Shown: piece after piece, positions 1 to 64,000 of the stretch | How the letters are laid out: the number at the start of each line of letters is the position of its first letter | Position numbering within the stretch: the stretch's first letter is position 1 | Assembly (NCBI GenBank): GCA_965204695.1 | Contig: OZ242007.1 | Coordinates: 3,047,701 to 3,111,700 of the forward strand | From: Arenicellales bacterium | Lineage (GTDB): Bacteria; Pseudomonadota; Gammaproteobacteria; Arenicellales; JAHEKD01 | Direction: 5' to 3' | DNA length: 64,000 nucleotides | The notes under the pieces: model-generated | What the model saw: the letters and a program-made list of their open reading frames with translations, nothing else | Database searches by the model: none | What the model was told of the DNA's origin: nothing | Position numbers and translations under genes: made by a program

Positions 1-1395
1 ATTGATGCGTTACATGAGAACATAACCGCCGACCCCGGGTCTGTTGTGGAGTTGACGACCCAGGCCTTGTCTCAACTCGAAAAGCTTGGGCGAAATCTGA
101 ATGCCGTTTCCCATGTCGCAAGAGACGACGCTATAGACAGAGCAGAGGGACTTCGAGATACGCTTATGCGAGGCGACATCGGTTATACCGGACCACTGTT
201 CGGGATACCGGTTGCACACAAGGATCTTTTCATGCGATCAGGCTGGCCGTGTGAGGGTGGTTCCAGGACTTTCGCTGGCCACATCGCCCAACGAACCGCA
301 TTTACCATTAACAGGCTGGATCACCAGGGTACGGTAGATTGTGCACGTCTGACATCCGTCGAATTAGCACTCGGAACGACCGGACATAATGCTTACGCGG
401 GAACACCGACCAACCCATGGAATCCGCAATATATTTGTGGCGGTTCTTCATCAGGTTCCGCAGCAGTCGTGGCAGCCGGCATCATTCCTGCCTCCCTCGG
501 AACTGACACTGGCGGTTCGGTTCGTCTGCCTGCTGCTGCCTGCGGACTCGTTGGTGTCAAACCAACGCATGGATTGGTGGGTCGGAGCGGCGTTTTTGCG
601 CTGTCTCCAAGCCTCGATTGTGTTGGGCCTCTGACACGCTCAGTACGCGATGGTGCAATCGTATTGCAGGCTATTGCGGCGACGGACGATAAGGACTCCA
701 GTTCCATCTCCCACAATTTACCCGACCTTCTACACTCGCTTGAATCCGGAGTCGCCGGTCTTCGAGTCGGATGGCCGACCAATCATTTCTTCGAAGATGT
801 AGAGGCATCGGTTGCCGACGGTATTGATGGCGTCTTTCGCCTTATGGGCCGCCTTGGTGCCGAATGTCTTGATATTGAAGTTCCCGGGATCGAAACTGCC
901 AATGCGATGAACATGCTCATCACTGCTGTAGAGGGTGCTTCGCTGCATCATGAGAGAATTCTCGAAAATCACAATGATTTTGAGGCGCAGACGCTATCGC
1001 GCCTCTTGGTCGGTTGCTTTGTACCGGCCCGCGACTATTACAATGCACTTGCTAACCGTGCCTGTGTGGCCAAACGTGTTTTGGCGGATACTTTCACCAA
1101 GGTTGATGTCGTGATCACGCCGGTCTGGCCTTATCCACTACCAACAATCGAAGAGAGCGACGTGGGTGCGAATCCTGAAGCCGCTGCTATGGTGCAACGC
1201 TCCGGTCATAACACACGACCGGTGAATTACCTGGGTTTTCCTGCTGTGAACCTGCCTATCGGCTTTGATACCAATGGCCTGCCTGTCAGCGTGCAGCTAG
1301 TTGGAGCGCCTTATTCAGAACCGAAACTTCTACGGATCGCTAGTGCGCTTGAGCGAGAACTGAATTTCTGGAGTTCACGGCCCAGGTTATTCTAG
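1..1395 (+). CDS. Amidase-signature family amidase (GatA-like). The frame is open to base 1, so the true start may lie upstream; the first in-window start is at 46.
   Basis: 449-aa ORF with the amidase-signature block GGSSSGSAAVVAAG and an upstream PVAHKD lysine motif. Length is typical of the family. Confidence 0.85.
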   Translation: MDALHENITADPGSVVELTTQALSQLEKLGRNLNAVSHVARDDAIDRAEGLRDTLMRGDIGYTGPLFGIPVAHKDLFMRSGWPCEGGSRTFAGHIAQRTAFTINRLDHQGTVDCARLTSVELALGTTGHNAYAGTPTNPWNPQYICGGSSSGSAAVVAAGIIPASLGTDTGGSVRLPAAACGLVGVKPTHGLVGRSGVFALSPSLDCVGPLTRSVRDGAIVLQAIAATDDKDSSSISHNLPDLLHSLESGVAGLRVGWPTNHFFEDVEASVADGIDGVFRLMGRLGAECLDIEVPGIETANAMNMLITAVEGASLHHERILENHNDFEAQTLSRLLVGCFVPARDYYNALANRACVAKRVLADTFTKVDVVITPVWPYPLPTIEESDVGANPEAAAMVQRSGHNTRPVNYLGFPAVNLPIGFDTNGLPVSVQLVGAPYSEPKLLRIASALERELNFWSSRPRLF

Positions 1396-1558
1396 TGCGC
1401 CCGAAGCTGTAAAATAAGACCGGAATTAAAGGATGCGGACCTTTGACTTATCAATAGTGGCTACCTTTAGCAAGTTTGTTATTAAGGCATTGCTCACATT
1501 CTATAGCCGATAATTGTTGAAGATTAGACTCAAGCTCTGGAGTTAATCACTGGGTTAT

Positions 1559-1722
1559 GTGGGATTTATTCTATTGTTTATATAGAAGTAAGTGCAGTAA
1601 ACGCCCAAAATTAATGTTTGTAAGTTACTGATATATAAAGAATTTAAAAACAAATTCTTTTCTCATAATGATGGGGTCGCTAGTTCGGATCTAGCCATAG
1701 CCACCATAAAATCAATAACTTA
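1559..1722 (+). repeat. Direct repeat copy A (~165 bp) upstream of the giant gene; includes a tRNA-Met 3' half
   Basis: Aligns by eye at roughly 85-90% identity with 8585-8748. Shared hairpins are CAGTAA..TTACTG and AAAGAATTT-N6-AAATTCTTT. Weaker similarity extends to 1501 versus 8523. Confidence 0.85.
1662..1706 (+). pseudogene. tRNA-Met(CAU) 3' half fragment (anticodon loop to CCA), copy A
   Basis: CTCATAATGATGGGGTCGCTAGTTCGGATCTAGCCATAGCCACCA. The 17-nt CTCATAATGATGGGGTC matches the E. coli elongator tRNA-Met anticodon-loop region. The T-arm is GCTAG/CTAGC. No 5' acceptor strand (GGCTATG) or D-arm lies upstream. Confidence 0.8.
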
Positions 1723-1868
1723 CGTTGTACCCTGATGATAACCCAAAAATGCCACTGGGATTTATTTGGGTTAAAAACTTGTAAATTCTCGCAATTTCGT
1801 TATCCAAATTGGTGCTCTTTAATCCATTTTGTGTCTGTTTTTCTGGGTTTTTCGTCTAAATTTAGCCG

Positions 1869-1893
1869 AGCACATCACCAGAAATGATGGGGT
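1869..1893 (+). pseudogene. Degenerate tRNA-Met anticodon-arm-like remnant
   Basis: AGCACATCACCAGAAATGATGGGGT resembles AGCACATCACTCATAATGATGGGGT of elongator tRNA-Met. The CATCA/TGATG stem is kept, the loop is mutated, and no T-arm follows. Confidence 0.35.
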
Positions 1894-2058
1894 TGTTGAT
1901 AACGAATATGTTAGTTCCATTTGTTCCCGGTAGTGAAGGTGCTGATGTTTTCTGCAACAATTGTATACGTTTGTTTTTTTTCGTTTTAATAATTCTAAGA
2001 TATACTGCCCTATTGGGATAGGGAAAAAACAATTTTTTAATTAGGAGTCTTAATAATA

Positions 2059-5000
2059 ATGTTCAAACTACGATATATTCTCGCCAAGCATATTCTTCAC
2101 ACTATTCTCTTTGCCCAACTATTTACAATGTATCTGGCCCAAGCAGCGCAGGGGCCTGGATTGGGAAATCTTAATTACAATCCGTCAGAATTATTTACCC
2201 AAATATCAATACCTGTTGTTGATGATACAACGGGGATTCTTCCACCTGATTATCCTAATCGAAAGCATTTTGGCGTTAATGTAATGACTATGCTTAATGG
2301 TTATATGATAGGGGTGTTTGCGCCTGATAGTGGCGGAGGACCAGGTGGATGGATAGCTTTGGATGTCTCTAATCCGAGGAATCTTAACTTGGTTAAAACA
2401 ATATATGAGCCGGATACGTTTAATAGTAATCGAACAGGTAACGGCCTAAGGACAATTGATTTCCGCGAACCTCATTCGTTTGGGTTAAGTGAAAACAGTC
2501 ATATTGCAATTCAAACAGGGCGCGGGATTGAGATATGGGACTGGTCTGATGTTAATAATCCAGTACAAGTTTCAAAGCTGGCAATACCTGGTGTAAATTT
2601 TGGTGACTATAATAATGTTTCCTGGCAGTTGTTTTGGCAAGCACCCTATCTCTACGTGGCGAGAGGAAACGCGGGTTTGACAATTGTTAATACCTCGGAT
2701 TTGACAAATCCATCGATTGTGAAAACAGTATCTACTAGTGAGCTAGGGGGATTTAATATTGGGCCAGTTTTTGTACTTGGCAATCAACTCTTTGTCTCTA
2801 GTATGGAAACCACAGCCGGTTTTTCAATCCTAAATATCAGTGATCCTACTAACCCAATACTAGAAAAAAGTATTCAGTCACTACCAGGCAATTACTACGC
2901 TTCATGCTGGGATGGAGTTTATGCATACTTTGGGGGGCGGTCTCCAACAATTCCACTACGTGCCTATGACACCACGACGAATCCAATGCAGCTTGTGAAT
3001 GGCTCAATTTCAGGGTTTAGTAATCTTTACTGCAATGGACAAGATGATAAGCTTTTTTTGGGTAATCAAGATGAAATTGTCGCGATTGACGTTTCATCAA
3101 GTCAGAACTTTTCTGTATTGGGATCGGGGTCACTAAATGCCGTATCGTCCGATGTAGATCATGGGCAGGTTTTTCCGTTCGGGAATCTAGTTTGGGTTGG
3201 AAATGATCATGGTTCAGGGAGTGGATTAATTGCTCATCAAACATTGCCTGATACAGCCCCACCTGAAATTGTAGTAACTAATCCAGCCGCAAACGCAACC
3301 GATCAACCTGTCACGTCAAGAATCGGTATTGCATTGTCGGATAGTATTTTAATGGAATCGGTGAATAGTAGTACATTTGCCGTGATAGAGACTGCCACAA
3401 ATACTCAGATTGCTGGTAATTACAGTGTCAACTTGGGGTTTGTTAATTTTACACCCTCGGTCCCGTTAGTAGATGATGCTACTTATGAAGTCATCCTTGA
3501 TGGAATCCAGGATTTTGCAGGAAATTCTTTGCCCAACAGTAATTTCTTTTTTTCTACCGGGTCCTCAATAAACCACCAAATTGATATATCACCACGGTCT
3601 AATGCATTGACGCTCGAAACAGTAACATTTTCAGCAAATGCTGCGCCGATAAGTACTGGTGGGGTGGTTGAATATTCATGGGACTTTGGAGACGGCTCTA
3701 CTACAACACCTTTTTCCCAGTCATCTACAGCTTTGCATGCCTATTCTCAACCAGGTCACTGGAATGTCATCGTTACCGTGAGAGAAAATAATATCATCAC
3801 AACTAAATCAATTATCCAGACTGTTCATAATCCTGTTACCAGTAGTACTCCCACTACGGTAAGTACGATAGTTGCTAGTGATTCTATGGTGGTTGCAGTC
3901 AATGAAGATGCTAATACTGTCACTGCAATACAAAAGTCTGCACCCTTTTCCAAAATTTGGGAATCCGGCGTTGGGAAGCAACCCAGAAGTCTGGCGATTG
4001 CCCCCAATGGAGAAATTTGGGTTGTTAACCAGCAAAGCGATGATATTTCTATTCTTGATCCAAACGGGAATCTACTTACCAGTGTACAGCTTCCACGTGG
4101 CTCTCAGGCCTTTGGTATTGTGTTTGCTCCTGACGGATGTTGCGCCCTTGTCAGTTTGCAAGGAACCGGAGCATTATTGAAAATTGACCCGGCGAGCAGA
4201 TTGCAAACAGGCATGATTCAAGTAGGAATGTCAGCCAGAGGAATTGCCGTAGATAGTCAGTCACAAATTGCTTATGTAACGCGTTTTATCTCACCGCAAA
4301 CCCATGCTGAAGTTATCAGTGTGGATATTGCTTCGATGTTAGTAAACAATGTTATCCAGTTACAAAAAGATGTGACAACGATAGATGGCAGTGACCGCAG
4401 CCGTGGTATTCCTAATTACTTAAATTCGATTACAATTTCTCCTGATGGCCTGAAGGCATGGATAGCTTCGAACAAAGCGAATGTAGAGCGCGGAGTATTC
4501 AATGATAATAATCCGGTAAACGCATTGACGTTTGAGACAACAATTCGGGCTATAGCCTCACAGATTGATCTTGGCATGCAAGCGGAAATACCTTCCATGC
4601 AGATGGATATCGATAACCGAGCACAACCAAAGGCGATTATATTCAGTGATGTAGGCGATTATGTGTATATTGCTTTGGAGGGGCAAAATTCTATCGAAAT
4701 AAGAGATGCATATAACAACCAACGTGTCAGTGAAGTCAGCCAAACAGGCCTGGCACCTCGAGGTCTGGTCAAATCAAACAATCATCTGTTTGTTCATAAC
4801 TTTCTGAGCCGGACCATTTCGATATTTGATGTGACACAGGTTGAAGTGCCAAATGGCACAAGAGAAATAACCCAAGCTGGGTTCACTGAATTAGTAGCAA
4901 ACGAAGCACTTCACCCAAGAGTGTTGAAAGGCAAGCAAATCTTCTACAACGCCAGTGACCCTCGCATGACAAGGGATGGTTATATCTCGTGTGCCAGCTG

Positions 5001-8000
5001 TCACACTGATGGTGATACTGATAATCGGGTTTGGGACTTTACTGATCGAGGTGAAGGTTTAAGAAACACGATACAACTTTTAGGGCGAACGGGACTGGGT
5101 CATGGTAGAGTACACTGGACTGCAAACTTCGATGAAATTCAAGATTTTGAGAACGATATTAGATCGGGTTTTGGTGGTGTTGGGTTTCTGAGCGACAATC
5201 AGTTTGAGCAAACACAAGCGCCGCTTGGTAACCCCAAAGCAGGTTTAAATAATGATCTGGATAACCTGGCATTCTATGTGGGCAGTTTAAATAAATTTCC
5301 CAAAAGTCCATATCGAGAATCAAATGGTGTTTTAACGCCTGAAGCACAGCTTGGTAAAAATTTATTTTCCAGCCAAGGGTGTGATGGATGTCATTCCGGT
5401 GATTTATTTACAGATCTAACACGGCACGATGTTGGTACAATCCAGGCTTCATCAGGACAGAGTAATGGCCAATCTTTATCTGGAATTGGTATAGATACAC
5501 CAACGTTAATCGGTATCTGGCAAACGGCCCCTTATTTTCATAATGGGCAGGCACAAACATTGGATGATGTTTTATTGACGGGTACGGAACACTTCGTTTC
5601 AAATGAGGCAGATAGAAACAATTTAATCGCTTATTTAAACCAAATCGAATACGAAGGCCCAGAAATTATAGTGCCGGATCCTCCTGCAGAGTCCTCATAT
5701 GTTTATTTGAGTGATCTTGATGAAGAATCTTCAACCAACGGGTGGGGCCCCTTTGAAAAGGATCGTAGTAACGGCGAACAGGGTACGAGTGATGGTAATG
5801 TGATCTCCATCGCTGGCGAACAATTTTTGAAAGGTCTTGGCGTTCACGCCTACTCTGAGATTGCTTATCAGTTTAATGCGGGTCAATACGATCAACTTCT
5901 TGCAACGATTGGTGTTGATGATGAGACCAGCAACAGAGGATCGGTAAGGTTTCAGGTTCTGATTGATAATGTAATCAGTTATCAAAGCGTCATTATAAGT
6001 GGCGGAGAAAATGGAGTGGCTATATCAGTGGATATTCCACTAACCGCGACGGAAATAAAACTGATTGTTGATAACGCTGGAGATGGCGATGCGTACGATC
6101 ATGCTGACTGGGCTGATGCAAAACTTAGAGTACATGTTCCAGATGAACCCGTAAATACATCTCCTGTTGTATCAGCTGGAGCAGATCAAACAGTCAACTT
6201 GACTGATGCAGTCATCTTAAACGGTTCTATTACAGATGATGGCCTGCCAAATCCCCCATCAAATGTGGTGGCCAGTTGGTCGTTGGTTAGTGGCCCGGGG
6301 GGCGTATCGTTTGCAGATAGTTCTGCTCAAGTGACTTCAGCAACATTTTCAGTATCGGGGCAATACACGTTGAGATTGACCGCGACAGATACGGAACTGA
6401 CTGCCAGTGATGACATGATTGTTATGGTTCAGGGTTCAATTTCCGGCAGTGCCTGGTGTTTGAGATTGAAAGCATTGTCAGAAATTAATGCTAATCCATG
6501 GGCTTCCGTTGCAGAAATCGGACTTGTTGATCAATCGGGGCAGCTTATTGATCAATCCAGCTGGAGCATTCATTCTGTCAGTAGTGAAGAACTGGACGGC
6601 GAAAATGCTCCGGCAATATCAGCCATTGATGGTAATCCAAATTCGTTCTGGCACAGCAAGTGGTTTCAGCAGACGGCGCAGCCTCCACATATTTTGGAGA
6701 TAAATCTCGGTGACTCTCATTCACTTGCACAATTGCGTTACCTGCCCAGACAGGACGGCAATGTTAATGGAACAATAAAAGACCATCAAATTTATATCAG
6801 TCAACAATCTGATTGCAGTAATTGGCAATTGGTCGCAAGCGGTACCTGGTCTTCCGATACCAATGAAAAAATTGCTGACTTAGATACTGCATCAGGTAAC
6901 AATGAGCCGCCTGTTACAACTAATCCAGGCAACCAAACCAATCAGGAAGGTGATAATGGCATCAGTCTCGTTATTTCGGTCAGTGATCCTGATAGCGATC
7001 CATTGACTTATGATGCCGCAGGATTGCCTGAGGGCTTATCAATTAATACGTCAACAGGTGTCATTTCAGGTAATTTAGATTTTGATTCAGCTGGGGTTTA
7101 TAACGTAACAATAAGTGTTGATGATGGTAATGGTGGTGCGGATAGCGCTAATTTCACCTGGACAGTGAATAACGTTAATAGAGCGCCCGGCTTTGACACG
7201 TTAATTGGCGATCAAGCGAATGATGAAGGTGATTCGATTAATTTATCAGCCAGTGCAATGGACCCTGACACGGGTGATAGTTTAACCTACAGTGCTACAA
7301 ATTTACCGGATGGTGTATCGATTAATACAGGTACGGGTGTGATTACGGGTACCTTAAGTGCGGTTTCGGCAGGCAGCTATAACGTTGATGTGACTGTTTC
7401 AGATGATAACTCAACCGATGGTCAAAGTTTTGTGTGGACGGTTAATGATGTCAATCAGCCGCCCTCCATAACTAATCCAGGCAATCAGGTTAATCAGTTA
7501 TCTGATACGGTAAGTCTAACTGTGGTGGCGAGTGACCCTGATAGTGGTGATGTTTTGACTTTCTCAGAATCTGGACTGCCCGATGGATTGAATATAGATT
7601 CGAATACAGGCGAGATCAGCGGAATATTCGTGGCGGCCAATGTGTTTAACGTCACCATAACTGTTGATGATGGGAATGGTGGTATGGATGATGCGAGTTT
7701 CACCTGGACAGTGAATGATTCTGGTAACGTTCAAGAAACTATTTATGTTAGTTCTACATCAGGTGGTACGGTAGGTGGTGTGTCGTTTGCCGATGAAGAC
7801 ATTCTGGCGTTTGATGTCGCTGCGGAAACATGGTCAATGTATATAGATGGCTCTGATATAGGATTAAGTGATTCAGGCTCTCGCGATATGAATGCCTTCA
7901 CTATACTGGCAGATGACAGTATCGTTTTCAGTGTCGTTGGCGCAACAACATTGCCAGACGTTGGCAGCGTGGATGATTCAGACCTGATTCGATTTATTCC

Positions 8001-8502
8001 TACCTCGACTGGAACCACTGCAGCAGGCACTTTCGAGTTTTATTTTGACGGATCGGATGTTGGATTAAGTAGCAATGGCGAGGACATAGATGGCGTTAAC
8101 ATACTAGCCAATGGTAATATCTTAATCAGTACCTTGGGTGGCCACCGTGTTACGGGTGCATCAGGCTCCGACGAAGATTTACTCTTATTCACGCCAACAA
8201 CGCTTGGTGTGGATACATCGGGGACGTGGTCGGCTTATTTTGATGGGTCTGATGTTGGTTTAGGTGGTGTGAGTACTGAAGATGTTTACGCAGCTTGGGT
8301 GGATGATGTGACCGGAGATATTTACTTGAGTACTCGTGGTGCATTTTCGGTGACGGGATTAAGTGGTAATGGGTCAGATATTTTTATTTGTACGCCAACT
8401 TCTCTCGGGACGTCAACCAGCTGTAGTTACACCTTATTTTGGGATGGATCGGCATTTGGATATGGTTCAGAAATCATGGATGGGCTATTTATTCAGCGCT
8501 AA
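2059..8502 (+). CDS. Giant secreted multidomain protein (2147 aa): beta-propeller repeats, Ig/PKD domains, a di-haem peroxidase-like module, carbohydrate-binding-like modules, cadherin-like repeats and a novel C-terminal repeat
   Basis: Single uninterrupted ORF with AGGAG upstream and a hydrophobic N-terminal signal-like segment. Motifs seen: LVIVD-like (GLTIVNTSDLTNP), PKD (WDFGDGS), two CxxCH (4990-5004, 5380-5394), NPCBM-like (GWGPFEKDRSNGE), discoidin-like, three cadherin-like repeats and four DGSDxGL repeats. Confidence 0.8.
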   Translation: MFKLRYILAKHILHTILFAQLFTMYLAQAAQGPGLGNLNYNPSELFTQISIPVVDDTTGILPPDYPNRKHFGVNVMTMLNGYMIGVFAPDSGGGPGGWIALDVSNPRNLNLVKTIYEPDTFNSNRTGNGLRTIDFREPHSFGLSENSHIAIQTGRGIEIWDWSDVNNPVQVSKLAIPGVNFGDYNNVSWQLFWQAPYLYVARGNAGLTIVNTSDLTNPSIVKTVSTSELGGFNIGPVFVLGNQLFVSSMETTAGFSILNISDPTNPILEKSIQSLPGNYYASCWDGVYAYFGGRSPTIPLRAYDTTTNPMQLVNGSISGFSNLYCNGQDDKLFLGNQDEIVAIDVSSSQNFSVLGSGSLNAVSSDVDHGQVFPFGNLVWVGNDHGSGSGLIAHQTLPDTAPPEIVVTNPAANATDQPVTSRIGIALSDSILMESVNSSTFAVIETATNTQIAGNYSVNLGFVNFTPSVPLVDDATYEVILDGIQDFAGNSLPNSNFFFSTGSSINHQIDISPRSNALTLETVTFSANAAPISTGGVVEYSWDFGDGSTTTPFSQSSTALHAYSQPGHWNVIVTVRENNIITTKSIIQTVHNPVTSSTPTTVSTIVASDSMVVAVNEDANTVTAIQKSAPFSKIWESGVGKQPRSLAIAPNGEIWVVNQQSDDISILDPNGNLLTSVQLPRGSQAFGIVFAPDGCCALVSLQGTGALLKIDPASRLQTGMIQVGMSARGIAVDSQSQIAYVTRFISPQTHAEVISVDIASMLVNNVIQLQKDVTTIDGSDRSRGIPNYLNSITISPDGLKAWIASNKANVERGVFNDNNPVNALTFETTIRAIASQIDLGMQAEIPSMQMDIDNRAQPKAIIFSDVGDYVYIALEGQNSIEIRDAYNNQRVSEVSQTGLAPRGLVKSNNHLFVHNFLSRTISIFDVTQVEVPNGTREITQAGFTELVANEALHPRVLKGKQIFYNASDPRMTRDGYISCASCHTDGDTDNRVWDFTDRGEGLRNTIQLLGRTGLGHGRVHWTANFDEIQDFENDIRSGFGGVGFLSDNQFEQTQAPLGNPKAGLNNDLDNLAFYVGSLNKFPKSPYRESNGVLTPEAQLGKNLFSSQGCDGCHSGDLFTDLTRHDVGTIQASSGQSNGQSLSGIGIDTPTLIGIWQTAPYFHNGQAQTLDDVLLTGTEHFVSNEADRNNLIAYLNQIEYEGPEIIVPDPPAESSYVYLSDLDEESSTNGWGPFEKDRSNGEQGTSDGNVISIAGEQFLKGLGVHAYSEIAYQFNAGQYDQLLATIGVDDETSNRGSVRFQVLIDNVISYQSVIISGGENGVAISVDIPLTATEIKLIVDNAGDGDAYDHADWADAKLRVHVPDEPVNTSPVVSAGADQTVNLTDAVILNGSITDDGLPNPPSNVVASWSLVSGPGGVSFADSSAQVTSATFSVSGQYTLRLTATDTELTASDDMIVMVQGSISGSAWCLRLKALSEINANPWASVAEIGLVDQSGQLIDQSSWSIHSVSSEELDGENAPAISAIDGNPNSFWHSKWFQQTAQPPHILEINLGDSHSLAQLRYLPRQDGNVNGTIKDHQIYISQQSDCSNWQLVASGTWSSDTNEKIADLDTASGNNEPPVTTNPGNQTNQEGDNGISLVISVSDPDSDPLTYDAAGLPEGLSINTSTGVISGNLDFDSAGVYNVTISVDDGNGGADSANFTWTVNNVNRAPGFDTLIGDQANDEGDSINLSASAMDPDTGDSLTYSATNLPDGVSINTGTGVITGTLSAVSAGSYNVDVTVSDDNSTDGQSFVWTVNDVNQPPSITNPGNQVNQLSDTVSLTVVASDPDSGDVLTFSESGLPDGLNIDSNTGEISGIFVAANVFNVTITVDDGNGGMDDASFTWTVNDSGNVQETIYVSSTSGGTVGGVSFADEDILAFDVAAETWSMYIDGSDIGLSDSGSRDMNAFTILADDSIVFSVVGATTLPDVGSVDDSDLIRFIPTSTGTTAAGTFEFYFDGSDVGLSSNGEDIDGVNILANGNILISTLGGHRVTGASGSDEDLLLFTPTTLGVDTSGTWSAYFDGSDVGLGGVSTEDVYAAWVDDVTGDIYLSTRGAFSVTGLSGNGSDIFICTPTSLGTSTSCSYTLFWDGSAFGYGSEIMDGLFIQR
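6901..7716 (+). repeat. Three tandem ~92-codon repeats inside the giant gene, encoding cadherin/dystroglycan-type Ig-like modules
   Basis: The recurring block PxxTNPGNQxNxxxDxxSLxxxASDPDxxDxLTYSAxGLPxGLSINxxTGxISGxL...VTVxDGNGGxDxxxFTWTVND occurs three times. Confidence 0.8.
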
Positions 8503-8584
8503 TAAAACTAGCAACCCTAATGCTATAAGCCGAAATCTATAATATCTGTAGCTAAGTTCGTTGGTTAACAGGTTGGGTTAAAAT

Positions 8585-8748
8585 TGGGATTTATTCTATA
8601 GCTTTATTAGGGTTATATGCAGTAAACACCCAAAATTGATATTTGTAAGTTACTGATAAGTAAAGAATTTAAAAACAAATCCTTTTCTCATAATGATGGG
8701 GTCGCTAGTTCGAATCTAGCCATAGCCACCATAAAATCAATGACTTAT
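8585..8748 (+). repeat. Direct repeat copy B (~165 bp) downstream of the giant gene; includes a tRNA-Met 3' half
   Basis: Partner of 1559-1722. The same internal hairpins are present, and the same ~20 nt follow the CCA (TAAAATCAATRACTTA). Confidence 0.85.
8687..8731 (+). pseudogene. tRNA-Met(CAU) 3' half fragment, copy B
   Basis: CTCATAATGATGGGGTCGCTAGTTCGAATCTAGCCATAGCCACCA. It differs from copy A by one base in the T-loop (TTCGAAT versus TTCGGAT). No 5' half lies upstream. Confidence 0.8.
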
Positions 8749-9249
8749 ATGATAGCACTCAAAATAAAAATTATTTCGGTCTCCATATGGTCTCTTTTTA
8801 ATTGAAATATTAGCATTTCGGGTAATTTTAAGTGTCGATTTATGAGTTATTAAGTCTCTGAAGTTGAATAGCTTATCGAAAAACTCTAAAACGAAATTCA
8901 TTTGCTTCATGGAGTTTCTTATCGTAAATACTAATATTTGATCTAGATTTTTCTCAGAATTGAAACACTTTTCTCAACCATAAAAAAATCAACGAAATAT
9001 TATTACCTCAGATTAGTTTTACGAAATCAAATCTCAAAAAAATAGGTTTAGATCGCAGAAAAAAATACTAATAAATCATTAGTGTTTTACTGAGAATTAA
9101 CTTCTCACTTGTATGTCGTTAGTGATTTCTCTTTGATTGGGGAAGGCCAATATTAGCCGGGGGTATGCTTATATTATGATACCCAATTTAGAATAATTTC
9201 GATTTTCTAAACTTCTAATTAAATGTAAATCTTAGTTTAGTTTCTTTAA

Positions 9250-10244
9250 CTAATTTCCAATGTCGGTATTCATTTGATCAAGTGGGCTTTGGATATTCGT
9301 AAAATCAGATTTTATATGTGTATAGATCATCGTGGTTTGTAAATGGCGATGCCCAAGTAGTTGCTGAATAGTCCGGATATCTGTGCCAGAAGCTAGTAGG
9401 TGTGTCGCAAAGCTATGTCGAAGCGTGTGTATCCCTGCTTGTTTTTGTATTCCAGATTGATTTAATGCACTCTTAAATGGTTTTTGTAAGGTAGAAGGTG
9501 CTGTATGCCATCGTACCCATCGACTCGTTGTTTGCCATTGTCGAGTCACCGAGGATGGGAATACAAACTGCCAAGCCAACGATTTCGAGGCAGAGGGGTA
9601 TTTGCGATACAGTGCATTTGGCATCGGAGCATAACCTGCGCCGTTGAGTGAATCGTCTTTATGTTGAATAGCAACACTTAAAACTTGATCCTTAAGTTTC
9701 TCAACTAATTTAATCGGTAACAGAGCAACTCGATCTTTATTTCCTTTAGTCGCTCTCACCACAATGTTATTCATTTCAAAGTCAATGTCTTTGACTCTCA
9801 GCCGAATGCATTCACTAATTCTCAGTCCAGTACCGTATATCAATTCGGCCATCAGCCTAGGTGTTCCCTGCATATATGAAAGAATTTGACTGACTTCTTT
9901 GACTGAAAGCACAACAGGAATGACTTTACGTTTAACAGGACGAATGAGTTTAAGTAATCCCGATTATCAATTTCGAGTATTTCTTTATACAAGAACACTA
10001 GTGCATTGAGTGCTTGAGATTGGCTTCTTCCGGATAATCGACGTTGATTCACTAAGTAATTTAGGAATCGTTCTATATCAGCCTTATTCAGGTATTTTGG
10101 ATGGGTTTTGTTGTGAAACAGGATGTATTTTCGAATCCAATAAACGTAGGTTTTTCTGTATTAGGACTGAACTGCTTTCGGCGACAAGTTAAGCGAACTT
10201 GATCTAATAGACGAGGTTTTTGCTGTGAATTCGAATGACCCCAT
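9250..10244 (-). pseudogene. intI: Integron integrase IntI, disrupted by three frameshifts
   Basis: Tyrosine-recombinase C-terminus (HTLRHSFATHLL...GHRHLQTTMIYTH) plus the IntI-specific insertion (ALYRKYPSASKSLAWQFVFPSS). The N-terminal part TYVYWIRKYILFHNK...SQSQALNALVFLYKEIL sits in other frames. Shifts occur at homopolymers ~10217-10221, ~10151-10155 and ~9959-9961. The 995-nt span is not a multiple of 3. Confidence 0.85.
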
Positions 10245-10298
10245 AATTGTAACTCCTTGGTTAAATCTACAGATTAGCATTAAAATTTAATCTAACTC

Positions 10299-10436
10299 TG
10301 GGTCGGCATTTGCTAAAATTAAAATCTATTCATAAATGGTCTAATTCATTAATAGATAAGGGAAGATGATCAAAATCATACAACAAACCAAAATAGCATA
10401 TACGGACCGGTGGGTCGGTATAGTCTACTGTTAGTT
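10299..10436 (+). other. attI region with two TGGGTCGGYA direct repeats and the GTTAGTT crossover core
   Basis: TGGGTCGGCA lies at 10299-10308 and TGGGTCGGTA at 10411-20, the latter 10 bp before GTTAGTT (10430-10436). That core is the reverse complement of cassette 1's R'' box AACTAAC (10811-10817). Confidence 0.6.
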
Positions 10437-10444
10437 GTCTTCAT

Positions 10445-10816
10445 ATGAATAAATCTAAAGAGATAGATAAATATCTTTTTTATAGAAAATTAGACAAGAT
10501 CATCATTTTCGCAATTTCCTTTTTCGTCTTGGCTGGACTGTTTTACTGGCAATGGACAAACGATCAACGAATCAAAAGCGAATACAAAATTGGAACGATG
10601 ATTGGTTTTGATAATACGTTGAGTGCAACTGCGAACGGACTGGAAGGTGAACCAGTATTTTTGGCTGAATTGGATGACGGTAGGCGAGTTAAAATTCATA
10701 TTAGACCGGGTGCATTAATGTTGAGAGGTAAGAAGGTTGAAATTTTGGAAACCTCGAATACTCAGCTAGGAACTTCAAGTTTTGAGTTAATTAGGTATTT
10801 AGATGAAAACAACTAA
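10445..10816 (+). CDS. Cassette 1: hypothetical single-pass membrane protein (123 aa)
   Basis: The ORF fills the cassette between attI and attC1. It has one N-proximal hydrophobic helix (IIIFAISFFVLAGLFYW), and its stop codon lies inside the R'' box. Confidence 0.6.
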   Translation: MNKSKEIDKYLFYRKLDKIIIFAISFFVLAGLFYWQWTNDQRIKSEYKIGTMIGFDNTLSATANGLEGEPVFLAELDDGRRVKIHIRPGALMLRGKKVEILETSNTQLGTSSFELIRYLDENN

Positions 10817-10889
10817 CAAGCCAATGCAGCCGACCACGAAACCCGTCACTTCGTTCCGTGTTTGTGTCGGCTGAGCTCAAACGTTAGGC
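10811..10889 (+). other. attC site 1 (79 bp)
   Basis: AACTAAC-AAGCC...imperfect palindrome GCAGCCGAC/GTCGGCTG...CAAAC-GTTAGGC. It is nearly identical to the two halves of attC2. Confidence 0.85.
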
Positions 10890-10899
10890 GACACACGTA

Positions 10900-11277
10900 A
10901 TGCGTAAACAGTATCATTTTCGACCCTCGAAAAACGGATTCTATGCATGGGATGTGGATCGACTTATCACTTTGTCATCAAATCTTAAAAGACAGCGTAA
11001 ATCTCTTAACGAAATTGCAGAACTTGATGAAGACTATTGGTTTAATGGAGATAGCGAAGCATTCACATGCAGGACCATCGCTGAGCATGCTCAACTCATT
11101 GAAAAAGTAAGTTTAGAATTTCCAATAATAATGTGTTCCAAAGGCAGAATAATGGATGGGATGCATCGAGTTTTGAAAGCATTGAATAATGGTGAGCAAT
11201 ACATTGAAGCCGTTGTTTTCGAGCAAGACCCTGAGCCGGATTACTCAGATGTCATGCCAGATGACTTACCGTATTAA
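10900..11277 (+). CDS. Cassette 2: ParB/sulfiredoxin-like domain protein (125 aa)
   Basis: The ORF fills the cassette. The motif GRIMDGMHRVLKA resembles the DGxHR motif of ParB-like nuclease/NTPase domains. Confidence 0.5.
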   Translation: MRKQYHFRPSKNGFYAWDVDRLITLSSNLKRQRKSLNEIAELDEDYWFNGDSEAFTCRTIAEHAQLIEKVSLEFPIIMCSKGRIMDGMHRVLKALNNGEQYIEAVVFEQDPEPDYSDVMPDDLPY

Positions 11278-11317
11278 TATGTCGCCTAACAAGTGACTAT
11301 GGTTCCAAGTCAAGTAT

Positions 11318-12503
<1,186 letters not shown>

Positions 12504-12581
12504 GCCAATGCAGCCGACCAACAAACCCTCACTTTCGTTCGGGTTCATGTCGGCTGAGTTCAAACGTTAGCTGCCAAGATT

Positions 12582-12929
12582 ATGAAAAATACAATAAAAA
12601 ATTTTAGTGATAACTTTGTTAAAGAATGCGTTCGTGCTCGTATAACACATGAGTTGGAGAAAAAGCCTCAAAAATTGTATGAACGAATTTGCCATGATGC
12701 AGATGCCCTTTTTGAAAGCAAATATAAAAATAATTCAATTTATTTTGATGAAAATGAAAAGTGTTACATTTTTCGTGGAGGGAGCCCTGAATTAGTCAGA
12801 TTTAATGAAGCAAGCAGTTTTCTTGGACACGGAGATGGAATTTTAATAGTCAGTGAAAATGGACAAAAATTCATTGCAGAAACGGAATCTCAGCGAGGTT
12901 ATCCCAGTGAAATATTTTCTGGCAGCTAA
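12582..12929 (+). CDS. Cassette 3: hypothetical protein (115 aa)
   Basis: The ORF fills the cassette, and its stop lies in the R'' box AGCTAAC. I recognised no motif. Confidence 0.55.
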   Translation: MKNTIKNFSDNFVKECVRARITHELEKKPQKLYERICHDADALFESKYKNNSIYFDENEKCYIFRGGSPELVRFNEASSFLGHGDGILIVSENGQKFIAETESQRGYPSEIFSGS

Positions 12930-12980
12930 CAAGGTAGCCCAACCTACCGCTGACGCGTCGGTTGGCTTCAAACGTTAGAA
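12924..12980 (+). other. attC site 3 (57 bp)
   Basis: AGCTAAC-AAGGT-AGCCCAACC...GGTTGGCT-TCAAAC-GTTAGAA. The L''/L' pairing has one extrahelical base. Confidence 0.85.
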
Positions 12981-12992
12981 TTTTCTTGATAG

Positions 12993-13313
12993 ATGAAAAA
13001 ACATATGTACAATGTACATATGAAGAATCTCGAGTTTGAGTGGGATAAGTGTAAGAACAGTACGAATACTAAAAAACATGGCGTCTCGTTTGAAGAAGCA
13101 CGAACTGTTTTCTATGATGAATACGCTGTACAGTTCTTTGATCCTGATCATTCAGATGATGAAGAGCGATTTATCCTACTCGGCCTGAGTCATAAATTAA
13201 ATACCTTGGTAGTGTGTCATTGCTTTAGAGAAGCTGAAACTATCGTTCGTATCATTTCCGCTAGAAAAGCAGATATTGATGAATCCGAAACTTATTGGAG
13301 TTATAGAAAATGA
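12993..13313 (+). CDS. brnT: Cassette 4: BrnT-family ribonuclease toxin (DUF497)
   Basis: The N-terminal FEWDxxKNxxNxKKHGVSFEEAxxVFYD motif is present. It overlaps the downstream antitoxin by 4 nt. Toxin-first order matches brnTA. Confidence 0.8.
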   Translation: MKKHMYNVHMKNLEFEWDKCKNSTNTKKHGVSFEEARTVFYDEYAVQFFDPDHSDDEERFILLGLSHKLNTLVVCHCFREAETIVRIISARKADIDESETYWSYRK

Positions 13314-13525
13314 GAGATCATTATGATTTTTCAAAGATGAAGGGGAAGAAGAACCCTTACATCAAATATTTAAAGCAACCTGTCACAATGCGACTGGATA
13401 AGGATTCTATTGCGTATTTTCGATCATTATCGAAAGAGTCAGGTATCCCGTATCAAACATTAATCAATTTGTATCTAAGAGATTGTGCAGCAAATAAAAG
13501 AAAGCTTAATATGAGTTGGCAATGA
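13310..13525 (+). CDS. brnA: Cassette 4: BrnA antitoxin
   Basis: 71 aa with a YDFSKMKGKKNPY start and a C-terminal RHH/CopG-like segment. It is translationally coupled to brnT. Confidence 0.75.
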   Translation: MRDHYDFSKMKGKKNPYIKYLKQPVTMRLDKDSIAYFRSLSKESGIPYQTLINLYLRDCAANKRKLNMSWQ

Positions 13526-13528
13526 AAA

Positions 13529-13585
13529 TTCTAACAAACCAAGGCAGCGTACGCGTAACCGCGCCGCTGCTTTCAAACGTTATAC
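13529..13585 (+). other. attC site 4 (57 bp)
   Basis: TTCTAAC-AAACC-AAGGCAGCG...CGCTGCTT-TCAAAC-GTTATAC, with one extrahelical base. Confidence 0.85.
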
Positions 13586-13600
13586 GCAAAAATAATCCAA

Positions 13601-14257
13601 ATGACTGAAAACAGTAACATTAAATTTTATAAAACTATTAATAGAAAAAAATTTACTCCAAAATATGTAGCAGAAGTGGGTGTATGGCATCCAAAGACAT
13701 CAAATATATATTCGTATATTCAAGATGGAATTAAAACTATGTTGGTTGAGCCAGATCCAAAATCAATAGAGTTAATAAAATCCAAATTCAACAAACCCAA
13801 TGTAACACTTCATGAGGTTGCAATATGTGATTTTGATGGGGAGGTGGAGTTGTGCCAAAGAGAAAGCTCAACCTTTGTAAGCAACCTTAAAAGTAGCCCA
13901 GCATTAGTAAATGATAATTGTAATATTGAACAATCTGAAAAATTTGTAGCCACGGCTATAAAATTTTCAAAAATAGATAACAACAAAATTGATTTAATAT
14001 CTATTGATACCGAAGGCAGTGAGTGGTTTGTTATCAAAAATATGTTAAGCAGACCCGTTGTAATATCAATTGAAACGCATGGAGGAATGTACATTAATCC
14101 ATATATCAAAGAGATAAAACAATGGATGAAAGATAATAATTATTCTTTATTATATAAAGATAAGAGTGATTCTATTTATGTTCTAAACAATAAAATTAAA
14201 ATTACAGTTTTTGATAGAATAAACCTTGTAAAACAACAATTATTTATTCTGACCTAG
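13601..14257 (+). CDS. Cassette 5: FkbM-family methyltransferase, with its 3' end replaced by an IS terminus
   Basis: The IDTEGSEW motif is characteristic of the FkbM family. The last codons (CTG ACC TAG) come from the IS left end, which starts at 14250. Confidence 0.65.
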   Translation: MTENSNIKFYKTINRKKFTPKYVAEVGVWHPKTSNIYSYIQDGIKTMLVEPDPKSIELIKSKFNKPNVTLHEVAICDFDGEVELCQRESSTFVSNLKSSPALVNDNCNIEQSEKFVATAIKFSKIDNNKIDLISIDTEGSEWFVIKNMLSRPVVISIETHGGMYINPYIKEIKQWMKDNNYSLLYKDKSDSIYVLNNKIKITVFDRINLVKQQLFILT

Positions 14258-14324
14258 CCCCGGAAAGTTACACCAGTTGATGAGATAGGATTTGGTTTAC
14301 TATTTAGCTTAAAGGAGCCAACAT

Positions 14325-14606
14325 ATGCCTAAAGGTAAACGTGTCCCAACTGAGACCATTATCAAAACACTGCGTGAAGTAGAAATTCATCATGCACAAG
14401 GTCACACCATTGCTGAGAGCTGCCGTCAGTGCGGCATTACCGAACAAACCTACTACCGCTGGCGTAAACAGTATGGTGGTATGCAAATAAACCAGGTTCG
14501 TCAGATGAAGGATTTAGAGAAGGAAAATACACGTCTTCGCAAAGCGGTGTCTGATTTAACGTTGGATAAATTAATCCTAGAGGAAGCGTTGTCGGGAAAG
14601 TATTAA
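14325..14606 (+). CDS. IS3-family transposase OrfA (HTH)
   Basis: CGITEQTYYRWRKQYGG is an HTH followed by a leucine-zipper-like segment (LEKENTRLRKAVSDLTLDKLIL). Confidence 0.8.
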   Translation: MPKGKRVPTETIIKTLREVEIHHAQGHTIAESCRQCGITEQTYYRWRKQYGGMQINQVRQMKDLEKENTRLRKAVSDLTLDKLILEEALSGKY

Positions 14607-14915
14607 GCCCTGACCGTCGCCGGTTATGTGTTGACCATGTTCGGGACCAGTTAGCGGTTTCCGAACGACGTGCCTGTAAAGTGATCGGTCAACCCCGTTC
14701 TACCCAACGTTATGAACGAATCATCAAAGAAGATGAAGCAGCGCTCACGGCCGACATCATTCGATTGGCGAGTGAGTTTGGCCGTTATGGATATCGACGT
14801 ATTACTGCACTGCTCAAGTTATACCTGGGATGGTGTGTTAATCATAAGCGAGTTGAACGTATCTGGCGACGTGAGGGGCTGAAAGTACCGAGCAAACAAC
14901 CCAAAAGTGGTCGTC
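14603..14915 (+). pseudogene. IS3-family transposase OrfB, 5' fragment only
   Basis: The -1 frame reads SPDRRRLCVDHVRDQLAVSERRACKVIGQPRSTQRY...YGYRRITALL...RIWRREGLKV. The catalytic DDE core is absent. Confidence 0.75.
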
Positions 14916-15299
14916 TATGTATTTAGAAACTATGCAGAAGTTACTGAAAAATATATCGAGGCAATATTTGGTGGTTTAGTTGAGGTTGATGAATTAGATA
15001 AAATTGAAGATGAGACTTTTGAAATATCGGATCCTGTGGTTGTTAAAAATGTAGGCGGGAAAATTGAGAAATCGAAACTACTTACAAGCCAAAATAAACT
15101 AAAACCTATTGGCTGGAATCTTGCCACATTTTTCTCACACAACCGGATTGATAAGTCTGAAAGCAATGTAAAACAGATTATTGAGAATGATTTTGCCAAA
15201 ACAATTAACACCTCCTCCGATATGGTGGATGCTGATGCTTGGTTGTTTATCATTCATAAAGGAAAATTCGAATCCAAACTTAAGCAAAAATATTTTTGA
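14907..15299 (+). CDS. Hypothetical protein fragment; its 5' end was removed at the IS deletion junction
   Basis: The ORF begins inside IS-derived sequence. It is AT-rich and lysine-rich with no recognised motif, and is followed by a strong terminator. Confidence 0.3.
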   Translation: MVVYVFRNYAEVTEKYIEAIFGGLVEVDELDKIEDETFEISDPVVVKNVGGKIEKSKLLTSQNKLKPIGWNLATFFSHNRIDKSESNVKQIIENDFAKTINTSSDMVDADAWLFIIHKGKFESKLKQKYF

Positions 15300-15330
15300 T
15301 TTCAACTTAGATCAAGTTATAACCAAAGAC

Positions 15331-15355
15331 AAAAGGCCCGCAATGCGGGCCTTTT
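15331..15355. terminator. Bidirectional rho-independent terminator
   Basis: AAAAGGCCCGC-AAT-GCGGGCCTTTT is a perfect 11-bp stem with A/T tracts on both sides. It sits between convergent ORFs. Confidence 0.75.
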
Positions 15356-15370
15356 GTTTAAGTGGTTCGA

Positions 15371-15502
15371 TTAGCGATTTTGCTTGCGCTTGGTTTTATT
15401 CTTACGCTGATAATAATCAACAAAGATAAAACAGGCAGAAATACTGCCCAAGGCAATTAAACCACCAATATAGATCAACAGATCAGCGTTTGCGCCTATC
15501 AT
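15371..15502 (-). CDS. Small membrane protein (43 aa; below the ORF-track cutoff)
   Basis: AAGGAG lies 6 nt upstream of the ATG. The sequence is MIGANADLLIYIGGLIALGSISACFIFVDYYQRKNKTKRKQNR: one TM helix with a basic tail. It is the last gene of a minus-strand operon. Confidence 0.4.
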   Translation of the reverse strand: MIGANADLLIYIGGLIALGSISACFIFVDYYQRKNKTKRKQNR

Positions 15503-15728
15503 TATCATCTCCTTGCTGGGGTTCATCGTTAAGCGGGCTTAGCATAAATAACGCTAAACACTCGAAGACGCCAGCACCAATGAACATAATAAGCATTATA
15601 CCATGTGGTATATCGAGCTTTCCGATCTCCAGGGCGTTGAGCACGGCCGGTAGTAATAATCCGACGGCAATCGTGCGTAACGTAACGGCATGGTGCTTAC
15701 GCTGTTCTGAGTTAAAGTTAAGTTTCAT
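15483..15728 (-). CDS. Small two-TM membrane protein (probable start MKLNFNSEQ)
   Basis: GAGAGGAG lies upstream of the ATG at 15728. It has two hydrophobic helices and an acidic-then-basic tail. Confidence 0.4.
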   Translation of the reverse strand: MKLNFNSEQRKHHAVTLRTIAVGLLLPAVLNALEIGKLDIPHGIMLIMFIGAGVFECLALFMLSPLNDEPQQGDDNDRRKR

Positions 15729-15848
15729 GGAATTGCTCCTCTCGGCAAGTGGCCAGAAACAATTCCATCCCAACCGGGATTGAAATCATTACCGGCTAGG
15801 GTGAAGGCCCTGTGATTAAACAGGGCCGGGTGAAGTGGTAGATCTGAC

Positions 15849-16112
15849 TTAGATCGGATCGTATTTAAAACAGAACGTTGGACCTCCACGAGCCCAGTGC
15901 TCATATCGGCTGCGTGCTGCTTCATATTTAAATACAATCGTTTCTGTCGCAAAGATCGGCAGAACATGGATGAACGAACCATCGGGCTCGATATCGATGA
16001 TAGCCGCTTTACAAATCACATTGTTCGGATCCGTGGCAAGATGAATATTGACCACGTCCGGATTCACGACTGAAATACTTGGATCGACTGAATTAAACAT
16101 GTTCATGATCAA
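15849..16112 (-). CDS. Hypothetical protein (87 aa)
   Basis: The ORF overlaps the upstream gene by 4 nt (ATGA coupling). No motif was recognised. Confidence 0.4.
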   Translation of the reverse strand: MIMNMFNSVDPSISVVNPDVVNIHLATDPNNVICKAAIIDIEPDGSFIHVLPIFATETIVFKYEAARSRYEHWARGGPTFCFKYDPI

Positions 16113-16333
16113 TCCTCCGTAATCCAGTTTGACAGTGGTTTATCTGCAATGCGTCGACAGATCGTATTGACGTCTTTTCGACAATCGGGGACCTCATAAA
16201 CGTACGTTTTCATAGAATCATTCGATTCATATTTGACGTACATCGTCATGGCAAATATCGCCAGGATGAATGCCGCGATCATAAAAAGCGCGTTAACAAG
16301 TGTTGGGTTCATGATGTGTTTCTCCATTAGCAA
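16109..16333 (-). CDS. Small membrane-anchored protein (74 aa)
   Basis: It has an N-terminal TM helix (LVNALFMIAAFILAIFAMTMYV) and is coupled to the downstream ORF. Confidence 0.4.
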   Translation of the reverse strand: MLMEKHIMNPTLVNALFMIAAFILAIFAMTMYVKYESNDSMKTYVYEVPDCRKDVNTICRRIADKPLSNWITED

Positions 16334-16493
16334 GTGTTAAAAAACCCACCAAAGGCACACCACCCCACCAGGGATAATGATTCCCCAGTGGGTGTAAAGT
16401 GAAAATGAACATGACGTTGACCGACTTTATTGCCTGCGTTTGGCTAAAGCGGTTTAGGCTGTATTAAGCAGACTGTGCTAGACTTCATTCATT

Positions 16494-16700
16494 ATGTTAT
16501 TCGATGAACAATCCGACCAGGTACGACTGACCCAGGCTGAGCTTAATCGCATTCGTAAACATGCGGCTCAGAACGGAGAAGTCATTGGTCAAATCACAAA
16601 TACTGAACAACTTGATGATGCATTAGTCAAAGCTTGTTCCACCAACGAGCTTGAAAAGCTCATTGAAGATATCGAAGCGCATATTAAGCCGCCTAAATAA
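16494..16700 (+). CDS. Hypothetical protein (68 aa)
   Basis: ORF only. It looks helical and acidic. Confidence 0.3.
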   Translation: MLFDEQSDQVRLTQAELNRIRKHAAQNGEVIGQITNTEQLDDALVKACSTNELEKLIEDIEAHIKPPK

Positions 16701-16724
16701 GCCCAATCCTTTTCATCAGGAATT

Positions 16725-16937
16725 TCAACGTTCTATCTGTTTTCTGGCAATACGCTCAAGTCGTATTAACAGGTCCGTGGTCGCATTGTCTTGCGTTTGC
16801 CAGTTAGTCGGCAAGGTCGCAATATAATCAATGACCGCATCGGGCTGTTCTTTCGCCAGGGTAAATAGTTTGTGCTGTAATTCACGATTGTCACGTAAAT
16901 CATGCAAAAACTGGACGATAGCTTGTTCTTTAGTCAT
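16725..16937 (-). CDS. Hypothetical protein (70 aa)
   Basis: The ORF has GGAGACATCACC upstream of the ATG and is convergent with 16494-16700. Confidence 0.35.
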   Translation of the reverse strand: MTKEQAIVQFLHDLRDNRELQHKLFTLAKEQPDAVIDYIATLPTNWQTQDNATTDLLIRLERIARKQIER

Positions 16938-17085
16938 GGTGATGTCTCCTGTGTTTAATTAAAAAACGCAGACATCAACCAAACCCGTAGGCATGAAAAA
17001 TGCCCACGCGGTTGTGAGTGTTAAACGGTCCTCACCTTATCAAGAGGTGTTGCACTTGATTTTACGGACCGGCAAGTGCGAAAGG

Positions 17086-17105
17086 TTCTGTGATAACTCA
17101 CAGAA
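17086..17105. promoter_or_regulatory. Candidate TetR operator palindrome
   Basis: TTCTGTGA-TAAC-TCACAGAA has perfect 8-bp arms. It ends 50 bp upstream of the tetR-family start codon. Confidence 0.45.
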
Positions 17106-17154
17106 TAAATTAAACTATAGCACACCCCAAGTGTTTGATAAATAAGGAAGGACC

Positions 17155-17739
17155 ATGCCAAGAAAAAGTGTTAAAGACATTCGTGCTAATGAAATTCTCG
17201 ATGCGTTTGAAGTGTGTATTGCACGGCAAGGCTTTAATAATGTCACCCTGGCGGATATCGGCAAACAAGCAGACATTCAGCGACCCGCTATACGTCATTT
17301 TGTGGGTAATCGTGATGAGCTGCGCCAGGCACTCACACAACGCTATGTGGATCGAGCCAGGCAGCACGTCAGCACATTATTCGAAGTCGTTCCGATGCTT
17401 AATCTCACCTCGAAAAGCGCTATAGCAGACTTATTGGTTGAGGCTGTTATGACGGATGAGCAGCGATTTTTAGCCATCTGTAATCTGTTTGTACTGGCAA
17501 AAACCGATACCAAAATTAATCAACTGTTAAACGAGTGGGTGAGTGTCTATGCAGACTATCTCATCGCTGTGCTTGGTCGGCAGTACAAACTATCCAAGCC
17601 TAAACTGACAGAAATTGCCTACAGCATTGTGATGACGTGTATTGGTCTGGCGAGTGTCGCTAATATTGACCAGGCACACTACAGTAAGCTTGCATCTGGG
17701 GCAATCGCGCAGCAATTAGCGGCTCTCACCTCAAAATAA
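17155..17739 (+). CDS. TetR/AcrR-family transcriptional regulator
   Basis: The N-terminal HTH is ILDAFEVCIARQGFNNVTLADIGKQADIQRPAIRHFVGNRDEL. AGGAAGGA lies upstream. Confidence 0.85.
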   Translation: MPRKSVKDIRANEILDAFEVCIARQGFNNVTLADIGKQADIQRPAIRHFVGNRDELRQALTQRYVDRARQHVSTLFEVVPMLNLTSKSAIADLLVEAVMTDEQRFLAICNLFVLAKTDTKINQLLNEWVSVYADYLIAVLGRQYKLSKPKLTEIAYSIVMTCIGLASVANIDQAHYSKLASGAIAQQLAALTSK

Positions 17740-17802
17740 ATGACTTAGCTAGCCAGCCAGTAATGGCCCTGGTTTATCGGCCATGACTTCATTGGAAATG
17801 GT

Positions 17803-18045
17803 CTACGCCCACCCGCTCATTAACATTGCGAATGCATATTGGGTGAGCAACGCTATCCCAAGCACCATCATGGCCCCACGCCACCACAATCGAATACCAC
17901 CGGGTGGATCATTTGACAAAATCAGCAACCTGAATCCAATTAGCATCAACCCAACAAATAGCACGGTGATACTTGGTGTTAGTAGTAACACTGTCACATT
18001 CGACAGCGGCGATGGTCCGCAACACAATGAGGGAAAACTGGGCAT
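17803..18045 (-). CDS. Possible small multi-TM membrane protein (80 aa)
   Basis: It has three hydrophobic segments. It competes with an overlapping plus-strand ORF (17783-18052), so the strand choice is uncertain. Confidence 0.25.
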   Translation of the reverse strand: MPSFPSLCCGPSPLSNVTVLLLTPSITVLFVGLMLIGFRLLILSNDPPGGIRLWWRGAMMVLGIALLTQYAFAMLMSGWA

Positions 18046-18097
18046 AGGTTAATTTGTAAAGTCGTTGATAAAGGCGTTATTCCAGGTCGGATAGGAA

Positions 18098-18667
18098 TTG
18101 CCGTTTATCTTGCACTCCTTCTTAACGCCCGCCATCTCAACCACCGCACCTTTGGAATATCTGTTTAATTGTTGTAGCAACGGCACTGAACCAAACTGGA
18201 CCCTGTTCAGTTCATTGGAACTGCACCCGGTCAATTCAAATGCTCACGATGATGGGTCTACCTTTTGCACGGCCATTAAGGATGAAAAGGAACTAGGTAA
18301 AACCGATTTCTACACCCTCTACGGCCGGCTGGCGGATCCACAGGAGCCACTCGCCGAAGCCATTACTGACATTGTCGATCGACGTGAAGCATTGTGTGTT
18401 GCAAAGCAATTAGCCACGAAGCATGGCCTGCCCTTACATGCACCGCTGTTTGATCTGGATAATGATGCACATGCGGCCAATGTGAAGGTCTTTGACGTGC
18501 AGGTGCAGGCGACCATCACGAAAACGATTTCGGTGGTTGCAGAATCCGATGATGACCTGAGCGCTATTCAAAAAGCGAGTGAGCGTTTTCGGATGGATAG
18601 TGATAACACGCCGGAGATATACAACCAAGAGACCATTGGGGTCAAGGCGGTGTGTGATGTCTTATGA
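18098..18667 (+). CDS. Hypothetical protein; the start is uncertain (the convincing coding signal begins ~18240)
   Basis: The C-terminal ~140 aa look protein-like (TDFYTLYGRLADPQEPLAEAITDIVDRREAL...). Its stop overlaps the next start (ATGA at 18664-18667). Confidence 0.4.
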   Translation: MPFILHSFLTPAISTTAPLEYLFNCCSNGTEPNWTLFSSLELHPVNSNAHDDGSTFCTAIKDEKELGKTDFYTLYGRLADPQEPLAEAITDIVDRREALCVAKQLATKHGLPLHAPLFDLDNDAHAANVKVFDVQVQATITKTISVVAESDDDLSAIQKASERFRMDSDNTPEIYNQETIGVKAVCDVL

Positions 18668-19031
18668 GCTATCTACAACACGAAAGTCGTTGTCCAAACA
18701 AATCGACAAACTCCACTGGATGCTGTACGAAAATCATGATCAGCTTAAAAAAGCGATCGAGCTCGCGTTTAGTCTTGAAGTGATCAGTATCGATGCTGAA
18801 AACGATGAAATCGTGTTCAATAACGATGAAAGTGCACTGCGCGATCGAGAATTCGTTGGTCGATTTCTGTGCATTGATGATCTCGATAAATTCCAAGCAC
18901 CGGGTTATCCATCAGAGATCGTTCGGTATATCGAAGAACATTCAGCCTATCCGGACGATACGATCCCTTGGCAACCGTTCGAGCACTATGAAGCCGATAT
19001 GTTACTTAATGACTTTTACAATGCGTCATGA
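18664..19031 (+). CDS. Acidic hypothetical protein (122 aa; start MSYELSTT)
   Basis: It is translationally coupled to the upstream ORF, rich in D/E, and followed by a terminator. Confidence 0.45.
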
Positions 19032-19048
19032 CACTCACCCTATCAATA

Positions 19049-19076
19049 AAGCCCCAACTTGTTCGGGGCTTTTTGT
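19049..19076 (+). terminator. Rho-independent terminator
   Basis: AAAGCCCCAACTTGTTCGGGGCTTTTTGTTT: a GC stem followed by a T-tract. Confidence 0.7.
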
Positions 19077-19222
19077 TTGGCAAGCTTTAACTCTTTTACT
19101 GAGATTGCCCCTGGTGACACGAATGTTGGACTATGGTCATTTTGGGGAGCTTAAGTTTCTGTGGTAGATTTTAAGCACTTGTCTTGAAAAATTAACGCTT
19201 ATAACCCTGATAGAAAATATTA

Positions 19223-19864
19223 ATGAAGAATTTGGCTGGCAACGACGTTTCAATATTTCTATTTCGATTTGTCCTTAGAAATAATGGAATTAGTTTTGTA
19301 TTGAACGAATCCATTGCCGAAGATTTATACCCAGACATTGAAGGTCAACTAAAACCTCTTGTACAAGTCTGTAGTGAAACGCTGATGCGGCATAAACACC
19401 TGTGTCACGATAATACTATTATGGACGGCAATATACTTGACGATAATTGTTTTGAAGTGATGCTAAGCCCAGGTCTTGGGAAACACTTTGCCAAAAAAGA
19501 GAAACAAAATCTGTTTAATGATGCCAATGAGATTGCTAATTTACTGATGGAGGTGATGGACAGGAGAACCAAAGAAATTGACCAAGGCACTTATCCCGGT
19601 CCTCGTACTGTCATTCCTGAAATACACCGGTCACAATCTACAAATAAAGGCCTCGAAGCTCTCGGAATTATACGTAACCCAATAGAGAAATCAGCGCCTA
19701 TTGGCAGTAAGAGAGCAGGGTTGAAAAGATTAACGCCTGATGATTTGCCTGAAGGCGTAATAGCCAGAAGGGGTTATGATCATAGAGGTCATTGCTACGC
19801 ATTTGAGCATGAAACGCTTGGGGAGTTAGGAAAGATAATTTTAGTTGGCTTATACATTGGATGA
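19223..19864 (+). CDS. Hypothetical protein (213 aa); the 3' end is probably truncated at a rearrangement junction
   Basis: ORF only. It runs directly into an unrelated outer-membrane-barrel fragment at ~19850. Confidence 0.35.
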   Translation: MKNLAGNDVSIFLFRFVLRNNGISFVLNESIAEDLYPDIEGQLKPLVQVCSETLMRHKHLCHDNTIMDGNILDDNCFEVMLSPGLGKHFAKKEKQNLFNDANEIANLLMEVMDRRTKEIDQGTYPGPRTVIPEIHRSQSTNKGLEALGIIRNPIEKSAPIGSKRAGLKRLTPDDLPEGVIARRGYDHRGHCYAFEHETLGELGKIILVGLYIG

Positions 19865-20306
19865 TATGCCGTGGTTACCCACACTCGTGTATCGCTACAG
19901 CAGTTTCAGTGGAGATAATCCGAATACAGCAGAAAACGAGGCATTTGATCCATTGTTTTATGGTTTTAGCCGTGGATACGGAACTTGGTTTCAGGGCGAA
20001 GTCGCCGGTAATTTTACTGGCCCATTTAACACAAACGCTGATATTCATCACTTAGGGTTAAAGGTTGCTCCTAGAGAAAATATAGGTCTAGGACTGCTTT
20101 ATTTCAATTTCAAAAATGATCACCCGAGTGGTCCTTCTGAAGATTTCGGTCAAGAGATAGACCTTTATTTTGAATGGGGTGTAAAGGAGAACTTATTTGT
20201 TAGTGGATTCGTCGGATATTTTGATCCAGATGATGAGGCGATTGCACAAACTGGTGTTGATGACGAAACGATTTTCACCGGTTTGTTCGCTGTTTGGAAT
20301 TTTTAA
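19845..20306 (+). pseudogene. C-terminal fragment of an outer-membrane beta-barrel (alginate-export/porin-like)
   Basis: It shows alternating beta-strand patterning and the terminal aromatic signature ...GLFAVWNF. There is no signal peptide or N-terminal barrel. Confidence 0.5.
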
Positions 20307-20379
20307 CTCAAACATTTGGTTGTCTTAGAGTTGAATTAGTTTTTACATTTATTATTGAATCTAGAACTGAGGGAAATTT

Positions 20380-21510
20380 ATGTCTAGCTCATCACTTGGA
20401 ACACATTTACAAGAAGGTGTCGTTGGATTTCCGACAGCACTCGCCACCTCCATTGGATTGATTATAGCTGGAGCAGTCCTACTCACTGCAACTACTGGCT
20501 TTGGGATAGACACCATAAAAGCAGCCAATGCAGAGCTGGTCAATCAGCATACCCAACTGGAACTAAGCCATGTGCACGGTGACGGTACGCTTTCATCATC
20601 AGATGCGCAGCGATTCATCGTCACAGCCAGCAGTCTATTGTCGTCATATTACCCAAGGTATGCCGGTTATTATGAAAAAATGATTGGTTTATATACCCAC
20701 ACTTCCAGTCAATTTTCAGTTTACAACACAAATGCAATTTCCTGCGCTCCACGGGAATCGCTTTTTGTGATTGATGGTATTTTGGATAACAATACAATTC
20801 TTGCCATTAAGGAACATACAACAGATACAGAGGGTTTTACTGAACACATGTTTGCTCTTTGTCATTTGCTGGGTATTCAGTTTATGCCGAGAATTAAAGA
20901 CCTTAAAGCACAACAACTTTATCGGATAGATAAAACCAATTCTTATGGCAAACTGGATTCGCTGCTCACGAAAACAGCTCCTCTCGAACAAATAACCGAA
21001 CAGTGGGACAATATGATTCGTGTTATAGCTTCTCTAAAGAATAAATTATGTCCTGCTCATGAGGTGATTCGCAGACTATCCAAAGGTTCTCCATCAGATA
21101 AATTGTCCAAGGCATTTACGCTGCTGGGACGTGTTATTAAAACAGAATATATCCTGAGATACCTGACAGACAGTGATTTGAGAGATAAAGTACAGCGTCA
21201 ATTAAACAAGGGGGAGCACCGTCATCAACTTGCTCGCTGGATATTTTTTGCAAATCAGGGAAAATTCCAGACTGGTGATTACGAGGAAATCATGAACAAG
21301 GCAAGTTGCCTAAGCCTGGTTTCAAACGCTGTTTTATATTGGAATACAGTTAAGATCACAGAAATTATTAGCCAGCTCCGGGCGAATGGAGAGCAGATCA
21401 GTAACGAAACGTTATCTCATATTTCTTTACTGCCGCACAAACACGTCATTCCAATGGGTACTTATTTTACTGAGGAGCTTGTTTACCAGCCAGGACCAGA
21501 CGAGCTGTGA
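20380..21510 (+). pseudogene. Chimeric ORF: ~45 aa of an amino-acid-permease-like N-terminus fused to the C-terminal ~330 aa of a Tn3-family transposase
   Basis: The N-terminus GVVGFPTALATSIGLIIAGAVLL is APC-permease-like. From ~20515 it reads AELVNQH...GDGTLSSSDAQRF...HTTDTEGFTEHMFALCHLLGIQFMPRIKDL, the Tn3 TnpA DDE region. Confidence 0.75.
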
Positions 21511-21579
21511 GAAATTACGGTTTAAAGGCAATATTTGTGCTCAAACCGTAAATTTTGACACGAATGTGGCTGATACCCC
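20515..21579 (+). mobile_element. Tn3-family transposon remnant (3' third of tnpA plus a terminal IR)
   Basis: The tnpA tail is followed by the 38-bp terminal repeat. There is no resolvase, left IR or 5' two-thirds of tnpA. Confidence 0.75.
21542..21579 (-). repeat. Tn3-family 38-bp terminal inverted repeat
   Basis: Read inward it is GGGGTATCAGCCACATTCGTGTCAAAATTTACGGTTTG, with the GGGG start typical of Tn3-family IRs. It lies 32 bp after the tnpA stop. Confidence 0.7.
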
Positions 21580-21591
21580 TAGGTGAACTAT

Positions 21592-22071
21592 CTATTTAAA
21601 GAGTCGATCGTCCCACCATATCCTTCGTTCGCGTGAGACGGTTATTTTAGAAAACTCTTGGTGTTCAGTATTAATCACGATATTGTGATCCAACCGTGCA
21701 ACAACAGAGGGGACGATTAGAATGAGTGACCGATTCTGAGAATACCACTGTGAGCCAAATTCCCGTGCTTTCATTGCATTTTTCTCATACCAGCCTGGGA
21801 CAGAATCTGTTGTGATTTCTTCATAACTAACCCCAGCCGGGATTGTAATAGTTACAAAACATTGATTCGGTGGCATTTCACCGAGTCGAATCAGTTTTTC
21901 CAGTACAGCCGTTGAATAGTATTTTGATGCATAAATCACGGCTTGCATGGGTTTATTCCATCTTCCTGGATAGAACTTTGCGCCCTCGGGACTGAATATG
22001 GGATAGTGTCCTTCGCTATCACCAATGCGATAGGCCAACAGCGGCTTTTTGAGTTTTCGGTGTTGATTCAA
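21592..22071 (-). CDS. RES-domain toxin (NAD+-targeting, MbcT/ParT-like family)
   Basis: 159 aa. YRIGDSEGHYPIFSPEGAKFYPGRWN is typical of RES-domain proteins. It overlaps the antitoxin gene by 4 nt. Confidence 0.8.
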   Translation of the reverse strand: MNQHRKLKKPLLAYRIGDSEGHYPIFSPEGAKFYPGRWNKPMQAVIYASKYYSTAVLEKLIRLGEMPPNQCFVTITIPAGVSYEEITTDSVPGWYEKNAMKAREFGSQWYSQNRSLILIVPSVVARLDHNIVINTEHQEFSKITVSRERRIWWDDRLFK

Positions 22072-22544
22072 ATAGCGACGCTGGCTTGCGCTTCTTTTAA
22101 TAGCAAAATGACCGTTTCCGCACCGGCATTAGAAGAGGCCATTACTTCAAACGGGGTTTTACTATCGAGTAGGGGGTTTGGGCGCGTCATAAAACGCCGA
22201 ATTTTCGCATCGTCCCCATGAAATACCAGTGCGGCCTGATCAATAACCCGACTGAGTTCAAAAAAGCGTTCACTACTTTCACGTGATAACTTGCGGTCTT
22301 TTTTCTTGCGTGCACGACTCAATGTAGATTCTGAAACAATCTTATGTATGGCTTTGGGCTGGAATTCATTAATAAACGCCGTTAGTGATCCCACATTATT
22401 AATGGATAATCCACTTGCTATCGTTTCCGATAGATTTAAATAATCGACGGAACGAGCTTCATCAATGTCCAAGAGCATGGCTAAACGGACCGCTTCATCG
22501 CCGGGAACCTGGTTAGGTGTCATATAGTAATTTAACGCGTGCAT
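22068..22544 (-). CDS. Xre-type antitoxin with a C-terminal DUF2384 toxin-binding domain (MbcA/ParS-like)
   Basis: The C-terminus FMTRPNPLLDSKTPFEVMASSNAGAETVILLLKEAQ matches the DUF2384 signature. Its position upstream of the RES toxin fits. Confidence 0.8.
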   Translation of the reverse strand: MHALNYYMTPNQVPGDEAVRLAMLLDIDEARSVDYLNLSETIASGLSINNVGSLTAFINEFQPKAIHKIVSESTLSRARKKKDRKLSRESSERFFELSRVIDQAALVFHGDDAKIRRFMTRPNPLLDSKTPFEVMASSNAGAETVILLLKEAQASVAI

Positions 22545-22560
22545 TTTCTAGTCACCACAG

Positions 22561-22597
22561 TAATCGTCATATGACGATTATATTATGTCATATGACA
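22561..22597. promoter_or_regulatory. Tandem GTCATATGAC palindromes: candidate autoregulatory operator of the RES/Xre operon
   Basis: TAATCGTCATATGACGATTA (22561-22580) is a perfect 20-bp palindrome, and TGTCATATGACA lies at 22586-22597. They start 17 bp upstream of the antitoxin start. Confidence 0.55.
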
Positions 22598-22908
22598 GTC
22601 GATGTCAATTTCAAGATTGCTATGAATCATTTTATAAGTTATATAATTATAAAAATAACAATAGGATAGAAACTATTTTTAATAATTAAGTTTAAATTAA
22701 AACAATTAAACTTAAAACCCATCGTAAATCTTTTGCCGAAATAAAATTCCAGGTGACGATTCATATAGCTATCCTAACAGTTTAACTAATCTGAGGTCTC
22801 GCGCTCACTCGCTTGTTACATTTTGATATACATTAATACGTTTTTGACACACCTTGATAAGTATATACAGGCATACTGAGCAGGGTTTTTATATACTCAC
22901 CACGACTT

Positions 22909-23598
22909 ATGACCACACGAAAACAAGTACTGTTAATTGACGACGACCAGGAAATTGGTCGGCGGTTAATTAGCTATTGTGCCAACTACGATATCAACAT
23001 TACTCATTACGATCATCCAGTCAATGCATTAAAAGAATTAGACCCCGATAAATATGATCTGGTTATTCTCGATATCATGCTGCCACAAATGGATGGATTG
23101 GAAGTCTGTCAGCGAATTAGGGAAAAAAGTGATTTACCCATTGTCATGCTATCAGCACGCGGAGAGGTGAGTGACCGTATAGTTGGTATTGAACTGGGCG
23201 CCGATGATTACTTACCCAAACCGTTCGATCCACGTGAGCTTGTTGCCCGCGTAAATAGCATTATTAAGCGGCAAACCGGTCAGTCGAGTGCGACGAGTGG
23301 TTTATTGAAGTACGGTGAGCTTGAGATCGATCCCCACAAACGTTTGGCTACATTGGGCACCGAGACACTGGACCTTACCACCTTAGAATACCAGTTGTTG
23401 GAAATATTTGCCCAATCACCGGGGAAAAATTTTGATCGAGATGAAATACTCAATCTACTTAAAGGGATTGATGCAAACGTACAAACCCGATCGGTCGACA
23501 TTTTGGTCAGCCGTTTAAGGGCGAAGCTCAAGCCACTTGAGCCGATAAAAACCGTCTGGGGGTCTGGCTATTGTTTTATAGCAACTAGAGATGATTAA
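22909..23598 (+). CDS. OmpR/PhoB-family response regulator
   Basis: It has a receiver domain (DDDQEI...DLVILDIMLPQMDG...KPF) and a winged-helix C-terminus (LTTLEYQLLEIFAQSPG...VWGSGY). Confidence 0.9.
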   Translation: MTTRKQVLLIDDDQEIGRRLISYCANYDINITHYDHPVNALKELDPDKYDLVILDIMLPQMDGLEVCQRIREKSDLPIVMLSARGEVSDRIVGIELGADDYLPKPFDPRELVARVNSIIKRQTGQSSATSGLLKYGELEIDPHKRLATLGTETLDLTTLEYQLLEIFAQSPGKNFDRDEILNLLKGIDANVQTRSVDILVSRLRAKLKPLEPIKTVWGSGYCFIATRDD

Positions 23599-24934
23599 AA
23601 AATTAATTTCGTCCTTATCGTTCCGGTTGTTGTTACTCATGGCAATTGTTGCGGTTCTGGTTATTTTTATTTTGGATCGATTCAGTAATTGGGTTGAACG
23701 CACCGCGGAAGAAAACTATCAAATTAATGCAACGGTTGCACAGTACTTGGTTTATATCGATCAGGATGTCGGTTTTCCGCCGGATTTAAAAAAAGCTGCG
23801 CAAATTAGCACCATGATCGATGTGGAATTAGTGATCAGCAGCAAAGATTTCGGTCACTGGCCAGATGCTGAGAAGGCCAAACAGATCAGTCAAATGCCTT
23901 TTAAGAACGATGAAATCAAGGAGCTGCCAACGGGTTACCGTTTTGCCAGTTACCAAGCAGATGGAAAAAATGATGGTGATGATGAAACCTATCGACTCAC
24001 GACTCCTGATCAAACACTTTATATTTCTTGGAGTTATTCCTTAACCAGCTTACCCGGATTTAACAAGGCTTTGCTGAGCGTCATTGGGATATTGTTGTTT
24101 ACATTATTGTGTTGTTATTTGATTATCCGCTATTTAATCTCGCCGGTGAATCTGATATCCAGAAACGTTCAGTGCTTTGCACAAGGTGAGATGCAGCAAC
24201 GCATTAAAACAACTCGAAAAGATGAACTGGGTGAATTGGCCACCCACATCAATAATATGGAAGACCAGATCACTTCCATGCTGGATGCCAAGCGGCAATT
24301 GCTGTTAGGGATCAGCCATGAACTGCGCACACCGCTGACACGGGCCAAACTGTCATTGGCCATGTTGCCGGTCGATCAAAGTAGTCAAGATTTAGAGCGT
24401 GATCTGAATGAAATGGAAGCTCAAATCAATGATCTACTCGAAAGTGAGCGATTAAATCGCTCGCATCAGTCCTTGAGTCGGGCACCCATGTCGATCAATC
24501 AGCTCGTCGATGACGTGATTCAAACGTATTTTACGTATCAGCAATTCGAACTTGAGTTACCTGAGGGAGATCCGTACGTCCTCATTGACGCTCCACGCAT
24601 TCGCTTACTCATCAAAAATTTACTTTCCAATGCCATTAAATATGCAGGCGATCAGTCGGTTCAGTTAAATGTGTCATTATCCGATTCTACCTTGCGAATT
24701 GAGGTAAAAGATCATGGCCCCGGTATAAGCGATGAACACCTCAAGCGCTTAACCGAACCGTTTTATCGTCCTGATACTGCCCGTACGCGTTCTAAAGGAG
24801 GAGCAGGGTTAGGGTTGTATTTATGTCGGCTTATTGCCCAAGCCCATGGCGGTCAGCTAACGATTAAGAGCACCGTTGGCATTGGTTCTGAATTTACAGC
24901 ACTACTGCCGCTTAATTCTCGCTCAAGTGAGTGA
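23591..24934 (+). CDS. Sensor histidine kinase (2 TM, HAMP, HisKA, HATPase_c)
   Basis: The H-box is SHELRTPLT, the N-box is LLSNAIKY and the G-boxes are DHGPGI and GGAGLGL. It overlaps the regulator gene by 8 nt. Confidence 0.9.
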   Translation: MIKKLISSLSFRLLLLMAIVAVLVIFILDRFSNWVERTAEENYQINATVAQYLVYIDQDVGFPPDLKKAAQISTMIDVELVISSKDFGHWPDAEKAKQISQMPFKNDEIKELPTGYRFASYQADGKNDGDDETYRLTTPDQTLYISWSYSLTSLPGFNKALLSVIGILLFTLLCCYLIIRYLISPVNLISRNVQCFAQGEMQQRIKTTRKDELGELATHINNMEDQITSMLDAKRQLLLGISHELRTPLTRAKLSLAMLPVDQSSQDLERDLNEMEAQINDLLESERLNRSHQSLSRAPMSINQLVDDVIQTYFTYQQFELELPEGDPYVLIDAPRIRLLIKNLLSNAIKYAGDQSVQLNVSLSDSTLRIEVKDHGPGISDEHLKRLTEPFYRPDTARTRSKGGAGLGLYLCRLIAQAHGGQLTIKSTVGIGSEFTALLPLNSRSSE

Positions 24935-25119
24935 GGTAAATTTAGAATACTTAGGATGTTGCTTCGAAGTAGATCGAAAAATATTGGATTTTTCCATCCC
25001 TTGCGACGAAGTTATCGACCCCGAGTGTGACTTTACGACTCGGACTCTCACCACGCCAAATAACTTGTGTCATTTCATCTTAATACTGCGGTATTCGTAA
25101 TCGCTTCAATTCATACTTT

Positions 25120-25146
25120 GTTACATTTCGTTACAGTTACTTACAG
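25120..25146 (+). promoter_or_regulatory. Helically phased GTTACA/TTACA direct repeats upstream of mipA: candidate OmpR-family binding site
   Basis: GTTACATTTCGTTACAGTTACTTACAG, with TTACA at 25121, 25131 and 25141 (10-bp phasing). It lies ~70 bp upstream of the mipA start. Confidence 0.4.
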
Positions 25147-25216
25147 TTTAGAAAAGCATTTACTCAGCATATCAATATCATAGCTGCTTCATCGAATTTG
25201 TTTATAGAGAATTATT

Positions 25217-26017
25217 GTGAATTTATTAAAACTAGGCTTAAGTGGTCTGATGTTGGTTGCTTTTTTACATGTTAACGCCCAAGTCAATGCAGACACTGAT
25301 AACAATGCTACCCGCAGTAAACTCAAAGGATTATCGATCGGGGTCGGGGTGGGTCATGAAAGCTCGCCCTACCGTGATTGGGACGAGAATGAAACGTCTG
25401 CGTTGCCGTTTATTTCGTATGAGCGTGGGAACGTCTTTTTTGAAGGATCAACTTTGGGCTATACCGTCTTCGAAGAAGAAAGCGATGAATCGGGCTATTT
25501 TCTAGCGCTGATCGGTAATATCGAGTTGGGCGGCTACAAAGCCAGTGATTCACCTTTTTTTGCAGGTATGGCCGATCGTGATGACACTGCATTCGAGCTC
25601 GGTATTGCAGCGGGTGTGTTTACGTCTATTGGACTATTTGAATTTACCGTCGTGCAGGACGTAGCGGATGCGCACGATGGGTTGATTGCCGATTTAAGTT
25701 ATTCCTTGCCGTTCGGTGATGAACAAGCCGGCTATGAAATTTCTCCGTATCTCGGTGCGACGTATTACAGCGATGATTACAATGATTATTATTACGGTGT
25801 TCGCGCTAATGAAGCAACGTCTATCAGACCGGCTTATCAAGCCGACGGAGGCGTAAATCCTTATATTGGCATTGGACTGTTCTATCGCATTAACGCACAT
25901 TGGGGCCTGGTGGGTGATTTACGCTATGAAAAATTAAACAGTAACATCGAAGACAGTCCCTTAATCGAAGAGGATAACGTCACCTCCGCAATGCTTGGGA
26001 TTACGTATTCGTTTTAA
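25217..26017 (+). CDS. mipA: MipA/OmpV-family outer-membrane protein
   Basis: It has a signal peptide (LMLVAFLHVNAQV), beta-strand patterning and the terminal ...LGITYSF. It starts with GTG. Confidence 0.75.
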   Translation: MNLLKLGLSGLMLVAFLHVNAQVNADTDNNATRSKLKGLSIGVGVGHESSPYRDWDENETSALPFISYERGNVFFEGSTLGYTVFEEESDESGYFLALIGNIELGGYKASDSPFFAGMADRDDTAFELGIAAGVFTSIGLFEFTVVQDVADAHDGLIADLSYSLPFGDEQAGYEISPYLGATYYSDDYNDYYYGVRANEATSIRPAYQADGGVNPYIGIGLFYRINAHWGLVGDLRYEKLNSNIEDSPLIEEDNVTSAMLGITYSF

Positions 26018-27439
26018 ATGACAAAGTTATACCCCAACCCTCTATTGAGCCGGGTACACTGCCCGGCTTTTTTTAACGGTGTGATACGGCGACTGCTTTT
26101 TGGTTTAATACTGTTTACGTCAGGCTGTGCCACGCTGCCGAGTAAACACTCGCAACGTGTACTCCAACATGAATTGGATGTCCCTAAACAGTGGCAGGCA
26201 CAAATTGATGCACCGATTGCCGTTCGTGTGGGTTTATTAGATTTATTTGATGATGTCCAATTAAATCAACAAGTTAATCAGGCCTTAGTCCATAACCTTG
26301 ATTTGCGTTTAGCGGGAGAAAGAGTGATTGAAGCCGGTTATTTAACGAACATCCGTCAGGCTCGATTATCACCTGATATTAATGCAGGTTTCAATAACAC
26401 TCGCAGCGGGGGCTCTAATCAGCCCATCACAGAAAATCATACACTCGATGCGAATGTCTCCTGGGAGATTGATTTGTGGGGGAAACATCGCAGTGATGTG
26501 CAAGCGGCAGAATTGGATCAACAAGCCCTGGAACAAGACCGTCTGGCCTTACAGGATTCGATCGCTGCCCAGGTTATGCAAGCCTGGTTTGATGTATTAG
26601 GCAGTTATCAATTATTGCGTATTGAACAACAACGTTTTGAGAGTTTGAGAGATACTGAGGCATTGATTCAGCAGCGCTATATTCAAGGTTTGGGAACACT
26701 GGATGATTTGGATACCAATCGGGTCGACAGCGCTAACACTAAAGCCTCGGTGAATCAATTGCAACAGACATTCGAAGAAAACCAACGGGCCTTGAATATT
26801 TTACTTGGACGCTACCCAGCTGTTACCGAGCTTGTAAGTGCACACTTGCCGAATTTGAATCAACCGCCCCAAGCAAGTGTGCCGTTAGATGTGATCACCA
26901 ATCGCCCGGACATTAGAGCGGCCTGGGTTCGTATTGTGGCAGCGGATGAGCGCGTTAATGTCGCCCATAAGACCATGTATCCCTCGTTGACGATCATCGG
27001 CAGCAGTGGTCGTCAGAGTGAATCATTGAGTCATTTACTCTCCGGAGCCAGTATCTGGAGTCTGGCGGCTAATTTTACCGTACCGGTATTCAATGCCGGC
27101 CGTCTAGAAATTGAATTAAAGGCCGCCGATAACCGGGCCAATCAAGCGTATCTAAATTATTTAAATATCGTTCTCAGGGCATTTAGTGAGATTGAAAATA
27201 CGCTTGCTGCTGAAACGTTATTGGCAGAACGTGAGCGTGTCTACGTTGAAGCGCTGGATCATGCTCAGCGCTCGCAGCAAAATTTTCGCTCTGCTTATCT
27301 GAATGGCAACAGTGATATTTTACAATTGCTCAGCACCCAGCGGCGAGTATTCTCCGCTCAATCCAGTTTGATCAATGTCAAGGTAGCACGGCTGAAAAAT
27401 CGCGTCACACTGGCTATGGCTTTGGGTAAAGGGATATAA
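26018..27439 (+). CDS. RND efflux outer-membrane factor lipoprotein (NodT/OprM family)
   Basis: It has the lipobox LFTSGC, two TolC-like repeat halves and the motif NRPDIRAA. Confidence 0.85.
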   Translation: MTKLYPNPLLSRVHCPAFFNGVIRRLLFGLILFTSGCATLPSKHSQRVLQHELDVPKQWQAQIDAPIAVRVGLLDLFDDVQLNQQVNQALVHNLDLRLAGERVIEAGYLTNIRQARLSPDINAGFNNTRSGGSNQPITENHTLDANVSWEIDLWGKHRSDVQAAELDQQALEQDRLALQDSIAAQVMQAWFDVLGSYQLLRIEQQRFESLRDTEALIQQRYIQGLGTLDDLDTNRVDSANTKASVNQLQQTFEENQRALNILLGRYPAVTELVSAHLPNLNQPPQASVPLDVITNRPDIRAAWVRIVAADERVNVAHKTMYPSLTIIGSSGRQSESLSHLLSGASIWSLAANFTVPVFNAGRLEIELKAADNRANQAYLNYLNIVLRAFSEIENTLAAETLLAERERVYVEALDHAQRSQQNFRSAYLNGNSDILQLLSTQRRVFSAQSSLINVKVARLKNRVTLAMALGKGI

Positions 27440-27452
27440 AAAGGGGAATACC

Positions 27453-28634
27453 ATGACTAAACGATCCGTTTTAATGTCTATTTTTGGGGCTGTCGGCATC
27501 ATCGGTCTAGCAATTGGTGTGGTGATTATCGCGATTGAACAAAAACCAGCGCCCGAAATCCAAGCACGCTCCACCAGCTTGTTAAAGGTGGACGTGCATC
27601 CCGTTTCGGTTGCGACGTATTCCCCGATCATTCAGGCCCAGGGGACCGTAACAGCGCGATATTCGGGCAATCTGGTTGCACAAGTCGAAGGGCAGGTGCT
27701 TGACGTATCGGATCAGTTGTTGTCCGGGCATGACTTCAAACAGGGCGATGTATTAGTCAAACTGGACGACACACGATATTTAAGTGCAAAGGCGAGTGCA
27801 CAAAGTGAGCTGGCCGCCCGAGAGCGCGATTTGACGGAAGAACAATTGCGGGCCCAACAAGCTCAAACGGACTGGAAACGCGCTGGTATTAAAAACCAAA
27901 AACCGTCGGCATTGACATTGCGTGAGCCGCAACTCAAAAGCGCCCAGGCTCAGGTTGCAGCGGCAAATGCAGCACTGACACTGGCCCGTCAAAATCTAAC
28001 CCATACACAGGTGAGGGCACCTTATGCCGGTTCAGTGGTTGCCCGTCAGGTCAGCCCCGGTGATTATGTACAAATCGGACAGACTCTGGCTGAAATTTAC
28101 GCAAATCACGCACTCGAAATAACCTTGCCGTTAAGTCAGGCCCAGATTAATCTGCTCGGCAATCGAAATACCATTCATCCGACCACAATTACCGTGAGTT
28201 CAATAGACGATCCTAAGCGGCAATGGACTACGCGTAGCTGGCGACTGGGGCGTACGATTGATCAGACCAACCGTTGGCAACCATTGATTGTAGAACTGGA
28301 AACCGGTCCGTCAACTGCGCCATTACCGGGTGAATTTTTACAAGCCAGCATTCAAAGTCGACAAATGAATGACTTAATTGAATTAAATCAATCATCATTA
28401 GCCCGTGATGGCCGCGTCTGGTTTGTCAATGATCAGAATGAATTAGCGTTTTTTAATGCGTCGGTGGTCTTTCGGCTTGATGATAACATTTATGTCAACC
28501 CGCCCGATCATTCTACCCAATTAAATATCGTGCGTTATCCACAAACTGATTTTCTGACTGGCACGAAAGTTGAGCCGGTGTTCGATGCTGAACTGAGCCT
28601 CACGGAACAAAATCTTAAGGGTGATACACTATGA
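27453..28634 (+). CDS. RND efflux periplasmic adaptor (membrane fusion protein)
   Basis: It has an N-terminal anchor and a coiled-coil hairpin (AQSELAARERDL...AQVAAANAALTLARQNL), then the THTQVRAPYAGSV lipoyl/barrel motif. Confidence 0.85.
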   Translation: MTKRSVLMSIFGAVGIIGLAIGVVIIAIEQKPAPEIQARSTSLLKVDVHPVSVATYSPIIQAQGTVTARYSGNLVAQVEGQVLDVSDQLLSGHDFKQGDVLVKLDDTRYLSAKASAQSELAARERDLTEEQLRAQQAQTDWKRAGIKNQKPSALTLREPQLKSAQAQVAAANAALTLARQNLTHTQVRAPYAGSVVARQVSPGDYVQIGQTLAEIYANHALEITLPLSQAQINLLGNRNTIHPTTITVSSIDDPKRQWTTRSWRLGRTIDQTNRWQPLIVELETGPSTAPLPGEFLQASIQSRQMNDLIELNQSSLARDGRVWFVNDQNELAFFNASVVFRLDDNIYVNPPDHSTQLNIVRYPQTDFLTGTKVEPVFDAELSLTEQNLKGDTL

Positions 28635-31390
28635 ATGATTCGTTAAACCAAGGCACCGTGGCCTGGTTTGCACGCAATCCGGTGGCCGCCAACCTGTTAA
28701 TGCTGGTGATACTGTTAATGGGCATTGTCACCGCCTTAAATTTACGCACGGAGTCGTTCCCGGCCATTGCACCCAACACGGTCACCGTTGATGTGACCTA
28801 CAACGGCGGCAGTCCTAAAGATAGCGAAGAGGGCGTGGCGGTTATCATTGAACGGGCACTGGACGGTGTGGCCGGGATCAAACGCATTACCTCAACTTCA
28901 ACCGAATCGGGTGTGACGGTCGGAGTGCGGATGCTGGATGGGTATTCACTAAACCGCTTGATGGAAGACGTTAAACTTAAGGTGGACAGCATCAATAATC
29001 TACCGGACCAAACGGAGCGTCCGATCATTCGCCAACAGCAAGAAGAACGTCATGTTATCTACGTGCAATTGTATGGCGAGGTTGACGAAAAAACACTCAA
29101 AGAAGCCGCGAACCGGGTTCGCGATGAGTTACTTTTATTAGAAGACGTTAATTTGGTCACGAATTATGGCGAACGTGATTATGAAATTAATATCGAAGTC
29201 TCGGAACAAAATTTACGCCGCTATGGATTAACGTTCGACGAGATCGTCAACGCTGTGCGCAACAACTCCATTAATCAATCAGCCGGAGCAGTGCAGACGA
29301 CGGCTGGACGGATTACCTTACAAACCCGTGAGCAAGCTTATTACGGTCAGGAATTTGGTGAGATTTCGTTGCGTGCGGCCGTCAGCGGTGCTGAGATAAA
29401 ACTTAAGGACGTGGCCCAAATCCTAGGCGGATTTGTGAATGAACAGGTGTTCTCAACCTTTCAAGGTCAACCCTCAATTGGACTGGACGTGCAGTTGATC
29501 GGTCAGGAAAGCATTACTCGTGCGTCTGAACGGGTACAACAACGAATTGACGAATTATAACGGGCAAGTTGGTTACCGCAATCGGTCAACATTGACACTT
29601 GGTATAACCAAGCGGCGTTTATTGAGGATCGCTTAGGTTTAATGCTGAAAAATGCCGCCCAGGGCATGTTACTGGTGTTGGTAATACTCGCGCTTTTCAT
29701 GAATTTAAAGCTAGCATTGTGGGTGGCTTTGGGCATCCCGGTCTCGTTTGCAGGCACATTATGGTTGATGGGGCCAGAGTATCTCAATTATTCGCTCAAC
29801 GAATTGACTACCTTCGGCTTTATTATCGTACTGGGCATTGTGGTGGACGATGCTATTGTCATTGGTGAGAATATCTTTACCGCTAAACGTCAACACGGCC
29901 CGGGGTTGGCTGCGACCGTTCGAGGGGCAAAAGAAGTGGCGGTACCGGCTACGTTCGGGGTGTTAACAACAGTAGCCGCGTTTTATCCGTTAACACTGAT
30001 CAAAGGTGAAATGGGCAGTTTGTTTGCACAAATTGTCGTGATTGTCATGGTGTGTTTGTTGTTTTCATTGGTGGAATCCAAGTGGATTTTACCTGCCCAT
30101 TTAGTGCCTGTTGATGTCTCCAGAACTAAAAAAGCCCGGGGCATAGCTGGGTTATGGCAATGCCTACAACTAAAAATTGATCAGGGATTACGGGTTGTTA
30201 TCGAACGAGGCTATTTGCCATTGTTAAAGCGGATGATTCATTGGCGTTATTTGGCTTTTGCTGGGTTCATTGCCGTATTCATCCTAACTGTGGGCATGAT
30301 TCCTGCCGGGAAAGTACGCAGTGTGTTTTTCCCGGATATTCAAACTGGGGTGGTATTCGCCGATGTCACGTTCAACAAAGGGATCGGGGCAGAGCGTGCC
30401 AATCATATGGCGCAACAGATCGATCAGGCTTTGAAAGTTGCGAGTGATGCGCTGAAACAGGAGTTATCACTGAAGGTTGATCCGGTACAGGCGGTATTTA
30501 CCTATGTCACTGACGATCAATCAGCCAATGTGATTGGCGAGTTGGCGCCTGCCAGTGAGCGACGTTATCCGGTTACAGAGGTGCTTAATCGCTGGCGGGA
30601 ATTAAGCGGTGACTTAACGGGGGTTAAATCGGCTGATTTTTACAGTGATTTTAGCGGCGAAGGTGACATTGAAGTGGAAATTAGGGGTTCAAATTTCAGT
30701 GTTTTATCTCAGGCGGCTCACCAACTGAAGCAACACTTACGTGATTTCCAGGGTATTTATGATGTTCAAGATAGTTTGGCCGACACCACCTCCGAATTGA
30801 TCGTTCATCTCAAACCACCGGCCATGGCTTATGGGTTAACCCAAGCCGATGTCACCAGCCAATTACGTCAAGGGTATTACGGTGAAGTGGCCCAACAGAT
30901 TCAACGTGGACGCGATGAAATCGATGTGCGGGTCCGCTATCCGTATCGTCAGCGCCAAAGCGTTACTGATCTTGAGAACATTCACATTCGTACTCCTGAC
31001 GGGGTATCGGTGCCGTTTACCACCGTGGCAACATTGGAATTAACCGATTCACTCAGCGAAATCAAACGGATCGATAAACACCGTGAGGTGACCGTCAGTG
31101 CTAGGGTCGATAAGGCAATTGCGTCATCGTCGGAGATCACCCAAAACTTACAATCTAACTTTTTCGGGCAGTTGGTGAGGGATTTTCCTGGTATTAAAAT
31201 CAATCTTGACGGCGAGGCCGCCGAAGAAGCAGATGCCTCCGCGTCCTTACTTAAAGGGTTTATTTTATCTTTGATGTTGATTTATGCCTTACTGGCGATT
31301 CCACTGAAATCCTATATGCAGCCGCTGGTGATTATGTCGGTGATTCCATTTGGGATAATCGGTGCGATCTTTGGACACTGGATAGTCTTT
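28631..31390 (+). pseudogene. RND permease (AcrB/HAE1-like) with an in-frame TAA and a deleted 3' end
   Basis: The same reading frame continues across the TAA at 29558-29560 (..RIDEL*RASWLPQSV..). Homology ends after ..IPFGIIGAIFGHWI (~31385), about 110 codons short of a full-length pump. Confidence 0.8.
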
Positions 31391-31398
31391 CTCTTTCC

Positions 31399-32124
31399 GT
31401 GTTGTTTTCAGGGTGTGTCGGTCGGACAGCCCTACAGGCTAATGAGAACAGCGCTCGAACATCAGCAGAGCATAACGATCCATTTGAAACCATTAATCGC
31501 TCCGTATATCGGTTTAATAGCAAAATCGATCAGTATGTGTTTAAGCCAATCGCCAAAACGTACCGAAAGATTACCCCTGATCCCGTTGAGAAGGGGGTAA
31601 GTAATTTTTTCGATAACTTGGGAGAGCCTGTCAATATGGTGAACAATGCCTTGCAAGGAAAATTAGACGATGCGGGGACCAGCGGTGGCCGCTTTATTCT
31701 CAATACCACCCTTGGGGTATTAGGAATTATCGATATGGCAGATAAGCTTGAGATACCCGACGTCGACGAGGACTTTGGTCAAACACTCGCCGTATGGGGC
31801 GTACCCAGTGGTCCATATTTAGTACTGCCGTTTTTTGGTCCACGTTATTTGCGCGGTACCAGTAGTTTTATCGTCGACAGAGCAGTGGATCCGCAAACTT
31901 ATGTTGGTGGCGATGCACGATTACCCTTAATCATTTTGGATACCGTCAATACACGGGCAGAATTCTTAGGGCAAGATGATTTTCTTGAGATGCAAATAGA
32001 TCCGTATATCTTTTTAAGAGAAAGCTATCAGCAACGACGCCAACTTGAAATTAAAGATACGGCAGCAGAACAGATTGATGATTTCGATGACGAGTTTGAA
32101 GAAGATGTGGCTGTGACACAATGA
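31399..32124 (+). CDS. mlaA: MlaA/VacJ-family lipoprotein; the 5' end is clipped at the deletion junction
   Basis: The lipobox remnant is LFSGC, followed by NDPFETINRSVYRFNSKIDQYVFKPIAKTY. Only ~4 residues precede the lipobox Cys if the GTG at 31399 is used. Confidence 0.7.
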   Translation: MLFSGCVGRTALQANENSARTSAEHNDPFETINRSVYRFNSKIDQYVFKPIAKTYRKITPDPVEKGVSNFFDNLGEPVNMVNNALQGKLDDAGTSGGRFILNTTLGVLGIIDMADKLEIPDVDEDFGQTLAVWGVPSGPYLVLPFFGPRYLRGTSSFIVDRAVDPQTYVGGDARLPLIILDTVNTRAEFLGQDDFLEMQIDPYIFLRESYQQRRQLEIKDTAAEQIDDFDDEFEEDVAVTQ

Positions 32125-32202
32125 TCTCATACAAGTAATTGATATGCATCAAGGAGAAAAAGACTCTTATAGAGATAAACCTATTAAGTTAGAATCGCCA
32201 GA

Positions 32203-33423
32203 ATGATAGAAGCACGGACTGTTCAATTTCTCAATAATACAACACCGCCGCATATTCTAACGTTAATTCTCTTAGCAGGAATTCAGGCGCTGGCAATGAA
32301 TATTTTTTTGCCCAGCCTACCTAACATGACAGCATACTTTCAGGCCGAATACCGCGTGTTGCAACTATCCGTTGCGGTTTATCTCGCGGTGAGTGCTGTA
32401 TTACAACTCATCATCGGTCCAATTTCAGATAAATACGGTCGCCGCCCCATAATCCTGTGGGGAATCATCCTGTTTCTTATTGCAACAATTGGTTGTATGT
32501 TGGCCACCAGTGCGGAAATGTTTTTAGTATTTCGTATGCTGCAAGCCGCAGTGGCTGTGACATTGATGTTGTCACGCGCGATTATTAGTGACATTGCCCC
32601 GCGTGATCAAGCGGCGTCAATGATCGGTTATGTCACCATGGGCGTGGCGGTGGTGCCGATGTTTGGCCCAGCGATTGGCGGTATTTTTGATGAAGCCTTC
32701 GGCTGGAAATCCAACTTTATGTTGTTGTTTACACTGGGTGCAATAATATTGTGGTTAAGCTGGTCTGATTTGGGTGAAACAGCACCTAAGAGTATGAATA
32801 CCTTAGGTCAACAGTTTCGTGAATATCCCGAACTACTCATGTCCCCGCGATTTTGGGGGTATGCACTGGCCTCTGGTTTCGCCTCCGGTGTGTTTTTCGC
32901 CTATCTTGGAGGTGCACCATTTATTGGTACAGAGGTTTATAATCTGTCCTCAAAAGCACTGGGGTTTTACTTTGGCTCTCCAGCCATCGGCTACTTTTTG
33001 GGTAATTATCTCTCGGGTCGTTTCTCAACCCGTATGGGAGTTAACACCATGGTATTTTGGGGCACGATGATCACGCTTCTGGGTGTTATCTTGCCTATAG
33101 TCTTCATCATGTCAGGCGTGACTCATCCCCTTGGCTTTTTCGGGTTTATTACTCTTGTCGGATTAGGTAATGGCATGACCATCCCCAATGCGAGTGCTGG
33201 AATGCTTGCTGTACGGCCACAGCTTGCGGGTACTGCGTCCGGACTAGGGGGGGCAATCATGATTTTTGGTGGAGCGACGTTAAGCGCGTTGGCGGGAATT
33301 CTACTTACAACTGGTACGGGTGCTTATCCGTTGTTATTGATAATGTTAACCACTTCTGTGCTGGGCGTTGTTTCCATACGGTATGTGATTTTTCGTGAAA
33401 AGAAATTATCTATAATGAGATAA
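32203..33423 (+). CDS. MFS transporter (Bcr/CflA drug-resistance subfamily-like)
   Basis: It has 12 predicted TM segments and the motif GPISDKYGRRPIIL between TM2 and TM3. Confidence 0.8.
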   Translation: MIEARTVQFLNNTTPPHILTLILLAGIQALAMNIFLPSLPNMTAYFQAEYRVLQLSVAVYLAVSAVLQLIIGPISDKYGRRPIILWGIILFLIATIGCMLATSAEMFLVFRMLQAAVAVTLMLSRAIISDIAPRDQAASMIGYVTMGVAVVPMFGPAIGGIFDEAFGWKSNFMLLFTLGAIILWLSWSDLGETAPKSMNTLGQQFREYPELLMSPRFWGYALASGFASGVFFAYLGGAPFIGTEVYNLSSKALGFYFGSPAIGYFLGNYLSGRFSTRMGVNTMVFWGTMITLLGVILPIVFIMSGVTHPLGFFGFITLVGLGNGMTIPNASAGMLAVRPQLAGTASGLGGAIMIFGGATLSALAGILLTTGTGAYPLLLIMLTTSVLGVVSIRYVIFREKKLSIMR

Positions 33424-33685
33424 GTTTAATAGCTATAAAACTAAAGAAATTCTGTTAGTTACAAATCTTTTTTTTCATTTTAGTTTAGAAAAGCATCATG
33501 AAATTAAACCAACAATCCTCTTGGAGAGTGAAAAATAAGATGAAGGCTAGGCAGTATGGTTGCCACATTATATCGACGGTTTATTCATTGACCTATGACT
33601 AATACAACGTGGTTGTATCGCTTGAATCACAATGATTGATTATGTTTGGTTTCAGTAACGGTTAAACTCGGAATCTTTGCCCAGG

Positions 33686-34699
33686 TAACTAACCTGAGTT
33701 CGGAGAAACGGATTTAAGCTGAAGCCATGAAAGCTTGGTGTTCAGTTGTGGAGAGTTTAATAGCCGGTTTAAGGGGTTGGTGGGTGTATGCAATCAATCC
33801 GGCGATCAGATTGACAATAAAGTTTTTAGCACTGCGATGGCGAGTATGTTCAATCTGCGAGATATTCTTCAACTGATCGAAAATGGTTTCAATAATAAAC
33901 CGCTTTCTGAGCATAAGCCGATCCCATAAACTCATCAGTTGCGGTTTCATGTTCTTGCGGATGGTGGTAATCAAACGAAGATGTTGTTGATGCAATTTGG
34001 CGGTCAGTGTTTGAGATAAATAGCCTTTATCAGCGTATAGCATACCGGTTAACTGTTTGACTAATTCAGGGACAGGGGTCCGATCATCGGTATTGCCAGG
34101 TGTGAATTTAATCGCCAGAATTTCGCCTAAGTGATTGATCACAAGGTGTAATTTAAACCCATAGAACCAACCGGTTGAGGTTTTACCCCGTTTAGCGGTG
34201 TCTTTAAACACCAAGTGGCGAGGAATGCGCAGGTTATGGCAAACACACAATGACGTTGAATCAATAAACGCGATCCCGGTCGGTTGCCCATAACGTTGAG
34301 TCAGGTAAGCACATAACGGCACGGTGATACCACTCATGCGCTCGACAAAACGCGTGTAACTGAGCAGCCCTGGAAACTGATCGGCCAACTGTTTCACCAC
34401 ATGGTTCAAGTAATAGTGCTTGAAATTTCGATAACCGCTTCGGTGAAAGTGAATCACGATCGTCATGATCTCACTGTCTGATAGCTGTGTTGGATAAGGG
34501 CGTTTACGTGGGTTGGATTCGATCAGTTGCTGCTGGCAAACCGGGAGAAAACGCTGGCAAAAATCATCGACATCGCAGAATAATTCGACTAAATTCATAA
34601 CAACACCTGCTGGATAAGACAATTCATGAGGTAATTTATCTCATTTATCTTGCAGGTGTTTGTTTTTATTATCTTATTTCTTCGAACTCAGGTTAACTA
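33686..34699 (-). mobile_element. IS982-family insertion sequence (~1.0 kb)
   Basis: The terminal IRs are TAACCTGAGTTCGGAGAAA (left) and TAACCTGAGTTCGAAGAAA (reverse complement of the right end). It has a single transposase ORF. The exact outer ends are +/- a few bp. Confidence 0.8.
33714..34622 (-). CDS. IS982-family DDE transposase
   Basis: 302 aa. Motifs include DSTSLCVCHNLRI, GWFYGFKLHLVIN, FTPGNTDDR and YADKGYLS. Confidence 0.85.
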   Translation of the reverse strand: MSYPAGVVMNLVELFCDVDDFCQRFLPVCQQQLIESNPRKRPYPTQLSDSEIMTIVIHFHRSGYRNFKHYYLNHVVKQLADQFPGLLSYTRFVERMSGITVPLCAYLTQRYGQPTGIAFIDSTSLCVCHNLRIPRHLVFKDTAKRGKTSTGWFYGFKLHLVINHLGEILAIKFTPGNTDDRTPVPELVKQLTGMLYADKGYLSQTLTAKLHQQHLRLITTIRKNMKPQLMSLWDRLMLRKRFIIETIFDQLKNISQIEHTRHRSAKNFIVNLIAGLIAYTHQPLKPAIKLSTTEHQAFMASA

Positions 34700-34792
34700 A
34701 AATTAGGTGGCATGATATGATGGTAAACTAACCATTATTCCTTTTATTTATGCATCGCTTTTTAAAATAAGAGCGTAAAAAAGGCCCGAGCT

Positions 34793-35650
34793 ATGAGCCG
34801 ATTTGATGTTGTCCTCGCAATTCTTGTCGCCTTGGTGTGGGGATTTGCATTTGTGGTCATCAAAGTTGGAGTAGATAATTTTCCACCACTGTTGTTTTCG
34901 GCAATGCGATTTACATTTGTTGCCTTTCCGTTGGTTTTCTTTCTACCAGCACCCAAAACGCCCTGGCAGATCATCGTGGCGATAGGTTTTGCTCTTGGTG
35001 TCATAAAGTTTTCACTTCTATTCGTCAGCATTGATGTTGGACTAGCACCGGGTCTGGCGTCGCTATTAATCCAGCTGCAGGCTTTATTCACACTCATCTT
35101 CGCGGCAGTGTTACTTAAGGAAAAACCAACGCGACGCCAGATAACAGGAATTGTCATTGCATTTTGCGGCATCAGTGTAGTCATGATAACAATTGATTCA
35201 AGCTCTACATTACTGGGCGTTGTTCTGATCACGATAGCCGCTGTTGCCTGGGCTGTCGCAAACATTCTGCTGCGATATGCCGGACCTGCTCAGATGTTAA
35301 ACCTGATTGTCTGGGCTTCATTGGTGCCACCGTTGCCGGTCTTAGGCCTGTCATTATGGTTGGAAGGCCCAACAATTGGTTGGCAAGCGCTTACCACAAT
35401 GACATGGCAAGGTGGTTTGGCACTTCTGTATGTTACCCTTGTTGGCACATTACTTGGATTTGTAGGCTGGGGACGACTAATCAATCGCTATGGCCCAAGT
35501 CGTATCGCACCTTTCGCCTTATTAGTGCCAATCTTTGGTATGGCCTCATCCGCACTTTTTCTGGGTGAAACATTTGGACCAACGCGTCTTCTGGGGGCAT
35601 TGTTAGTTTTGATCGGGCTTTACTATACAATTGACCGCACTGTTATCTAA
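34793..35650 (+). CDS. EamA/DMT-family transporter
   Basis: It has 10 TM segments in two EamA repeats. The N-terminus AILVALVWGFAFVVIKVG is typical. Confidence 0.8.
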   Translation: MSRFDVVLAILVALVWGFAFVVIKVGVDNFPPLLFSAMRFTFVAFPLVFFLPAPKTPWQIIVAIGFALGVIKFSLLFVSIDVGLAPGLASLLIQLQALFTLIFAAVLLKEKPTRRQITGIVIAFCGISVVMITIDSSSTLLGVVLITIAAVAWAVANILLRYAGPAQMLNLIVWASLVPPLPVLGLSLWLEGPTIGWQALTTMTWQGGLALLYVTLVGTLLGFVGWGRLINRYGPSRIAPFALLVPIFGMASSALFLGETFGPTRLLGALLVLIGLYYTIDRTVI

Positions 35651-35904
35651 TGCATGAGAGTCATTACAGATTTCAGTCTCTGAACATGTATTGAACTACT
35701 GTAGTAAACAATAAGCGTAAGCGTTTAGTTAAGGACAGGATTTTCATTTAAGCTGCCATAGGATGGGGTGAATCAGTGACAGGTGTAGCGTAATTTAATC
35801 CGGCCTGATTACCCACCTTCAGAATGGGCAGAAGCAAATTGCCCTACAGCGATGGATTCATTGCCGGTGACATCTACAGTCTGTTCTAATCATTTTGAAT
35901 TTAT

Positions 35905-37434
35905 TTAACTGTTTGACAATTTTTTCCATATTTCATAGTCGCCAAAATTTTTTTCAAATTGATAATTTTTCCTAATATATTCATCCACAATATTTATATT
36001 TAGATCATATTTAGTATAATTTTCTTCGTACCAGTAGCTGGTCGTCAAAACAATTTTTGTTACTGCACTCGACTCAAGATCTTTAACTATTTGTTCTTGT
36101 GCCGCTGTGGTATTGGTTACCCCGGGGTCCAATTGATGAAATTTTGTAGGATAACCCCTATTAGATAAATAATAGATTATTGGTTTATTAACAATAAACT
36201 GGTCGTGATTTTTTACACCAACATAAATTTCTTCGTTAGATTTGGTATGGTTTTGAATAAAATGAATTGTCTGTTCAAGCTGGTCAGGCAAAGCTATCCT
36301 ACCTGCCCTGGCGACAATAGGTTTTCCGTTGTATTCAATAAATTCATCAATTTGATATTGATCCTTCCAGGTAACTGGAATTCTAAGAATATAAATAACA
36401 AAAAGGGAAAAGAATAATAAGCAGAGAAATCTAAGGTGCCCTTTTAATTGTTTATAACCCAAAAAGAATATAACTGGTACAAGCATCATGTTGATTAACG
36501 CTAGCGGTGTTAAATGTGCAACATCTGACCGAGCTAATACCTGGTTAAGAAAACAGATACCTATTAACGAAACTACCCATATTCCGTAATATTGAATTTT
36601 TATTTCCTTTGCTTTGATAATTTTTGTGGTTGTGAAGATAAATCCACATATGGCAACGAATGGAAAGAAATAGAATAGTTTGTTTGTAATTGATAAATCT
36701 GGATATGGTGTCGAACGAAAATTTGGCATTATCTCAATTGGTAGAATTATCAACTGTTGTATTATTTCTTTAATATCTATCTTCACCCAAATAAAAACCA
36801 ATATTGGCAGACCTAAAATTAAAAATGATGCTAGATAACACAATATATAAGTCCAGTTTAAGGGTTTTTGTTGTAAGGTTTTCAAGGTTAATACAAGTAA
36901 GATTGGAACTGCACCATATGTTGCCAAATCATGTCTGAATAAAGCACTTAGTGTTAACGAAATACCACAAAAAATGAGCGATAAATAGTCTTCCTTATCA
37001 AAATGAAACAATAAAAATATGACACCGATAAAAATTAATAAGATCGATGGAAAAATAGTGTAAAGCGAATTAGATGACCCTACTAGCCAAGCGATAGACA
37101 TAATCCAGCTGAGCAAAGCAATTTGCTTTTGTATGGTTATTTTTAACACAACAAAAAATGCTGATACGGCCAGCAACGCCTTAATTATTAAATCATAAAC
37201 TCGTGCAGTGATTAAACTTGACCCGAATGTATCAAACAAAAAAGCTAATAAATATGTTTGCCCTGGTGGATAGATCGTCCAAAATTCGTTAAACGGAATT
37301 TGCCCATTTTGTATGCGCTCTGCTCCTGCCAAAATTAAACCCTCATCGAAGGGATCCACTTTTTTTGTGATTATTGGGCAAAGAAGAATTATGGACAAAA
37401 TTAATAATAAAATAATTAAATTCCTATCTTTCAT
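35905..37434 (-). CDS. Passenger gene: polytopic GT-C-fold membrane glycosyltransferase-like protein (ArnT/PMT-type), 509 aa
   Basis: It has ~11 TM helices, an acidic first-loop motif (VDPFDEGLILAGAERI) and a C-terminal soluble domain. It is much more AT-rich than the IS genes. The probable start is MKDRNLIILLL; the track ORF extends upstream into IS sequence. Confidence 0.55.
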   Translation of the reverse strand: MKDRNLIILLLILSIILLCPIITKKVDPFDEGLILAGAERIQNGQIPFNEFWTIYPPGQTYLLAFLFDTFGSSLITARVYDLIIKALLAVSAFFVVLKITIQKQIALLSWIMSIAWLVGSSNSLYTIFPSILLIFIGVIFLLFHFDKEDYLSLIFCGISLTLSALFRHDLATYGAVPILLVLTLKTLQQKPLNWTYILCYLASFLILGLPILVFIWVKIDIKEIIQQLIILPIEIMPNFRSTPYPDLSITNKLFYFFPFVAICGFIFTTTKIIKAKEIKIQYYGIWVVSLIGICFLNQVLARSDVAHLTPLALINMMLVPVIFFLGYKQLKGHLRFLCLLFFSLFVIYILRIPVTWKDQYQIDEFIEYNGKPIVARAGRIALPDQLEQTIHFIQNHTKSNEEIYVGVKNHDQFIVNKPIIYYLSNRGYPTKFHQLDPGVTNTTAAQEQIVKDLESSAVTKIVLTTSYWYEENYTKYDLNINIVDEYIRKNYQFEKNFGDYEIWKKLSNS

Positions 37435-37486
37435 AGTGGTATAAAGGGTTCTTATATGGACACCGCCTGATTGACAAGGAATTTTT

Positions 37487-39106
37487 TCAAGCCGCATGGT
37501 CCAATTCAATATTAGGCTTAAACGGCAACAGGTCCTCAATCTGTTCAACCGTCGCCACCTTTGGCAGTTCAGTGAATATCATCTTTAAATATTGATAAGG
37601 CTCCAGGCCATTGACCTTGGCCGTCTCGATCAGGCTGTACAGGTTTGCACTCGCTTTAACACCCGATACGGTGTCGCAAAAAAGCCAATTCTTGCGGCCA
37701 ACCACATAGGGTCTGATCACGTTCTCGGCCAGATTATTGTCAATGTTCAAATAACCATCAGTGATATAAACCGTCAATTTATCCCACTGTTTGTCTAAAT
37801 AGTACATGGCTTTGCCCAAGGCGGTTTGCTTGACAATCAGTGGTAAGTGTTGATCCAGCCATTGCCGTAAATCATTAAGAATCGGTACAGATCGGGATCG
37901 ACGCAATTCATAGCGTTGTTCAGACGTATATGATTTAGCTTGCTTCTCGATCCGATACAATAGTCGAATCCGCTGTAATGCTTGATGGGCTAACGGTATT
38001 TTCCTGGACTTCAGTTTGCCTTGCGCTACAATCGCCTGGTCAAACTTGCGTTTAGCATGCGCCCAGCAACCTAATTGGGTAATGCCGTTTTCCAGGCAAA
38101 CTTTGTTATACCCCTCATAGCCATCCGTCTGTAAATAACCCGAATAATCCCCTAACAGGTCAACCGGAACACTTTGGCCTCGAGTTGGCGCATAGTCATA
38201 CAATATGATTGTTTTATCCGGCGGGCCACCACGTTGCACCCACATGAATGACTGACTTTGGGGCGTCTTACCCGGCTCTTTTAATACCTGGCATCGTGTT
38301 TCGTCCATCTGGATAATATCGTAGCTCAACATTGATTCACGCAGTAAATTAATCAGCGGCTGGGTCAATATGCCCACCTTGATCATCCAGTTCGCTAAAG
38401 ACGACCGAGTAATGGGTATCTTCAAACGCTTGAATTCTAACTCCTGACGATACAACGGCATCGAATTCACATATTTGTTAATCACGACATGCGCCAAAGT
38501 CCCCGCACAAGCGATACTGCCGGGAATCGGCTGAGTCGGCAGCTTTGCGGCTTTAATGGTTTGTTTGCAATTCGGGCAGCTATAGGTCTTCTTGATATGC
38601 TTGATCACTCGAACCGTCATGGGAATTAGTTCAATCTGCTCAGAAACTTTCTGACCGATTTGCTTCAACTCACTTTGGCAGTGATCACACGTGCATTCAT
38701 TCTCGTCCAGTTCATGGATCACTTCAACACGAGGCAAGTGATCTGGAAGTGGCCTACGGCCACCCTTTGACTGTTTACGGGTATAGCCCGATACATTAGT
38801 TTCGGACCCACCCTGATCAGGCTCGTTGTCTTGACTCGCATGATCGGCTAAAGCTTCTGCCTCATTGAATAGCAACGATAACTGATCCGAGTCGGTATTA
38901 AACTTCTCACTGCGTGAGCCAAAGTTCTGGTGCTTGGCTAAGGCAATCGCTTCAATAAGCTGATTAATATACTCATTTTGATGGTTGAGCTTGGCATCTT
39001 TGGTCACCAAATCATCAGTGAGATGGGTGATTGTTTTTTGCAGTTGAAACACGAGTTCTTTGAGTTTCTCAGGCTCATTAGGCAGTAATTCAACGGATTG
39101 ATTCAT
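37487..39106 (-). CDS. tnpC: IS66-family transposase TnpC (probable start MNQSVELLPNEPE; the track ORF starts at 39178)
   Basis: It has a leucine-zipper N-terminus, a zinc-finger-like CTCDHC...CPNC segment and the DDE core (IQMDETRCQVL...LQTDGYEGY...CWAHAKRKF). Confidence 0.9.
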   Translation of the reverse strand: MNQSVELLPNEPEKLKELVFQLQKTITHLTDDLVTKDAKLNHQNEYINQLIEAIALAKHQNFGSRSEKFNTDSDQLSLLFNEAEALADHASQDNEPDQGGSETNVSGYTRKQSKGGRRPLPDHLPRVEVIHELDENECTCDHCQSELKQIGQKVSEQIELIPMTVRVIKHIKKTYSCPNCKQTIKAAKLPTQPIPGSIACAGTLAHVVINKYVNSMPLYRQELEFKRLKIPITRSSLANWMIKVGILTQPLINLLRESMLSYDIIQMDETRCQVLKEPGKTPQSQSFMWVQRGGPPDKTIILYDYAPTRGQSVPVDLLGDYSGYLQTDGYEGYNKVCLENGITQLGCWAHAKRKFDQAIVAQGKLKSRKIPLAHQALQRIRLLYRIEKQAKSYTSEQRYELRRSRSVPILNDLRQWLDQHLPLIVKQTALGKAMYYLDKQWDKLTVYITDGYLNIDNNLAENVIRPYVVGRKNWLFCDTVSGVKASANLYSLIETAKVNGLEPYQYLKMIFTELPKVATVEQIEDLLPFKPNIELDHAA

Positions 39107-39185
39107 GGGGCTAATTTTACCACAGATAGCCCCGAAAGCCTTATAAACAAAGGCTTTAACCAAAATCATCATGCCCATGTTAATG

Positions 39186-39557
39186 CTATAACACCGTATG
39201 ATGCGGTAATTGCATATGACCTTGTAGCAAGGTTAGATCATACCCATCTAATAACCAGTTGATTTGCTGAGCGTTGAGCTCAACCTGGTCCATCGGCAGA
39301 TTCACCGGCCAGCGAAACCGGGCTTTCTCAATACGTTTCATCCACAGAATAAACCCGTTGCCTTCCCAGGCAATCATTTTGATAATCGTTCTGGCTGCAT
39401 TGCAGAAGATAAACAATTTCGAGGAAAACGGGTCTAAATTCATCTGTCCCTCAACAATGGCGACCAACCCATTTATCGATTTGCGCATGTCCACCGGATG
39501 ACGATACAAATAAATCACTGAATCTGAAGATGGACGAATCAACGCTTGAGTCCACAA
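39186..39557 (-). CDS. tnpB: IS66 Orf2 (TnpB)
   Basis: IYLYRHPVDMRKSINGLVAIV...DPFSSKLFIFCN...GNGFILWMKRIEKARFRWP is the canonical IS66 orf2 motif set. Confidence 0.9.
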   Translation of the reverse strand: MWTQALIRPSSDSVIYLYRHPVDMRKSINGLVAIVEGQMNLDPFSSKLFIFCNAARTIIKMIAWEGNGFILWMKRIEKARFRWPVNLPMDQVELNAQQINWLLDGYDLTLLQGHMQLPHHTVL

Positions 39558-39889
39558 CTGGTGATAATCGATCGAATTGTCTTGGCATCCAGCTCACCAG
39601 TAAACTCAATCACTGTGCCGTTGCTCAGTTTTATTGTGCAACCCGGTAATGCAGGGGAAGAGTGTACGGCCGCTACCGGAATAAAATTCGGTTTGTCCGA
39701 CTGTGCCTCAGACCGATACAGTCCAAGCCTAACCAGCTTACTTTTCCATTGATACAACGTCTTTAAACGCAAACCCTGTGTCAGAGCATAATCCGCAATA
39801 CTGTCTTCACTTTTATCAGCTGCTTTAACATGGTCCAGCCATAAACGCTGCTTTGCCGTCATCGTCTTTGCCAGCATTCCAGTCTCCAA
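39539..39889 (-). CDS. tnpA: IS66 Orf1 (TnpA)
   Basis: 116 aa with the HTH-like segment SIADYALTQGLRLKTLYQWKSKL. It overlaps orf2. Confidence 0.8.
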   Translation of the reverse strand: METGMLAKTMTAKQRLWLDHVKAADKSEDSIADYALTQGLRLKTLYQWKSKLVRLGLYRSEAQSDKPNFIPVAAVHSSPALPGCTIKLSNGTVIEFTGELDAKTIRSIITSCGLKR

Positions 39890-40042
39890 TTATGAAAACC
39901 ATACTCTGGCTGATTTATTCTTAACTGGCTAGACCGTCCGGAAATTGACGCTTACCAATAAGCTAAACGAAATAGAGCTACAAAAACAGGGTACATAAAT
40001 AACGCGCTAATTTATACTATGTGATTACATGAGGTCATTTGA

Positions 40043-42373
40043 CTAGCTATAACCACGCTCTAAGGTCATCAGAATTTCTTCAGGCGTTGCGGGTGCATTT
40101 AGTCCAAGAAAATCTTTTGTCTGTATTTTACTGGCAATCGCATCAGATAATGCTGCCAGAACACTGATTGCAAGACAAAGAGGAGGCTCACCGATTGCTT
40201 TTGATTTAAAAATGGATTCTTCCTTGTTCTGATTCCAGTCCACAAATGCCATTCTCATTTCATCTGGTCTATCGCTGCATGTCGGGATTTTGTAAGTAGA
40301 GGGAGCGTGAGTTTTTAACTTGCCTTTTTCATCCCAGACTATTTCTTCTGTAGTGAGCCATCCCATACCCTGAATAAAACCACCTTCTAACTGCCCCATA
40401 TCTATTGCTGGATTCAAAGATTGGCCAACATCATGTAAGATATCAACCCGTGTTGTTTTGTTTTCTCCTGTCAATGTATCAACTAAGACTTCGGCAACAG
40501 CTGCGCCATAAACATAATAACGATGAGGTTGTCCAGTCATTGTCACAGCATCATAAATATTTTCACCAAGCTTGACGTGACCAGTCGCGGAGAGGGAAAC
40601 GCGATTCATAAACGCTTCATGAACTAAATCATCAAAACTAATTTCTCGATTACCGGCCTGTATACGGTTGGGCAGAAATTTAACCTGTTTGTTTGATACG
40701 TTAAATTTGCCCATGGCAAATTTAAGAAGTCTTTTCTTGATTTTTTTTGCTGCTTGTTTTGCCGCAGCTGCATTGAGATCCGTTCCAGACGAGGCTGCAG
40801 TCGCGATTGTATTGGGAACCTTATCAGTGGCAGTAGCGCATATCTTAATTCGATTAGCATCGACCTGTAATTCATTTGCGACGACCTGTAACACCTTAGT
40901 ATGGAGTCCTTGTCCCATCTCAGTACCTCCATGATTTACATGGATTGAACCATCGGCATATATATGGATAAGTGCACCTGCCTGATTGAGAAAGTTTGGG
41001 CCAAAACCAATTCCATACTTGATAGGAGTCAGTGCAATCCCTTTCTTCAAAATATTGGAAGTATTATTAAATGATGTAATTTGATCGCGGCGAGCATAGT
41101 AATTTGATTTATTGATAAGCTCAGGGACCAGTCGATCAAGAATATTGTCTTTAACCTCGGCCATGAACGGCGTGGTATTTCGAATTTTACGTTCGTAGAA
41201 ATTAATTTTACGAACCTCTAATGGATCTAAACTGAGCTGCCGGGCTATCGCGTCAAGAATGCGTTCAATGATTAGCATTGCCTGAGGAGTACCAAATCCC
41301 CGGAATGCAACACCGGAAACCATATTGGTTTTCCATGCGTGACATGTTGCTCGGACATGCTCGAGAAAATAACAATTATCGATGTGATAAATGGCTCGAT
41401 TTAAAATTGCATCAGACTGGTCCATTGAACAACCACAACGCCCATGAAGGTCAAGCACAATTCCTTCAATTGTTCCATTATCGTTAAATCCAACGTTGAA
41501 TTCAGTGAAAATTTCATGACGTTTCCCGGTCACAAGCATATCGACATCACGGTCAAGACGGCATTTCACTGGGCGACCTAATTTATGTGCAGCTATTGCT
41601 GTGATTGCAGCAAAATGAGTTGGTACCGTTTCTTTCCCACCAAATCCTCCTCCCATCCGTCGTACTTTCACAGACAGTGCGCTAGCAGGGCAATCCAAAA
41701 TGCGTGACACGATTGTTTGAACGGCTGTTGGATCTTGGGTGGCGCTATAAATTTTTAAGTTTCCATGTTCCAGTGGTACGGCAAGTGATATCTGGGGTTC
41801 GAGATAGAAATGTTCTTGTGCACCATTACGTAAACGACCGGACAACTTGTGCTTAGCATGTTGGATCATTTTTTTCGGATCACCGCGCTTTAGTGTCCGT
41901 GGAGGAATTATGTAATTATTCAGGGCCTTTGCCTGCTCGATTGTAAGAACAGGCGGTAGTTCATGATATTCCACAATAGCGACTTTTGCGGCCTGTCGTG
42001 CTGCAAATAGGGTCTCAGCAATGATTGCGAATATAACTTGTCCATGATATTCGACTATCTTGTTCGAAAATACACGATCATCGCCAAGTGCAGTATGGCT
42101 GAAATCATTTGTTCCTGGGATATCTGAAGCTGTAATTACATCGACCACACCTGGTGAGGTAAGAACCTTATCGAGCTGAATTTTCTTAATCCGTCCGTGG
42201 GCAATTGGGCTTAATACGAGATGCGCATGCAGGGTTCCTTCTGGTTCGCGAATATCATCGACATAAATCGCTTCACCAGTTACATGCATTTGGGCACTGT
42301 CATGTTCTAAGTGAGTCTGAATTCCACCTTTAATGGTGATATCTTTAGTAGATGAGGTTGATTTTTGTAGCAT
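40043..42373 (-). CDS. xdhB: Xanthine dehydrogenase, molybdopterin-binding large subunit
   Basis: 776 aa. Motifs include HVTGEAIYVDDI, RRMGGGFGGKE, GTEMGQGLHTK and AIGEPP. Confidence 0.9.
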   Translation of the reverse strand: MLQKSTSSTKDITIKGGIQTHLEHDSAQMHVTGEAIYVDDIREPEGTLHAHLVLSPIAHGRIKKIQLDKVLTSPGVVDVITASDIPGTNDFSHTALGDDRVFSNKIVEYHGQVIFAIIAETLFAARQAAKVAIVEYHELPPVLTIEQAKALNNYIIPPRTLKRGDPKKMIQHAKHKLSGRLRNGAQEHFYLEPQISLAVPLEHGNLKIYSATQDPTAVQTIVSRILDCPASALSVKVRRMGGGFGGKETVPTHFAAITAIAAHKLGRPVKCRLDRDVDMLVTGKRHEIFTEFNVGFNDNGTIEGIVLDLHGRCGCSMDQSDAILNRAIYHIDNCYFLEHVRATCHAWKTNMVSGVAFRGFGTPQAMLIIERILDAIARQLSLDPLEVRKINFYERKIRNTTPFMAEVKDNILDRLVPELINKSNYYARRDQITSFNNTSNILKKGIALTPIKYGIGFGPNFLNQAGALIHIYADGSIHVNHGGTEMGQGLHTKVLQVVANELQVDANRIKICATATDKVPNTIATAASSGTDLNAAAAKQAAKKIKKRLLKFAMGKFNVSNKQVKFLPNRIQAGNREISFDDLVHEAFMNRVSLSATGHVKLGENIYDAVTMTGQPHRYYVYGAAVAEVLVDTLTGENKTTRVDILHDVGQSLNPAIDMGQLEGGFIQGMGWLTTEEIVWDEKGKLKTHAPSTYKIPTCSDRPDEMRMAFVDWNQNKEESIFKSKAIGEPPLCLAISVLAALSDAIASKIQTKDFLGLNAPATPEEILMTLERGYS

Positions 42374-42389
42374 GCTGAGTTCTCAATGT

Positions 42390-43835
42390 TTAGTTGGCCA
42401 GGATTCGTGTGTAAGAAAAATCGTGCCGAGATTCTTCGAACATTTTGTGAAGCAGGTTTCCCGCGACCTTGAGACGGTATTGAGCCGACGCACGCATATC
42501 AGAGATTGGTGCAAAATCTTTTTTCAGGCATTTTACAGCGTTTTCGATGCTTTGTTGTGTATATGGCTGGCCAACTAGGGCCGATTCTGTTTGTAATGCC
42601 CGTTTGGGTGTTGCCGCCATGCCGCCGAATGCGATACGAATTTCTTCGATACTATTCCCGTTTAACTGTATTTGAATGGCAGCGCAGACGGATGAGATAT
42701 CCTGATCAAACCGCTTTGAAATCTTATAAGCAGCAAAACGACTTCCTGGAAGTGGTTTAGGTATTATAATTCGTTCTAGAAATTCTCCCGGTTCTCGATT
42801 TTGTTTACCGTAGTCAATGAAGTAATTCTCAATTGGTAATTCCCGACGTTTTCCTGCTTTGTTTAGAATGATTCGCGCATTCATAGCGATAAGTAAGGGG
42901 GGTGTATCTCCAATAGGAGAGCCGTTAGCAATATTTCCACCCATCGTACCAAGATTTCGAACCTGATGTGAACCAAGTCTGCGCAATATACGACCAAAAT
43001 CTGGATATGCACTATTTAGGGATGCTGGCAAGTCACTATATCGTACAGCAGCGCCTATTTCGAACGCTTCTTTAGTTTCATTAATTGTGCACAATTCTTT
43101 TACATTACCGGTATATATTATCTTCGATAGAAGTTTATGTTGTTTGGTTACCCAAAGGCCAATATCGGTTCCCCCGGCAAGAATTGTCGCACTGGGATTA
43201 CTGTTAACTAATTCGGATAACTCATTTATGTTTGAAGGTGAAAAATACATACTGTTATCGCTATTTATAACCAAGTCTTTGGTAGGTTGAATTGACGTTA
43301 GCAACTTTAACGTTTTTTCATCTTGATCAGAGGGAGAGTGAGGTATATATACTTTTTTAACTGCCTCTATTATGGGACCATATCCCGTACAACGGCACAG
43401 ATTACCTGCCAATGCATCTTCTATTTCTTGTTGCGATGGATTAGGTGTTGAACGCCATAATACGTACATTGACATAATAAAACCGGGTGTGCAAAATCCG
43501 CACTGAGAGCCATGTGTATCGACTAGGGCCTGTTGAATAGGATGCAAGTCTCCATTGGGTGCAATTAAATCCTCGACAGTTAAGAGTTGACAACCATCGA
43601 TCGTTGCTAAAAACTGAATACAAGCATTCACCGAAGAATAATGAAGAGACCCGTTTTTCAAGCGACCAATAGCTATTGTGCATGCACCGCAATCTCCCTC
43701 TGCACAGCCTTCTTTTGTTCCCTTTCGATGCTTATATTCGCGTATGTAATCAAGAACAGTGAGAGTTGAGTCAAACTTTGTAAGTTGGTGGATTTTGCCC
43801 CCTAATACAAAACGGATTTTCGTACGCTTTACCAT
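42390..43835 (-). CDS. xdhA: Xanthine dehydrogenase small subunit ([2Fe-2S] plus FAD-binding)
   Basis: It has the two Fe-S motifs GCAEGDCGACT and CRCTGY, then the FAD-binding GGTDIGLWVTK. Confidence 0.9.
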   Translation of the reverse strand: MVKRTKIRFVLGGKIHQLTKFDSTLTVLDYIREYKHRKGTKEGCAEGDCGACTIAIGRLKNGSLHYSSVNACIQFLATIDGCQLLTVEDLIAPNGDLHPIQQALVDTHGSQCGFCTPGFIMSMYVLWRSTPNPSQQEIEDALAGNLCRCTGYGPIIEAVKKVYIPHSPSDQDEKTLKLLTSIQPTKDLVINSDNSMYFSPSNINELSELVNSNPSATILAGGTDIGLWVTKQHKLLSKIIYTGNVKELCTINETKEAFEIGAAVRYSDLPASLNSAYPDFGRILRRLGSHQVRNLGTMGGNIANGSPIGDTPPLLIAMNARIILNKAGKRRELPIENYFIDYGKQNREPGEFLERIIIPKPLPGSRFAAYKISKRFDQDISSVCAAIQIQLNGNSIEEIRIAFGGMAATPKRALQTESALVGQPYTQQSIENAVKCLKKDFAPISDMRASAQYRLKVAGNLLHKMFEESRHDFSYTRILAN

Positions 43836-43897
43836 TTTATGATTCCATGTTTATTACCTGTATTAAGTTCCAACATTTTATTTCTTGCCAACTTAAA

Positions 43898-44512
43898 TCA
43901 TCGAACAAGGTTACGAATCTTGGGTAAAACTGAACGGAAGTCCTCTGTGTCAGCACGACTCAACCACTCAAAAAGCACCATTTCAGTTGAGGTAATATTC
44001 AATTTTGAGGAGCGAGCTCGTTCTATAGCTAAAACTTTATCAGAGTTTTTACGTGAACCGATGGCGTCAGCACAAAGCCATGTATCATAGCCACGTTGTT
44101 TGAGGCTCAGGGCCGTTTGTAAAACACAAACATGCGCCTCTGTACCGGTTACAACGACTTGACTTCGATCATAATTAGAAATAATAGAAAGGAACCCAGG
44201 TTCTTTAGTTGCATCAAAATAAATTTTCTCGAATACTTGGGGTTGATCTACGGTCTTAATCAAGCTTTGTAGGGTGTTACCTAGCCCTTGTGTATACTGT
44301 TGAGTAAACACTACAGGGATTCCTAGTTTTGTAGCTGAGTCGATAATGGTTAGATTTCTTTCCAATAATTCTTTGAAGTTAAGGATTTTATCAGCCAGAT
44401 TTTCCTGAATATCGATAACAAGCAAAATGCTATTTTCTGACTGTAATGTGTTCCATGCTTTATCCAAGAATATAGACTTAAAATTTGACCCGATTGTTAT
44501 TATTGTAGCCAA
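43898..44512 (-). CDS. Isochorismatase-family cysteine hydrolase
   Basis: LLVIDIQE... and VVVTGTEAHVCVLQTA form the catalytic Asp/Lys/Cys arrangement of the family. Confidence 0.75.
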   Translation of the reverse strand: MATIITIGSNFKSIFLDKAWNTLQSENSILLVIDIQENLADKILNFKELLERNLTIIDSATKLGIPVVFTQQYTQGLGNTLQSLIKTVDQPQVFEKIYFDATKEPGFLSIISNYDRSQVVVTGTEAHVCVLQTALSLKQRGYDTWLCADAIGSRKNSDKVLAIERARSSKLNITSTEMVLFEWLSRADTEDFRSVLPKIRNLVR

Positions 44513-44523
44513 TATAATATATA

Positions 44524-44535
44524 ATTGTCTACAAA
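44524..44535. promoter_or_regulatory. Variant of the ATTGT-N2-ACAAT operator-like palindrome
   Basis: ATTGTCTACAAA lies in the 55-bp divergent promoter region between the isochorismatase-family and deaminase genes. Confidence 0.35.
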
Positions 44536-44567
44536 ATATTTATTTTTGTTTATGGGAGTAAGATCGA

Positions 44568-45053
44568 ATGACAATACAATCAGAGCAGGATTTAAAACTT
44601 TTACGTAGAGCAATCGTTGTGTCAGAAAAATCAAAAATGAATGGTGCACATCCTTTTGGTTCTATTCTTGTTGACAGTGATGGTAACGTTCTGTTGGAAT
44701 CTGAAAATTCCTTTCCTACAGATGGCGGACCGGGTCATGCTGAAACCAATCTAGCACGCATTGCTGCTACGAAATACAGCCCAGATTTTTTAGAAGAGTG
44801 CACACTTTACACTTCAGTTGAACCCTGTTGCATGTGTGCAGGATCTGCATATTGGGCCGGTATTGGTGCCGTTGTTTTTGGTATGACCGAGGCAAGACTC
44901 GGTGAACTTACAGGGGACCACCCAGAGAATTTAACAATGGACTTACCTTGTCGTACTGTTTTTGACGCAGGCCGTCGTAAAGTCAGTGTACGAGGTCCTT
45001 ATAAAGAGCTAGAAGCTGAAATTCTTGAGGTTCACGAAGGCTTCTGGGATTAA
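44568..45053 (+). CDS. CDA-fold nucleoside/nucleobase deaminase (guanine-deaminase-type candidate)
   Basis: The zinc motifs are HAE (GHAETNL) and PCxxC (VEPCCMCAG). It is 161 aa and sits in a purine-catabolism context. Confidence 0.7.
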   Translation: MTIQSEQDLKLLRRAIVVSEKSKMNGAHPFGSILVDSDGNVLLESENSFPTDGGPGHAETNLARIAATKYSPDFLEECTLYTSVEPCCMCAGSAYWAGIGAVVFGMTEARLGELTGDHPENLTMDLPCRTVFDAGRRKVSVRGPYKELEAEILEVHEGFWD

Positions 45054-45351
45054 TTGTTTACATGGTATTTCTATAGTTGAAGACACACTCTCAATGACCG
45101 TTACTCCATTTCGAGATGTAATTCTTTCAAAATAGATTGATAAATTCTTTAAAAATAATAAATTTACGAGATGATGTGGTAGTTTGTCTTATGTCAATGA
45201 GGAAAGCTAATTTAGCTAAAATTATGATCTGAACATTGAATTAGCAGTAATGATTATCACTACTGTCAGGATTTTTACTAATACTCACTATCCGCTACTA
45301 GTACTAAGTCGGAGAGTTGATGGACTATATGTGAGTCGAGTTCAATAGCGT

Positions 45352-46515
45352 CTAAGCAGTGATTTTATCTATTAATCTCCATAGAAATCTTTCACAGCTG
45401 GCAATCTGTTCATGGGTGAGGAACTCATCTGCCTTATGCGCTTGATCAATACAACCCGGACCGCAGACTATAGTGGGGATACCCGCCTTTTGAAAATAAC
45501 CGGCCTCGGTACCGAATCCCACACAAGTGCTCTCTTTAGAATTAGATAGAGCCTTTGCGAGTTCTGTAATTTTATCCGTTTCAGAAGTATCTAAGGCCTC
45601 GCAACCTGGGACGAACTCCCAACTCAAACCTGAATTAGGTGCCACGATCTTCATTTCGGGTTCAATATATTTTGCGACATATTCTCGGCATTCATTCACG
45701 TAGTCCATTGGGTCTTCACCCGGAAGGAATCTTACGTCAAAATCGAAAGAACATTGTGCTGCTACAATATTTACAGCTGTTCCGCCATTCACCATGCAAG
45801 TTTGAATGGTGGTGTATTTTGGATCCTCGAATGAATCATTATAAGGGCCCTGGTCGCGTAAGCGGCGTTGTAGTTTCTTTAAGTAGGCAATCGTTTCAGC
45901 AGCCGCTTCTACTGCATTTACGCCCATATGTGCTACACCAGAATGTGCAGGTAGTCCGCTGACTGTAACGTGTCCGCCAATTTTCCCCTTATGTGCACGA
46001 ATTACTTTCATTTGAGAGGGCTCACCAACAATACAAGCCTTTGGTCTTAAGCCACGGTCAATCATATCTTGGATGAGCAGTGGTACACCCAGGCATCCAA
46101 TCTCTTCGTCAAAAGACATTGCGAGATGGATAGGAGTTATGAGTTGTCGTTTCGCGAATTCAGGAGCAAATGCTGTAGCAATCGCAAGAAAACCTTTCAT
46201 ATCTACAACTCCTCGACCAACTATCCTGTCATCAAGTTTTTGCAATTTAAAGGGATCACTTGTCCAGGTTTGATCCTCGCACGGAACCACATCTGTATGT
46301 CCAGATAGAATTATACCTGGGCGATCGCTAGGACCGATGGTTGCAAACAGATTGGCTTTTTGACCACTCTCATCATAAGTGAGTACCGAATCGATACCAA
46401 GACTACCCAGATAATCACGTACAAAGAATATCAATGGTAGATTAGAGTTACTGCTAATAGTATTGAATTCGATAAAGTTTTCGATCATCTCAATTGAGAA
46501 TAGTGGATTGGTCAT
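45352..46515 (-). CDS. M20-family metallohydrolase (ArgE/DapE-like); candidate amidohydrolase of the ureide pathway
   Basis: SGHTDVVP, VDMKG and EE(I)G are metal-ligand motifs. The context with purine-catabolic genes fits. Confidence 0.7.
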   Translation of the reverse strand: MTNPLFSIEMIENFIEFNTISSNSNLPLIFFVRDYLGSLGIDSVLTYDESGQKANLFATIGPSDRPGIILSGHTDVVPCEDQTWTSDPFKLQKLDDRIVGRGVVDMKGFLAIATAFAPEFAKRQLITPIHLAMSFDEEIGCLGVPLLIQDMIDRGLRPKACIVGEPSQMKVIRAHKGKIGGHVTVSGLPAHSGVAHMGVNAVEAAAETIAYLKKLQRRLRDQGPYNDSFEDPKYTTIQTCMVNGGTAVNIVAAQCSFDFDVRFLPGEDPMDYVNECREYVAKYIEPEMKIVAPNSGLSWEFVPGCEALDTSETDKITELAKALSNSKESTCVGFGTEAGYFQKAGIPTIVCGPGCIDQAHKADEFLTHEQIASCERFLWRLIDKITA

Positions 46516-46528
46516 ATATTCCTCAGAT

Positions 46529-47311
46529 TTATGAACCGCAGTAGCATGAGTATCCCCAAGGAGCTGCTAGGAGCGGAATATGATAATGTTGCTTAATATC
46601 ACTTACACAAAAGCGGATGCGTGCATGTGGAAAAAAAGGTGTTGTGCCGACAGGAAATCCGCAGGCTGAAAAATACGTGCCAAGATCAAAAACAAGTTCG
46701 TATTCTCCTATGACAAGACTTCCTGCGCCAGCAAGCCATTCCGGAGTGCGACCTTCTTCGTTTGTGACGAGATCATTGATTTTTTCACCCTCAGGCCCGG
46801 TCAGCGATACGTGTAATCCACCAGCACCGACACCACGTGCGATATCAATAGCATGCGTTGTAATACCCGCACCTCCAATACCAGGTAGAGCAGCCGTTCC
46901 GACTGCAGGATTGGTTAACGATGACAATCGCTTGGGATCATCTATCGGAATTCGATGGGGGGGTACACCACGGTATGTTGAGAACGCAAATGGTGAGATG
47001 ACCAGTGGCACGTGATAATGGGACGCACAATCAGTAATATGAAAATCAATCTGTACAGACTTGAAGAAAGGCGATGATGTTTCGAAAATTAGGCTATATT
47101 CACCGGGAACTGTTTCATCAGTAGTCATTAATGGGCTTGCCAGCCTACCATCTACATTTGTCATTCGTGCCTTTAGCGGCGTTAGAACAAAATTTTCATT
47201 GCGACACAGTGTAATTTTTATCCCTTCCCCAGGTTTTCCTGACATTGTGTCAAGAACGTGGGTGGTCAAACAAGCATTTGATGCCACGAGATCCGAATTA
47301 ATATCGTGCAT
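46529..47311 (-). CDS. uraH: Tandem-domain 5-hydroxyisourate hydrolase (two transthyretin-like HIUase domains in one 260-aa chain)
   Basis: Domain 1 is LTTHVLD...NVDGRL...HYHVPLVISPFAFSTYRG. Domain 2 is ITTHAID...NEEGRT...HYHIPLLAAPWGYSCYCGS. Confidence 0.75.
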   Translation of the reverse strand: MHDINSDLVASNACLTTHVLDTMSGKPGEGIKITLCRNENFVLTPLKARMTNVDGRLASPLMTTDETVPGEYSLIFETSSPFFKSVQIDFHITDCASHYHVPLVISPFAFSTYRGVPPHRIPIDDPKRLSSLTNPAVGTAALPGIGGAGITTHAIDIARGVGAGGLHVSLTGPEGEKINDLVTNEEGRTPEWLAGAGSLVIGEYELVFDLGTYFSACGFPVGTTPFFPHARIRFCVSDIKQHYHIPLLAAPWGYSCYCGS

Positions 47312-47372
47312 TTTTTAATATCCATAGAAAATTGGAAATTGAAAGGTATTATTTTAAACATAAATTGACAAT

Positions 47373-47384
47373 ATTGTGTACAAT
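47373..47384. promoter_or_regulatory. ATTGTGTACAAT operator-like palindrome (uraH/gntR divergent region)
   Basis: The same 12-mer recurs at 48883-48894. It has ATTGT/ACAAT inverted arms around GT. Confidence 0.5.
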
Positions 47385-47759
47385 TATGTCGAGAAACTAT
47401 CATATAAGTTAAGGTATAAACTTGATGATAGTAGTTGAATGATAAAATTAAAATTACAAAATTCAATGAATCTGATCAGGGCATCCTTTGTCATGCCGTT
47501 GTTCAATTGACTTTTAATGATTTAAAGAACAATTTACCCGATAGTCATGAATTCAATAATATCTGAACTGAATGTGTGCTAGATTTAATAGAACAAAAAG
47601 TATTAAGATGAACTCGTTTAGGATCGTTTTTAGTATTTTTTAAGAATATGAAAAAACTCGCTGATGCATATGGGAATTACGCTTATCAAAGGTTTGTAAA
47701 CACAATTGACACGCAAAACATTCCCACAAACATCGTCAACCAAAAAATAGAATTCTTAG

Positions 47760-48479
47760 ATGAAAGATCAATTATCAAGGGCTGACTTGGAAAAGGCGCC
47801 ATCAAGACAAGAGTTAGAACAGCAATTATATGCTGAGATTCGACGAGCCATCGCAGAGCGTCGGCTTCTCCCCGGTGTAAAACTTACCGAGGAAGCCTTG
47901 GCTGAGCTGTTTCTCGTTAGTCGTGCTCGGGTTCGAAAGGTTTTACTTCTATTAGCCAAAGACCATATTGTTACGCATGAACCCAATCGCGGTGCTTTTG
48001 TATGGCGACCGAGTGTTGTAGAAGCAATGAATGTTTTGGAATCACGAAAGGTAATAGAATTGCACCTGATTAAGCAGGCAGCAAAACAAGCAACACGAAA
48101 ACAGATTAAAGAACTTCGTAAAATCCTTAAGGCTGAAAGTGTAGCACTGAATACCCATGATCGTGCAGCCACAATGCGTTTATCAGGTGAATTTCACATT
48201 GCTATGGCTGAATGTGCTGGAAACCCAATTTTAACTGACTTTTTGGCAGGATTAGTATCGCGTTGTTACCTGATCTTAGCTACTTATCAACGCCAGAACA
48301 CACGATCGTGTCCTCAAACAGATCATTGTGAACTCGTCGATCGAATTGAAGCTGGTGATGGTGAAGGTGCGGCTCAACTACTTGAATTACATTTTTTACA
48401 CATCGAAGCTGAGCTTGATCTTGACGATAATGATGACAAAACTACAAATTTGCGTGAAATACTGAAACATCCGAGATAA
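47760..48479 (+). CDS. GntR-family (FadR/FCD subfamily) transcriptional regulator
   Basis: It has a winged-HTH N-terminus (LPGVKLTEEALAELFLVSRARVRKVLLLLA) and a helical FCD-like C-terminal domain. Confidence 0.85.
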   Translation: MKDQLSRADLEKAPSRQELEQQLYAEIRRAIAERRLLPGVKLTEEALAELFLVSRARVRKVLLLLAKDHIVTHEPNRGAFVWRPSVVEAMNVLESRKVIELHLIKQAAKQATRKQIKELRKILKAESVALNTHDRAATMRLSGEFHIAMAECAGNPILTDFLAGLVSRCYLILATYQRQNTRSCPQTDHCELVDRIEAGDGEGAAQLLELHFLHIEAELDLDDNDDKTTNLREILKHPR

Positions 48480-48882
48480 TTCCACAAATTAAGTTAGGTA
48501 TTAGTAGAAATATTAACTGGATTCACTATTATAAAACACTGTTACCTGTCTGCACATCCTTCGGAGGGTAGGGATGATATATCGATATGCATGTTCTTCT
48601 AGGAAACATTCGACGATTACTTTGAATGAATTTTTTTCGATGTGAATAATGTTGATTTCGTTCACTATTTAAAAGTTGCAAAATAAGTCTGAATAACGCT
48701 GCTGAATAAATACTAATCAAGCAATTCAACATAATTTGAACGGTAATCAATCCTATTGATTCTATGACATCACTATCCACGTTATTTATCTAATCTGATT
48801 CACCAAATATTAGTCAATTTAATATTTCTATTTCATTAGAAAAACGATAATTTAATTAAAAATGTCAACATTAATTAATTAA

Positions 48883-48894
48883 ATTGTGTACAAT
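48883..48894. promoter_or_regulatory. ATTGTGTACAAT operator-like palindrome upstream of the ABC transporter operon
   Basis: This 12-mer is identical to the one at 47373-47384 and lies 60 bp upstream of the binding-protein start. Confidence 0.5.
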
Positions 48895-48953
48895 AATATT
48901 GCATATTCTCAATAAAATTGTGAAATACAGAGTAAAATTATGGGAGAAAGTTT

Positions 48954-49970
48954 ATGAATATTTTAAGAAGACTCATTGTAAGTGCATCTATCGTATTTGC
49001 CTTGAATATGTCTACAGTTTATGCACAGGGGGAAGATTTGAAGATTGCAGCGGCATTCCCTGCTGGGGTCGAGAATGCTTGGGTAGCTGCCTGGGTTGAT
49101 TCATTCCAACGCGTAAAAGAAAAATCGCTTCATGGTATTAACCTCGATTTGGCGTATACAGAAGGTGTATTCGGTGATAAGGGGCTTGAAGTTTTAGAAG
49201 CCTATTCAGAATCGGGGGAGTACGACATTATTTGGGCTCATAGTTCATATTCTGACGAGGTCGAGGAGCTTATGGAAGCATATCCTGACATACTTTATGT
49301 CACGGTAGGTGCTGGAAATCATGCATTGGGCAATAATTCTTATTTAATTTACATGCATATTCACGAGCCTTCGTATTTGGCGGGTATATTTGCAGGCTTA
49401 ACAACTCAGAGTAACATTATTGGTGCAGTTGGCCTTTTTCCAGCCGACGATGTGAATGATCAGGTCAATGCTTATAAGGCCGGTGCCAAATCGGTGAATT
49501 CAGATATTAAAACGAAAGTTACTTTTATCGAGAGTTGGTATGACCCTGCAAAAGCGGCTGAAGCTGCGAATGCACAAATTGCTGCTGGAGCAGATATAAT
49601 TTATCAGCTGGGTGAATCCTACCAAGTATGTAAGGAGCGTGAAATCTTATGCATCGGTAATTATATCGATATGAGTAAGATTGTGCCGGAGGTTGTACCC
49701 CTATCGGTGTTAGTCAATTGGGAACCTCAAATTAACTATATTATAGATGAATGGAAAAAACATAAAAATTCCGGAGAGCCTTATGATGCACCTTTGGAAA
49801 AAGTGTGGTTTAGCATGGCGCAGGGAGGTGGAGACTTATCACAATTTAACGCCATTCTTGATGAAAAAATACCAACTGAAGCCAAAGAAGCTGTCGCATC
49901 AGCTCGTCAGAAGATTCTTGACGGTGAGTTAACTGTAGAATTAGACACGTCATTACCGTCCTCAGATTAA
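48954..49970 (+). CDS. BMP-family (PnrA-like) ABC substrate-binding protein, probably for a purine/nucleoside
   Basis: It has a signal peptide (ASIVFALNMSTVYAQG) and BMP-family length. It heads an operon with a two-domain ATPase and two permeases. Confidence 0.75.
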   Translation: MNILRRLIVSASIVFALNMSTVYAQGEDLKIAAAFPAGVENAWVAAWVDSFQRVKEKSLHGINLDLAYTEGVFGDKGLEVLEAYSESGEYDIIWAHSSYSDEVEELMEAYPDILYVTVGAGNHALGNNSYLIYMHIHEPSYLAGIFAGLTTQSNIIGAVGLFPADDVNDQVNAYKAGAKSVNSDIKTKVTFIESWYDPAKAAEAANAQIAAGADIIYQLGESYQVCKEREILCIGNYIDMSKIVPEVVPLSVLVNWEPQINYIIDEWKKHKNSGEPYDAPLEKVWFSMAQGGGDLSQFNAILDEKIPTEAKEAVASARQKILDGELTVELDTSLPSSD

Positions 49971-50075
49971 TTCCTTCGCTATTCTTCAAACATAAGCCAT
50001 GAAGAATTCTAAGCACAATCTTCTGTATTTGAGTTTGATCGAATTTCATTCCTGTTATAGATAAGAAGTTCGCCA

Positions 50076-51647
50076 ATGACAAATGATATTAGCCGCAGTC
50101 AACCTTATTTAAAAGTAGAAAACATTACGAAACGATTTCATCAGGTAGTAGCCAATGATCGAGTCAGTTTTGAGGTCATGCCTGGAGAAATTCATTGTCT
50201 TCTTGGTGAAAATGGGGCAGGAAAATCGACGATAGCAGAATGCATTTACGGTTTCTATCGTCCAGAGGAAGGGACAATTTTTGTAAATGGTCAACCAGTA
50301 AAATTTAACTCTCCTCTAGATGCAATTAAATACGGTATTGGAATGGTGCACCAACATTTTGTACTGGTGACAACCATGACGGTTTTAGAGAATATCGTAA
50401 TTGGCACTGATGCAGTAAGTACCATCCTTGATCTTAAGACGGCCGAGACGCGAATCCAAAAGATTTGTGAACGCTATAATGTCGATATTGATTTACACGC
50501 TCAGGTCTGGTCACTACCCGTTGGGAAACAACAATGGGTTGAGATTCTCAAGGCGCTATTTTTGGATGCTCGTTTACTTATTATGGATGAGCCCACAGCT
50601 GTTTTGACACCACAAGAATCTCGGCAACTTTTTAAAATTTTTCATGAAATGGTCTCAGATAGCATGTCAATCATACTTATTAGTCATAAGCTTGATGAGG
50701 TCATGCAGTCAGACAATGTAACGGTACTACGAAAAGGTAAGAAAGTTGGCACTGTAATTACCAGTGAGAGTTCTAAACGTGAGTTGACTAATTTGATGGT
50801 AGGGCGAGAAGTCGAACTTCATGGTACCCGAGTGCGAGATCAACCGGGAGGACCGCTATTAGAAATCACCAATTTATGTGCAAAAAACGATTTTGGTACT
50901 GAAAAACTAAGCGGTATTAATCTTACTGTACATCGAGGTGAAATCGTTGGAATTGCCGGTGTTGCCGGGAACGGTCAGAAAGAACTATTTGAGACACTAA
51001 TGGGTGTCCGTAAGGCCACAACAGGACAGATACAACTGGACGGATTAGATGTTACCAATCGTGATCCCGGGGCAATCCAAGCAGAAGGGATGGGTTATAT
51101 ACCTGATGATCGTTTTGCTGAGGGGCTTGTGCCTGATTTTGATGTGCAGACTAACCTGATTCTCGGCGCACAGCGTGAAGCACCTTTCGCAAAAAGAGGA
51201 TTCTTAAACTTTAGAGCAATTCGTGATTTTGCTCGTAAGGCAATTGATGAATTCGCTATAAAGACACCGTCAGAACAGACTATTTGTCGAACCCTTTCTG
51301 GTGGTAATGCTCAAAAAGTGATCGTCGCACGTGAGTTTGACCAAACAAGTAAGGTAATACTCGCCAATCAACCATCACGTGGTCTTGATATCGGAATTAT
51401 TGAATACATGCATGAGAGTTTAATCAAAAAGCGGGGTGATGCTTTCGGAATATTGTTAGCTTCCGAGGAACTTGATGAACTTTTGGTGCTATCTGACAGA
51501 ATTTTAGTGATATTCAAAGGACAAATTCTCGGTGAGTTTGCACACGATAGTGCGAATATTGAGCAAATTGGTTTATTAATGGCAGGACATAAGGCGGTAT
51601 CAACGCCGACGGTTGAAGAAAATAGAATTGAGAACGAGTCATCCTAA
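50076..51647 (+). CDS. ABC transporter ATP-binding protein (duplicated ATPase, CUT2/BMP type)
   Basis: Two Walker A motifs (GENGAGKST, GVAGNGQKE) and an LSGGNAQK signature. Confidence 0.9.
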   Translation: MTNDISRSQPYLKVENITKRFHQVVANDRVSFEVMPGEIHCLLGENGAGKSTIAECIYGFYRPEEGTIFVNGQPVKFNSPLDAIKYGIGMVHQHFVLVTTMTVLENIVIGTDAVSTILDLKTAETRIQKICERYNVDIDLHAQVWSLPVGKQQWVEILKALFLDARLLIMDEPTAVLTPQESRQLFKIFHEMVSDSMSIILISHKLDEVMQSDNVTVLRKGKKVGTVITSESSKRELTNLMVGREVELHGTRVRDQPGGPLLEITNLCAKNDFGTEKLSGINLTVHRGEIVGIAGVAGNGQKELFETLMGVRKATTGQIQLDGLDVTNRDPGAIQAEGMGYIPDDRFAEGLVPDFDVQTNLILGAQREAPFAKRGFLNFRAIRDFARKAIDEFAIKTPSEQTICRTLSGGNAQKVIVAREFDQTSKVILANQPSRGLDIGIIEYMHESLIKKRGDAFGILLASEELDELLVLSDRILVIFKGQILGEFAHDSANIEQIGLLMAGHKAVSTPTVEENRIENESS

Positions 51648-52711
51648 TGTCTATAACTATTGAAAAAAGGTTAACAACCAGCCCGGTTGCGCAAGCACTT
51701 TCCATTATTCTGGCACTTTCAGCTTCATTTTTTGTCAGTGCTCTACTTTTAATTTCAGCTGATGCGAATCTAATTGATGCCTCTGTAGCTGTCTGGGAAG
51801 GTGCATTCGGTTCTAAGCGTGCAATTGCAAAAACGCTTATTAAAGCCACGCCGTTGATACTCACAGGGGTTGCTGTAGTCATAGCGTTCCGTGCTAAGAT
51901 CTGGAATATTGGTGCAGAGGGACAGTTATTTGCTGGTGCCATCGCTTCATATGGAATGTATCTGCTTGTTGGGACATCAGCAGGTATATTTCTGATACCT
52001 TTAGTGTTTATGGCCGGTTTCGTTGGTGGCGGAATCTATGGAGGATTCGCGGGATATTTACGTTCCAAATTCGCTGTGAATGAGGTATTAAGCACCGTCA
52101 TGCTAAATTACATCATTCGATTCTTTCTTTCCTTTTTATTGGTAGGTGCTTGGCGAGACCCAAGTTCATTTTATCAGCAAACTTCCCGAATTGATCGTGA
52201 TGCACGTTTGCCAGAGATTTTTGATATCAGCAAATTTCATATTGGGTTTTTAATCGCCTTGCTATGCGCGGTGGGGGTATATGTATTGTTAACCCGAACA
52301 GCATTTGGTTTAGAGCTTCGTGCGATTGGGTTAAATGCCAAAGCAGCTAAATTCAAAGGTATCAACGTAGAACGAACGGCGGTAATTGTGATGCTAATCA
52401 GCGGGGGGATAGCAGGTCTTGCAGGCGTCACCGAGGTGTTTGGTGTTCATGGAAGATTAAAACCTGACATTTCAACTGGTTTTGGTTTTACTGGGATAAT
52501 CGTAGCCATGCTTGCATTGCTTAATCCAATAGCAGTAATCGTTGTAGCAATATTGCTTGGTGGTTTAATCAACGGCGGAATCAAAATGCAGGTTGTTACC
52601 GGTGTCCCAAGCGCAATGACGGATGCAATTCAGGCAATCATACTCATGTTTTTCCTTGCTGCAGCGGTATTGACACGATACAAAATAAATTTGGGGAAGA
52701 GTGATGAGTGA
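51647..52711 (+). CDS. ABC transporter permease
   Basis: A polytopic membrane protein whose ATG overlaps the ATPase stop (coupled). Confidence 0.85.
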   Translation: MSITIEKRLTTSPVAQALSIILALSASFFVSALLLISADANLIDASVAVWEGAFGSKRAIAKTLIKATPLILTGVAVVIAFRAKIWNIGAEGQLFAGAIASYGMYLLVGTSAGIFLIPLVFMAGFVGGGIYGGFAGYLRSKFAVNEVLSTVMLNYIIRFFLSFLLVGAWRDPSSFYQQTSRIDRDARLPEIFDISKFHIGFLIALLCAVGVYVLLTRTAFGLELRAIGLNAKAAKFKGINVERTAVIVMLISGGIAGLAGVTEVFGVHGRLKPDISTGFGFTGIIVAMLALLNPIAVIVVAILLGGLINGGIKMQVVTGVPSAMTDAIQAIILMFFLAAAVLTRYKINLGKSDE

Positions 52712-53648
52712 TCTTTTTACAGAAGCCGTTCTGATTAGTATATTAGCAGCGACGATTCGTATCGCAACTCCGCTAATCTTTGCTGCTCTCGGAGAACTTA
52801 TTACAGAGCGAGCAGGGATATTAAATCTTGGTGTCGAAGGCACGATGCTTATGTCAGCCTTTGCAGGTTTTGTAGGTACGTTTGCGACTAACTCACTCGT
52901 AGTTGGATTGGTTTCGGCAATGGTGGCCGGGGGGCTGATGGCATTCATAATGGTATTCATGGCAGCAACATTAAAAGTTGAGCAAGTCGTTACAGGGCTA
53001 GCTCTGAACATGCTCGCGGCGGGTATGTCATTGTACTTGTATAAGATCTATTTTGAAGGGAATGCACTACCGACAATTGAAGTAATGTCAATATACAGCA
53101 TTCCCATACTTGAGGAAATTCCATACTTAGGTCCAATTTTATTTCAGCAGAAATTATTGACATATGCGGCATTCTTGATGGTACCAGTTGTTTGGTTTTT
53201 CTTGTACCGAACTAAGTACGGTCTTGAAATACGAGTATTAGGGGAGAATCCGAAAGTTCTTGATACGAAGGGAATGAACGTGACCAGCCGTCAATATGCG
53301 GCGGTTATACTAGGTGGCATTCTTATCGGCGTGGGCGGGGCATTTGTGACTATTGGTTCAGTCGTACGCTTTGTTCCAGACATCACAGCTGGACGAGGAT
53401 GGCTGGCGCTGGTCATCGTAATTGCTGGAAATTGGCGCCCAGCTGGAATTTTGATTGCTGCCTTAGTTTTTGCATTTTTAGATGCACTTCAATTACAAAT
53501 ACAGGGTATTGGTGTTGCCTTACCTTATCAAATATTCCTTGCTCTTCCCTATATCATGGCAATTGTGTTGATGGTATTTAAAAGCCGTGTTGGCGGATCT
53601 GAAGAACCGCAACAACTCGGTATTCCTTACTTTCGAGGTGAGAGATGA
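52701..53648 (+). CDS. ABC transporter permease
   Basis: A polytopic membrane protein that overlaps the upstream permease by 11 nt. Confidence 0.85.
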   Translation: MMSDLFTEAVLISILAATIRIATPLIFAALGELITERAGILNLGVEGTMLMSAFAGFVGTFATNSLVVGLVSAMVAGGLMAFIMVFMAATLKVEQVVTGLALNMLAAGMSLYLYKIYFEGNALPTIEVMSIYSIPILEEIPYLGPILFQQKLLTYAAFLMVPVVWFFLYRTKYGLEIRVLGENPKVLDTKGMNVTSRQYAAVILGGILIGVGGAFVTIGSVVRFVPDITAGRGWLALVIVIAGNWRPAGILIAALVFAFLDALQLQIQGIGVALPYQIFLALPYIMAIVLMVFKSRVGGSEEPQQLGIPYFRGER

Positions 53649-53672
53649 ATAATGCGATAACACAAGGCAACA

Positions 53673-54434
53673 ATGATGAAAAATAAAACTCGTATTCTGA
53701 TTATCAATCCCAACACCAGTGAATTTGTGACTGAGAAAATACGAACCTGTGTTGAAAATATGGTTGGTAGCAATGTTGAGATTGTTGCGGTTACAGGAAC
53801 TCGTGGTGCTCCAATAATCAACACACGGTCCGAATGCGCAATTGGTCGTGTTGAAGCTTTAGAATTAGCCGTGTCGCATGCCCATAATTGCGATGCAGTA
53901 TTATTAGCCATCTCTTTTGATACCGGCCTAGATGAGCTGCGAGAAATTTTGCCAATCCCGGTTGTTGGTATGAGTGAAGCGGGCATGCTGGTTGCTTGTA
54001 CAGTGGCACGCCGGTTTTCTTTAGTTACATTTGGAGAACGATCTGTTCCACTTTATGAAGAACTGATCGAGCATTATCGTTTAAAAGACCGTTCAGTTGG
54101 AACGGTTACTCTACGGCCGTTAACTCAGAAAGAGATGATTGATCCAACACAAATTATACCTCTGCTAATAGACAAAATAGAGGAGACAGCTGAGAACCAA
54201 GGAGCTGAAGCAATTGTTCTTGCAGGGGCTATATTTGCAGGACTAGCTGAGCGATTGCGTGATCAGGTTAGTATCCCTGTCATAGACGGAATTGTTGCCG
54301 GTATTAGTATGTTACAGTTACTTGATCAGCTTAATCTGAGAAAACCACAAAAGGGAAGTTACCGTTTCCCGGATAATAAACCATTGGAGGGTATGTCTGA
54401 TGCGTTTCGAAGCCGCTTCAGATCTTTCATTTAA
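53673..54434 (+). CDS. Asp/Glu/hydantoin racemase family protein (allantoin racemase candidate)
   Basis: The N-terminus RILIINPNTSEFVTEKI and the ~250-aa length match the hydantoin/allantoin racemase family. The context is purine catabolism. Confidence 0.65.
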   Translation: MMKNKTRILIINPNTSEFVTEKIRTCVENMVGSNVEIVAVTGTRGAPIINTRSECAIGRVEALELAVSHAHNCDAVLLAISFDTGLDELREILPIPVVGMSEAGMLVACTVARRFSLVTFGERSVPLYEELIEHYRLKDRSVGTVTLRPLTQKEMIDPTQIIPLLIDKIEETAENQGAEAIVLAGAIFAGLAERLRDQVSIPVIDGIVAGISMLQLLDQLNLRKPQKGSYRFPDNKPLEGMSDAFRSRFRSFI

Positions 54435-54469
54435 GTTACAACGAAAGTTAGGATATACGGAGAGCAAAC

Positions 54470-55672
54470 TTGGATATTCTTCTTGAATGGTTTAGCTATT
54501 TTGCACGATGGGGACATGTTATTGCGGCTATTACATGGATAGGCACCTCATTTTACTTCAACTGGCTAGATCTATCTGAGCGCCCAGCAACACATAAAAC
54601 ACTCAAATCGAATGTTGTTGGTATTGTGCATGAAATACACGGCGGTAGTTTTTATTATCACGAGCGCCACTGGCCAATCAAAGATATTCCAAGAACGTTA
54701 TCACACTCCGGACCAGCACAGCTGACCTTTCTAACTGGATTTATTTTAGTTGTCTATTATTACTGGTTTGGTGCTGAGACTTATCTCCTCAAACCATCGG
54801 GCGGTTATTCTACATTGAGCGCAGTTATGGCAAGTGCATTCATTCTCTTTGTACCATATTTTATATACGATGTAGTATGCAAGTTTACGTTAGATGACAA
54901 GATTGTTTTTATCATCGTGTCACTTATGACAGTCGGACTCAGTTTCTATGCTAGCACCATATTCAATGCGAAAGCGGCCTATGTCCATATTGGCGCCATG
55001 CTGGGTACGATTATGGTTGCAAACGTGAAGTTCGTCATTATTCCCAATCATATTAGAATGCGCTCTCAGGTACAGAAGGGCAAACCTGTAAATCAAGATT
55101 ATCACAAATTAGCAAAAAGACGTTCGCAACATAACAACTACATGACGTTACCGGTTGTGTTTAGTATGGTTAGTATTCACTTCCCGATAGCATTTTCAGG
55201 TCAGTATGCATGGCTAATTCTTGTATTGATTATGGGAGGTGCCTTTTTTATACGCTATTACCGTAATATTGTATTGCGTGAAGATCGAAACAGCCCATTA
55301 ATTATATTTGTATCATTATTATTGTTAAGTATTGGGATAGGGTTAAGTTACATTCCGTCGGTCGTACAAACCCAAGAAAACATCGTATTCGAAAATGAGA
55401 TGGAACAAAGTGCTTTTAAAATTATTCAACAAAGGTGTACAAGCTGTCACTCAGCTGCACCTACATTTGAAGGTATTGTAAGTCCTCCAGGCGGGATTAA
55501 ATTCGACACGATTGCCGAGATTAAAGCTCAGAAAGACCGAATATATAAAAGTGTTATAACAACTAATTTCATGCCTCCTGGTAACGTGACACAGATGACT
55601 GAGTCAGAACGCACAAATCTAGATTCCTGGCTATCTGAAATTGGTGTACCAAAGCAAACAGAAACCAAATGA
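54470..55672 (+). CDS. puuD: Membrane-bound urate hydroxylase PuuD (cytochrome c-type)
   Basis: The N-terminus is WFSYFARWGHVIAAITWIGTSFYFNW. It has multiple TM helices and a C-terminal CTSCH haem-c motif. It uses a TTG start. Confidence 0.8.
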   Translation: MDILLEWFSYFARWGHVIAAITWIGTSFYFNWLDLSERPATHKTLKSNVVGIVHEIHGGSFYYHERHWPIKDIPRTLSHSGPAQLTFLTGFILVVYYYWFGAETYLLKPSGGYSTLSAVMASAFILFVPYFIYDVVCKFTLDDKIVFIIVSLMTVGLSFYASTIFNAKAAYVHIGAMLGTIMVANVKFVIIPNHIRMRSQVQKGKPVNQDYHKLAKRRSQHNNYMTLPVVFSMVSIHFPIAFSGQYAWLILVLIMGGAFFIRYYRNIVLREDRNSPLIIFVSLLLLSIGIGLSYIPSVVQTQENIVFENEMEQSAFKIIQQRCTSCHSAAPTFEGIVSPPGGIKFDTIAEIKAQKDRIYKSVITTNFMPPGNVTQMTESERTNLDSWLSEIGVPKQTETK

Positions 55673-56604
55673 GTGTTGATGCAATCATAAATGAGACTTA
55701 TCCACGTGACATGAAAGGGTACGGGAGTACACCACCTGACCCCAAATGGCCAGATGGTGCTCGATTAGCTGTGCAATTCGTATTAAATTATGAGGAAGGC
55801 GGAGAGAATTGTATATTACATGGGGATAGATCTTCGGAGGCCTATCTGACTGAAATTGTCGGACTAAGTCCGCTACAGAACCAACGGAGCCTTACTGTAG
55901 AATCACTCTATGAATATGGAAGCCGAGTTGGATTCTGGCGGCTTCTTCGTCTATTCAAAGAAAAGGGGCTACCTCTGACTTGCTTTGCAGTTGGTATGGC
56001 ACTCAAACGTAACCCGGATGTTGCACATGCCCTTATCAATTCTGGTCACGAGATTGCTGGGCATGGATGGCGTTGGATAGATTACCAAAATGTTCCGATT
56101 AACATTGAGCGTGAACACATTCGATTAACTATCGATACGATTCGAGATCTGACAGGTGGACGACCACTTGGTTGGTATACGGGACGCGTTAGTCCAAATA
56201 CGACTCGTTTAATCGCTGAGGAGGGCGGTTTTTTATACCATTCCGATTCTTATTGTGATGATCTTCCATTTTGGGAAACAGTTGAGGGCCATTCAAATTT
56301 AGTTGTGCCTTATTCTCTTGATGTGAATGACATGAAATTCGGGGGGATTCAAGGTTTTAATTCTGGAGATCAATTTTTTACGTATCTTCGGGACAGCTTT
56401 GACTGGCTTTATCGTGAAAGTGCCACCCATCCACGCATGATGTCAATTGGCTTGCATTGCCGAATAGTCGGTAAGCCCGGTCGTATTGCAGCACTGGAGC
56501 GTTTTATTGATTACATTAGCCATCATGAAAATATCTGGATTTGTCGTCGCATCGATATTGCTCGACACTGGCAGAGTGCTCATCCAGGGCCCACTTTAAT
56601 TTGA
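55669..56604 (+). CDS. puuE: Allantoinase PuuE (polysaccharide-deacetylase fold)
   Basis: YPRDMKGYG...VQFVLNYEEGGENCILHGD...YEYGSRVGFWRLLRLF matches the PuuE family pattern. Confidence 0.85.
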   Translation: MSVDAIINETYPRDMKGYGSTPPDPKWPDGARLAVQFVLNYEEGGENCILHGDRSSEAYLTEIVGLSPLQNQRSLTVESLYEYGSRVGFWRLLRLFKEKGLPLTCFAVGMALKRNPDVAHALINSGHEIAGHGWRWIDYQNVPINIEREHIRLTIDTIRDLTGGRPLGWYTGRVSPNTTRLIAEEGGFLYHSDSYCDDLPFWETVEGHSNLVVPYSLDVNDMKFGGIQGFNSGDQFFTYLRDSFDWLYRESATHPRMMSIGLHCRIVGKPGRIAALERFIDYISHHENIWICRRIDIARHWQSAHPGPTLI

Positions 56605-56625
56605 TAAAAAAGAGATGACTACATT

Positions 56626-57372
56626 ATGCTACGAAAACAATTTGGTGAAACACGTTCAACTTTCCAAGATAATCATGCTCTGATCAGCCCTGACAGCTTT
56701 GAACGTACAACACTACCCAATTGGCCGGGTATCGATATAATTTTCGTCATAACACCACAGATGGGTGCGCGATTTTCGATGTACCTAGCTGAAATGCCAG
56801 ACTCATCAATTGGACAAAAACCATTTTCGGGTCTTGAGCGTTTTATTTTCGTTCTTAGCGGTAGTATTACGCTACAAGTAGGCGATCATAGTCATGAAAT
56901 AAACATGGAAGGATATGCATTTATTCCAGCTGATCAGTTTCACTCTATAAAGGCTAATGGAGAAACCCGTATCGTTGTCCTTGAAAAAGTTTACTCTGAG
57001 CTGGAAAATCATTCCCAACCTAGTGTGTATGTAGGTGATACCAAGGAAGTGCCGATGGCGCCTATGAAGGGGGATGACAGACTCATGCTGAGTAAGTTAG
57101 TACCTGAGGAGCTTTCATTTGATTGTGAAATAAATGTAATGGATTTTTCACCAGGTGCATCTTTGCCTTATGTGGAAACTCATTTTATGGAGCATGGACT
57201 ACTCTTTCTAGATGGTGGTGGTGTGTATCGTTTGGATGACTGCTGGTACTCGGTCGCAGAAGGTGACTTTATTTGGATGGGTCCTTTTTGTCCACAATGG
57301 TTTGGTGCAATTGGACGAACAAATACAAGATATCTCATTTACAAAAACTGGAACCGAGATCCTCATGAATAA
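56626..57372 (+). CDS. allE: (S)-ureidoglycine aminohydrolase (bicupin, AllE/YlbA-like)
   Basis: It is 248 aa with two cupin modules and sits immediately after puuE. Confidence 0.7.
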   Translation: MLRKQFGETRSTFQDNHALISPDSFERTTLPNWPGIDIIFVITPQMGARFSMYLAEMPDSSIGQKPFSGLERFIFVLSGSITLQVGDHSHEINMEGYAFIPADQFHSIKANGETRIVVLEKVYSELENHSQPSVYVGDTKEVPMAPMKGDDRLMLSKLVPEELSFDCEINVMDFSPGASLPYVETHFMEHGLLFLDGGGVYRLDDCWYSVAEGDFIWMGPFCPQWFGAIGRTNTRYLIYKNWNRDPHE

Positions 57373-57616
57373 TTCTTAACAAAAATGATTCCGGTATAAC
57401 GAAAACTAAGACCCATGGTCAGTAATTATCTTAAAGTAGCCAGGACAGTGAATTGAACTTAACTTAAAATAAATTCGCTAAGTGTTTTACGAATCATTAA
57501 AAATGATAATCACAAATTCCTTAATCTTGTCCTAATCTTTTATTGACTAACCAATAGTTTCAAAATTTTCTCGGTCTATCTTTACCAAAAAGTACATAGA
57601 TGAGTTTTTTCTGAGA

Positions 57617-58043
57617 GTGGAAAGTTTCTACAACGTTGCGACAAATATTGATGAACTCGATGAGGAGCTGTGGCCTGATCCTCCTATTAAAGATTCATGT
57701 GGAGGCAAGTCGCTCCATCAGCAATCTCACGGAGAGTCTGTTCTATCGCTCATGATTGATCGATTTAGAGGTGGAGGCCTGTATATCCTAGATGAGCCAG
57801 AGGTTGACTTTTCACCCACGAGACAGCTCGCTGTACTGGATCGAATGCACCAACTAATAAACACTGAATCACAATATTATAATTGCCACTCATTCACCGA
57901 TATTAATGGCCTATCCAGGAGCGCTAATCCACCATATTGATGACACATGATTCAGCTAAATAAGCTATGAAGAGATCGAGCATTACATTGTGACTAAAAC
58001 GTTCTGAAATAATCCAGAATTGTATATTGGAAGAGTTTTTTAA
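57617..58043 (+). pseudogene. AAA/ABC-like ATPase (COG3910-type) remnant: 5'-truncated, one frameshift and three in-frame stops
   Basis: SHGESVLSLM...LYILDEPEVDFSP is followed in the shifted frame by IIIATHSPILMAYPGALIHHIDDT*FS*ISYEEIEHYIVTKTF*NNPE. The stops are at 57948, 57957 and 58005. Confidence 0.75.
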
Positions 58044-59148
58044 ATGAATCAGGTGCTTAACAAACCAAGTCCGCGTTCGATTATTCGGGTACCGGGGCTA
58101 GCAATTTTCTCAACCAGTGAACTGGCAACGACAACTGCTGATTGATCTGCTAAACGTTTATCGTATTTCACGTCGATCCTCAATCTATTGTGTAAATCAC
58201 TTAATCAAGCGTTTTAAATACCTTTTAAATATAGTCAGAATACCTTTGATTTCAAGCATGTGTTCGTTTTTCGATCTTTTCATCCTACATGAATTGAATG
58301 ACTTGCTACTATTCTCATCATGTAAACTTTGTTTATCTATTTTGATCGTTTGGTCACCCGCCGTCTGGCTTTTCCACCCGCTAAATATATTGAAAAAAGA
58401 ATCAATGCTGCACTGATGTATTGGATCAGTGTGATTTGTTCATCGAATGCCAACCATCCGACCACAAACATGGTCGGTAATTCAATACTGCCAACTATTG
58501 CTGCGCCAGATGCACCGAGTTTTGGAGCGAATGTTGAATAGATTAACTGAGGAAGAGTGGCTGTTAATAGCGCAATCCCTATGACAAGCATCCATGCGTA
58601 GGTTGATTTAGGGATGATTTGCTCGATGCCCAATGGGGCTATAACTAGAGATAAGCTCAGTACGGCTCCAGTAGCCACACTTGAGACTCTGACCATCGAT
58701 GATAAGGTTTTTAATTTGGACACCAATATGTTAATACTCAATCCAAACCCCAGTGGCGCCAATAACGACAAGAATAGCACGGATAATGCTTTTTTGTCGT
58801 TAGCAAAATCACTTACCGTAATCAGTGCGGCGAGAATAATAATGATAGTTGCAATGATCGATCTTAACTTAGGTCTTTCCTTAAACCACAACCAGGCAAT
58901 AAGGATAGTAAACATGGGGTAGGTCATATAAATGAGGCCTGCTGTTGACACAGAAACGACTTTTAACGCCTCTACATAACTAATCCAACCAAACCCCAAA
59001 CATGCACCCGCCATCAAACCCCAGCATACTTCACGAAGATTCTTCGCAATAATTAAAAAGGGCAGAAAAACTGTATGTCGTCAGATGATTTGGGACAGTT
59101 AGTTCTTAAAATTAAGAGAGACTATCCGATCATATCACTTGCCTGAGA

Positions 59149-60141
59149 TCAGGCACACAGTTTTAGGTTTTCGCACCTCCTTTGGTTTAACGTTTGTTGT
59201 TTAATAACGGCTCGCTCATCGATGATTTGCTGATATCGACCATAATACATATCCGCCGGTGTCACATTGTCTAACGACTCATGATAGCGTTCGTGGTTGT
59301 AATGATGAACAAACTGTTCAATGGCTTGTTCGAGTTCGCCAGGCAGATAATAATGCTCAAGTTTGACGACGTTTTTCATTGACCGATGATAGCGTTCAAT
59401 TTTACCCTGAGTCATCGGATGGTACGGTGTTCCACGAGTATGCGTCATCTGATGATAAGCCAGGTAATCTTTCAGCTCACCGGATAGATACGCCGGGCCA
59501 TTATCACTGAGTAGCCGTGGTCGGTGTTTAACAGGCACATTTGTCACACCCGTTACAGCAATCGCTTGATCCAGGGTGTCTTTGACATCACCCGCGCCCA
59601 TGGTACTAGTGAGCATCCAGCTCAGAATAAACCGTGAATAATCATCCAGTACGGTAGACAGATAATACCAACCCCAGCCGATGATTTTGAAATAGGTAAA
59701 ATCAGTCTGCCATAATTCATTGATTCGCTTGGTTGGCGTATGGAAGGTATCACTGGCCGATAGCAGAATATAGGCCGGTGAGGTAATCAGGTCATGGGCC
59801 TTCAAAATACGGTAAACACTGGACTCAGAGATAAAGTACCTGTGTTCATCGGTAATTTGCCAGGCCAGTTCACGAGGTGATTTCTCCGGGTACTGAAGTG
59901 CAATCTCGAGACATTGCTCTTTGACTGATTCGGGGAGTTTGTTCCAGAACCGTTGGGGAGATTTACAATGACTTTCCAATGCATCAGGGCCACCCATTTG
60001 ATAGAGTTGATACCAACGGTAAAAACTGCTGCGAGCAATACCCAGTTCCGCTAATGTCCTACTCACGGGAAGTTCACTGGCTTCAACTATATGGATAATT
60101 TCCACTTTTTCAGCCGCCGACAAACTCATTCGTCGTCCCAC
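59149..60141 (-). CDS. IS3-like transposase OrfB (rve integrase core)
   Basis: WQTDFTYFKI...LSTVLDDYSR...LLSDNGPAYLS...HPMTQGKIERYH forms the DDE motif set. Confidence 0.85.
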   Translation of the reverse strand: MGRRMSLSAAEKVEIIHIVEASELPVSRTLAELGIARSSFYRWYQLYQMGGPDALESHCKSPQRFWNKLPESVKEQCLEIALQYPEKSPRELAWQITDEHRYFISESSVYRILKAHDLITSPAYILLSASDTFHTPTKRINELWQTDFTYFKIIGWGWYYLSTVLDDYSRFILSWMLTSTMGAGDVKDTLDQAIAVTGVTNVPVKHRPRLLSDNGPAYLSGELKDYLAYHQMTHTRGTPYHPMTQGKIERYHRSMKNVVKLEHYYLPGELEQAIEQFVHHYNHERYHESLDNVTPADMYYGRYQQIIDERAVIKQQTLNQRRCENLKLCA

Positions 60142-60488
60142 GTCGAGTCCAAGCCAAGCACACTTTTTTTAAGCACCGTATTCTTCAAAACAACATCGGC
60201 CAGTGCATGTTTTAGCTGATTGTTTTCTTTGCGAAGTTCAGTCACTTCCTCTGAATTGGCTTCACGCTTAATATCACCGGCCAAACGTTGTTTCCCGGCT
60301 TCAAGAAAGTCTTTGCTCCAACGGTAATACGTATTCTGATTGATCCCTTCCCGGCGGCATAACTCGGCAATACTATCCTCACCTCGAAGACCGTCTAATA
60401 CAATCCGAATCTTTTCATCGGCTGAATATTTATGACGGGTGTTGCGTTTAATTGCTTTAACTAATTTCTCTGAGTTATATTTACTCAT
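60126..60488 (-). CDS. IS3-like transposase OrfA (HTH)
   Basis: SIAELCRREGINQNTYYRWSKDF is an HTH followed by a coiled-coil. AAAAAAAG lies near the 3' end for -1 frameshifting into orfB. Confidence 0.85.
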   Translation of the reverse strand: MSKYNSEKLVKAIKRNTRHKYSADEKIRIVLDGLRGEDSIAELCRREGINQNTYYRWSKDFLEAGKQRLAGDIKREANSEEVTELRKENNQLKHALADVVLKNTVLKKSVLGLDSTWDDE

Positions 60489-61057
60489 CTTAAGACTCCT
60501 ATAAATTACTATTAAATTAACAGAAGTCTCTCTTGTTCAGAACATCAACTTTGTCTCATATCCTCTGACGGGATACACAGAAAAACTATAGAGCTAATAG
60601 CGTACCGATAAAATGGAACCAAAGAGGAGGCTACACCCGCTTCTGTCAGGCTTTTTGCAAAAAATGGAACCAGCCCGAAGCCAACGCAAGAGATGAGCAC
60701 CATTATTGTGGGTAGAACAAGATTTGAATGATGAATAGACAATCTATTGGTATACGTTGTAATAGAATTACTCATCGCAATTTCCTTTGATTGTCTGTGT
60801 AATTATGTCTAATTTACATTAAGTTATTTTGGATGTCGCATTAGAAGAACTAAGGAATAGCAAAAGCTTTTATTGAATCAGAAATTGGCTACAGTAAAGC
60901 TAGGTCCTAACCTGCATCACTAATGATGTATTCCCTAAGTACTGAATTTAAATGGTCGGGTTTTTCTCTATAGACAATTATTCATGCGATGAGATAATTT
61001 TTGAGATCTTGAACAAGCTTCCTATATCGATAGGAATTAAGGTCAAGGTAGTTGGTA

Positions 61058-61801
61058 TTAGAATGTTTTATAGTCCGGTGCTTTCTGGTCGATCAGCCGG
61101 ATAATGGCCTCCCATTCGACTCTACGATTGGGCTGTGCTTCCGGTTCACCCCAGTGATGGGTATGCAGCACTACCTCTATCGGTGGCTGCACCGTTTTCT
61201 AGCCTGATGTGAGGATATCAACTTGAACCTTACAGGCATTCTCGAGGGTGTAAAGATAATAAAAACACTCTCCCGCATCACGGCCCACCGTCATTAGACC
61301 GTGATTGTGCATGATCATGGCGTACTTGTCCCCAAGATCTGCGCCCAGCTTTTTACACTCATTTTTCGAAGAGGTTGCATCGTCATAGTGATGGTAAGTG
61401 ATCTGCGATCCGATCTCGTTGGCCTGCTGGCTGAGCGGCAGCAGCCCGCATTCCATGGCCGATACAGCGATGCCTGCACGTGTGTGACTGTGAGCGACGA
61501 AGTTGATTTCGGGACGGTGTTCGAGGACCGCTGAATGGATTTCGTGACCCGCGTCGTTGAAGGGATAGTCCCCCGATACAACTTTGCCCTCCAATGTCAC
61601 TTTGATCAAATTGCCCGCCGTCACTTCGTGAAACAATAGCCCATAAGGATTAATGAGATAGTTGTTCGGCTCTCCCGGTACCCGTGCTGAAATGTGGGTG
61701 TAGATAAAATCAGTCCAGCCAAAATGGACGAAACAGCGGTAGAGCCGCGCCAGATCAAGACGTGCTTGCCGTTCGCCTTCATTCATCGTGAGATTGGTCA
61801 T
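61058..61801 (-). pseudogene. Class II aldolase/adducin-family protein with an in-frame TAG
   Basis: The start is MTNLTMNEGERQARLDLARLYR (GAGGAAAAG upstream). The family motif is HSHTRAGIAVSA. TAG at 61199-61201 is followed by 46 more in-frame sense codons (KTVQPPIEVV...EWEAIIRLIDQKAPDYKTF), ending at the TAA at 61058. Confidence 0.65.
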
Positions 61802-61832
61802 AATCTTCTTTTCCTCGGTTTGTGCGGGCCGG

Positions 61833-62873
61833 TTAGGTCGCGAGATAAACAAAATGCTTGCGCGAACCACAATAGTGCATCCGGCCATGCTGAAACAGAT
61901 GGTTGTTGAGTAGAATGACATCACCGGGTTCCATCTTCAGCACTTCCGTGGTTCGCCAGATGGCACCTCGAATTTGCAGGATAGTCTCTTTCGGAATAGG
62001 CTCACCATCACCGAAAGTGGTATTGCCTTGAATTTCATCCGCCTTCAAGCCGTAGTCCCAATAGACCTCATTGTCTTCCCAATAAGAAGAATGCATTTCA
62101 GACATCTGGTTAAACCAGACCTCTTGTCCCTTGTAATTCTGGAAGACCGGCGCTCGGTGCCAAGTGGTCATCGATCCATTCGGCCCCCATTTGAAGTTGA
62201 TGTTATGCGTGGCGAGGTAGACTTCAGCCTCGTACTTATTTGTCACACCGAGTGATTGCTTCCAACCAATGACCTGCTCAGTATTCTCCTCAGGGTACCA
62301 ACGATAGTAGCGGATATCTCGCTCACGGGCCTCTTCAACGATCGCCGGGCCAAGCTCAGCAGGGGTACGCCGGTTGTCATTGATCGGAACTTCGCCACCG
62401 ACCTCTGCAGCCTCATGGCAGTAGAACATGATATAGGTCGGTCCACCGGGCATGTAGGCCATTTCATTATGCGGTGAGAGTGTGATTTCCGGCGGCTCAA
62501 AGCTAGCCACATTGACATTGTCGGGTTGCTTATCACGGATCGAATTTCCCCCAGTATAGTCATGCGGTGTCAGGCCGAGCCCCCCCGTGAATATACTAAA
62601 ATCATCGCGGGATCGGATTGGTAAACCCTTAAAGAGTATCGCTGGATGAGCGTCAATCTCCCGCCGGATAAGATCTGCTGCGCTTTCGGACAAAGCTTCA
62701 ATGCTGTAATCCGGCCGATCTGGTCTCACACGATACAGCCTGTCCCCAATATGCGGAATGGTTTCCGGGAACGCTGGATGATCGGAATTCGCTAACCCCC
62801 TGATCCCGCGAATATAGACGGGAGGGAGAGATGTCGCGTTTGATTCAGTTAAATGCCAGGATAAACTCGTCAT
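61833..62873 (-). CDS. TauD/TfdA-family Fe(II)/2-oxoglutarate dioxygenase-like protein
   Basis: The HNE facial-triad motif (LSPHNEMAY) and a distal His/Arg (FQHGRMHY) are present. The probable start is MTSLSWHL, with AAGGA upstream. Confidence 0.65.
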   Translation of the reverse strand: MTSLSWHLTESNATSLPPVYIRGIRGLANSDHPAFPETIPHIGDRLYRVRPDRPDYSIEALSESAADLIRREIDAHPAILFKGLPIRSRDDFSIFTGGLGLTPHDYTGGNSIRDKQPDNVNVASFEPPEITLSPHNEMAYMPGGPTYIMFYCHEAAEVGGEVPINDNRRTPAELGPAIVEEARERDIRYYRWYPEENTEQVIGWKQSLGVTNKYEAEVYLATHNINFKWGPNGSMTTWHRAPVFQNYKGQEVWFNQMSEMHSSYWEDNEVYWDYGLKADEIQGNTTFGDGEPIPKETILQIRGAIWRTTEVLKMEPGDVILLNNHLFQHGRMHYCGSRKHFVYLAT

Positions 62874-63061
62874 TATGTCGTCCTTTAGTCTGCACAAAGG
62901 AATTGATTGTGTGAAACAACCCCACAGTTGGCTCAATAAGTTACTCAATATTATCAGATTGGTGATTAAGTATAGTGTGCTCATTTCCCAACTGTTGTTG
63001 AGAATTAGTCAATCTAACGTTGAGAAGCTTTAAGTGATCGAGCAAGGCAATTTTGGAAATT

Positions 63062-63661
63062 CTACCAATAACCCTGTTGCTTTATTTCATCGCCTGCCTT
63101 TATGATGGACTCTCCTAAAGTTTTAACAATGAAATCACAATCCCTTTCGTTCAAGATCAACGGCGGAGACAAGATGTTACAGTTGCCAATTGAGCGCACA
63201 ATTAATCCCAGCTTTTCTGCTTCGTTAGACACGCGCTTGCCGATATCCAGTTCATCTGGAAAGGATTCTTTAGTGTGCTTGTTTTTAACGGATTCAACAC
63301 AAGCCATGAAATATGATCCCCGGACATCAAAGGTGTTCGCAAAATTACATTGCATTACCTGATTCGCAATTGCATCGGCCATTTCTTGTCGTCCAGTCCC
63401 GATATTGGTGCACTACATACCACCAACTGAATCGAGATAACGTTTTCCGTTTGAATCCCAGATATAAGCTCCTTCAGCTTTTTCTATTGGTAGAGCACCA
63501 TCCTCATTGATACTGTCAAACAAATGATAAGGATGCACATAATGACGGCGATCCATATCGATAATAGTCTGAGTATCGACTACACCAGACATTAAACTGC
63601 TAATCGTGCTAGTCATTAATTTATCTTTAGTTTGAGTTGCCACCTTGGTTTCTTTATTCAC
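63062..63661 (-). pseudogene. Class-III (omega) aminotransferase with an internal ~250-codon deletion and an in-frame TAG
   Basis: The N-terminal DRRHYVHPY...AEGAYIWDSNGKRYLDSVGGM*CTNIGTGRQEMADAIANQ (TAG at 63413-63415 where Trp is expected) joins directly near ~63325 to the C-terminal ..VRGSYFMACVESVKNKHTKESF..GLIVRSIGN..SPPLIL. Confidence 0.8.
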
Positions 63662-63880
63662 GGTTGAATACCTTTCAATATATCGTTTTCAATATGAATA
63701 TTATTCAAATTTAGAGTACGTTTGAATACCACAAACGGGGTAGGTAATGACAGGCTTGACCTGGATGTTAAACAGCGTGCAAAAATGGACAGTTTCGGGG
63801 GTGATCAGCGTGTAAAACTGAACACCATACTATTAACTGTCTCGGAGTTAAGAATCCGAGGAAACTGTCAGGTGATCTGC

Positions 63881-64000
63881 ATGCATATCTGTACCAAGAT
63901 ACGACGAATGTGTTTAGTCGACGGCCGCAATGTCAGCGAAGTGGCCCGTGAATTTAATGTATCGCGCACGACCGTATATAAATATTTAAATGAATCCAAC
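63881..64000 (+). CDS. istA: IS21-family transposase IstA, N-terminal HTH (partial; runs off the window)
   Basis: MHICTKIRRMCLVDGRNVSEVAREFNVSRTTVYKYLNESN. Upstream there are TGTCAGG/ACAGTTTC repeat motifs and a CTCGGA..TCCGAG hairpin (63841-63860). The IS left boundary is not resolved. Confidence 0.6.
   Translation, partial: MHICTKIRRMCLVDGRNVSEVAREFNVSRTTVYKYLNESN

Follow-up and report, generated by a model that had tools for sequence, protein, structure and literature searches.

An integrase-less candidate module carrying a giant gene between tRNA-Met-derived, attachment-site-like repeats away from any tRNA gene

How does a single giant gene come to lie between two repeats that each carry the 3' part of a tRNA-Met, at a place where no tRNA gene is found? 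The stretch of DNA analysed here, 64,000 nucleotides in length and hereafter called the window, contains close to its left end a 6.4-kb gene (2059-8502; + strand, as are all features below unless stated otherwise) for a secreted multidomain protein of 2147 amino acids, with one copy of a repeat, designated U, on either side. The original prediction took these repeats for attR-type junctions left by integrative elements arranged in tandem at a tRNA-Met gene to the left of the window. Our results support the attachment-site anatomy but not the tandem array at tRNA-Met. Instead we propose, with moderate confidence, that the giant-gene interval is an integrase-less, att-flanked and CIME-like module that would depend on an integrase encoded elsewhere.

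A repeat search of the window aligns 1560-1722 with 8585-8747 as a non-random direct repeat of 163 nt with 89% identity and a start-to-start spacing of 7025, in good agreement with the 85-90% identity predicted for the sequences around the giant gene. Because nhmmer alignments to a profile of U span 1501-1721 (229 bits) and 8524-8746 (224 bits), the length of the unit is taken to be about 222-225 nt, its outermost 55 nt being more divergent between the two window copies. The left copy, U_L (1501-1722), begins with an arm (1501-1661), continues with the 3' portion of tRNA-Met (1662-1706) and closes with TAAAATCAATAACTTA as its tail (1707-1722). The right copy, U_R (8523-8747), follows the same plan: its arm (8523-8686) begins 21 nt past the stop codon of the giant gene, the 3' portion of tRNA-Met occupies 8687-8731, and TAAAATCAATGACTTA forms the tail (8732-8747). 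The repeats share an identity block of 61 bp that opens with the anticodon loop, at its first base, and reaches 16 nt beyond CCA. When left and right copies are compared with the arms aligned alone, the arms are 86% and the 61-nt blocks 97% identical.

The tRNA part comprises nucleotides 32-76 in both copies, that is from the anticodon loop CTCATAA to CCA. In U_R it is 100% identical to the 3' 45 nt of intact tRNA-Met genes from 14 gammaproteobacterial genomes, and in U_L the identity is 97.8%, the one mismatch being the T-loop G at 1687. The predicted tRNA-Met 3' half is thus present in each repeat, albeit at coordinates slightly different from those originally implied. The intact relative matches E. 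coli genes annotated as tRNA-Met with 89.6% identity at two places per genome, a number that fits the elongator genes metT and metU and not the initiator genes. Both copies lack the 5' half, again as predicted: ARAGORN detects no tRNA gene in the 64-kb window, an Rfam search returns no match, and the full tRNA, when aligned locally with the U arms, scores at shuffle level. A third, decayed tRNA-Met fragment, formerly described as an anticodon-arm remnant at 1869-1893, does exist but is longer, extending over 1868-1907 and tRNA positions 23-61 (score 37 versus 31 for the best of 200 shuffles). It retains both strands of the anticodon stem intact, its loop has changed from CTCATAA to CCAGAAA, and it is identical in L016, a metagenomic contig discussed below. 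The anticodon-loop boundary of U is met at other gammaproteobacterial loci as well, in scars that accompany intact tRNA-Met genes. In L015 a 3' scar with this same boundary stands about 505 nt beyond an intact tRNA-Met gene, and L014 contains a tRNA-Met 5'-half scar that terminates at CTCATAA. L006, from a related Arenicellales genome, has an intact tRNA-Met whose 3' half agrees with that of U and is continued by TAAAATCAATG; an IS481-family transposase gene and then a tyrosine integrase gene come next.

Short motifs that recur around the repeats, two of them supposedly three times each, had been likened to arm-type recombinase sites. The 10-mer GGGATTTATT indeed has exactly three occurrences in the 64 kb, at 1561, 1757 and 8586, and TGGGTTAAAA has two, at 1767 and 8574; the third 'GGGTTAAAA-like' copy, at 1551, reads TGGGTTATGT and is degenerate. 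In the left arm, TGGGTTATGT and GGGATTTATT form a candidate arm-type motif pair (1551-1570), whose position is homologous to that of the candidate pair in the right arm (8574-8595; TGGGTTAAAA-TT-GGGATTTATT), which stops 92 nt short of the anticodon-loop segment. At 1757-1776, 51 nt past CCA, GGGATTTATT and TGGGTTAAAA stand in swapped order as a candidate P' arm-type site for the module. The two 10-mers are confined to the arm starts and to this point beyond the left CCA, such that pairs of them stand some 90 nt upstream and some 90 nt downstream of the left anticodon-loop segment. The site at 1757-1776 is conserved in L016, and the remainder of 1723-1867 shows no similarity to the U arms (z = -0.4). 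Matches to the IHF consensus (WATCAANNNNTTR) number 11 in the whole window as against about 6 expected, and two of them form the ends of both repeats, namely AATCAATAACTTA (1710-1722), the final 13 nt of U_L, and AATCAATGACTTA (8735-8747), the final 13 nt of U_R. The arm motifs and the IHF sites were assigned by consensus and sequence matching; the 10-mers may serve as arm-type sites.

The 6.8-6.9 kb or so between the repeats are taken up by a 336-bp leader, the giant gene and the 21-bp spacer. The giant protein combines beta-propeller/LVIVD, Big_5, PKD, di-haem cytochrome c peroxidase/MauG-like, NPCBM, F5/8 type C and Big_9 domains with three He_PIG domains. Its nearest non-identical homologues come from Photobacterium and Vibrio (64% identity over 63% of the length), and above 90% identity L016 is the only further carrier that came to light. 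Apart from the giant gene, 1501-8747 contains short ORFs without recognisable product. The absence of an integrase from the interval had been noted from the start and holds for all of 1501-8747; Pfam and NCBIfam scans of the interval detect no recombinase, relaxase or type IV secretion genes, and no remnants of ICE or IME genes are found in it. Equally, the degenerate intI 0.5 kb to the right, already regarded as the only tyrosine recombinase nearby, is the sole one in the 64 kb. It is a frameshifted integron integrase pseudogene outside the unit (9250 to about 10250, - strand), which matches TIGR02249 with 262.8 bits over model positions 102-315, the C-terminal two thirds. Six-frame translation shows the IntI-specific insert ALYRKYPSASKSLAWQFVFPS and places the N-terminal part in other frames with stops. 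The pseudogene is only 21% identical to the integrase adjoining tRNA-Met in L006.

Left of the module the window is conserved backbone (1-1500), consisting of the 3' part of an amidase gene (Pfam Amidase, E = 3.6e-89; stop codon 1393-1395) and a 105-nt spacer. The amidase gene is the last gene of a LysR-PALP-DctPQM-amidase operon that is kept at 86-98% in four related contigs (L017, L018, L019 and L020), which have different downstream DNA and no U there. Window 1-1500 is 91.3% identical to L019 7593-9092, and window 1-1388 is 97.6% identical to L020, the closest amidase locus, which has neither U nor the giant gene. The homology to L019 ends at 1500, L019 then running into the end of a LysR gene, and U_L begins with the very next base. 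For a simple attR one would expect element DNA on its left, yet U_L meets backbone at 1500|1501.

Does the interval behave as a unit in other genomes? L016 is 98.4% identical to window 1662-8650 and carries the same giant-gene module, its U_R arm being 100% identical as far as window 8650, the point of an IS insertion. On the left side of the module, L016 shows an arm that is split and diverged, next to other genes (CoA-transferase ... AceK, ApbA, SBF). The switch of partners between the window and L016 falls inside the identity block, and since the two cores differ at 4 sites the crossover can be placed only to within 1662-1722. The different left partner in so close a strain lends indirect support to a possible mobilisation of the module by an integrase. 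The exchange between the strains could also be a RecA-dependent event between the 61-bp repeats rather than a site-specific one. A second instance of the layout is found in L021, an Arenicellales MAG, where two direct U copies 7.46 kb apart surround a TetR-RND efflux operon. Neither an integrase nor a tRNA gene is present in the 20.5 kb of L021; its right U copy adjoins a conserved zinc-uptake operon, and the zinc-uptake loci of two relatives are without tRNA. The predicted single cargo unit is supported by the module of L016 with its different neighbours, by the same layout around the unrelated cargo of L021, and by the lack of an integrase near either pair of repeats.

Given this anatomy, U looks like an attR-type junction of P arm and core, as left by a tyrosine integrase that crosses over in the anticodon loop of tRNA-Met. 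Such an integrase, its attP carrying a copy of the tRNA 3' part, would recombine with the tRNA-Met gene in the anticodon loop and thereby create a junction in which a P arm of about 160 bp runs directly into the last 45 nt of tRNA-Met, counted from the first anticodon-loop base, and a 16-bp tail. The module would have retained an attL-like end (core and P') and an attR-like end (P and core), without the integrase. If the two 61-bp blocks recombined, the module would come out as a circle of 7,025 bp and one U would stay in place; the circle would carry a rebuilt attP made up of the right arm, the core, the IHF site and the P' motifs, and by the reverse reaction it could enter any other U or a tRNA-Met. 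The integrase would have to be supplied in trans from elsewhere in the genome, or else the module would now be a fossil, and the array in the source genome would no longer lie, or would never have lain, at a tRNA-Met gene. A cognate integrase, a circular form and an empty site were not seen. We infer that a tyrosine integrase made the U junctions and moves them, that the motifs have the roles given above, and that the giant-gene module may still be mobile.

But could the repeats be accounted for without such a module? They might mark the right-hand part of a tandem island array whose resident tRNA-Met gene lies further left, outside the window; the amidase operon would then be the cargo of the next island and the repeats its attR sites. 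The correct orientation and attR-like anatomy of the repeats speak for this reading, and 125 arrays at tRNA genes are documented in Islander (PMC4383910). However, the operon up to 1500 is conserved in the four relatives without U, in each of them the 4 to 10 kb on the left side of the amidase gene contain neither a tRNA gene nor an integrase, and the near-identical strain has its module next to other genes, just as the amidase gene is found next to other DNA. Moreover, Islander asks of a tandem array an integrase of its own for each member and an intact tDNA, and the window offers neither. The placement of the repeats in tandem islands at tRNA-Met fails because an intact tRNA-Met gene, the absence of which the original prediction had itself named as counting against it, is absent wherever its presence could be tested, that is in the window and in the relatives; we regard an array of this kind as quite improbable. 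Much the same holds for the view that the repeats are passive passengers, old att junctions from a donor tRNA-Met locus that a mosaic island of about 1.5 to 39 kb brought along and that have no role here. It is true that the region from 9 to 39 kb is crowded with remnants of mobile DNA (the intI pseudogene, from which an integron cassette array extends rightwards from about 10.3 kb, IS110-family, IS5-like and IS66 elements, a Tn3 transposase fragment, toxin-antitoxin genes and a split AcrB gene), and that backbone-like genes, for purine catabolism, begin only near 40 kb. Passengers would not account, however, for the change of left partner in a strain of 98.4% identity, which takes place inside the identity block, or for the recurrence of U-cargo-U with another cargo, and this explanation too seems quite improbable to us.

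U could also belong to the small dispersed repeats, as a MITE-like sequence or a solo relic with a tRNA-Met fragment in it by chance, in which case the pairs and the strain differences would stem from ectopic homologous recombination. This would suit the discrete left end of U at 1501, which agrees within a few nt with the start of the similarity to the L021 copy, the location of copies at non-tRNA sites in two genomes, and a strain crossover in the best-conserved 61 nt, which RecA would prefer as well. Yet terminal inverted repeats of U do not rise above shuffle level, and there are no target-site duplications in the flanks. Only two copies of U are present in the 64-kb window, further copies were found in none of two metagenome scans, four viral scans and plasmids, and the copies seen, six in all and drawn from three genomes, each belong to a direct pair that encloses one operon. 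Furthermore, the tRNA part spans precisely what an att identity block should span, with an IHF consensus after it. A dispersed repeat is therefore unlikely in our opinion. Least credible of all, and close to negligible, is a reading of U as the gene for a small structured RNA whose 3' end resembles a tRNA, or for a tRNA in split or permuted form. The T arm and the acceptor 3' strand are intact and, in the left copy, a 9-bp AT-rich hairpin precedes the tRNA part, but this hairpin is mismatched in three of four copies, and one U copy lacks the T arm altogether. In addition to the negative ARAGORN and Rfam searches, a consensus structure over 230 columns is weak, at -16.5 kcal/mol, with compensatory changes in none of 44 predicted pairs, a shared promoter-like site was not found, and the arm offers no partner for the acceptor or anticodon stems. 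Finally, U might be not a scar but a portable attachment site at ordinary chromosomal sites of Arenicellales, between which modules of cargo and U are shuffled by an integrase encoded elsewhere. This we consider a doubtful extension; if true, U would be the tRNA-derived, lambda-type att site of a system that resembles integron cassettes, in which single-operon modules such as those for the giant secreted protein and the RND efflux pump of L021 move between docking sites and tRNA-Met.

If the integrase-less module that we favour is real, the 6.4-kb giant gene is accessory DNA that is gained, lost or moved as a unit without a recombinase of its own, and fragments of tRNA halves far from tRNA genes can still flag mobile modules. 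Programs for island detection that insist on an intact tRNA gene together with an integrase would overlook the instances in the window and in L021. As the site recurs around two cargos that are unrelated, its 222 bp and the predicted circle of 7 kb make a small testable system, which bears on the persistence and spread of integrase-less modules in marine Gammaproteobacteria. Should the module be merely a fossil, it would be a routine island relic.

How does this arrangement compare with known systems? In Islander, an anticodon-centred attP is one of two main classes (2083 of 3919 islands), and 3' fragments occur in 3760 (PMC4383910). The window shares with these islands displaced 3' tDNA fragments from the anticodon loop, both on the + strand, and an identity block that continues past the tRNA 3' end; it differs from them in having no intact tRNA-Met, no integrase and a fragment at both ends instead of gene and fragment. 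VSP-II of V. cholerae, a tRNA-Met island with its own integrase and att sequences of 14 and 16 bp (PMC5900727), resembles the module in the type of target, and the nearest homologues of the cargo are from Vibrionaceae, whereas the module has a 61-bp identity block from the anticodon loop and a conserved 160-bp arm. A core with an IHF consensus and, at the left copy, 10-mer pairs on either side may also recall lambda-type attP and attR sites, at the level of sequence matches. Like integron cassettes, the module joins one cargo to one recombination site, would permit arrays and has no recombinase inside, and a degenerate integron lies 0.5 kb away. Unlike attC, however, U shows neither an attC-like fold nor an attC-type imperfect palindrome, it lies beyond the 3' end of intI and not on the attI side, and L021 has no intI within 20 kb.

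The closest parallel is the CIME, which keeps attL and attR and has lost the genes for integration and transfer (PMC5704250); as summarised in that source, CIMEs and tandem accretion at att sites were first described for elements related to ICESt1 and ICESt3 of Streptococcus thermophilus (Pavlovic 2004; Bellanger 2011). This definition fits the giant-gene module. Like a CIME, the module has directly oriented attL- and attR-type flanks, with candidate P-arm motifs at its right end and P'-type motifs at its left. It contains no integrase or transfer genes and would move only if a related element supplied the integrase, and tandem structures could arise by recombination at the shared core. Different from a CIME at the target of its parent ICE, such as the 3' end of fda or a tRNA gene, the module has no target gene and borders on backbone at its left site. 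Nor does it hold leftover ICE or IME genes; the cargo is tightly packed, as seen from the short distance between stop codon and right arm, and the layout recurs with another single-operon cargo. The giant-gene module would thus represent a familiar type of structure at an unusual location, where no tRNA gene is near.

The two copies of U, the repeat unit that flanks the giant secreted-protein gene, are best read as attR-type junctions of a tRNA-Met-specific element family. The direct repeats of the original prediction are real: repeat search and alignment yield a two-copy direct repeat at 1560-1722 and 8585-8747 (163 nt, 89% identity, 7025 nt apart), and since a profile made from all U copies aligns 1501-1721 and 8524-8746, the whole unit measures about 222-225 nt, of which the outer 55 nt are more diverged between the copies. 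Each copy consists of an arm of about 160 nt (86% identity, copy versus copy) followed by a 61-nt identity block (97% identity) composed of a tRNA-derived part and the tail TAAAATCAATRACTTA. The last 13 nt in both copies are an IHF consensus, WATCAANNNNTTR, which has 11 matches across the window versus about 6 expected, two of the 11 being exactly the U ends. The exact 10-mer GGGATTTATT is found at three places in the 64 kb (1561, 1757 and 8586) and the exact 10-mer TGGGTTAAAA at two (1767 and 8574). Each arm therefore opens with a 10-mer pair whose end is 92 nt ahead of the anticodon loop, and the pair recurs in swapped order 51 nt past the left CCA, that is, about 89 nt past the loop. Judged by sequence, this arrangement of a core, an adjoining IHF consensus and direct candidate arm-type repeats on both sides corresponds to a putative attP of the lambda type. 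Terminal inverted repeats and target-site duplications were not found at U, nor was a promoter, a terminator or a small (excisionase-like) ORF shared by the surroundings of both copies.

The tRNA-Met 3' parts of the two units (1662-1706 and 8687-8731) were defined by a genome scan and by comparison with intact genes. Using the 34-mer of T-arm and acceptor as query in one genome per species, the scan returned 15 loci, 14 of which are intact tRNA-Met genes. Over the 45 nt that run from the anticodon loop (CTCATAA) to CCA, intact tRNA-Met is matched exactly by the right copy and with a single mismatch by the left. In E. coli, genes annotated as tRNA-Met are 89.6% identical to the intact gene, with a median of two such matches per genome, which we take to fit the number of elongator tRNA-Met genes. 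That neither copy possesses a 5' half, as had been predicted, is borne out by alignments of the arms with the tRNA that are no better than those of shuffled sequences, and the arm is not native DNA from upstream of tRNA-Met either, as it lacks similarity to the upstream region in L006, an Arenicellales contig with an intact tRNA-Met gene and an integrase, and as GGCTATGAAGC in L016, a contig described below, is no better than chance. ARAGORN detects no tRNA gene in the 64-kb window, and Rfam gave no match there at gathering or permissive thresholds. The predicted third tRNA remnant likewise exists and is longer than first described: 1868-1907 aligns with tRNA positions 23-61, with both strands of the anticodon stem intact and four substitutions confined to the loop. 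We rejected the region 1723-1907 as a third, decayed U, because outside a 21-nt motif pair its arm similarity is at shuffle level (z = -0.4).

The giant-gene interval appears to be one unit whose left partner changes through recombination inside the identity block. This is supported by L016, a contig on which the same module adjoins other left genes, the switch lying inside the identity block. L016 encodes P0121, the only cluster mate of the giant protein, and matches window 1662-8650 with 98.4% identity; it and L020, the contig closest to the window at the amidase gene (see below), belong to one strain (ENA ERZ25070167). To the left of the tRNA piece its genes differ (CoA-transferase, formyltransferase, FTHFS, Usp, AceK, ApbA and SBF), and about 190 nt interrupt its left arm, which is also diverged. 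The cores of the window and L016 show four differences (95% identity) and are no closer than any two U copies, and for this reason the point of exchange can be placed only within 1662-1722. At the right end, L016 and the window have the same arm sequence up to 8650, where an IS is inserted in L016 (16597-18105). The window itself contains a 1.5-kb IS with an HTH and rve transposase at 59071-60578, and the 99.9% identity of the two points to ISs having been active recently in the population. After this IS, L016 has part of a second one, 93% identical in protein sequence to the IS481-family transposase that L006 carries beside tRNA-Met. A decayed core at L016 9618-9640 shares the T-stem variant GGTAG, instead of GCTAG, with a truncated core at 18083-18100 of L021, the Arenicellales MAG contig discussed below, which may reflect a second allele of tRNA-Met or attP in these bacteria.

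The single match of the genome scan that is not a tRNA gene lies in an Arenicellales MAG and carries a full U. On the extended contig, L021, a second, co-oriented copy is located 7.46 kb from the first. Its arm shares 83-87% identity with the left arm of the window and with the arm of the full L021 copy, and 82% with the right arm of the window, whereas only the first 20 nt of its core remain. Between the two copies lies a TetR-ABC-OEP-MFP-AcrB efflux operon, and neither an integrase nor a tRNA gene is present in the 20.5 kb of L021 that were analysed. The full copy adjoins a zinc-uptake operon, downstream of which both relatives compared (L022 and L023) lack U and a tRNA gene; because these relatives differ downstream of the operon, they define no clean empty site for the L021 pair. 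A profile search found no further copies of U in the other loci compared, and there was no match for the arm/core junction or the arm in JGI metagenomes, for any of four patterns in viral contigs, or for U in plasmids. The original view of the giant-gene interval as one cargo unit is thus supported by the left-partner switch in L016 and by the recurrence of the pair with other cargo in L021.

The cargo of the window (2059-8502) encodes a secreted protein of 2147 aa, whose domains include a beta-propeller, Big_5, PKD, a di-haem cytochrome c peroxidase/MauG-like module, NPCBM, F5/8 type C, Big_9 and three He_PIG. Given this list, its former description as adhesin-like covers it only in part. The nearest non-identical homologues are from Photobacterium and Vibrio (64% identity over 63% of the length); these Vibrionaceae proteins lack the C-terminal third (F5/8C, Big_9, He_PIG). 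Direct repeats within the gene at 6900-7716, about 550 nt apart and 73-83% identical, correspond to tandem He_PIG domains.

On the left, U abuts DNA that is conserved in relatives. Four related contigs, reached via amidase homologues, all contain the LysR-PALP-DctPQM-amidase operon. Window 1-1500 matches one of them, L019, with 91.3% identity up to the point where L019 enters the end of a LysR gene, and the left U starts at 1501, directly after this homology. The closest contig, L020 (97.6%), parts from the window at 1388 and has neither U nor the giant gene. U is absent downstream of the amidase gene in all four, as are a tRNA gene and an integrase from the 4 to 10 kb to its left, so that the intact tRNA-Met gene expected close on the left finds no counterpart in these flanks. 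The amidase as cargo of a next island is not supported either, the operon being conserved without U in the four relatives; the GC content of the amidase gene, 54%, is high but specific to the gene and kept in relatives and is therefore no island signal, and on this ground the idea that it is foreign DNA was rejected. Between the amidase and LysR genes, L017 carries a MITE-like insertion of about 537 nt (L017 11505-12041) with CTATAGTTATT... termini that is missing from L019, 97% identical to L017. Since CTATAGTTATT is also found at about 5610-5630 of L020, where this contig diverges past the amidase gene, the end of the gene looks like an insertion hot spot in this lineage. L020 also has, some 8 kb past its amidase gene (13470-14322), a tRNA-Leu(CAG) gene on the minus strand and beside it a DUF6538 ORF, possibly an integrase remnant if, as we assume, DUF6538 is an integrase-associated domain; a tRNA-Leu island may fill the site past the amidase gene in L020. 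As an explanation of the hot spot such an island finds no support, no tRNA-Leu repeat having been found at the L020 amidase end or in the window.

To the right, mobile-element remnants form a mosaic from 9 to 39 kb of the window. The recombinase nearest to the module, 0.5 kb from the right U, is an integron integrase pseudogene with frameshifts and stops (intI, 9250 to about 10250, minus strand); as such, and with only 21% identity to the L006 integrase, it was dismissed as the island integrase, and the window holds no other tyrosine recombinase. The cassettes of this degenerate chromosomal integron lie right of intI (10300 to about 20000), where short ORFs encode, among other products, a BrnT toxin (12993-13313) and an FkbM methyltransferase (13601-14257). 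Candidate attC sites are the three copies of a 41-nt repeat at 10816, 12500 and 13534, and an IS110-family transposase (11318-12259, minus strand) is inserted in the array. Further along are a Tn3-family transposase truncated to 376 aa, with nothing but its DDE domain left, next to an adjoining RES-Xre toxin-antitoxin pair (20380-22544) and an AcrB-type RND pump gene split into two ORFs (28631-29560 and 29642-31600). The AcrB gene of the U-flanked L021 operon is split too (L021 14850-17951), but as DNA the two efflux operons are only weakly similar (71% over 114 nt). IS5-like (DDE_Tnp_1_3; 33714-34622) and IS66-family (37487-39178) transposases are found close to where the mosaic seems to end on the right, and purine catabolism genes (xanthine dehydrogenase, HIUase, urate oxidase) extend from about 40 to 57 kb.

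How, then, is the arrangement of U to be explained? A tandem array of elements, as originally proposed, would be anchored in a tRNA-Met gene, if need be a distant one; the conserved backbone on the left, with no tRNA gene in the 4 to 10 kb left of the amidase gene in the four relatives, leaves the array unsupported. U could also be a dispersed repeat that recombines by homology, in keeping with an exchange inside the identity block, or the module might be a passive passenger inside a larger island, next to a region rich in mobile-element remnants. As an RNA gene, finally, U would fold only weakly, and its 44 predicted pairs show no compensatory changes. None of the four accounts for the paired, cargo-bracketing layout as well as attR-type junctions do. 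The idea that U is portable and serves as the docking site of a cassette system resembling integrons is improbable.

The att-site nature of U, proposed from the start, gains support from the extent of the tRNA piece, the attP-like layout and parallels at other tRNA-Met genes. An attP whose identity block is centred on the anticodon leaves a piece of just this extent at attR (PMC4383910; PMC9897764). L006 has an integrase beside an intact tRNA-Met gene with the same 3' half and tail as U. In other Gammaproteobacteria, L015 carries, about 505 nt past the 3' end of its intact tRNA-Met gene, a 40-nt 3' scar (6678-7302), L014 a 5'-half scar that ends at the anticodon loop about 115 nt upstream of it (about 2140-2290), and L003 a 30-nt 3' scar beside it (6683-6712). 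The scars of L014 and L015 have the same boundary as the tRNA piece of U, and the anticodon loop of tRNA-Met is suggested to be a widely used att site. Unlike in the textbook case, there is no tRNA-Met gene at either locus, in the window or in L021, and U stands against conserved backbone, its left end agreeing to within a few nt between independent contexts. On the attR reading, the giant-gene interval would be an integrase-less module with attL- and attR-type ends, and a module of this kind matches the definition of a cis-mobilizable element, or CIME (PMC5704250).

Follow-up and report, generated by a model that had tools for sequence, protein, structure and literature searches.

The 64-kb window (the whole stretch of DNA that was analysed) includes a frameshifted integron integrase gene (intI, minus strand), followed by attI, four complete cassettes and a fifth one (FkbM) that is cut by an IS3-family remnant at 14251. 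The features of the integron are listed below. The extent of attI is presumed from its position between the intI start and cassette 1.

9250..10244, minus strand: intI pseudogene (integron integrase; TIGR02249, PDB 2a3v), three reading-frame segments.
10245..10436, plus strand: attI region (presumed extent), separating cassette 1 from the divergent intI start; contains the first crossover core, GTTAGTT (10430-10436), complementary to the R'' of cassette 1.
10431..10883, plus strand: cassette 1, 453 bp; ORF 10445-10816 (123 aa, one hydrophobic segment, no family); attC1 10811-10889, 79 bp.
10884..12566, plus strand: cassette 2, 472 bp without the IS; ORF 10900-11277 (125 aa, no family).
11284-11293 and 12505-12572, plus strand: attC2, split by an IS; 78 bp when rejoined, about 85% identical to attC1.
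12567..12974, plus strand: cassette 3, 408 bp; ORF 12582-12929 (115 aa, no family); attC3 12924-12980, 57 bp.
12975..13580, plus strand: cassette 4, 606 bp; brnT 12993-13313 and brnA 13310-13525; attC4 13529-13586, 58 bp.
13581..14250, plus strand: cassette 5, truncated; FkbM-family methyltransferase gene 13601-14250; own attC absent.

Each complete cassette is delimited by two heptamers that are exact reverse complements: GTTAGTT (10430) and AACTAAC (10811) for cassette 1, GTTAGGC (10883) and GCCTAAC (11284) for cassette 2, GTTAGCT (12566) and AGCTAAC (12924) for cassette 3, GTTAGAA (12974) and TTCTAAC (13529) for cassette 4. The complementarity between a core and its own downstream R'', claimed in an earlier note on this DNA, was recovered for all heptamers (8/8) and all pairs (4/4). 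GTTA/TAAC is constant; the informative part of the pairs is therefore the variable triplet, which matches in 4/4 (chance probability about (1/64)^4). The same note gave GTTRRRY as the core of every cassette. The complementarity with R'' stands in 4/4, but only one core, GTTAGGC, strictly fits this consensus. Similarly, its two length classes of attC sites do exist, but the lengths are 79, 78, 57 and 58 bp (attC1 to attC4), not 79 and 57 bp.

The four attC sites share the same architecture (inverse R'' and R' cores around an imperfect palindrome), are found on the same strand downstream of ORFs and fold as hairpins on the bottom strand, a folding that the earlier note had proposed. The motif TCAAACGTTA has exactly 4 occurrences in 64 kb, all at the attC sites. 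A covariance model (R1), also suggested in that note and here built from the four window sites themselves, retrieves these four sites and nothing else in the window (E = 5e-16 to 6e-12; next best E = 0.85; attC1, 69.6 bits; attC3, 68.9 bits; attC4, 69.6 bits). On 62 foreign intI loci, R1 gives 10 matches, all on the strand opposite intI; this orientation is the one expected of cassette arrays and supports the attC identity of the sites. A pair of sequence-only position-weight models, trained exclusively on 24 foreign attC sites, puts the four sites top in the window. The score of attC1 (34.5 bits) exceeds those of all 100 shuffles, and that of attC3 (19.6 bits) is close to the mean of the shuffled-window maxima. 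No further attC was found in the window by the motif, R1 and position-weight searches. The search of Rfam, from which the IntegronFinder attC model is absent, gave no match for the attC sites.

The genes of cassettes 1 to 3 belong to no family; Pfam gives no support to the 'ParB-like' cargo previously proposed. Cassette 4 does encode a brnTA toxin-antitoxin pair, as announced: both domains were found (BrnT_toxin PF04365, 6e-26; BrnA_antitoxin PF14384, 1.4e-8) in adjacent genes that overlap by 4 bp. The start of this cassette (12986-13013) holds the best promoter-like site found in the region. A brnTA pair with its own promoter-like site is of the usual addiction-module type stabilising arrays. 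Between intI and attI, no convincing Pc promoter was found (no plus-strand match of at least 9/12 to the sigma-70 consensus in 10150-10430). The FkbM gene of cassette 5 (Pfam Methyltransf_21, 1.8e-14) retains 216 native residues versus 231-238 aa in its homologues and is therefore short by only about 15-20 aa. The features found downstream are the following.

14251..14919, plus strand: IS3-family remnant; left inverted repeat TGACCTAGCCCC; orfA 14325-14606; N-terminal third of orfB.
14920..15299, plus strand: 3' fragment of an ORFan gene, without Pfam or NCBIfam family, unrelated to cassette 5.
15329..15357, no strand assigned: bidirectional intrinsic-terminator hairpin (13-bp GC-rich stem, 3-nt loop, T-run).

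The remnant has a TG-initiated left repeat and has lost its DDE domain and its right end. Its orfA carries HTH_Tnp_1 (Pfam, 4e-15) and its orfB covers profile positions 111-186 of 369 of NF033516. The blastn similarity to IS3 elements ends at query position 675 (window 14919), in agreement with a deletion noted earlier at about 14915. The name 'IS407-like' given to this remnant is right as to the IS3 family, the level to which the identity was verified. An exhaustive HMMER search with the ORFan fragment retrieved only itself and one weak repetitive match. The terminator hairpin (DNA fold z = -7.4) gives only sub-threshold terminator or leader-like matches in Rfam and no match with the attC covariance and position-weight models. 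The approximate R'' of cassette 5 that had been proposed at 15316 (GTTATAAC) is thus abandoned: an intrinsic terminator lies there, beside an unrelated ORFan fragment. An extension of cassette 5 to 15316 was also rejected, the FkbM gene being nearly complete and 14920-15299 being of other origin.

The intI start (SD-ATG at 10244-10242) is out of frame with the rest of the gene, whose stop is at 9250. Frame changes are found near 10217-10221 (A5 run), near 10151-10155 (A5 run) and at about 9945-9960 (not a homopolymer), as read from a single assembly. The three resulting segments are found in the translations and by tblastn with the IntI of loci L001 and L005, which confirms the three frameshifts of the earlier note. 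The C-terminal 220 aa match TIGR02249 (4.5e-78) and PDB 2a3v (VchIntIA; 5e-42, aligned across the ALYRKYPSASKSLAWQFVFPS segment). With its frame restored, the protein reaches 367.5 bits on TIGR02249 'integron integrase' (cutoff 265) and is an IntI-type tyrosine recombinase with the IntI-specific extra domain. The frame segments are all stop-free and the sequences of the catalytic motifs are readable; the inactivation of intI would therefore be recent.

The same FkbM-IS fusion protein has been recorded on a contig of 5,047,596 bp, which supports a chromosomal location, as the earlier note had it; no near match was found among 72,556 plasmids. The locus is, with high confidence, a degenerating chromosomal integron that no longer serves as a gene-capture platform, i.e. 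a known kind of element. The reading of a decaying integron with cassette boundaries exact to the base is upheld: intI is disrupted, an IS interrupts one attC and the last cassette is truncated. The locus resembles chromosomal integrons with an inactive intI and CALIN elements (PMC4889954; Xanthomonas, Pseudomonas) by its divergent intI, its attI, its mostly ORFan cassettes, its toxin-antitoxin cassette, its intI pseudogene and the IS inside its array. Cury et al. (2016) found intI pseudogenes beside 15/279 CALIN elements; of the complete integrons, about one in four contained IS (PMC4889954). The locus differs from these elements by an IntI that is new in sequence (nearest IntI only 54-60% identical among GTDB representative genomes) and by a short array: 4 attC sites are found in the 64-kb window, none of them downstream of the array, versus more than 19 for a large sedentary array. 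Further parts of the array, or a second, intact intI able to act in trans, may lie beyond the 64 kb.

The integron would have been built by the divergently transcribed integrase, which would have recombined folded attC sites with attI and piled up at least 5 promoterless cassettes, each opening with the TTRRRY of its own circular attC; this cassette-start footprint is visible in the sequence. Three later lesions are seen in the sequence. intI gained its three frame changes, of which two fall at A5 runs. An IS110-type element inserted in attC2, at the CT of ...GCATTGG-CT-TGTTAGGC (bottom strand). The 3' end of the FkbM gene received an IS3-family element, and a deletion adjoining this element then removed its DDE half, the end of cassette 5 with its attC and some following DNA.

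Other readings of the integron were considered. Generic palindromic repeats (REP-like) or terminators would also be imperfect palindromes located downstream of ORFs. However, the repeats adjoin a divergent integron-integrase gene, their variable triplets are complementary cassette by cassette, all lie on one strand with none elsewhere in 64 kb, and they resemble the attC sites of other integrons; this reading is given next to no credence. The integron could also be functional; the frame changes of intI would then be artefacts of assembly or sequencing, and the IS insertions alone would be real. A5 homopolymer runs are a classic site of sequencing error, two of the three shifts are located at such runs and, as stated above, the segments are otherwise free of stops, with readable catalytic motif sequences. 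Against this, the third shift does not lie at a homopolymer, and none of the 110 homopolymer runs of at least 5 bases in the 26.9 kb of neighbouring long ORFs is shifted (Fisher p = 9e-4). Per base, 3 frame changes in 991 bp of intI compare with 0 in these 26.9 kb (15 ORFs; p = 4e-5). Moreover, the decay of other genes of the window involves an in-frame stop and a deletion, not homopolymer shifts. A functional integron is thus very unlikely.

A small integron brought by a genomic island and now eroding with it, rather than an ancestral sedentary chromosomal integron, is a less remote reading, though still an unlikely one. It is suggested by an array of no more than five cassettes, whose attC sites fall into two length classes, by the GC content (0.34-0.40 versus 0.424 for the window), by the low identity of the nearest IntI, by a 3' tRNA-like fragment at about 8690-8735 (no tRNA gene called) and by dense mobile-element debris downstream (a Tn3 tnpA fragment, a RES-Xre pair, an IS4-type element and an IS66 element). 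On the other side, no transposition or conjugation genes are attached to the integron, the other boundary of an island is absent from the window, and IntI falls below the cutoff of the class 1 equivalog model NF011946 (279 bits versus 435), the class 1 (IntI1) model being the only one run. An origin from an island is compatible with a degenerating chromosomal integron and does not exclude it.

As a gene-capture element, the degenerating integron is real but ordinary; the IS splitting attC2 is its less usual part. The presence of an IS in one attC had been correctly reported, but the attC specificity and the predicted RNA guidance of this element had been missed. Its features are given below.

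11294..12504, minus strand: IS110-type IS, 1211 bp including one CT core; transposase gene 11318-12259.
12260-12502, minus strand: predicted bridge/seek-RNA region, 5' non-coding, about 240 nt.
12364-12370, minus strand: candidate right-target guide TAACAAG, in the non-coding region.
12322-12328, minus strand: candidate donor guide ATAGTCA, in the non-coding region.

The transposase (313 aa) is a DEDD protein with the domains DEDD_Tnp_IS110 (PF01548, 1.5e-17) and Transposase_20 (PF02371, 5e-15), and scores 184.9 bits on NCBIfam NF033542 'IS110 family RNA-guided transposase' (cutoff 140). The non-coding DNA amounts to 240 nt upstream and 24 nt downstream of its gene. The best terminal inverted repeat is 8 bp long. 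Joining the right end to the left end would give TTGACT-18-TATGAT. The IS lies between the R'' box and the remainder of the attC2 hairpin, so that cassettes 2 and 3 would no longer be resolvable there. As in IS621 and ISEc21, a bridge/seek RNA would be encoded by the 5' non-coding region of the IS. The TAACAAG of an internal loop would pair with the core and right target CTTGTTA, i.e. the conserved R'' flank of attC. The ATAGTCA of the next loop, identical to the right end of the IS itself, would be the donor guide. The left guide does not match the left flank of the window copy in attC2; this insertion was therefore probably guided by the right half of the target only. Such half-matched insertions do occur.

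The family of this IS is large and is found in marine metagenomes, in Vibrio and Pseudoalteromonas replicons and in a Thiodiazotropha array. Among the 71 relatives with enough 3' sequence, 60 (42-68% identity) have their right end followed by the core and NGTTA, in the same position and orientation, adjoining NGTTA plus three variable bases. Most reconstituted sites (33/36) fold as hairpins closed by R' and R'' (Mann-Whitney p = 8e-16). The target guide follows the target (CTTGTTA/TAACAAG; CTGGTTA/TAACCAG, 5 loci; CTCGTTA/TAACGAG; TTTGTTA/TAACAAA) and the donor guide follows five right-end variants, with one exception per class (L102 for the target guide, L063 for the donor guide). The run of matches between the left guide and its own left flank averages 5.48, versus 3.56 +/- 0.17 in permutations. 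RNAalifold on 43 relatives gives 21 consensus pairs, 17 of them with compensatory changes, the donor loop being only partly in the alignment. An insertion in attC2 by chance, by an IS devoid of attC specificity, would agree with the left-guide mismatch and with the single copy in the window. It is made highly improbable by the recurrence of the same position and orientation beside NGTTA in 60/71 relatives, by the presence among the relatives of the replicons and the array listed above, and by guides that covary with the flanks. From these comparisons, targeting of attC by the IS family through its RNA is well supported.

The IS resembles the IS1111-attC group (ISPst6, ISKpn4, ISPa21, ISPa25; Tetu & Holmes 2008; Post & Hall 2009), whose seekRNA has been shown (PMC11187229). 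Both are DEDD-transposase IS that insert site-specifically and with a fixed orientation at one attC end; both have an RNA-guided target choice (here predicted from sequence) and the same expected effect (immobilised cassettes, degraded arrays). Unlike this group, the IS encodes a transposase of 313 aa (versus 330-350 aa) with no detectable similarity to that of ISKpn4 (BLASTP E = 0.35, 17% identity), has its main non-coding region upstream of the transposase gene (seekRNA downstream in the group) and lacks subterminal inverted repeats of 11-13 bp. Membership of this group was rejected on these grounds, and the differences point to a separate lineage that would have converged on attC. The IS shares with IS621 (PMC11208160) and ISEc21 (PMC11187229) the DEDD and Transposase_20 domains, the CT core, a 5' non-coding region folding as a stem that closes an internal loop (here predicted), a target-sense left guide, a right guide complementary to the target, then a donor loop, and a promoter formed only on the circular junction (here predicted). 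It differs from them in targeting a structured site at which another mobile system recombines, and not a linear chromosomal or REP sequence. The nearest of the curated IS compared is ISEc32 (37% identity). Group IIC-attC introns (PMC3001079) also home to attC in the orientation opposite to the cassettes, but are ribozymes with a reverse transcriptase and not a DEDD recombinase.

The IS in attC2 may represent a widespread IS110-type bridge-RNA lineage whose guide is fixed on the R'' flank of attC (TAAC-AAG), so far undescribed as judged only from literature and ISfinder-subset searches; this proposal is tentative, with chances put a little short of even. If true, attC homing would have arisen independently for a third time, the two earlier cases being the IS1111-attC group and the group IIC-attC introns, and the pairs CTGGTTA/TAACCAG, CTCGTTA/TAACGAG and TTTGTTA/TAACAAA would show a natural reprogramming of the guide.

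The locus at 9250-15375 was described in an earlier note as a decaying chromosomal integron. This reading is supported apart from two points, where cassette 5 was said to end and a ParB label. All the heptamers quoted for the boundaries of cassettes 1 to 4 are found at their positions (8/8), and in every one of these cassettes the start core exactly reverse-complements the cassette's own R'' box further downstream (4/4). Since GTTA and TAAC are constant, only the three variable bases are informative; the chance probability of the four triplet matches (4/4) is near (1/64)^4. Taken strictly, GTTRRRY fits only one core. A loose fit to GTTRRRY is normal in chromosomal arrays. The two length classes of attC stand, but not the exact lengths given for them (79 and 57 bp): the sites measure 79, 78 (IS removed), 57 and 58 bp. 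The architecture nnCTAAC - AAR - 4-5-nt bulge - stem ... stem - YTT - CAAAC - GTTAnnn is common to the four attC sites (4/4), with the bulge located on the R''/L'' arm, and their bottom strands fold into hairpins. The decamer TCAAACGTTA has exactly four copies in the 64-kb window, restricted to these sites.

The four window attC sites themselves were used to build a covariance model, which, run with filters off over the window, recovers only these sites (E = 5e-16 to 6e-12, against 0.85 for the best other hit). In 62 foreign loci carrying IntI relatives, its matches at E < 1 are all on the strand opposite intI (10/10), which is the expected orientation of cassette arrays. No RNAalifold consensus was obtained from MAFFT-aligned foreign attC sites, so an end-anchored position-weight pair was used in place of a second covariance model. 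It was trained on 24 attC sites of other genomes, picked solely for containing an IS, and is independent of the window sequence in its training. The top four distinct scores on either strand are those of the four window attC sites (34.5, 26.1, 24.5 and 19.6 bits), followed by 19.3 and 17.9 bits. The maxima of shuffled windows have a mean of 20 and reach 28.6, and attC3 taken alone is not significant under this weak, sequence-only model. Rfam at gathering threshold gave no matches in the whole window, and ARAGORN called no tRNA or tmRNA in it. At ~8690-8735, where ARAGORN calls no tRNA, GGGGTCGCTAGTTCGAATCTAGCCATAGCCACCA resembles a tRNA T-arm and acceptor 3' strand with CCA; the fragment may be left over from the attachment site of a genomic island that bears the integron. 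An intact 2147-aa ORF (2059-8502), encoding a secreted-looking repeat protein, lies directly upstream of the integron.

The integrase gene is probably a pseudogene, and the three frameshifts reported for it were all recovered. A 220-aa ORF (9250-9912, minus strand) matches positions 102-315 of TIGR02249 'integron integrase' (4.5e-78) and structure 2a3v, IntIA of Vibrio cholerae (5e-42), with the IntI-specific segment covered. The N-terminal third of IntI is split over two further frames (PRLLDQVR...TEK and TYVYWIRKYILFHNK...LEIDNRDYL), both found by tblastn with IntI proteins of other genomes. Only one start codon is preceded by a Shine-Dalgarno sequence (AAGGAG-8-ATG, 10244-10242), and it is out of frame with PRLLDQVR, so the count of three frame changes stands. 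The frame-corrected protein reaches 367.5 bits with the integron-integrase model (cutoff, 265) and is below the cutoff of the class 1 equivalog model (279 vs 435 bits). No IntI more than 54% identical was found in the scan of genome contigs. The closest homologue, from Ca. Thiodiazotropha sp. 6PLUC1 (L001, 9950-10969), carries KKGEDLRLLDPSVHNF in place of the conserved TEKTYVxWIxRFIxFH motif; this intI may be frameshifted too.

Two of the three shifts are at A5 runs, and both gene decay and sequencing error were considered. Fifteen neighbouring long ORFs (26.9 kb, including the adjoining 6.4-kb ORF) were used as a control: their 110 homopolymer runs of at least 5 bases contain no shift (p = 9e-4 for runs; p = 4e-5 per base). 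An AcrB-type RND transporter gene (28631-31600) is also broken, by an in-frame stop at ~29558 and a 3' deletion; its Pfam match stops at profile position 910/1021, where a VacJ-like ORF starts. The shift-free homopolymers nearby and this broken pump gene make real decay of intI more likely than sequencing error. Other elements of the window are a truncated Tn3-family transposase gene (C-terminal 376 aa) beside a RES toxin / Xre-MbcA-ParS antitoxin pair (together 20380-22544), an IS4-type transposase (33714-34622; DDE_Tnp_1_3) and an IS66 unit that looks complete (37487-39889; tnpA-like ORF, TnpB_IS66, DDE_Tnp_IS66). The IS density around 33714-39889 is high.

Among the proposed cargo, brnT and brnA (Pfam 6e-26 and 1.4e-8) and the FkbM methyltransferase (Pfam 1.8e-14) were recognized. 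The remaining three cassette ORFs could be assigned to no family, and the 'ParB-like' label found no backing at thresholds as loose as E <= 5. Within the locus, the closest sigma-70-like sequence (TTGATA-16-TACAAT, 10/12, 12986-13013) opens the brnTA cassette; as a predicted promoter, it fits with toxin-antitoxin cassettes that bring one of their own. Because it overlaps with the annotated ATG, translation may really begin at the downstream Met.

Cassette 5 is indeed cut by an IS remnant that is itself deleted near ~14915, the IS3 similarity ending at 14919. As FkbM homologues have 231-238 aa, the IS3-family insertion at 14251 cost FkbM only ~15-20 codons. The segment from 14919 to 15299 holds the 3' part of an ORFan without relatives among 1.8 billion representative proteins; the homologue lengths and the ORFan search rule out 14920-15299 as the FkbM C-terminus. 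The proposal of an approximate R'' box of cassette 5 at 15316 failed: no covariance-model match was found there at E <= 10 with filters off. A degenerate attC at 15316-15375 was also rejected, the region being outside the top position-weight pairs and holding a palindrome (15329-15357) with a perfect 13-bp GC-rich stem, a 3-nt loop and a T-run. Rfam at E <= 1 over the locus gives only terminator/leader-like noise (15278-15472). Since the attC models (covariance and weight matrix) find no match in the window beyond 13586 and the ORFan segment is unrelated, the preserved array ends at 14250; an IS-associated deletion removed whatever lay 3' of it. An ORF identical to the FkbM-IS fusion is recorded on a 5,047,596-bp contig, so the integron is chromosomal; a plasmid search gave no near-identical DNA.

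The IS reported within one attC is a 1211-bp element in attC2 (11294-12504). It encodes a 313-aa DEDD transposase (minus strand) matching NCBIfam 'IS110 family RNA-guided transposase', with non-coding DNA of 240 nt on the upstream side of tnp and of just 24 nt on the downstream side. Read in the orientation of the IS, the junctions are ...GCATTGG-CT-[ TGTATGATTG...CCATAGTCA ]-CT-TGTTAGGC. If joined, the ends give TTGACT-18-TATGAT, a predicted promoter that would be formed only on the circular junction. The following predicted guides were located in the window copy.

12364-12370: right-target guide
12322-12328: donor guide

The left target guide of this copy (GTTGCTGGAAT; region 12300-12502, minus strand) mismatches the left flank at 12503-12518 (GCATTGGCT), unlike that of most relatives. 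The mismatch points to an insertion in attC2 that was half-matched or off-target; from the presence of the right guide and the unfit left one, we infer that the insertion was guided by the right half only.

On sequence grounds, this IS and its relatives (L037, L063-L145) form a large IS110-type family located beside the attC R'' box. The relatives include one in a Thiodiazotropha array, others in 80 metagenome loci (42-68% identity) and others in Vibrio, Photobacterium and Pseudoalteromonas replicons. The left end is TGTATG... in those with a mapped left junction. With enough 3' sequence, 60/71 have a right end ...CAYAGTCN, then a 2-nt core, then NGTTA and three variable bases, i.e. an R'' box read on its bottom strand. 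Of the reconstituted insertion sites, 33/36 have a TAAC partner at a distance of 40-145 nt and fold strongly (median -28 kcal/mol vs 0 for control GTTA sites; p = 8e-16, Mann-Whitney), and several are similar to window attC1 or to Vibrio VCRs. In one relative (L096, ~1910-1975), the right-end sequence (GGGGTTGACACCATAGTCA) is tandemly repeated about three times before the CTTGTTA junction.

The upstream non-coding regions of the relatives are alignable, and their predicted fold is a long stem closing an internal loop, with compensatory changes in 17/21 pairs of the consensus. The guides predicted in the 5' RNA covary with the two halves of the target as well as with the right end of the element itself. 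The right side of the loop carries CGnTAACNAG, varying in step with the target flank with one exception.

Target flanks and corresponding guides
flank CTTGTTA: guide TAACAAG
flank CTGGTTA: guide TAACCAG (5 loci)
flank CTCGTTA: guide TAACGAG
flank TTTGTTA: guide TAACAAA

On its left side, the loop of each element matches that element's left flank, over a mean exact run of 5.48, vs 3.56 +/- 0.17 in 2000 permutations. The next RNA segment, CGrAYAGTCN, follows, in all but one case, five variants of the right end of its own element.

This guide/donor layout is that of the bridge or seek RNA known from IS621 and ISEc21. The known attC-targeting ISs (ISKpn4, ISPst6, ISPa25) are IS1111-type, with a downstream seekRNA (PMC11187229), whereas the window IS has its long non-coding region upstream of tnp. 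Its transposase has no similarity to that of ISKpn4 (E = 0.35). ISEc32 (IS110-type) is 37% identical. Non-coding layout, ends and the ISKpn4 comparison rule out membership of the IS1111-attC group, and by these features the lineage is distinct from that group. One Shewanella survey describes IS110-family elements within arrays, stated to interrupt no attC. No description of IS110-type attC homing was found in the literature; ISfinder was outside this search, so the novelty of the lineage is plausible but not established.

Decaying integrons are well known: intI pseudogenes adjoin CALIN elements, ISs are found in about a quarter of complete integrons (PMC4889954), and IS-driven loss of integrase and attI is already described in the IS1111-attC literature. 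The integron is another case of this documented end state, with an intI pseudogene, IS-damaged cassettes and a kept toxin-antitoxin cassette, and its value is mainly a base-resolved annotation. If the IS lineage is new, nature would have programmed RNA-guided IS110 recombinases to target a folded recombination site that belongs to a different mobile system. The family would then provide dozens of natural guide/target pairs for the study of bridge RNAs on structured or half-matching targets, and would be a common, overlooked cause of cassette immobilisation in marine integrons, Vibrio arrays included.

Follow-up and report, generated by a model that had tools for sequence, protein, structure and literature searches.

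Transposable elements of the IS66 family that carry a passenger gene have already been described in Pseudomonas, where they make up 7 of the 25 IS66 entries in ISfinder (2026 paper, PMC12888890). In ISPa75, for which ten different target duplications are on record, the passenger fosZ lies downstream of the DDE transposase, and ISPsp18, ISPa128 and ISPa120 are other ISfinder entries of these "transporter IS" elements (tIS66) (PMC12888890). The ends of tIS66 resemble those of two different IS66 elements, suggesting that the passenger is captured between two ISs (PMC12888890).

We analysed a stretch of 64,000 nucleotides from an Arenicellales bacterium (hereafter the window), in which the segment 35717-39955 likely represents a tIS66 with its cargo inside the transposed unit. 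Like ISPa75 and the other tIS66, it has tnpA-tnpB-tnpC followed by one passenger past the DDE transposase, with GTAAGCG-type repeats enclosing all four genes; the unit lies between target duplications, and its ends resemble those of two different IS66 elements. It differs from them in its TnpC, at most about 48% identical to the transposases of Pseudomonas plasmid IS66 elements, in its cargo, a predicted 509-aa GT-C glycosyltransferase where ISPa75 carries a resistance gene, and in being known from one chromosomal copy as opposed to ten target duplications. The preliminary description of this locus had presented it as an unusual cargo-bearing IS66, which was overstated; it is a further example of a documented cargo-carrying IS and not a new kind of element.

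Boundaries of the element and insertion site

The element is 4,239 bp long, and an exact 8-bp duplication, CAATAAGC, was found outside both ends, with its left copy at 35709-35716 and its right copy at 39956-39963 (no strand assigned). The left junction (35709-35723) reads CAATAAGC followed by GTAAGCGTTTAG, and the right junction (39947-39963) reads GACGCTTAC followed by CAATAAGC. Imperfect inverted repeats starting with 5'-GTAAGCG, as in IS66 elements, are present at both ends: the left terminal repeat (IRL), GTAAGCGTCAATTTCCGGACGGTCTAGCCAGTTAAG, occupies 39920-39955 on the minus strand and shares its type with the IRL of locus L107, the closest sister element, while the distal repeat, GTAAGCGTTTAGTTAAGGACAGGATTTTCATTTAAG, occupies 35717-35752 on the plus strand and is of left-end type despite its IRR position. 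The 24 of 36 matches between the two ends reported earlier were reproduced, and the second-best match to the 39955 end among 128,000 positions scanned (both strands of the window) reached 20/36. Moreover, the GTAAGCG heptamer opens nearly all ends of related elements defined in this analysis, and each of 18 related elements has an exact 8-bp duplication.

In the whole window, 5 occurrences of CAATAAGC were counted (2.4 expected), and it would stand at any one given position by chance with a probability of about 1.7e-5. Because the match between the two flanks breaks off after exactly 8 bp in both directions, it is not due to a longer local repeat, an explanation that had been put forward as a possible refutation. 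The duplication was also said to prove that the element is one unit; this holds for the two ends, which integrated together, but a later entry of the cargo between ends already in place is also compatible with it. No second copy of the element was found in the 64-kb window, nor did any search return a TnpC relative above 83% identity to the window TnpC. With one copy visible, the mobility of this particular unit rests on a single duplication.

The insertion lies in the intergenic space between two convergent genes, one encoding an EamA-type transporter (ending at 35650) and the other the large subunit of a xanthine dehydrogenase (ending at 40043). A second IS is located about 1 kb away, at 33690-34695.

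Transposition genes and canonical relatives

All three transposition genes are intact, with full-length frames and complete domain coverage. The tnpC gene (37487-39106, minus strand) encodes an IS66 DDE transposase of 539 aa when counted from the Met common to its relatives; the public annotation starts at ATG 39178, giving 563 aa, and P0021 is this annotated 563-aa form. TnpC matches PF03050 at 1.9e-92 over profile positions 2-283 of 284, as well as PF13007, PF13005 and PF13817 (LZ, zinc-finger and C-terminal domains) and NF033517 at 1.5e-126 (422 bits against a cut-off of 180). Upstream, tnpB (39186-39542, minus strand) encodes the 118-aa IS66 Orf2 accessory protein (PF05717 at 1.3e-35; NF033819); its start was set by comparison with L013 and L002, two sister loci, and this TTG overlaps the TGA stop of tnpA as TTGA at 39539-39542. 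The tnpA gene (39539-39877, minus strand) encodes an IS66 accessory protein of 112 aa as publicly annotated (NF047593 at 3.8e-11), whose exact product is present in the public collection; the protein would be 116 aa long if translation began at the TTG at 39889. This gene content, with overlapping tnpA and tnpB upstream of tnpC, is that of IS66, and the Pfam and NCBIfam matches of TnpA, TnpB and TnpC, together with the GTAAGCG ends and the 8-bp duplication, bear out the family assignment made earlier.

Canonical three-ORF IS66 elements of about 2.4-2.7 kb (L004-L010 from Arenicellales, L051-L064 from metagenomes) have the same tnpA/B/C domains, GTAAGCG termini and 8-bp duplication. In these elements a right-end-type repeat overlaps the end of tnpC, whereas the distal repeat of the window element is of left-end type. 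As the preliminary description had anticipated, canonical relatives end close to the tnpC stop, 21-24 nt past it, compared with a tail of 1,770 nt in the window element; the 59%-identical Arenicellales copies end about 65 nt beyond the end of the protein match.

The passenger gene and its product

The passenger gene (35905-37434, minus strand) starts 52 nt past the tnpC stop (37487), on the same strand and inside both the repeats and the duplication, from the same Met that its homologues use. Between the two genes lies a 52-nt spacer (37435-37486, minus strand), the expected site of the native right end, and a non-coding subterminal tail (35753-35904, minus strand) runs from the passenger stop to the distal repeat. 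The inner 1.77 kb had been described as AT-rich: this is true of the passenger, with 31.9% GC against 45.4% for the IS core and 42.4% for the whole window, and at least 10 points lower than either flank or the IS, but not of the last 188 nt (35717-35904), which have 42.6% GC. Inside the repeat, this 188-nt tail showed no significant similarity to the tails of the sister elements or to tnpC.

On its minus strand the spacer has no predicted promoter-like or terminator-like site, and neither a promoter nor a good ribosome-binding site could be recognised for the passenger. Considering the 52-nt same-strand gap with neither a predicted terminator nor a promoter, the passenger is probably expressed by read-through from tnpC; lacking recognisable start signals of its own, it may also be a silent hitch-hiker.

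The product is predicted to be a complete GT-C fold membrane glycosyltransferase (PMT_2/ArnT-like), on the grounds of an AlphaFold model with GT-C matches in the PDB, an acidic D-E motif after TM1 and PMT_2 matches in its homologues. The model (pLDDT 89.4, pTM 0.91) has a polytopic N-terminal membrane domain and a soluble C-terminal domain that would be periplasmic, and among PDB structures its 21 best Foldseek matches all belong to GT-C enzymes (STT3, DPY19, AftA, ArnT, PglB), with probability 1.00 and query TM-scores of 0.50-0.61, the highest for ArnT. The motif D30-E31-G32 directly follows TM1; among 17 family members G32 is invariant, and D30 and E31 are conserved in 90% or more. F166-R167-H168-D169 is conserved in the family as well, and the passenger retains all 19 invariant and 19 near-invariant family residues. 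ArnT (5f15), AftA (8if8), STT3/PglB, DPY19 and Pmt4 share with the passenger the membrane domain plus soluble C-terminal domain and the acidic D-E motif opening the first periplasmic loop; sequence identity to the solved GT-C structures is only 10-13%, and the passenger-family profile found no solved structure by sequence. Together these results uphold the earlier reading of a GT-C-like polytopic protein. In the profile search proposed with it, PMT_2 (PF13231) is matched by 10 of 17 homologues (18 were found; best 1.2e-10), but the passenger itself has no Pfam match at E <= 0.01, PF13231 included, and no NCBIfam match.

GT-C fold enzymes work at the periplasmic face, where an acceptor receives a sugar from a polyprenyl-phosphate-linked donor, and by analogy the passenger would use the same chemistry. 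Its acceptor is most likely a surface polysaccharide, as homologues sit in polysaccharide gene clusters beside a GT2 enzyme and a methyltransferase; in 3 of the 4 homologue loci examined, GT2, methyltransferase and GT-C genes form a module. A putative role in modifying lipid A or a surface glycan, as proposed earlier, is suggested by fold and homologue neighbourhoods. No GT2 or methyltransferase partner gene is present in the 64-kb window, and the element carries the GT-C gene alone; the host would therefore have to supply the donor for any activity.

Sister elements and the origin of the distal end

Four sister loci (L107, L013, L002 and L011) have same-strand cargo in the same slot, starting right at the tnpC stop. 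In L107 (TnpC 83% identical to that of the window) the cargo is a 614-aa DUF676-like protein; in L013 (75%), which is flanked by the duplication AACTGAAA, it is a probably secreted protein of 563 aa that has a hydrophobic segment at its N terminus and no family match; and in L002 and L011 (73%) it is a 101-aa membrane ORF. The similarity of the window element to its sisters stops at the tnpC stop codon, and cargos and subterminal tails are unrelated between these elements. L002 and L011 are identical at 2,810 of 2,811 nt and occupy two unrelated sites, each with its own 8-bp duplication, showing that this extended unit transposes whole. This IS66 clade comes mostly from marine Arenicellales-like Gammaproteobacteria.

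The distal repeat is of left-end type in all these sisters, as in the window element, and 8-bp duplications are likewise shared with L013, L002 and L011. In the window, the repeat at 35717 matches the IRL of L013 at 29/36, and over positions 8-30 it scores a mean of 13.5/23 against IRLs and 8.9/23 against canonical IRRs. Judged by these comparisons, the far end is a left-end-type repeat and not the native right end, and it probably derives from a second IS66. In L107 an inverted IS left end persists over about 80 nt at the distal end, first tnpA codons included; the second-copy origin is less certain for the window element because its resemblance to a left end is limited to about 36-46 nt.

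Two sisters retain a recognisable, mutated native right end after tnpC, which the window element does not: in L107 the relic reads CTTAGCGGTTAC where canonical elements have CTTAGCGCTTAC (p ~0.004), and L013 has one too (p ~0.01-0.03). No significant relic was detected in the tnpC-passenger spacer of the window (p = 0.14-0.6). A weak repeat-like sequence at 37438 had been proposed as the decayed original end; we rejected this candidate, which begins at 37439 and matches the two ends at chance level (11/36 and 8/36). The broader suggestion, a surrogate distal end in place of the original, is supported by the IRL-type distal repeat and by the mutated right ends of the two sisters.

The element is organised as IRL, tnpA, tnpB, tnpC, passenger and a 188-nt tail ending in the distal repeat. 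By analogy with the family, TnpC with TnpA and TnpB would act on both GTAAGCG-terminated repeats, and the whole segment would have been inserted between the convergent transporter and xanthine-dehydrogenase genes, staggered 8-bp cleavage giving the CAATAAGC duplication. As to the capture, we slightly favour a course in which the element lost its native right end 21-24 nt past tnpC, or this end became inactive, and the role of distal end passed to the left end of another, related IS66 lying inverted beyond the gene. Such a takeover would leave an element bounded by two left-type repeats.

Alternatively, a canonical IS66 might have inserted and made the duplication, with the passenger entering later between tnpC and the right end, e.g., by recombination with another element, in which case the unit never moved with its cargo. 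The duplication proves only the joint arrival of the two ends, and one copy is visible, with no TnpC above 83% identity, all of which agrees with such a history. It would predict that the original end pushed outwards is of the canonical right-end type, whereas the distal repeat is of left-end type, a sister unit with such an end (L002/L011) does transpose whole, and the junctions showed no sign of a recombination site. We consider this later entry improbable. Even more so, and to us very improbable, is a coincidence in which an IS66 lost its right end beside a resident glycosyltransferase gene, 35717 being a solo IS relic and the CAATAAGC match due to chance. Solo IS ends do occur in genomes, the IS at 33690-34695 is close by and the function of the passenger is unrelated to transposition; against this stand an exact 8-bp match just outside both GTAAGCG termini (probability by chance about 2e-5), the GC content of the passenger, well under that of both flanks and the IS, and the usual location of its homologues in polysaccharide clusters and not between a transporter gene and a xanthine dehydrogenase.

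A different question is whether the tIS66 is still alive. Its ends match at 24/36 (19 of the first 30), compared with 21-26/30 in several canonical relatives, and the single copy and the lack of a recognised promoter or strong ribosome-binding site for the passenger would suit a dead fossil that has lost transposition and keeps a silent cargo. The three full-length tnp frames with complete domains, the undecayed duplication and the full set of conserved family residues in the passenger point the other way, and we regard the fossil state as possible but rather unlikely.

Implications

The tIS66 of the window does not change the current understanding of IS66 or tIS elements. It is a well-delimited example of IS66 cargo beyond resistance genes, namely a putative cell-envelope glycosyltransferase in an environmental bacterium, and with its four sisters it offers a sequence-level picture of how cargo carriers may arise, by loss of the right end and use of a second left end. 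One could go further and see in this IS66 clade a modular gene shuttle, in which right ends are repeatedly lost, left ends of second copies recruited and the resulting left-end/left-end transposons take along whatever they enclose, the GT-C passenger being a transposable surface-glycan modifier; this generalisation is speculative and we hold it doubtful. If it were true, the effect would be comparable to that of seroconverting phages, which carry glycosyltransferase genes. Provided that the passenger is active, one event of transposition or transfer could be enough to alter the surface glycan of the cell and, with it, resistance to phages and grazers.

Boundaries and insertion site of the element

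The IS66-family element spans 4,239 bp (35717-39955) and is inserted between two convergent genes, one for an EamA-type transporter (ending at 35650) and one for the large subunit of a xanthine dehydrogenase (ending at 40043). Read inward, its two ends are identical at 24 of 36 positions, and the runner-up match to the 39955 end reached 20/36 when all 36-mers of the window were scanned on both strands. No further copy of either end was found in the window at ≤3 mismatches. On the plus strand, positions 35709-35739 read ...GTAGTAAA CAATAAGC and then, inside the element, GTAAGCGTTTAGTTAAGGACAGG..., while positions 39940-39969 read ...GGAAATTGACGCTTAC up to the end of the element, followed by CAATAAGC TAAACG...; the predicted target site without the element is CTGTAGTAAACAATAAGCTAAACGAAAT. 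The 8-bp duplication CAATAAGC is present 5 times in 64 kb where 2.4 occurrences would be expected, and its chance of falling at one named position is about 1.7e-5. These ends and their duplication, as proposed in the preliminary description, are therefore borne out. The alternative raised there, that the duplication belongs to a local repeat, fails, since the identical stretch is 8 bp and no more, so that the duplication does not belong to a longer repeat.

A second, unrelated IS lies 1 kb upstream (33690-34695), where a minus-strand gene for a 302-aa DDE_Tnp_1_3 transposase (33714-34622) lies between terminal inverted repeats of 19 nt (33690-33708 and 34677-34695; 95% complementary). Elsewhere in the window, a 163-nt direct repeat with 89% identity (1560-1722 and 8585-8747) flanks a 2,147-aa ORF (2059-8502) with He_PIG, NPCBM, PKD, F5/8 type C, Big_5 and cytochrome-c-peroxidase-like domains. 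We also observed a 41-nt repeat family (10816-10856, 12500-12540 and 13534-13574; the other copies are 83% and 66% identical to the first), located where long ORFs are few and accompanied by an inverted pair (12948-12985 and 13524-13561); these repeats may be REP- or MITE-like elements. An AcrB-family ORF of 652 aa (29642-31600) matches positions 338-910 only of the 1,021 in ACR_tran and may represent a truncated or split gene. Scans for Rfam families and tRNAs found nothing in the window.

IS66 core genes and canonical relatives

The element encodes tnpA (39539-39877; NF047593), tnpB (39186-39542; PF05717 and NF033819) and tnpC (37487-39106; PF03050 over the whole model at 1.9e-92, NF033517 at 422 bits), all on the minus strand and all full length compared to relatives. 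The TTG start of tnpB overlaps the TGA stop of tnpA in a TTGA, and the tnpC product also matches the leucine-zipper, zinc-finger and C-terminal IS66 domains. Exact look-ups in the contig index gave no match for the passenger protein, for the TnpA form or for any of three start variants of TnpC, and the annotated protein forms gave single-contig entries only.

TnpC relatives were drawn from one genome per species, JGI metagenomes and a large protein collection, and none in these collections exceeded 83% identity. Relatives with 58-72% TnpC identity end 21-24 nt past the tnpC stop, their right-end repeat overlapping the final codons of tnpC. One Arenicellales chromosome provided seven copies with 59% identity, six of which have definable ends, each measuring 2,533 bp and bearing its own 8-bp duplication. 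The initial expectation of an end close to 37487 is thus correct, and the 1,770-nt tail behind tnpC in the window is exceptional.

The passenger has a GT-C glycosyltransferase fold

The passenger ORF (35905-37434, 509 aa) begins on the strand of tnpC, 52 nt past its stop codon, and passenger homologues share the start methionine; around this start we recognised neither a promoter nor a terminator nor a strong ribosome-binding site. The GC content of the ORF is 31.9% (GC3 28.8%), whereas the IS core has 45.4% and the whole window 42.4%, in line with the AT-richness noted in the preliminary description. A small family of 18 proteins was found among 5.8 billion, the closest at 49% identity. The suggested HMM search against PMT_2 had a divided outcome: the passenger alone matched no Pfam or NCBIfam model, and PF13231 PMT_2 was matched by 10 of 17 family members. 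All 38 invariant or near-invariant residues of the family are kept in the passenger, and there is no or almost no variation in a D-E-G motif right behind the first transmembrane helix and in an F-R-H-D motif.

An AlphaFold2 model built from the family alignment reached a pLDDT of 89.4 and a pTM of 0.91, and its 21 best PDB matches were all GT-C enzymes, including STT3, DPY19, AftA, ArnT (TM-score 0.61), PglB, Pmt4 and ALG9. Since all 21 are of this type, we count the GT-C fold of the modelled passenger as shown, in agreement with the earlier description of a GT-C-like protein. The family profile gave no sequence match among PDB sequences, where the fold comparison alone was informative. The window element is a real, cleanly bounded tIS66, an IS66-type "transporter IS" with a passenger gene between its ends, and its passenger is a GT-C glycosyltransferase as assigned by fold.

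We also looked at where passenger homologues reside. They adjoin a GT2 glycosyltransferase and a methyltransferase in three of the four loci examined, forming a module of GT2, SAM-dependent methyltransferase and GT-C genes in L001 (6400-9608), L046 (709-3655) and L047 (1997-5745), and the homologues do not adjoin IS66 genes. In L001 and L047 the surroundings contain sugar-nucleotide and polysaccharide genes. Of this module the window element carries the GT-C member only, and tblastn found no partner GT2 or methyltransferase gene in the window. Searches for passenger relatives gave no matches on phages and one weak match on plasmids (29% identity, 43% coverage).

The closest relatives carry other cargo

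The closest TnpC relatives of the window element are not canonical. L107 (TnpC 83%; 5225-9724, 4.5 kb) carries a 614-aa DUF676-like gene, and no target duplication was found for it. L013 (TnpC 75%; 4,389 bp, duplication AACTGAAA) carries a 563-aa gene whose product has an N-terminal hydrophobic segment and no family match. In L002 and L011 (TnpC 73%; 2,811 bp) a 414-nt tail contains a 101-aa membrane ORF. In all of them the cargo lies on the same strand as tnpC. In L013, tnpC (6001-7623) is broken up into three separate ORFs (149, 361 and 72 aa), either because this copy has decayed or because the metagenome-assembled genome contains frameshift errors.

Across all four elements, mutual similarity stops at the tnpC stop codon, and the cargos and subterminal tails are unrelated to each other. 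L002 and L011 are identical at 2,810 of 2,811 nt and lie on different contigs, where their flanks are unrelated and each copy has a duplication of its own (TATCATCC and AATATTA(G)). Near-identical copies at unrelated sites show directly that an extended element of this clade transposes as a whole unit.

Origin of the distal end

Beyond the common GTAAGCG, the left repeats of canonical relatives are clearly unlike their right repeats. We therefore compared end types by identity over positions 8-30 (23 nt), where left ends matched each other at a mean of 13.7/23 and canonical right ends at 8.1/23. The distal end of the window element (35717), which takes the right-end position beyond the passenger, matched left ends at a mean of 13.5/23, with 19/23 for the left end of L013, and canonical right ends at 8.9/23. 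This left-end similarity covers about 36-46 nt only. The distal ends of L013 and L002 also lean to the left-end type, and that of L107 (9645-9724) keeps about 80 nt of an inverted IS66 left end, the first tnpA codons included. The native right end of L107 (7672-7693), 22 nt past tnpC and about 2 kb from the inverted left end, has one substitution in its terminal heptamer (CGGTTAC compared to canonical CGCTTAC; CTTAGCGGTTAC compared to canonical CTTAGCGCTTAC; p ~0.004), and the native right-end relic of L013 is more decayed (p ~0.01-0.03). In L108, a further relative (TnpC 78%), CAACGGCTAC is present at the expected native right end (7687-7708); three same-strand ORFs follow (148 aa; 345 aa, Trypsin_2-like; 217 aa, pYEATS), and within 6 kb no IS66-type end was found on the distal side.

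On the most economical reading, the native right end would have been disabled, and an inverted second IS66 on the far side of the gene would then have supplied its left end as the distal end; we infer this for the window element from its end type. The surrogate-end capture suggested in the preliminary description gains from the left-type distal end (13.5 compared to 8.9 of 23), and not from its candidate for the decayed original end at 37438/37439, which matches the two ends at 11/36 and 8/36, the chance level. In the window element, the 52-nt spacer shows no statistically detectable trace of the native right end (p = 0.14-0.6). A MAFFT candidate within 45 nt past the tnpC stop, CCTTGTCAATCAGGCGGTGTCC (37458-37479), is not claimed as a relic because it does not outscore random 45-mers (p = 0.27-0.59 with canonical tails, 0.14 with the closest sister L107). 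Because of GGCAGCTTAA, located 31 nt from its end, the 188-nt tail was considered as a possible remnant of a tnpC 3' end; this idea was dropped: blastn-short and tblastx found nothing, and the CTGCC motif of this tail is also present in left ends. Likewise, a subterminal module common to this tail and the 186-nt tail of L013 was rejected, as they show no similarity beyond the terminal repeat.

Comparison with known systems

Passenger-carrying IS elements, or tIS, form an established category (PMC9330008). Among the Pseudomonas IS66 entries in ISfinder, 7 of 25 carry passengers and are named tIS66 (PMC12888890), so a cargo-bearing IS66 is less unusual than initially thought. The two ends of ISPa75 resemble those of two different IS66 elements (PMC12888890). 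The window element shares its architecture, and probably its origin, with these tIS66. Its TnpC shares at most about 51% identity with that of any plasmid-borne IS66. What is new here is the divergent transposase lineage together with a GT-C glycosyltransferase cargo, for which a limited literature search found no earlier report. The most useful by-product is the pattern seen across the clade, in which left-type distal ends accompany mutated native right ends.

Follow-up and report, generated by a model that had tools for sequence, protein, structure and literature searches.

Genomic context of the fused gene

One open reading frame on the minus strand of the 64-kb stretch of DNA analysed here (the window) runs from 46529 to 47311, starts with ATG, encodes 260 amino acids in the ORF list and carries two 5-hydroxyisourate (HIU) hydrolase domains joined head to tail. 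It is embedded in a purine-catabolism cluster with the following genes and features.

40043–42373, minus strand: XdhB (TIGR02965, 1094.5 bits)
42390–43835, minus strand: XdhA (TIGR02963, 640.8 bits)
45352–46515, minus strand: ArgE-like M20 metallohydrolase (PRK07522, 487 bits; Pfam M20 and M20_dimer)
46529–47311, minus strand: fused tandem 5-hydroxyisourate hydrolase (HIUase) gene (260 aa and a TAA stop; PF00576 twice, TIGR02962)
47312–47759, no strand: intergenic region from which the fused gene and the GntR gene diverge (promoter-like hexamers and an inverted repeat, as consensus matches)
47760–48479, plus strand: GntR-family regulator, transcribed divergently from the fused gene
53673–54434, plus strand: allantoin racemase homologue (PF01177; PDB 3qvk, E 1e-25, and 5lfd, E 7e-23)
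54470–55672, plus strand: PuuD-type membrane urate oxidase (PF06181, E 2.5e-76)
55669–56604, plus strand: PuuE allantoinase (TIGR03212, 494.6 bits)
56626–57372, plus strand: (S)-ureidoglycine aminohydrolase (TIGR03214, 288.4 bits)

A guanine-deaminase-like CDA-fold protein, an isochorismatase-like hydrolase and a BMP-type ABC transporter are also encoded in the cluster, and the neighbouring pathway genes are all full length with high scores. PuuD, the urate oxidase that produces the HIU substrate, is encoded 7 kb from the fused gene. A gap of 13 nt containing a GAGGA ribosome-binding site separates the fused gene from the M20 gene downstream, and the two probably share an operon. On the other side, the imperfect inverted repeat ACATAAATTGACA / TGTACAATTATGT (47358–47389) overlaps the promoter-like hexamers and is a possible operator. 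The 64-kb window holds no second HIUase, and phmmer searches with two OHCU decarboxylase domains as queries found no OHCU decarboxylase in it.

Mobile-element genes are dense in the window (9250–12259, 20380–21510, 33714–34622, 37487–39889 and 59149–60141) and comprise an integrase, IS110, a Tn3-family transposase, IS982, a unit of three IS66 genes directly following xdhB, and IS3/IS481. A 547-aa ORF (35905–37548) with no Pfam or NCBIfam match adjoins the IS66 unit. An RND efflux permease at 28631–31600 is divided between two ORFs, one of 309 aa corresponding to model positions 2–305 and one of 652 aa corresponding to positions 339–896, and looks like a disrupted gene. The window also includes a 2147-aa ORF (2059–8502) in which Ig-like He_PIG, PKD, NPCBM and F5/8 type C domains are combined with dihaem cytochrome c peroxidase/RoxA-like segments, as well as MlaA and OmpV-like genes, which would be in keeping with a gammaproteobacterial host.

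Two complete HIUase domains in a single chain

Pfam matched the HIUase/transthyretin family PF00576 to two stretches of the 260-aa protein (E 6.8e-54) and found no other domain in it, and the NCBIfam equivalog model for hydroxyisourate hydrolase, TIGR02962, also matched two stretches, with 188.6 bits for the whole protein. The E-values exclude a chance origin of both domain matches. Cut out separately, domain 1 (residues 1–116) scored 101.0 bits and domain 2 (residues 145–260) 93.3 bits against TIGR02962, each exceeding the curated cutoff of 87.45 bits. This bears out the proposal of an earlier, sequence-only reading of this DNA that two complete HIUase domains share one frame, and disposes of the objection it had raised against itself, that one half might prove not to be HIUase-like on a profile. 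The two halves share 31% identity, and both match solved HIUases (8uw4, 4q14, PucM 2h0e and Salmonella 2gpz), the best PDB match of domain 2 being the HIUase 8uw4 (E 2.5e-21). The model of the periplasmic YedX/HiuH type, PRK15036, gave 105.5 bits, below its cutoff of 217; the N-terminus MHDINSDLVASNACLTTH of the window protein contains no signal sequence, and its transthyretin matches are weak (E around 1e-3). The segments of the protein lie in the window as follows.

46964–47278, minus strand: domain 1, residues 12–116 (H18, R56, H100, Y113-R114-G115-V116)
46868–46963, minus strand: linker, residues 117–148 (32 aa; ends conserved, middle variable)
46532–46867, minus strand: domain 2, residues 149–260 (H153, R188, H244, Y257; ends YCGS)
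46538–46540, minus strand: codon 258, TGC (Cys), one C-to-T transition away from CGC (Arg)

Domain 1 retains H18, R56, H98/H100 and Y113-R114-G115 and has Val at residue 116 (YRGV encoded by TAC CGT GGT GTA, 46964–46975, minus strand), after which the chain runs on into the linker PPHRIPIDDPKRLSSLTNPAVGTAALPGIGGA. In the subclade of the window protein domain 1 lacks the E-F helix segment, and the secondary structure of the AlphaFold2 (AF2) model has no helix in domain 1. Domain 2 retains H153, R188 and H242/H244 and closes with C256-Y257-C258-G259-S260-stop. The catalytic sets H18/R56/H100/Y113 and H153/R188/H244/Y257 are complete, and neither half combines YRGS with a free terminal carboxylate: the YRGV of domain 1 is internal, and domain 2, which does reach the terminus, ends in YCGS. 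The earlier reading had described both ends correctly, namely a domain 1 that keeps His/Arg/His and YRG away from the C-terminus and a domain 2 that keeps the terminal position with Arg replaced by Cys.

A rare but recurrent family of fused proteins

Among 5.8 billion proteins we found about 47 full-length relatives (247–317 aa, 37–55% identity), below which the matches fell sharply to single-domain proteins. An HMMER scan of 1.84 billion cluster representatives gave 2823 HIUase-like clusters; the ten with E <= 1e-30 were nine fused proteins and one 181-aa fragment, and the fused form makes up some 0.3% of HIUase clusters. In the GTDB species representatives, an intact fusion is present at 15 loci (L001–L015) and a frameshifted copy at one (L018), and the carriers are mostly Alphaproteobacteria (Rhodobacteraceae/Paracoccaceae, SAR116, Mesorhizobium and Aminobacter) with one Castellaniella. 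The search for other tandem HIUases that the earlier reading had recommended thus produced about 50, and the fused HIUase is a rare but recurrent variant of a well-known enzyme. Nothing relevant was found in the literature on tandem, duplicated or two-domain HIUases, and wherever sources name the fused proteins they are labelled "(5-)hydroxyisourate hydrolase", a plain label that hides the two-domain architecture.

Across 56 non-identical family members, G115 and H153 are separated by 37–49 residues, and the ends of the spacer are kept (YRG-A-P-P-x-R-A-P-x-D ... A-P-P-P-G-x-G-G-A-G-L-T-x-H) around a variable middle. H18, R56, H100 and Y113-R114-G115 are invariant in these members, and H153, R188, H244 and Y257 are invariant or very nearly so. 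In a neighbour-joining tree with 100 bootstraps, the domain 2 sequences fall into a single clade with weak support (37% bootstrap), and domain 1 is left unresolved; it is the shared linker motifs and synteny, not the tree, that argue for a single origin of the fusion.

An apparent fusion could also arise if a sequencing or assembly error had deleted the stop codon between two neighbouring HIUase genes, in what is read as the linker. Adjacent unfused HIUase-like pairs do exist (L016, L017, L019, L023 and Methylobacterium), and in the L018 MAG the fused gene is frameshifted, which is the opposite kind of error to a lost stop. However, about 50 proteins of 254–290 aa from independent assemblies in several sources (NCBI, ENA, JGI and Logan, including 16 GTDB species representatives) have a common architecture, common linker ends and a common gene order, and the unfused pairs do not appear to be orthologous to the two halves. 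We consider such an artefact extremely improbable, and the form of it that the earlier reading had named, a stop missing through a sequencing error in the linker, is excluded by the independent fused relatives.

L016, L017, L019 and L023 were rejected as tandem fusions, each being a pair of separate adjacent genes with an in-frame stop. At L017, L019 and L023 the stop lies between the genes, and tblastn reports the pair as one match. In these three loci and in Methylobacterium bullatum (L084, 8749–9750), and so in several Proteobacteria, a gene for a Tat-signal (periplasmic) transthyretin-like protein adjoins one for a cytoplasmic HIUase; each has its own start and stop, and the pairs lack the linker and the M20 neighbour of the fused type. 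The unfused Methylobacterium pair was the only find in the plasmid collection, where no fused HIUase was detected. The two adjacent HIUase genes of L016 (9713–10720, an alphaproteobacterial MAG) are mutual closest relatives, the first ending YRGG-TPPPNPA-stop(TAG) and the second beginning two codons on, and they could represent an independent recent duplication toward fusion, a fission product or an assembly error.

Predicted structure

AF2 folded the window protein into a compact two-domain model (pLDDT 91.6, pTM 0.90; linker pLDDT 71–86), and the same compact arrangement was obtained for a typical family member, P0025 (pLDDT 90.4, pTM 0.89). Compared with solved HIUases using Foldseek, the domains gave TM scores of 0.81–0.91 each, those normalised to the target being 0.81–0.85 (E around 1e-10) and the models coming from AF2 runs on a single chain. 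Both the models and the Foldseek matches display the transthyretin-like beta-sandwich fold. The Foldseek search found no PDB chain with two such HIUase domains. The covalent fusion postulated at the outset is confirmed by the fusion, linker ends and synteny common to the 56 non-identical members, together with the pTM values of the two models.

Divergence of the two halves and the Arg258-to-Cys substitution

We compared 171 single-domain HIUases, column by column, with the two halves of the fused family. Both halves keep the positions at which the single-domain enzymes are essentially invariant (T-x-H-x-x-D, G-x-P/G-A, D/E-G-R, H-x-H-x-P-L, S-P and Y-R-G), and the catalytic positions match in each. 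In domain 1 the terminal Ser is replaced family-wide, by Ala in 86% of members and by Val in the window protein, and the chain continues. Domain 2 shows systematic changes of its own: Pro162 is replaced by Gly in 100% of members, Leu155 has become Ile and Asp186 Glu, and Cys often stands in place of Thr256.

The two active sites of the HIUase tetramer lie where its dimers meet, at the dimer-dimer interface; His7, Arg41, His92, Tyr105 and Ser108 of two chains make up each site, and the terminal carboxylate makes a salt bridge with Arg41 (PMC8272043). The S108A mutation in the Klebsiella enzyme lowers the efficiency only slightly, and deletion of the C-terminal tetrapeptide in a homologue strongly reduces activity (PMC8272043), so the lack of a free terminus in domain 1 may come at some cost. 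The sequence-only reading had gone further and suggested that the two halves are each missing a different portion of the active site. As a design feature of the fusion this is not supported, since His, Arg, His-x-His and Tyr-Arg-Gly are kept in both halves family-wide. Of the complementary loss that it envisaged, the domain 1 side stands, the replacement of Ser by Ala or Val and the missing free carboxylate being properties of the whole family, whereas R258C is private to the window protein and the catalytic sets are intact.

Residue 258 is Arg in 55 of the 56 family members (43 of 44 in a smaller alignment), and an Arg occupies the equivalent position in 99% of the 171 single-domain HIUases; Cys occurs in the window protein alone. 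YRGS terminates domain 2 in every other fused member, including the relative with an M20 neighbour of 78% identity to the one in the window, and the Arg258-to-Cys change is therefore private to the window genome. The Arg of YRGS has a structural role: it is hydrogen-bonded to strand G and, across the monomer-monomer interface, packs onto Phe80 of the adjacent subunit, and the C-terminus of the canonical HIUase folds back into the dimer-dimer interface (PMC11348317). By alignment, Arg258-to-Cys is thus a lineage-private substitution at a structural position.

Because Cys replaces an Arg that is so widely conserved among single-domain enzymes, the window copy may be impaired. It might even be decaying, if Arg258-to-Cys, together with G109A, destabilises the C-terminus of domain 2 or the interface under relaxed selection; the uniqueness of Cys258 among 56 relatives would fit such a course, and the wealth of insertion sequences in the window (IS110, Tn3, IS982, IS66 and IS3/IS481 transposases), together with an RND pump gene in two pieces, is consistent with relaxed selection. 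However, the ORF is intact and retains its N-terminus and all catalytic residues, and the pathway genes around it are complete and high-scoring. The window protein is off-consensus at 3 of the 63 columns conserved at >=90% (L62M, G109A and R258C), which is ordinary in a family ranging from 0 to 7 such columns, and for the R112A mutation of the E. coli homologue a relief of frustration, not a destructive effect, is discussed (PMC11348317). On balance, an impaired or decaying copy appears unlikely.

Conserved synteny of the fused-type loci

The genes within 10 kb on either side of the HIUase were compared between 16 fused-type loci (L001–L015 and L018) and 64 single-domain loci. The gene set of the window is found again around the fused gene throughout the fused-type loci. 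An M20 gene is present in 15/16 of them against 4/64 single-domain loci, an allantoin racemase in 13/16 against 4/64 and a ureidoglycine aminohydrolase in 13/16 against 1/64; PuuD is present in 15 of the 16. The distribution of OHCU decarboxylase is the reverse, with 0/16 fused-type and 35/64 single-domain loci having the gene within this distance. The fused gene marks a variant of the ureide cluster with ArgE-like M20, racemase and ureidoglycine aminohydrolase and with no nearby OHCU decarboxylase. Purine-degradation pathways in SAR116 differ in allantoin racemase and in the release of ammonia or urea (preprint on marine purine use, 10.1101/2024.02.09.579562), and the two cluster types found here match these pathway variants.

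The M20 orthologues lie directly downstream in 15 of the 16 fused-type loci and are close (516–707 bits), whereas the M20 matches in single-domain loci are distant paralogues only (63–108 bits). Across fused loci the M20 proteins are 60–78% identical, compared with about 40–55% for the HIUase itself. Two of three further M20 homologues (53–58% identity), in loci without a HIUase, adjoin a PuuE-like deacetylase (L081 and L083), one of them also a racemase (L081), which points to a role after allantoin. We infer that M20 most likely provides an allantoate-amidohydrolase-type step feeding ureidoglycine aminohydrolase. Where a source names the protein, it is called "acetylornithine deacetylase", probably a misannotation. 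A coupling of M20 exclusively to the fused HIUase was considered and set aside, since distant M20 homologues occur with PuuE-like genes and no HIUase.

Just past M20, six of the fused-type loci (L005, at 11931–12627, L006, L009, L010, L013 and L015) carry two extra small transthyretin-like genes, which are absent from the window. One type (X) ends FRGN or FKGDP and the other (Y) LFLTH or LFVTR; both match PF00576 (E 1e-16 and 2e-14) and keep the His motifs, with the catalytic Arg mostly lost (Met, Leu or Lys) and the Tyr lost in all. They have no obvious function.

The 16 fused-type loci without a nearby OHCU decarboxylase would be explained if the fused protein had taken on an added function, with cavities that are lined by domain 1, lack the terminal carboxylate and carry the conserved linker Arg binding, decarboxylating or handing on OHCU in place of the absent enzyme. 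Urate oxidases are reported to occur almost invariably with both Urah and Urad (PMC4562309), the A-P-P-x-R-x-P start of the linker is conserved far beyond the need of a passive tether, and the Pro-to-Gly change at 162 in domain 2 is fixed. If true, this would constitute a second, non-homologous route for the third step of urate oxidation, for which, according to the literature, there is no alternative gene. However, the racemase in 13 of the 16 loci fits a spontaneous, non-stereospecific decay of OHCU, the decarboxylase may be encoded elsewhere in these genomes (the view being 10 kb on either side), and with complete HIU-hydrolysis residues in both halves a redesign of the pocket is not evident. 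We judge an added OHCU function to be quite unlikely, and give a similarly low probability to the companion idea of an obligately asymmetric enzyme in which A-P-P-x-R-x-P reshapes one half of each cavity.

Discussion

Our data indicate that the gene probably encodes a functional HIU hydrolase, made of two diverged HIUase domains head to tail and acting as a dimer of fused pairs. The domain content, conservation, synteny and compact predicted fold are observed, and from them we infer the oligomeric state, the activity and the role of M20 in the fused-HIUase system. Ordinary HIUases are homotetramers, and two subunits contribute to each of the two active sites located at the interface between the dimers. 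In the proposed model, two fused chains would assemble into a four-domain pseudo-tetramer mimicking this canonical tetramer, with each half supplying a full catalytic set (His, Arg, His and Tyr) and domain 2 alone contributing a free C-terminal carboxylate. The chain of domain 1 would leave the active-site region by way of the conserved A-P-P-x-R-x-P segment. As the C-terminus of the canonical enzyme folds into the interface and domain 1 keeps the Arg that takes the strand-extension position, the geometry suggests that this segment exits through or beside the opening of the active site. The fused enzyme would remove the unstable HIU released by the PuuD urate oxidase, in a cluster variant combining it with the ArgE-like M20 hydrolase, allantoin racemase, PuuE and ureidoglycine aminohydrolase.

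The active sites of the fused HIUase may be asymmetric. HIUase sites are two-fold symmetric and yet bind one asymmetric substrate, and the natural fusion represents an experiment in asymmetry; with halves that have diverged to 31% identity, it could reveal which of the duplicated catalytic residues each side needs.

Single-domain HIUases (PucM 2h0e, Klebsiella HpxT 3qva, Herbaspirillum 8uw4 and Brucella 4q14) have the fold of the fused domains, the same catalytic His/Arg/His/Tyr and the same urate-oxidase pathway context. The fused type differs from them in having two domains per chain, for which a dimer of pairs is expected instead of a homotetramer, and in a domain 1 without a free C-terminus and with Ala or Val for Ser, to which the window protein adds the YCGS of its domain 2. 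Allantoin synthase, the plant TTL protein (5z5m), is likewise a fusion of a HIUase domain in urate breakdown; however, its partner is the OHCU decarboxylase PF09349, a domain found neither in the window protein nor in the 64-kb window, whereas the partner in the fused HIUase is a second HIUase domain. Vertebrate transthyretin has the same fold and arose from HIUase by gaining a C-terminal extension beyond Tyr-x-x-x (PMC11348317), and domain 1 parallels it in continuing past YRG. In transthyretin, His/Arg/His has become Lys/Glu/Thr and catalysis is lost, whereas both fused halves retain His/Arg/His, so that in domain 1 a C-terminal extension is tolerated with the catalytic residues kept. The extension of transthyretin lengthens strand H; domain 1 instead keeps Arg at that place and then continues with Pro-Pro.
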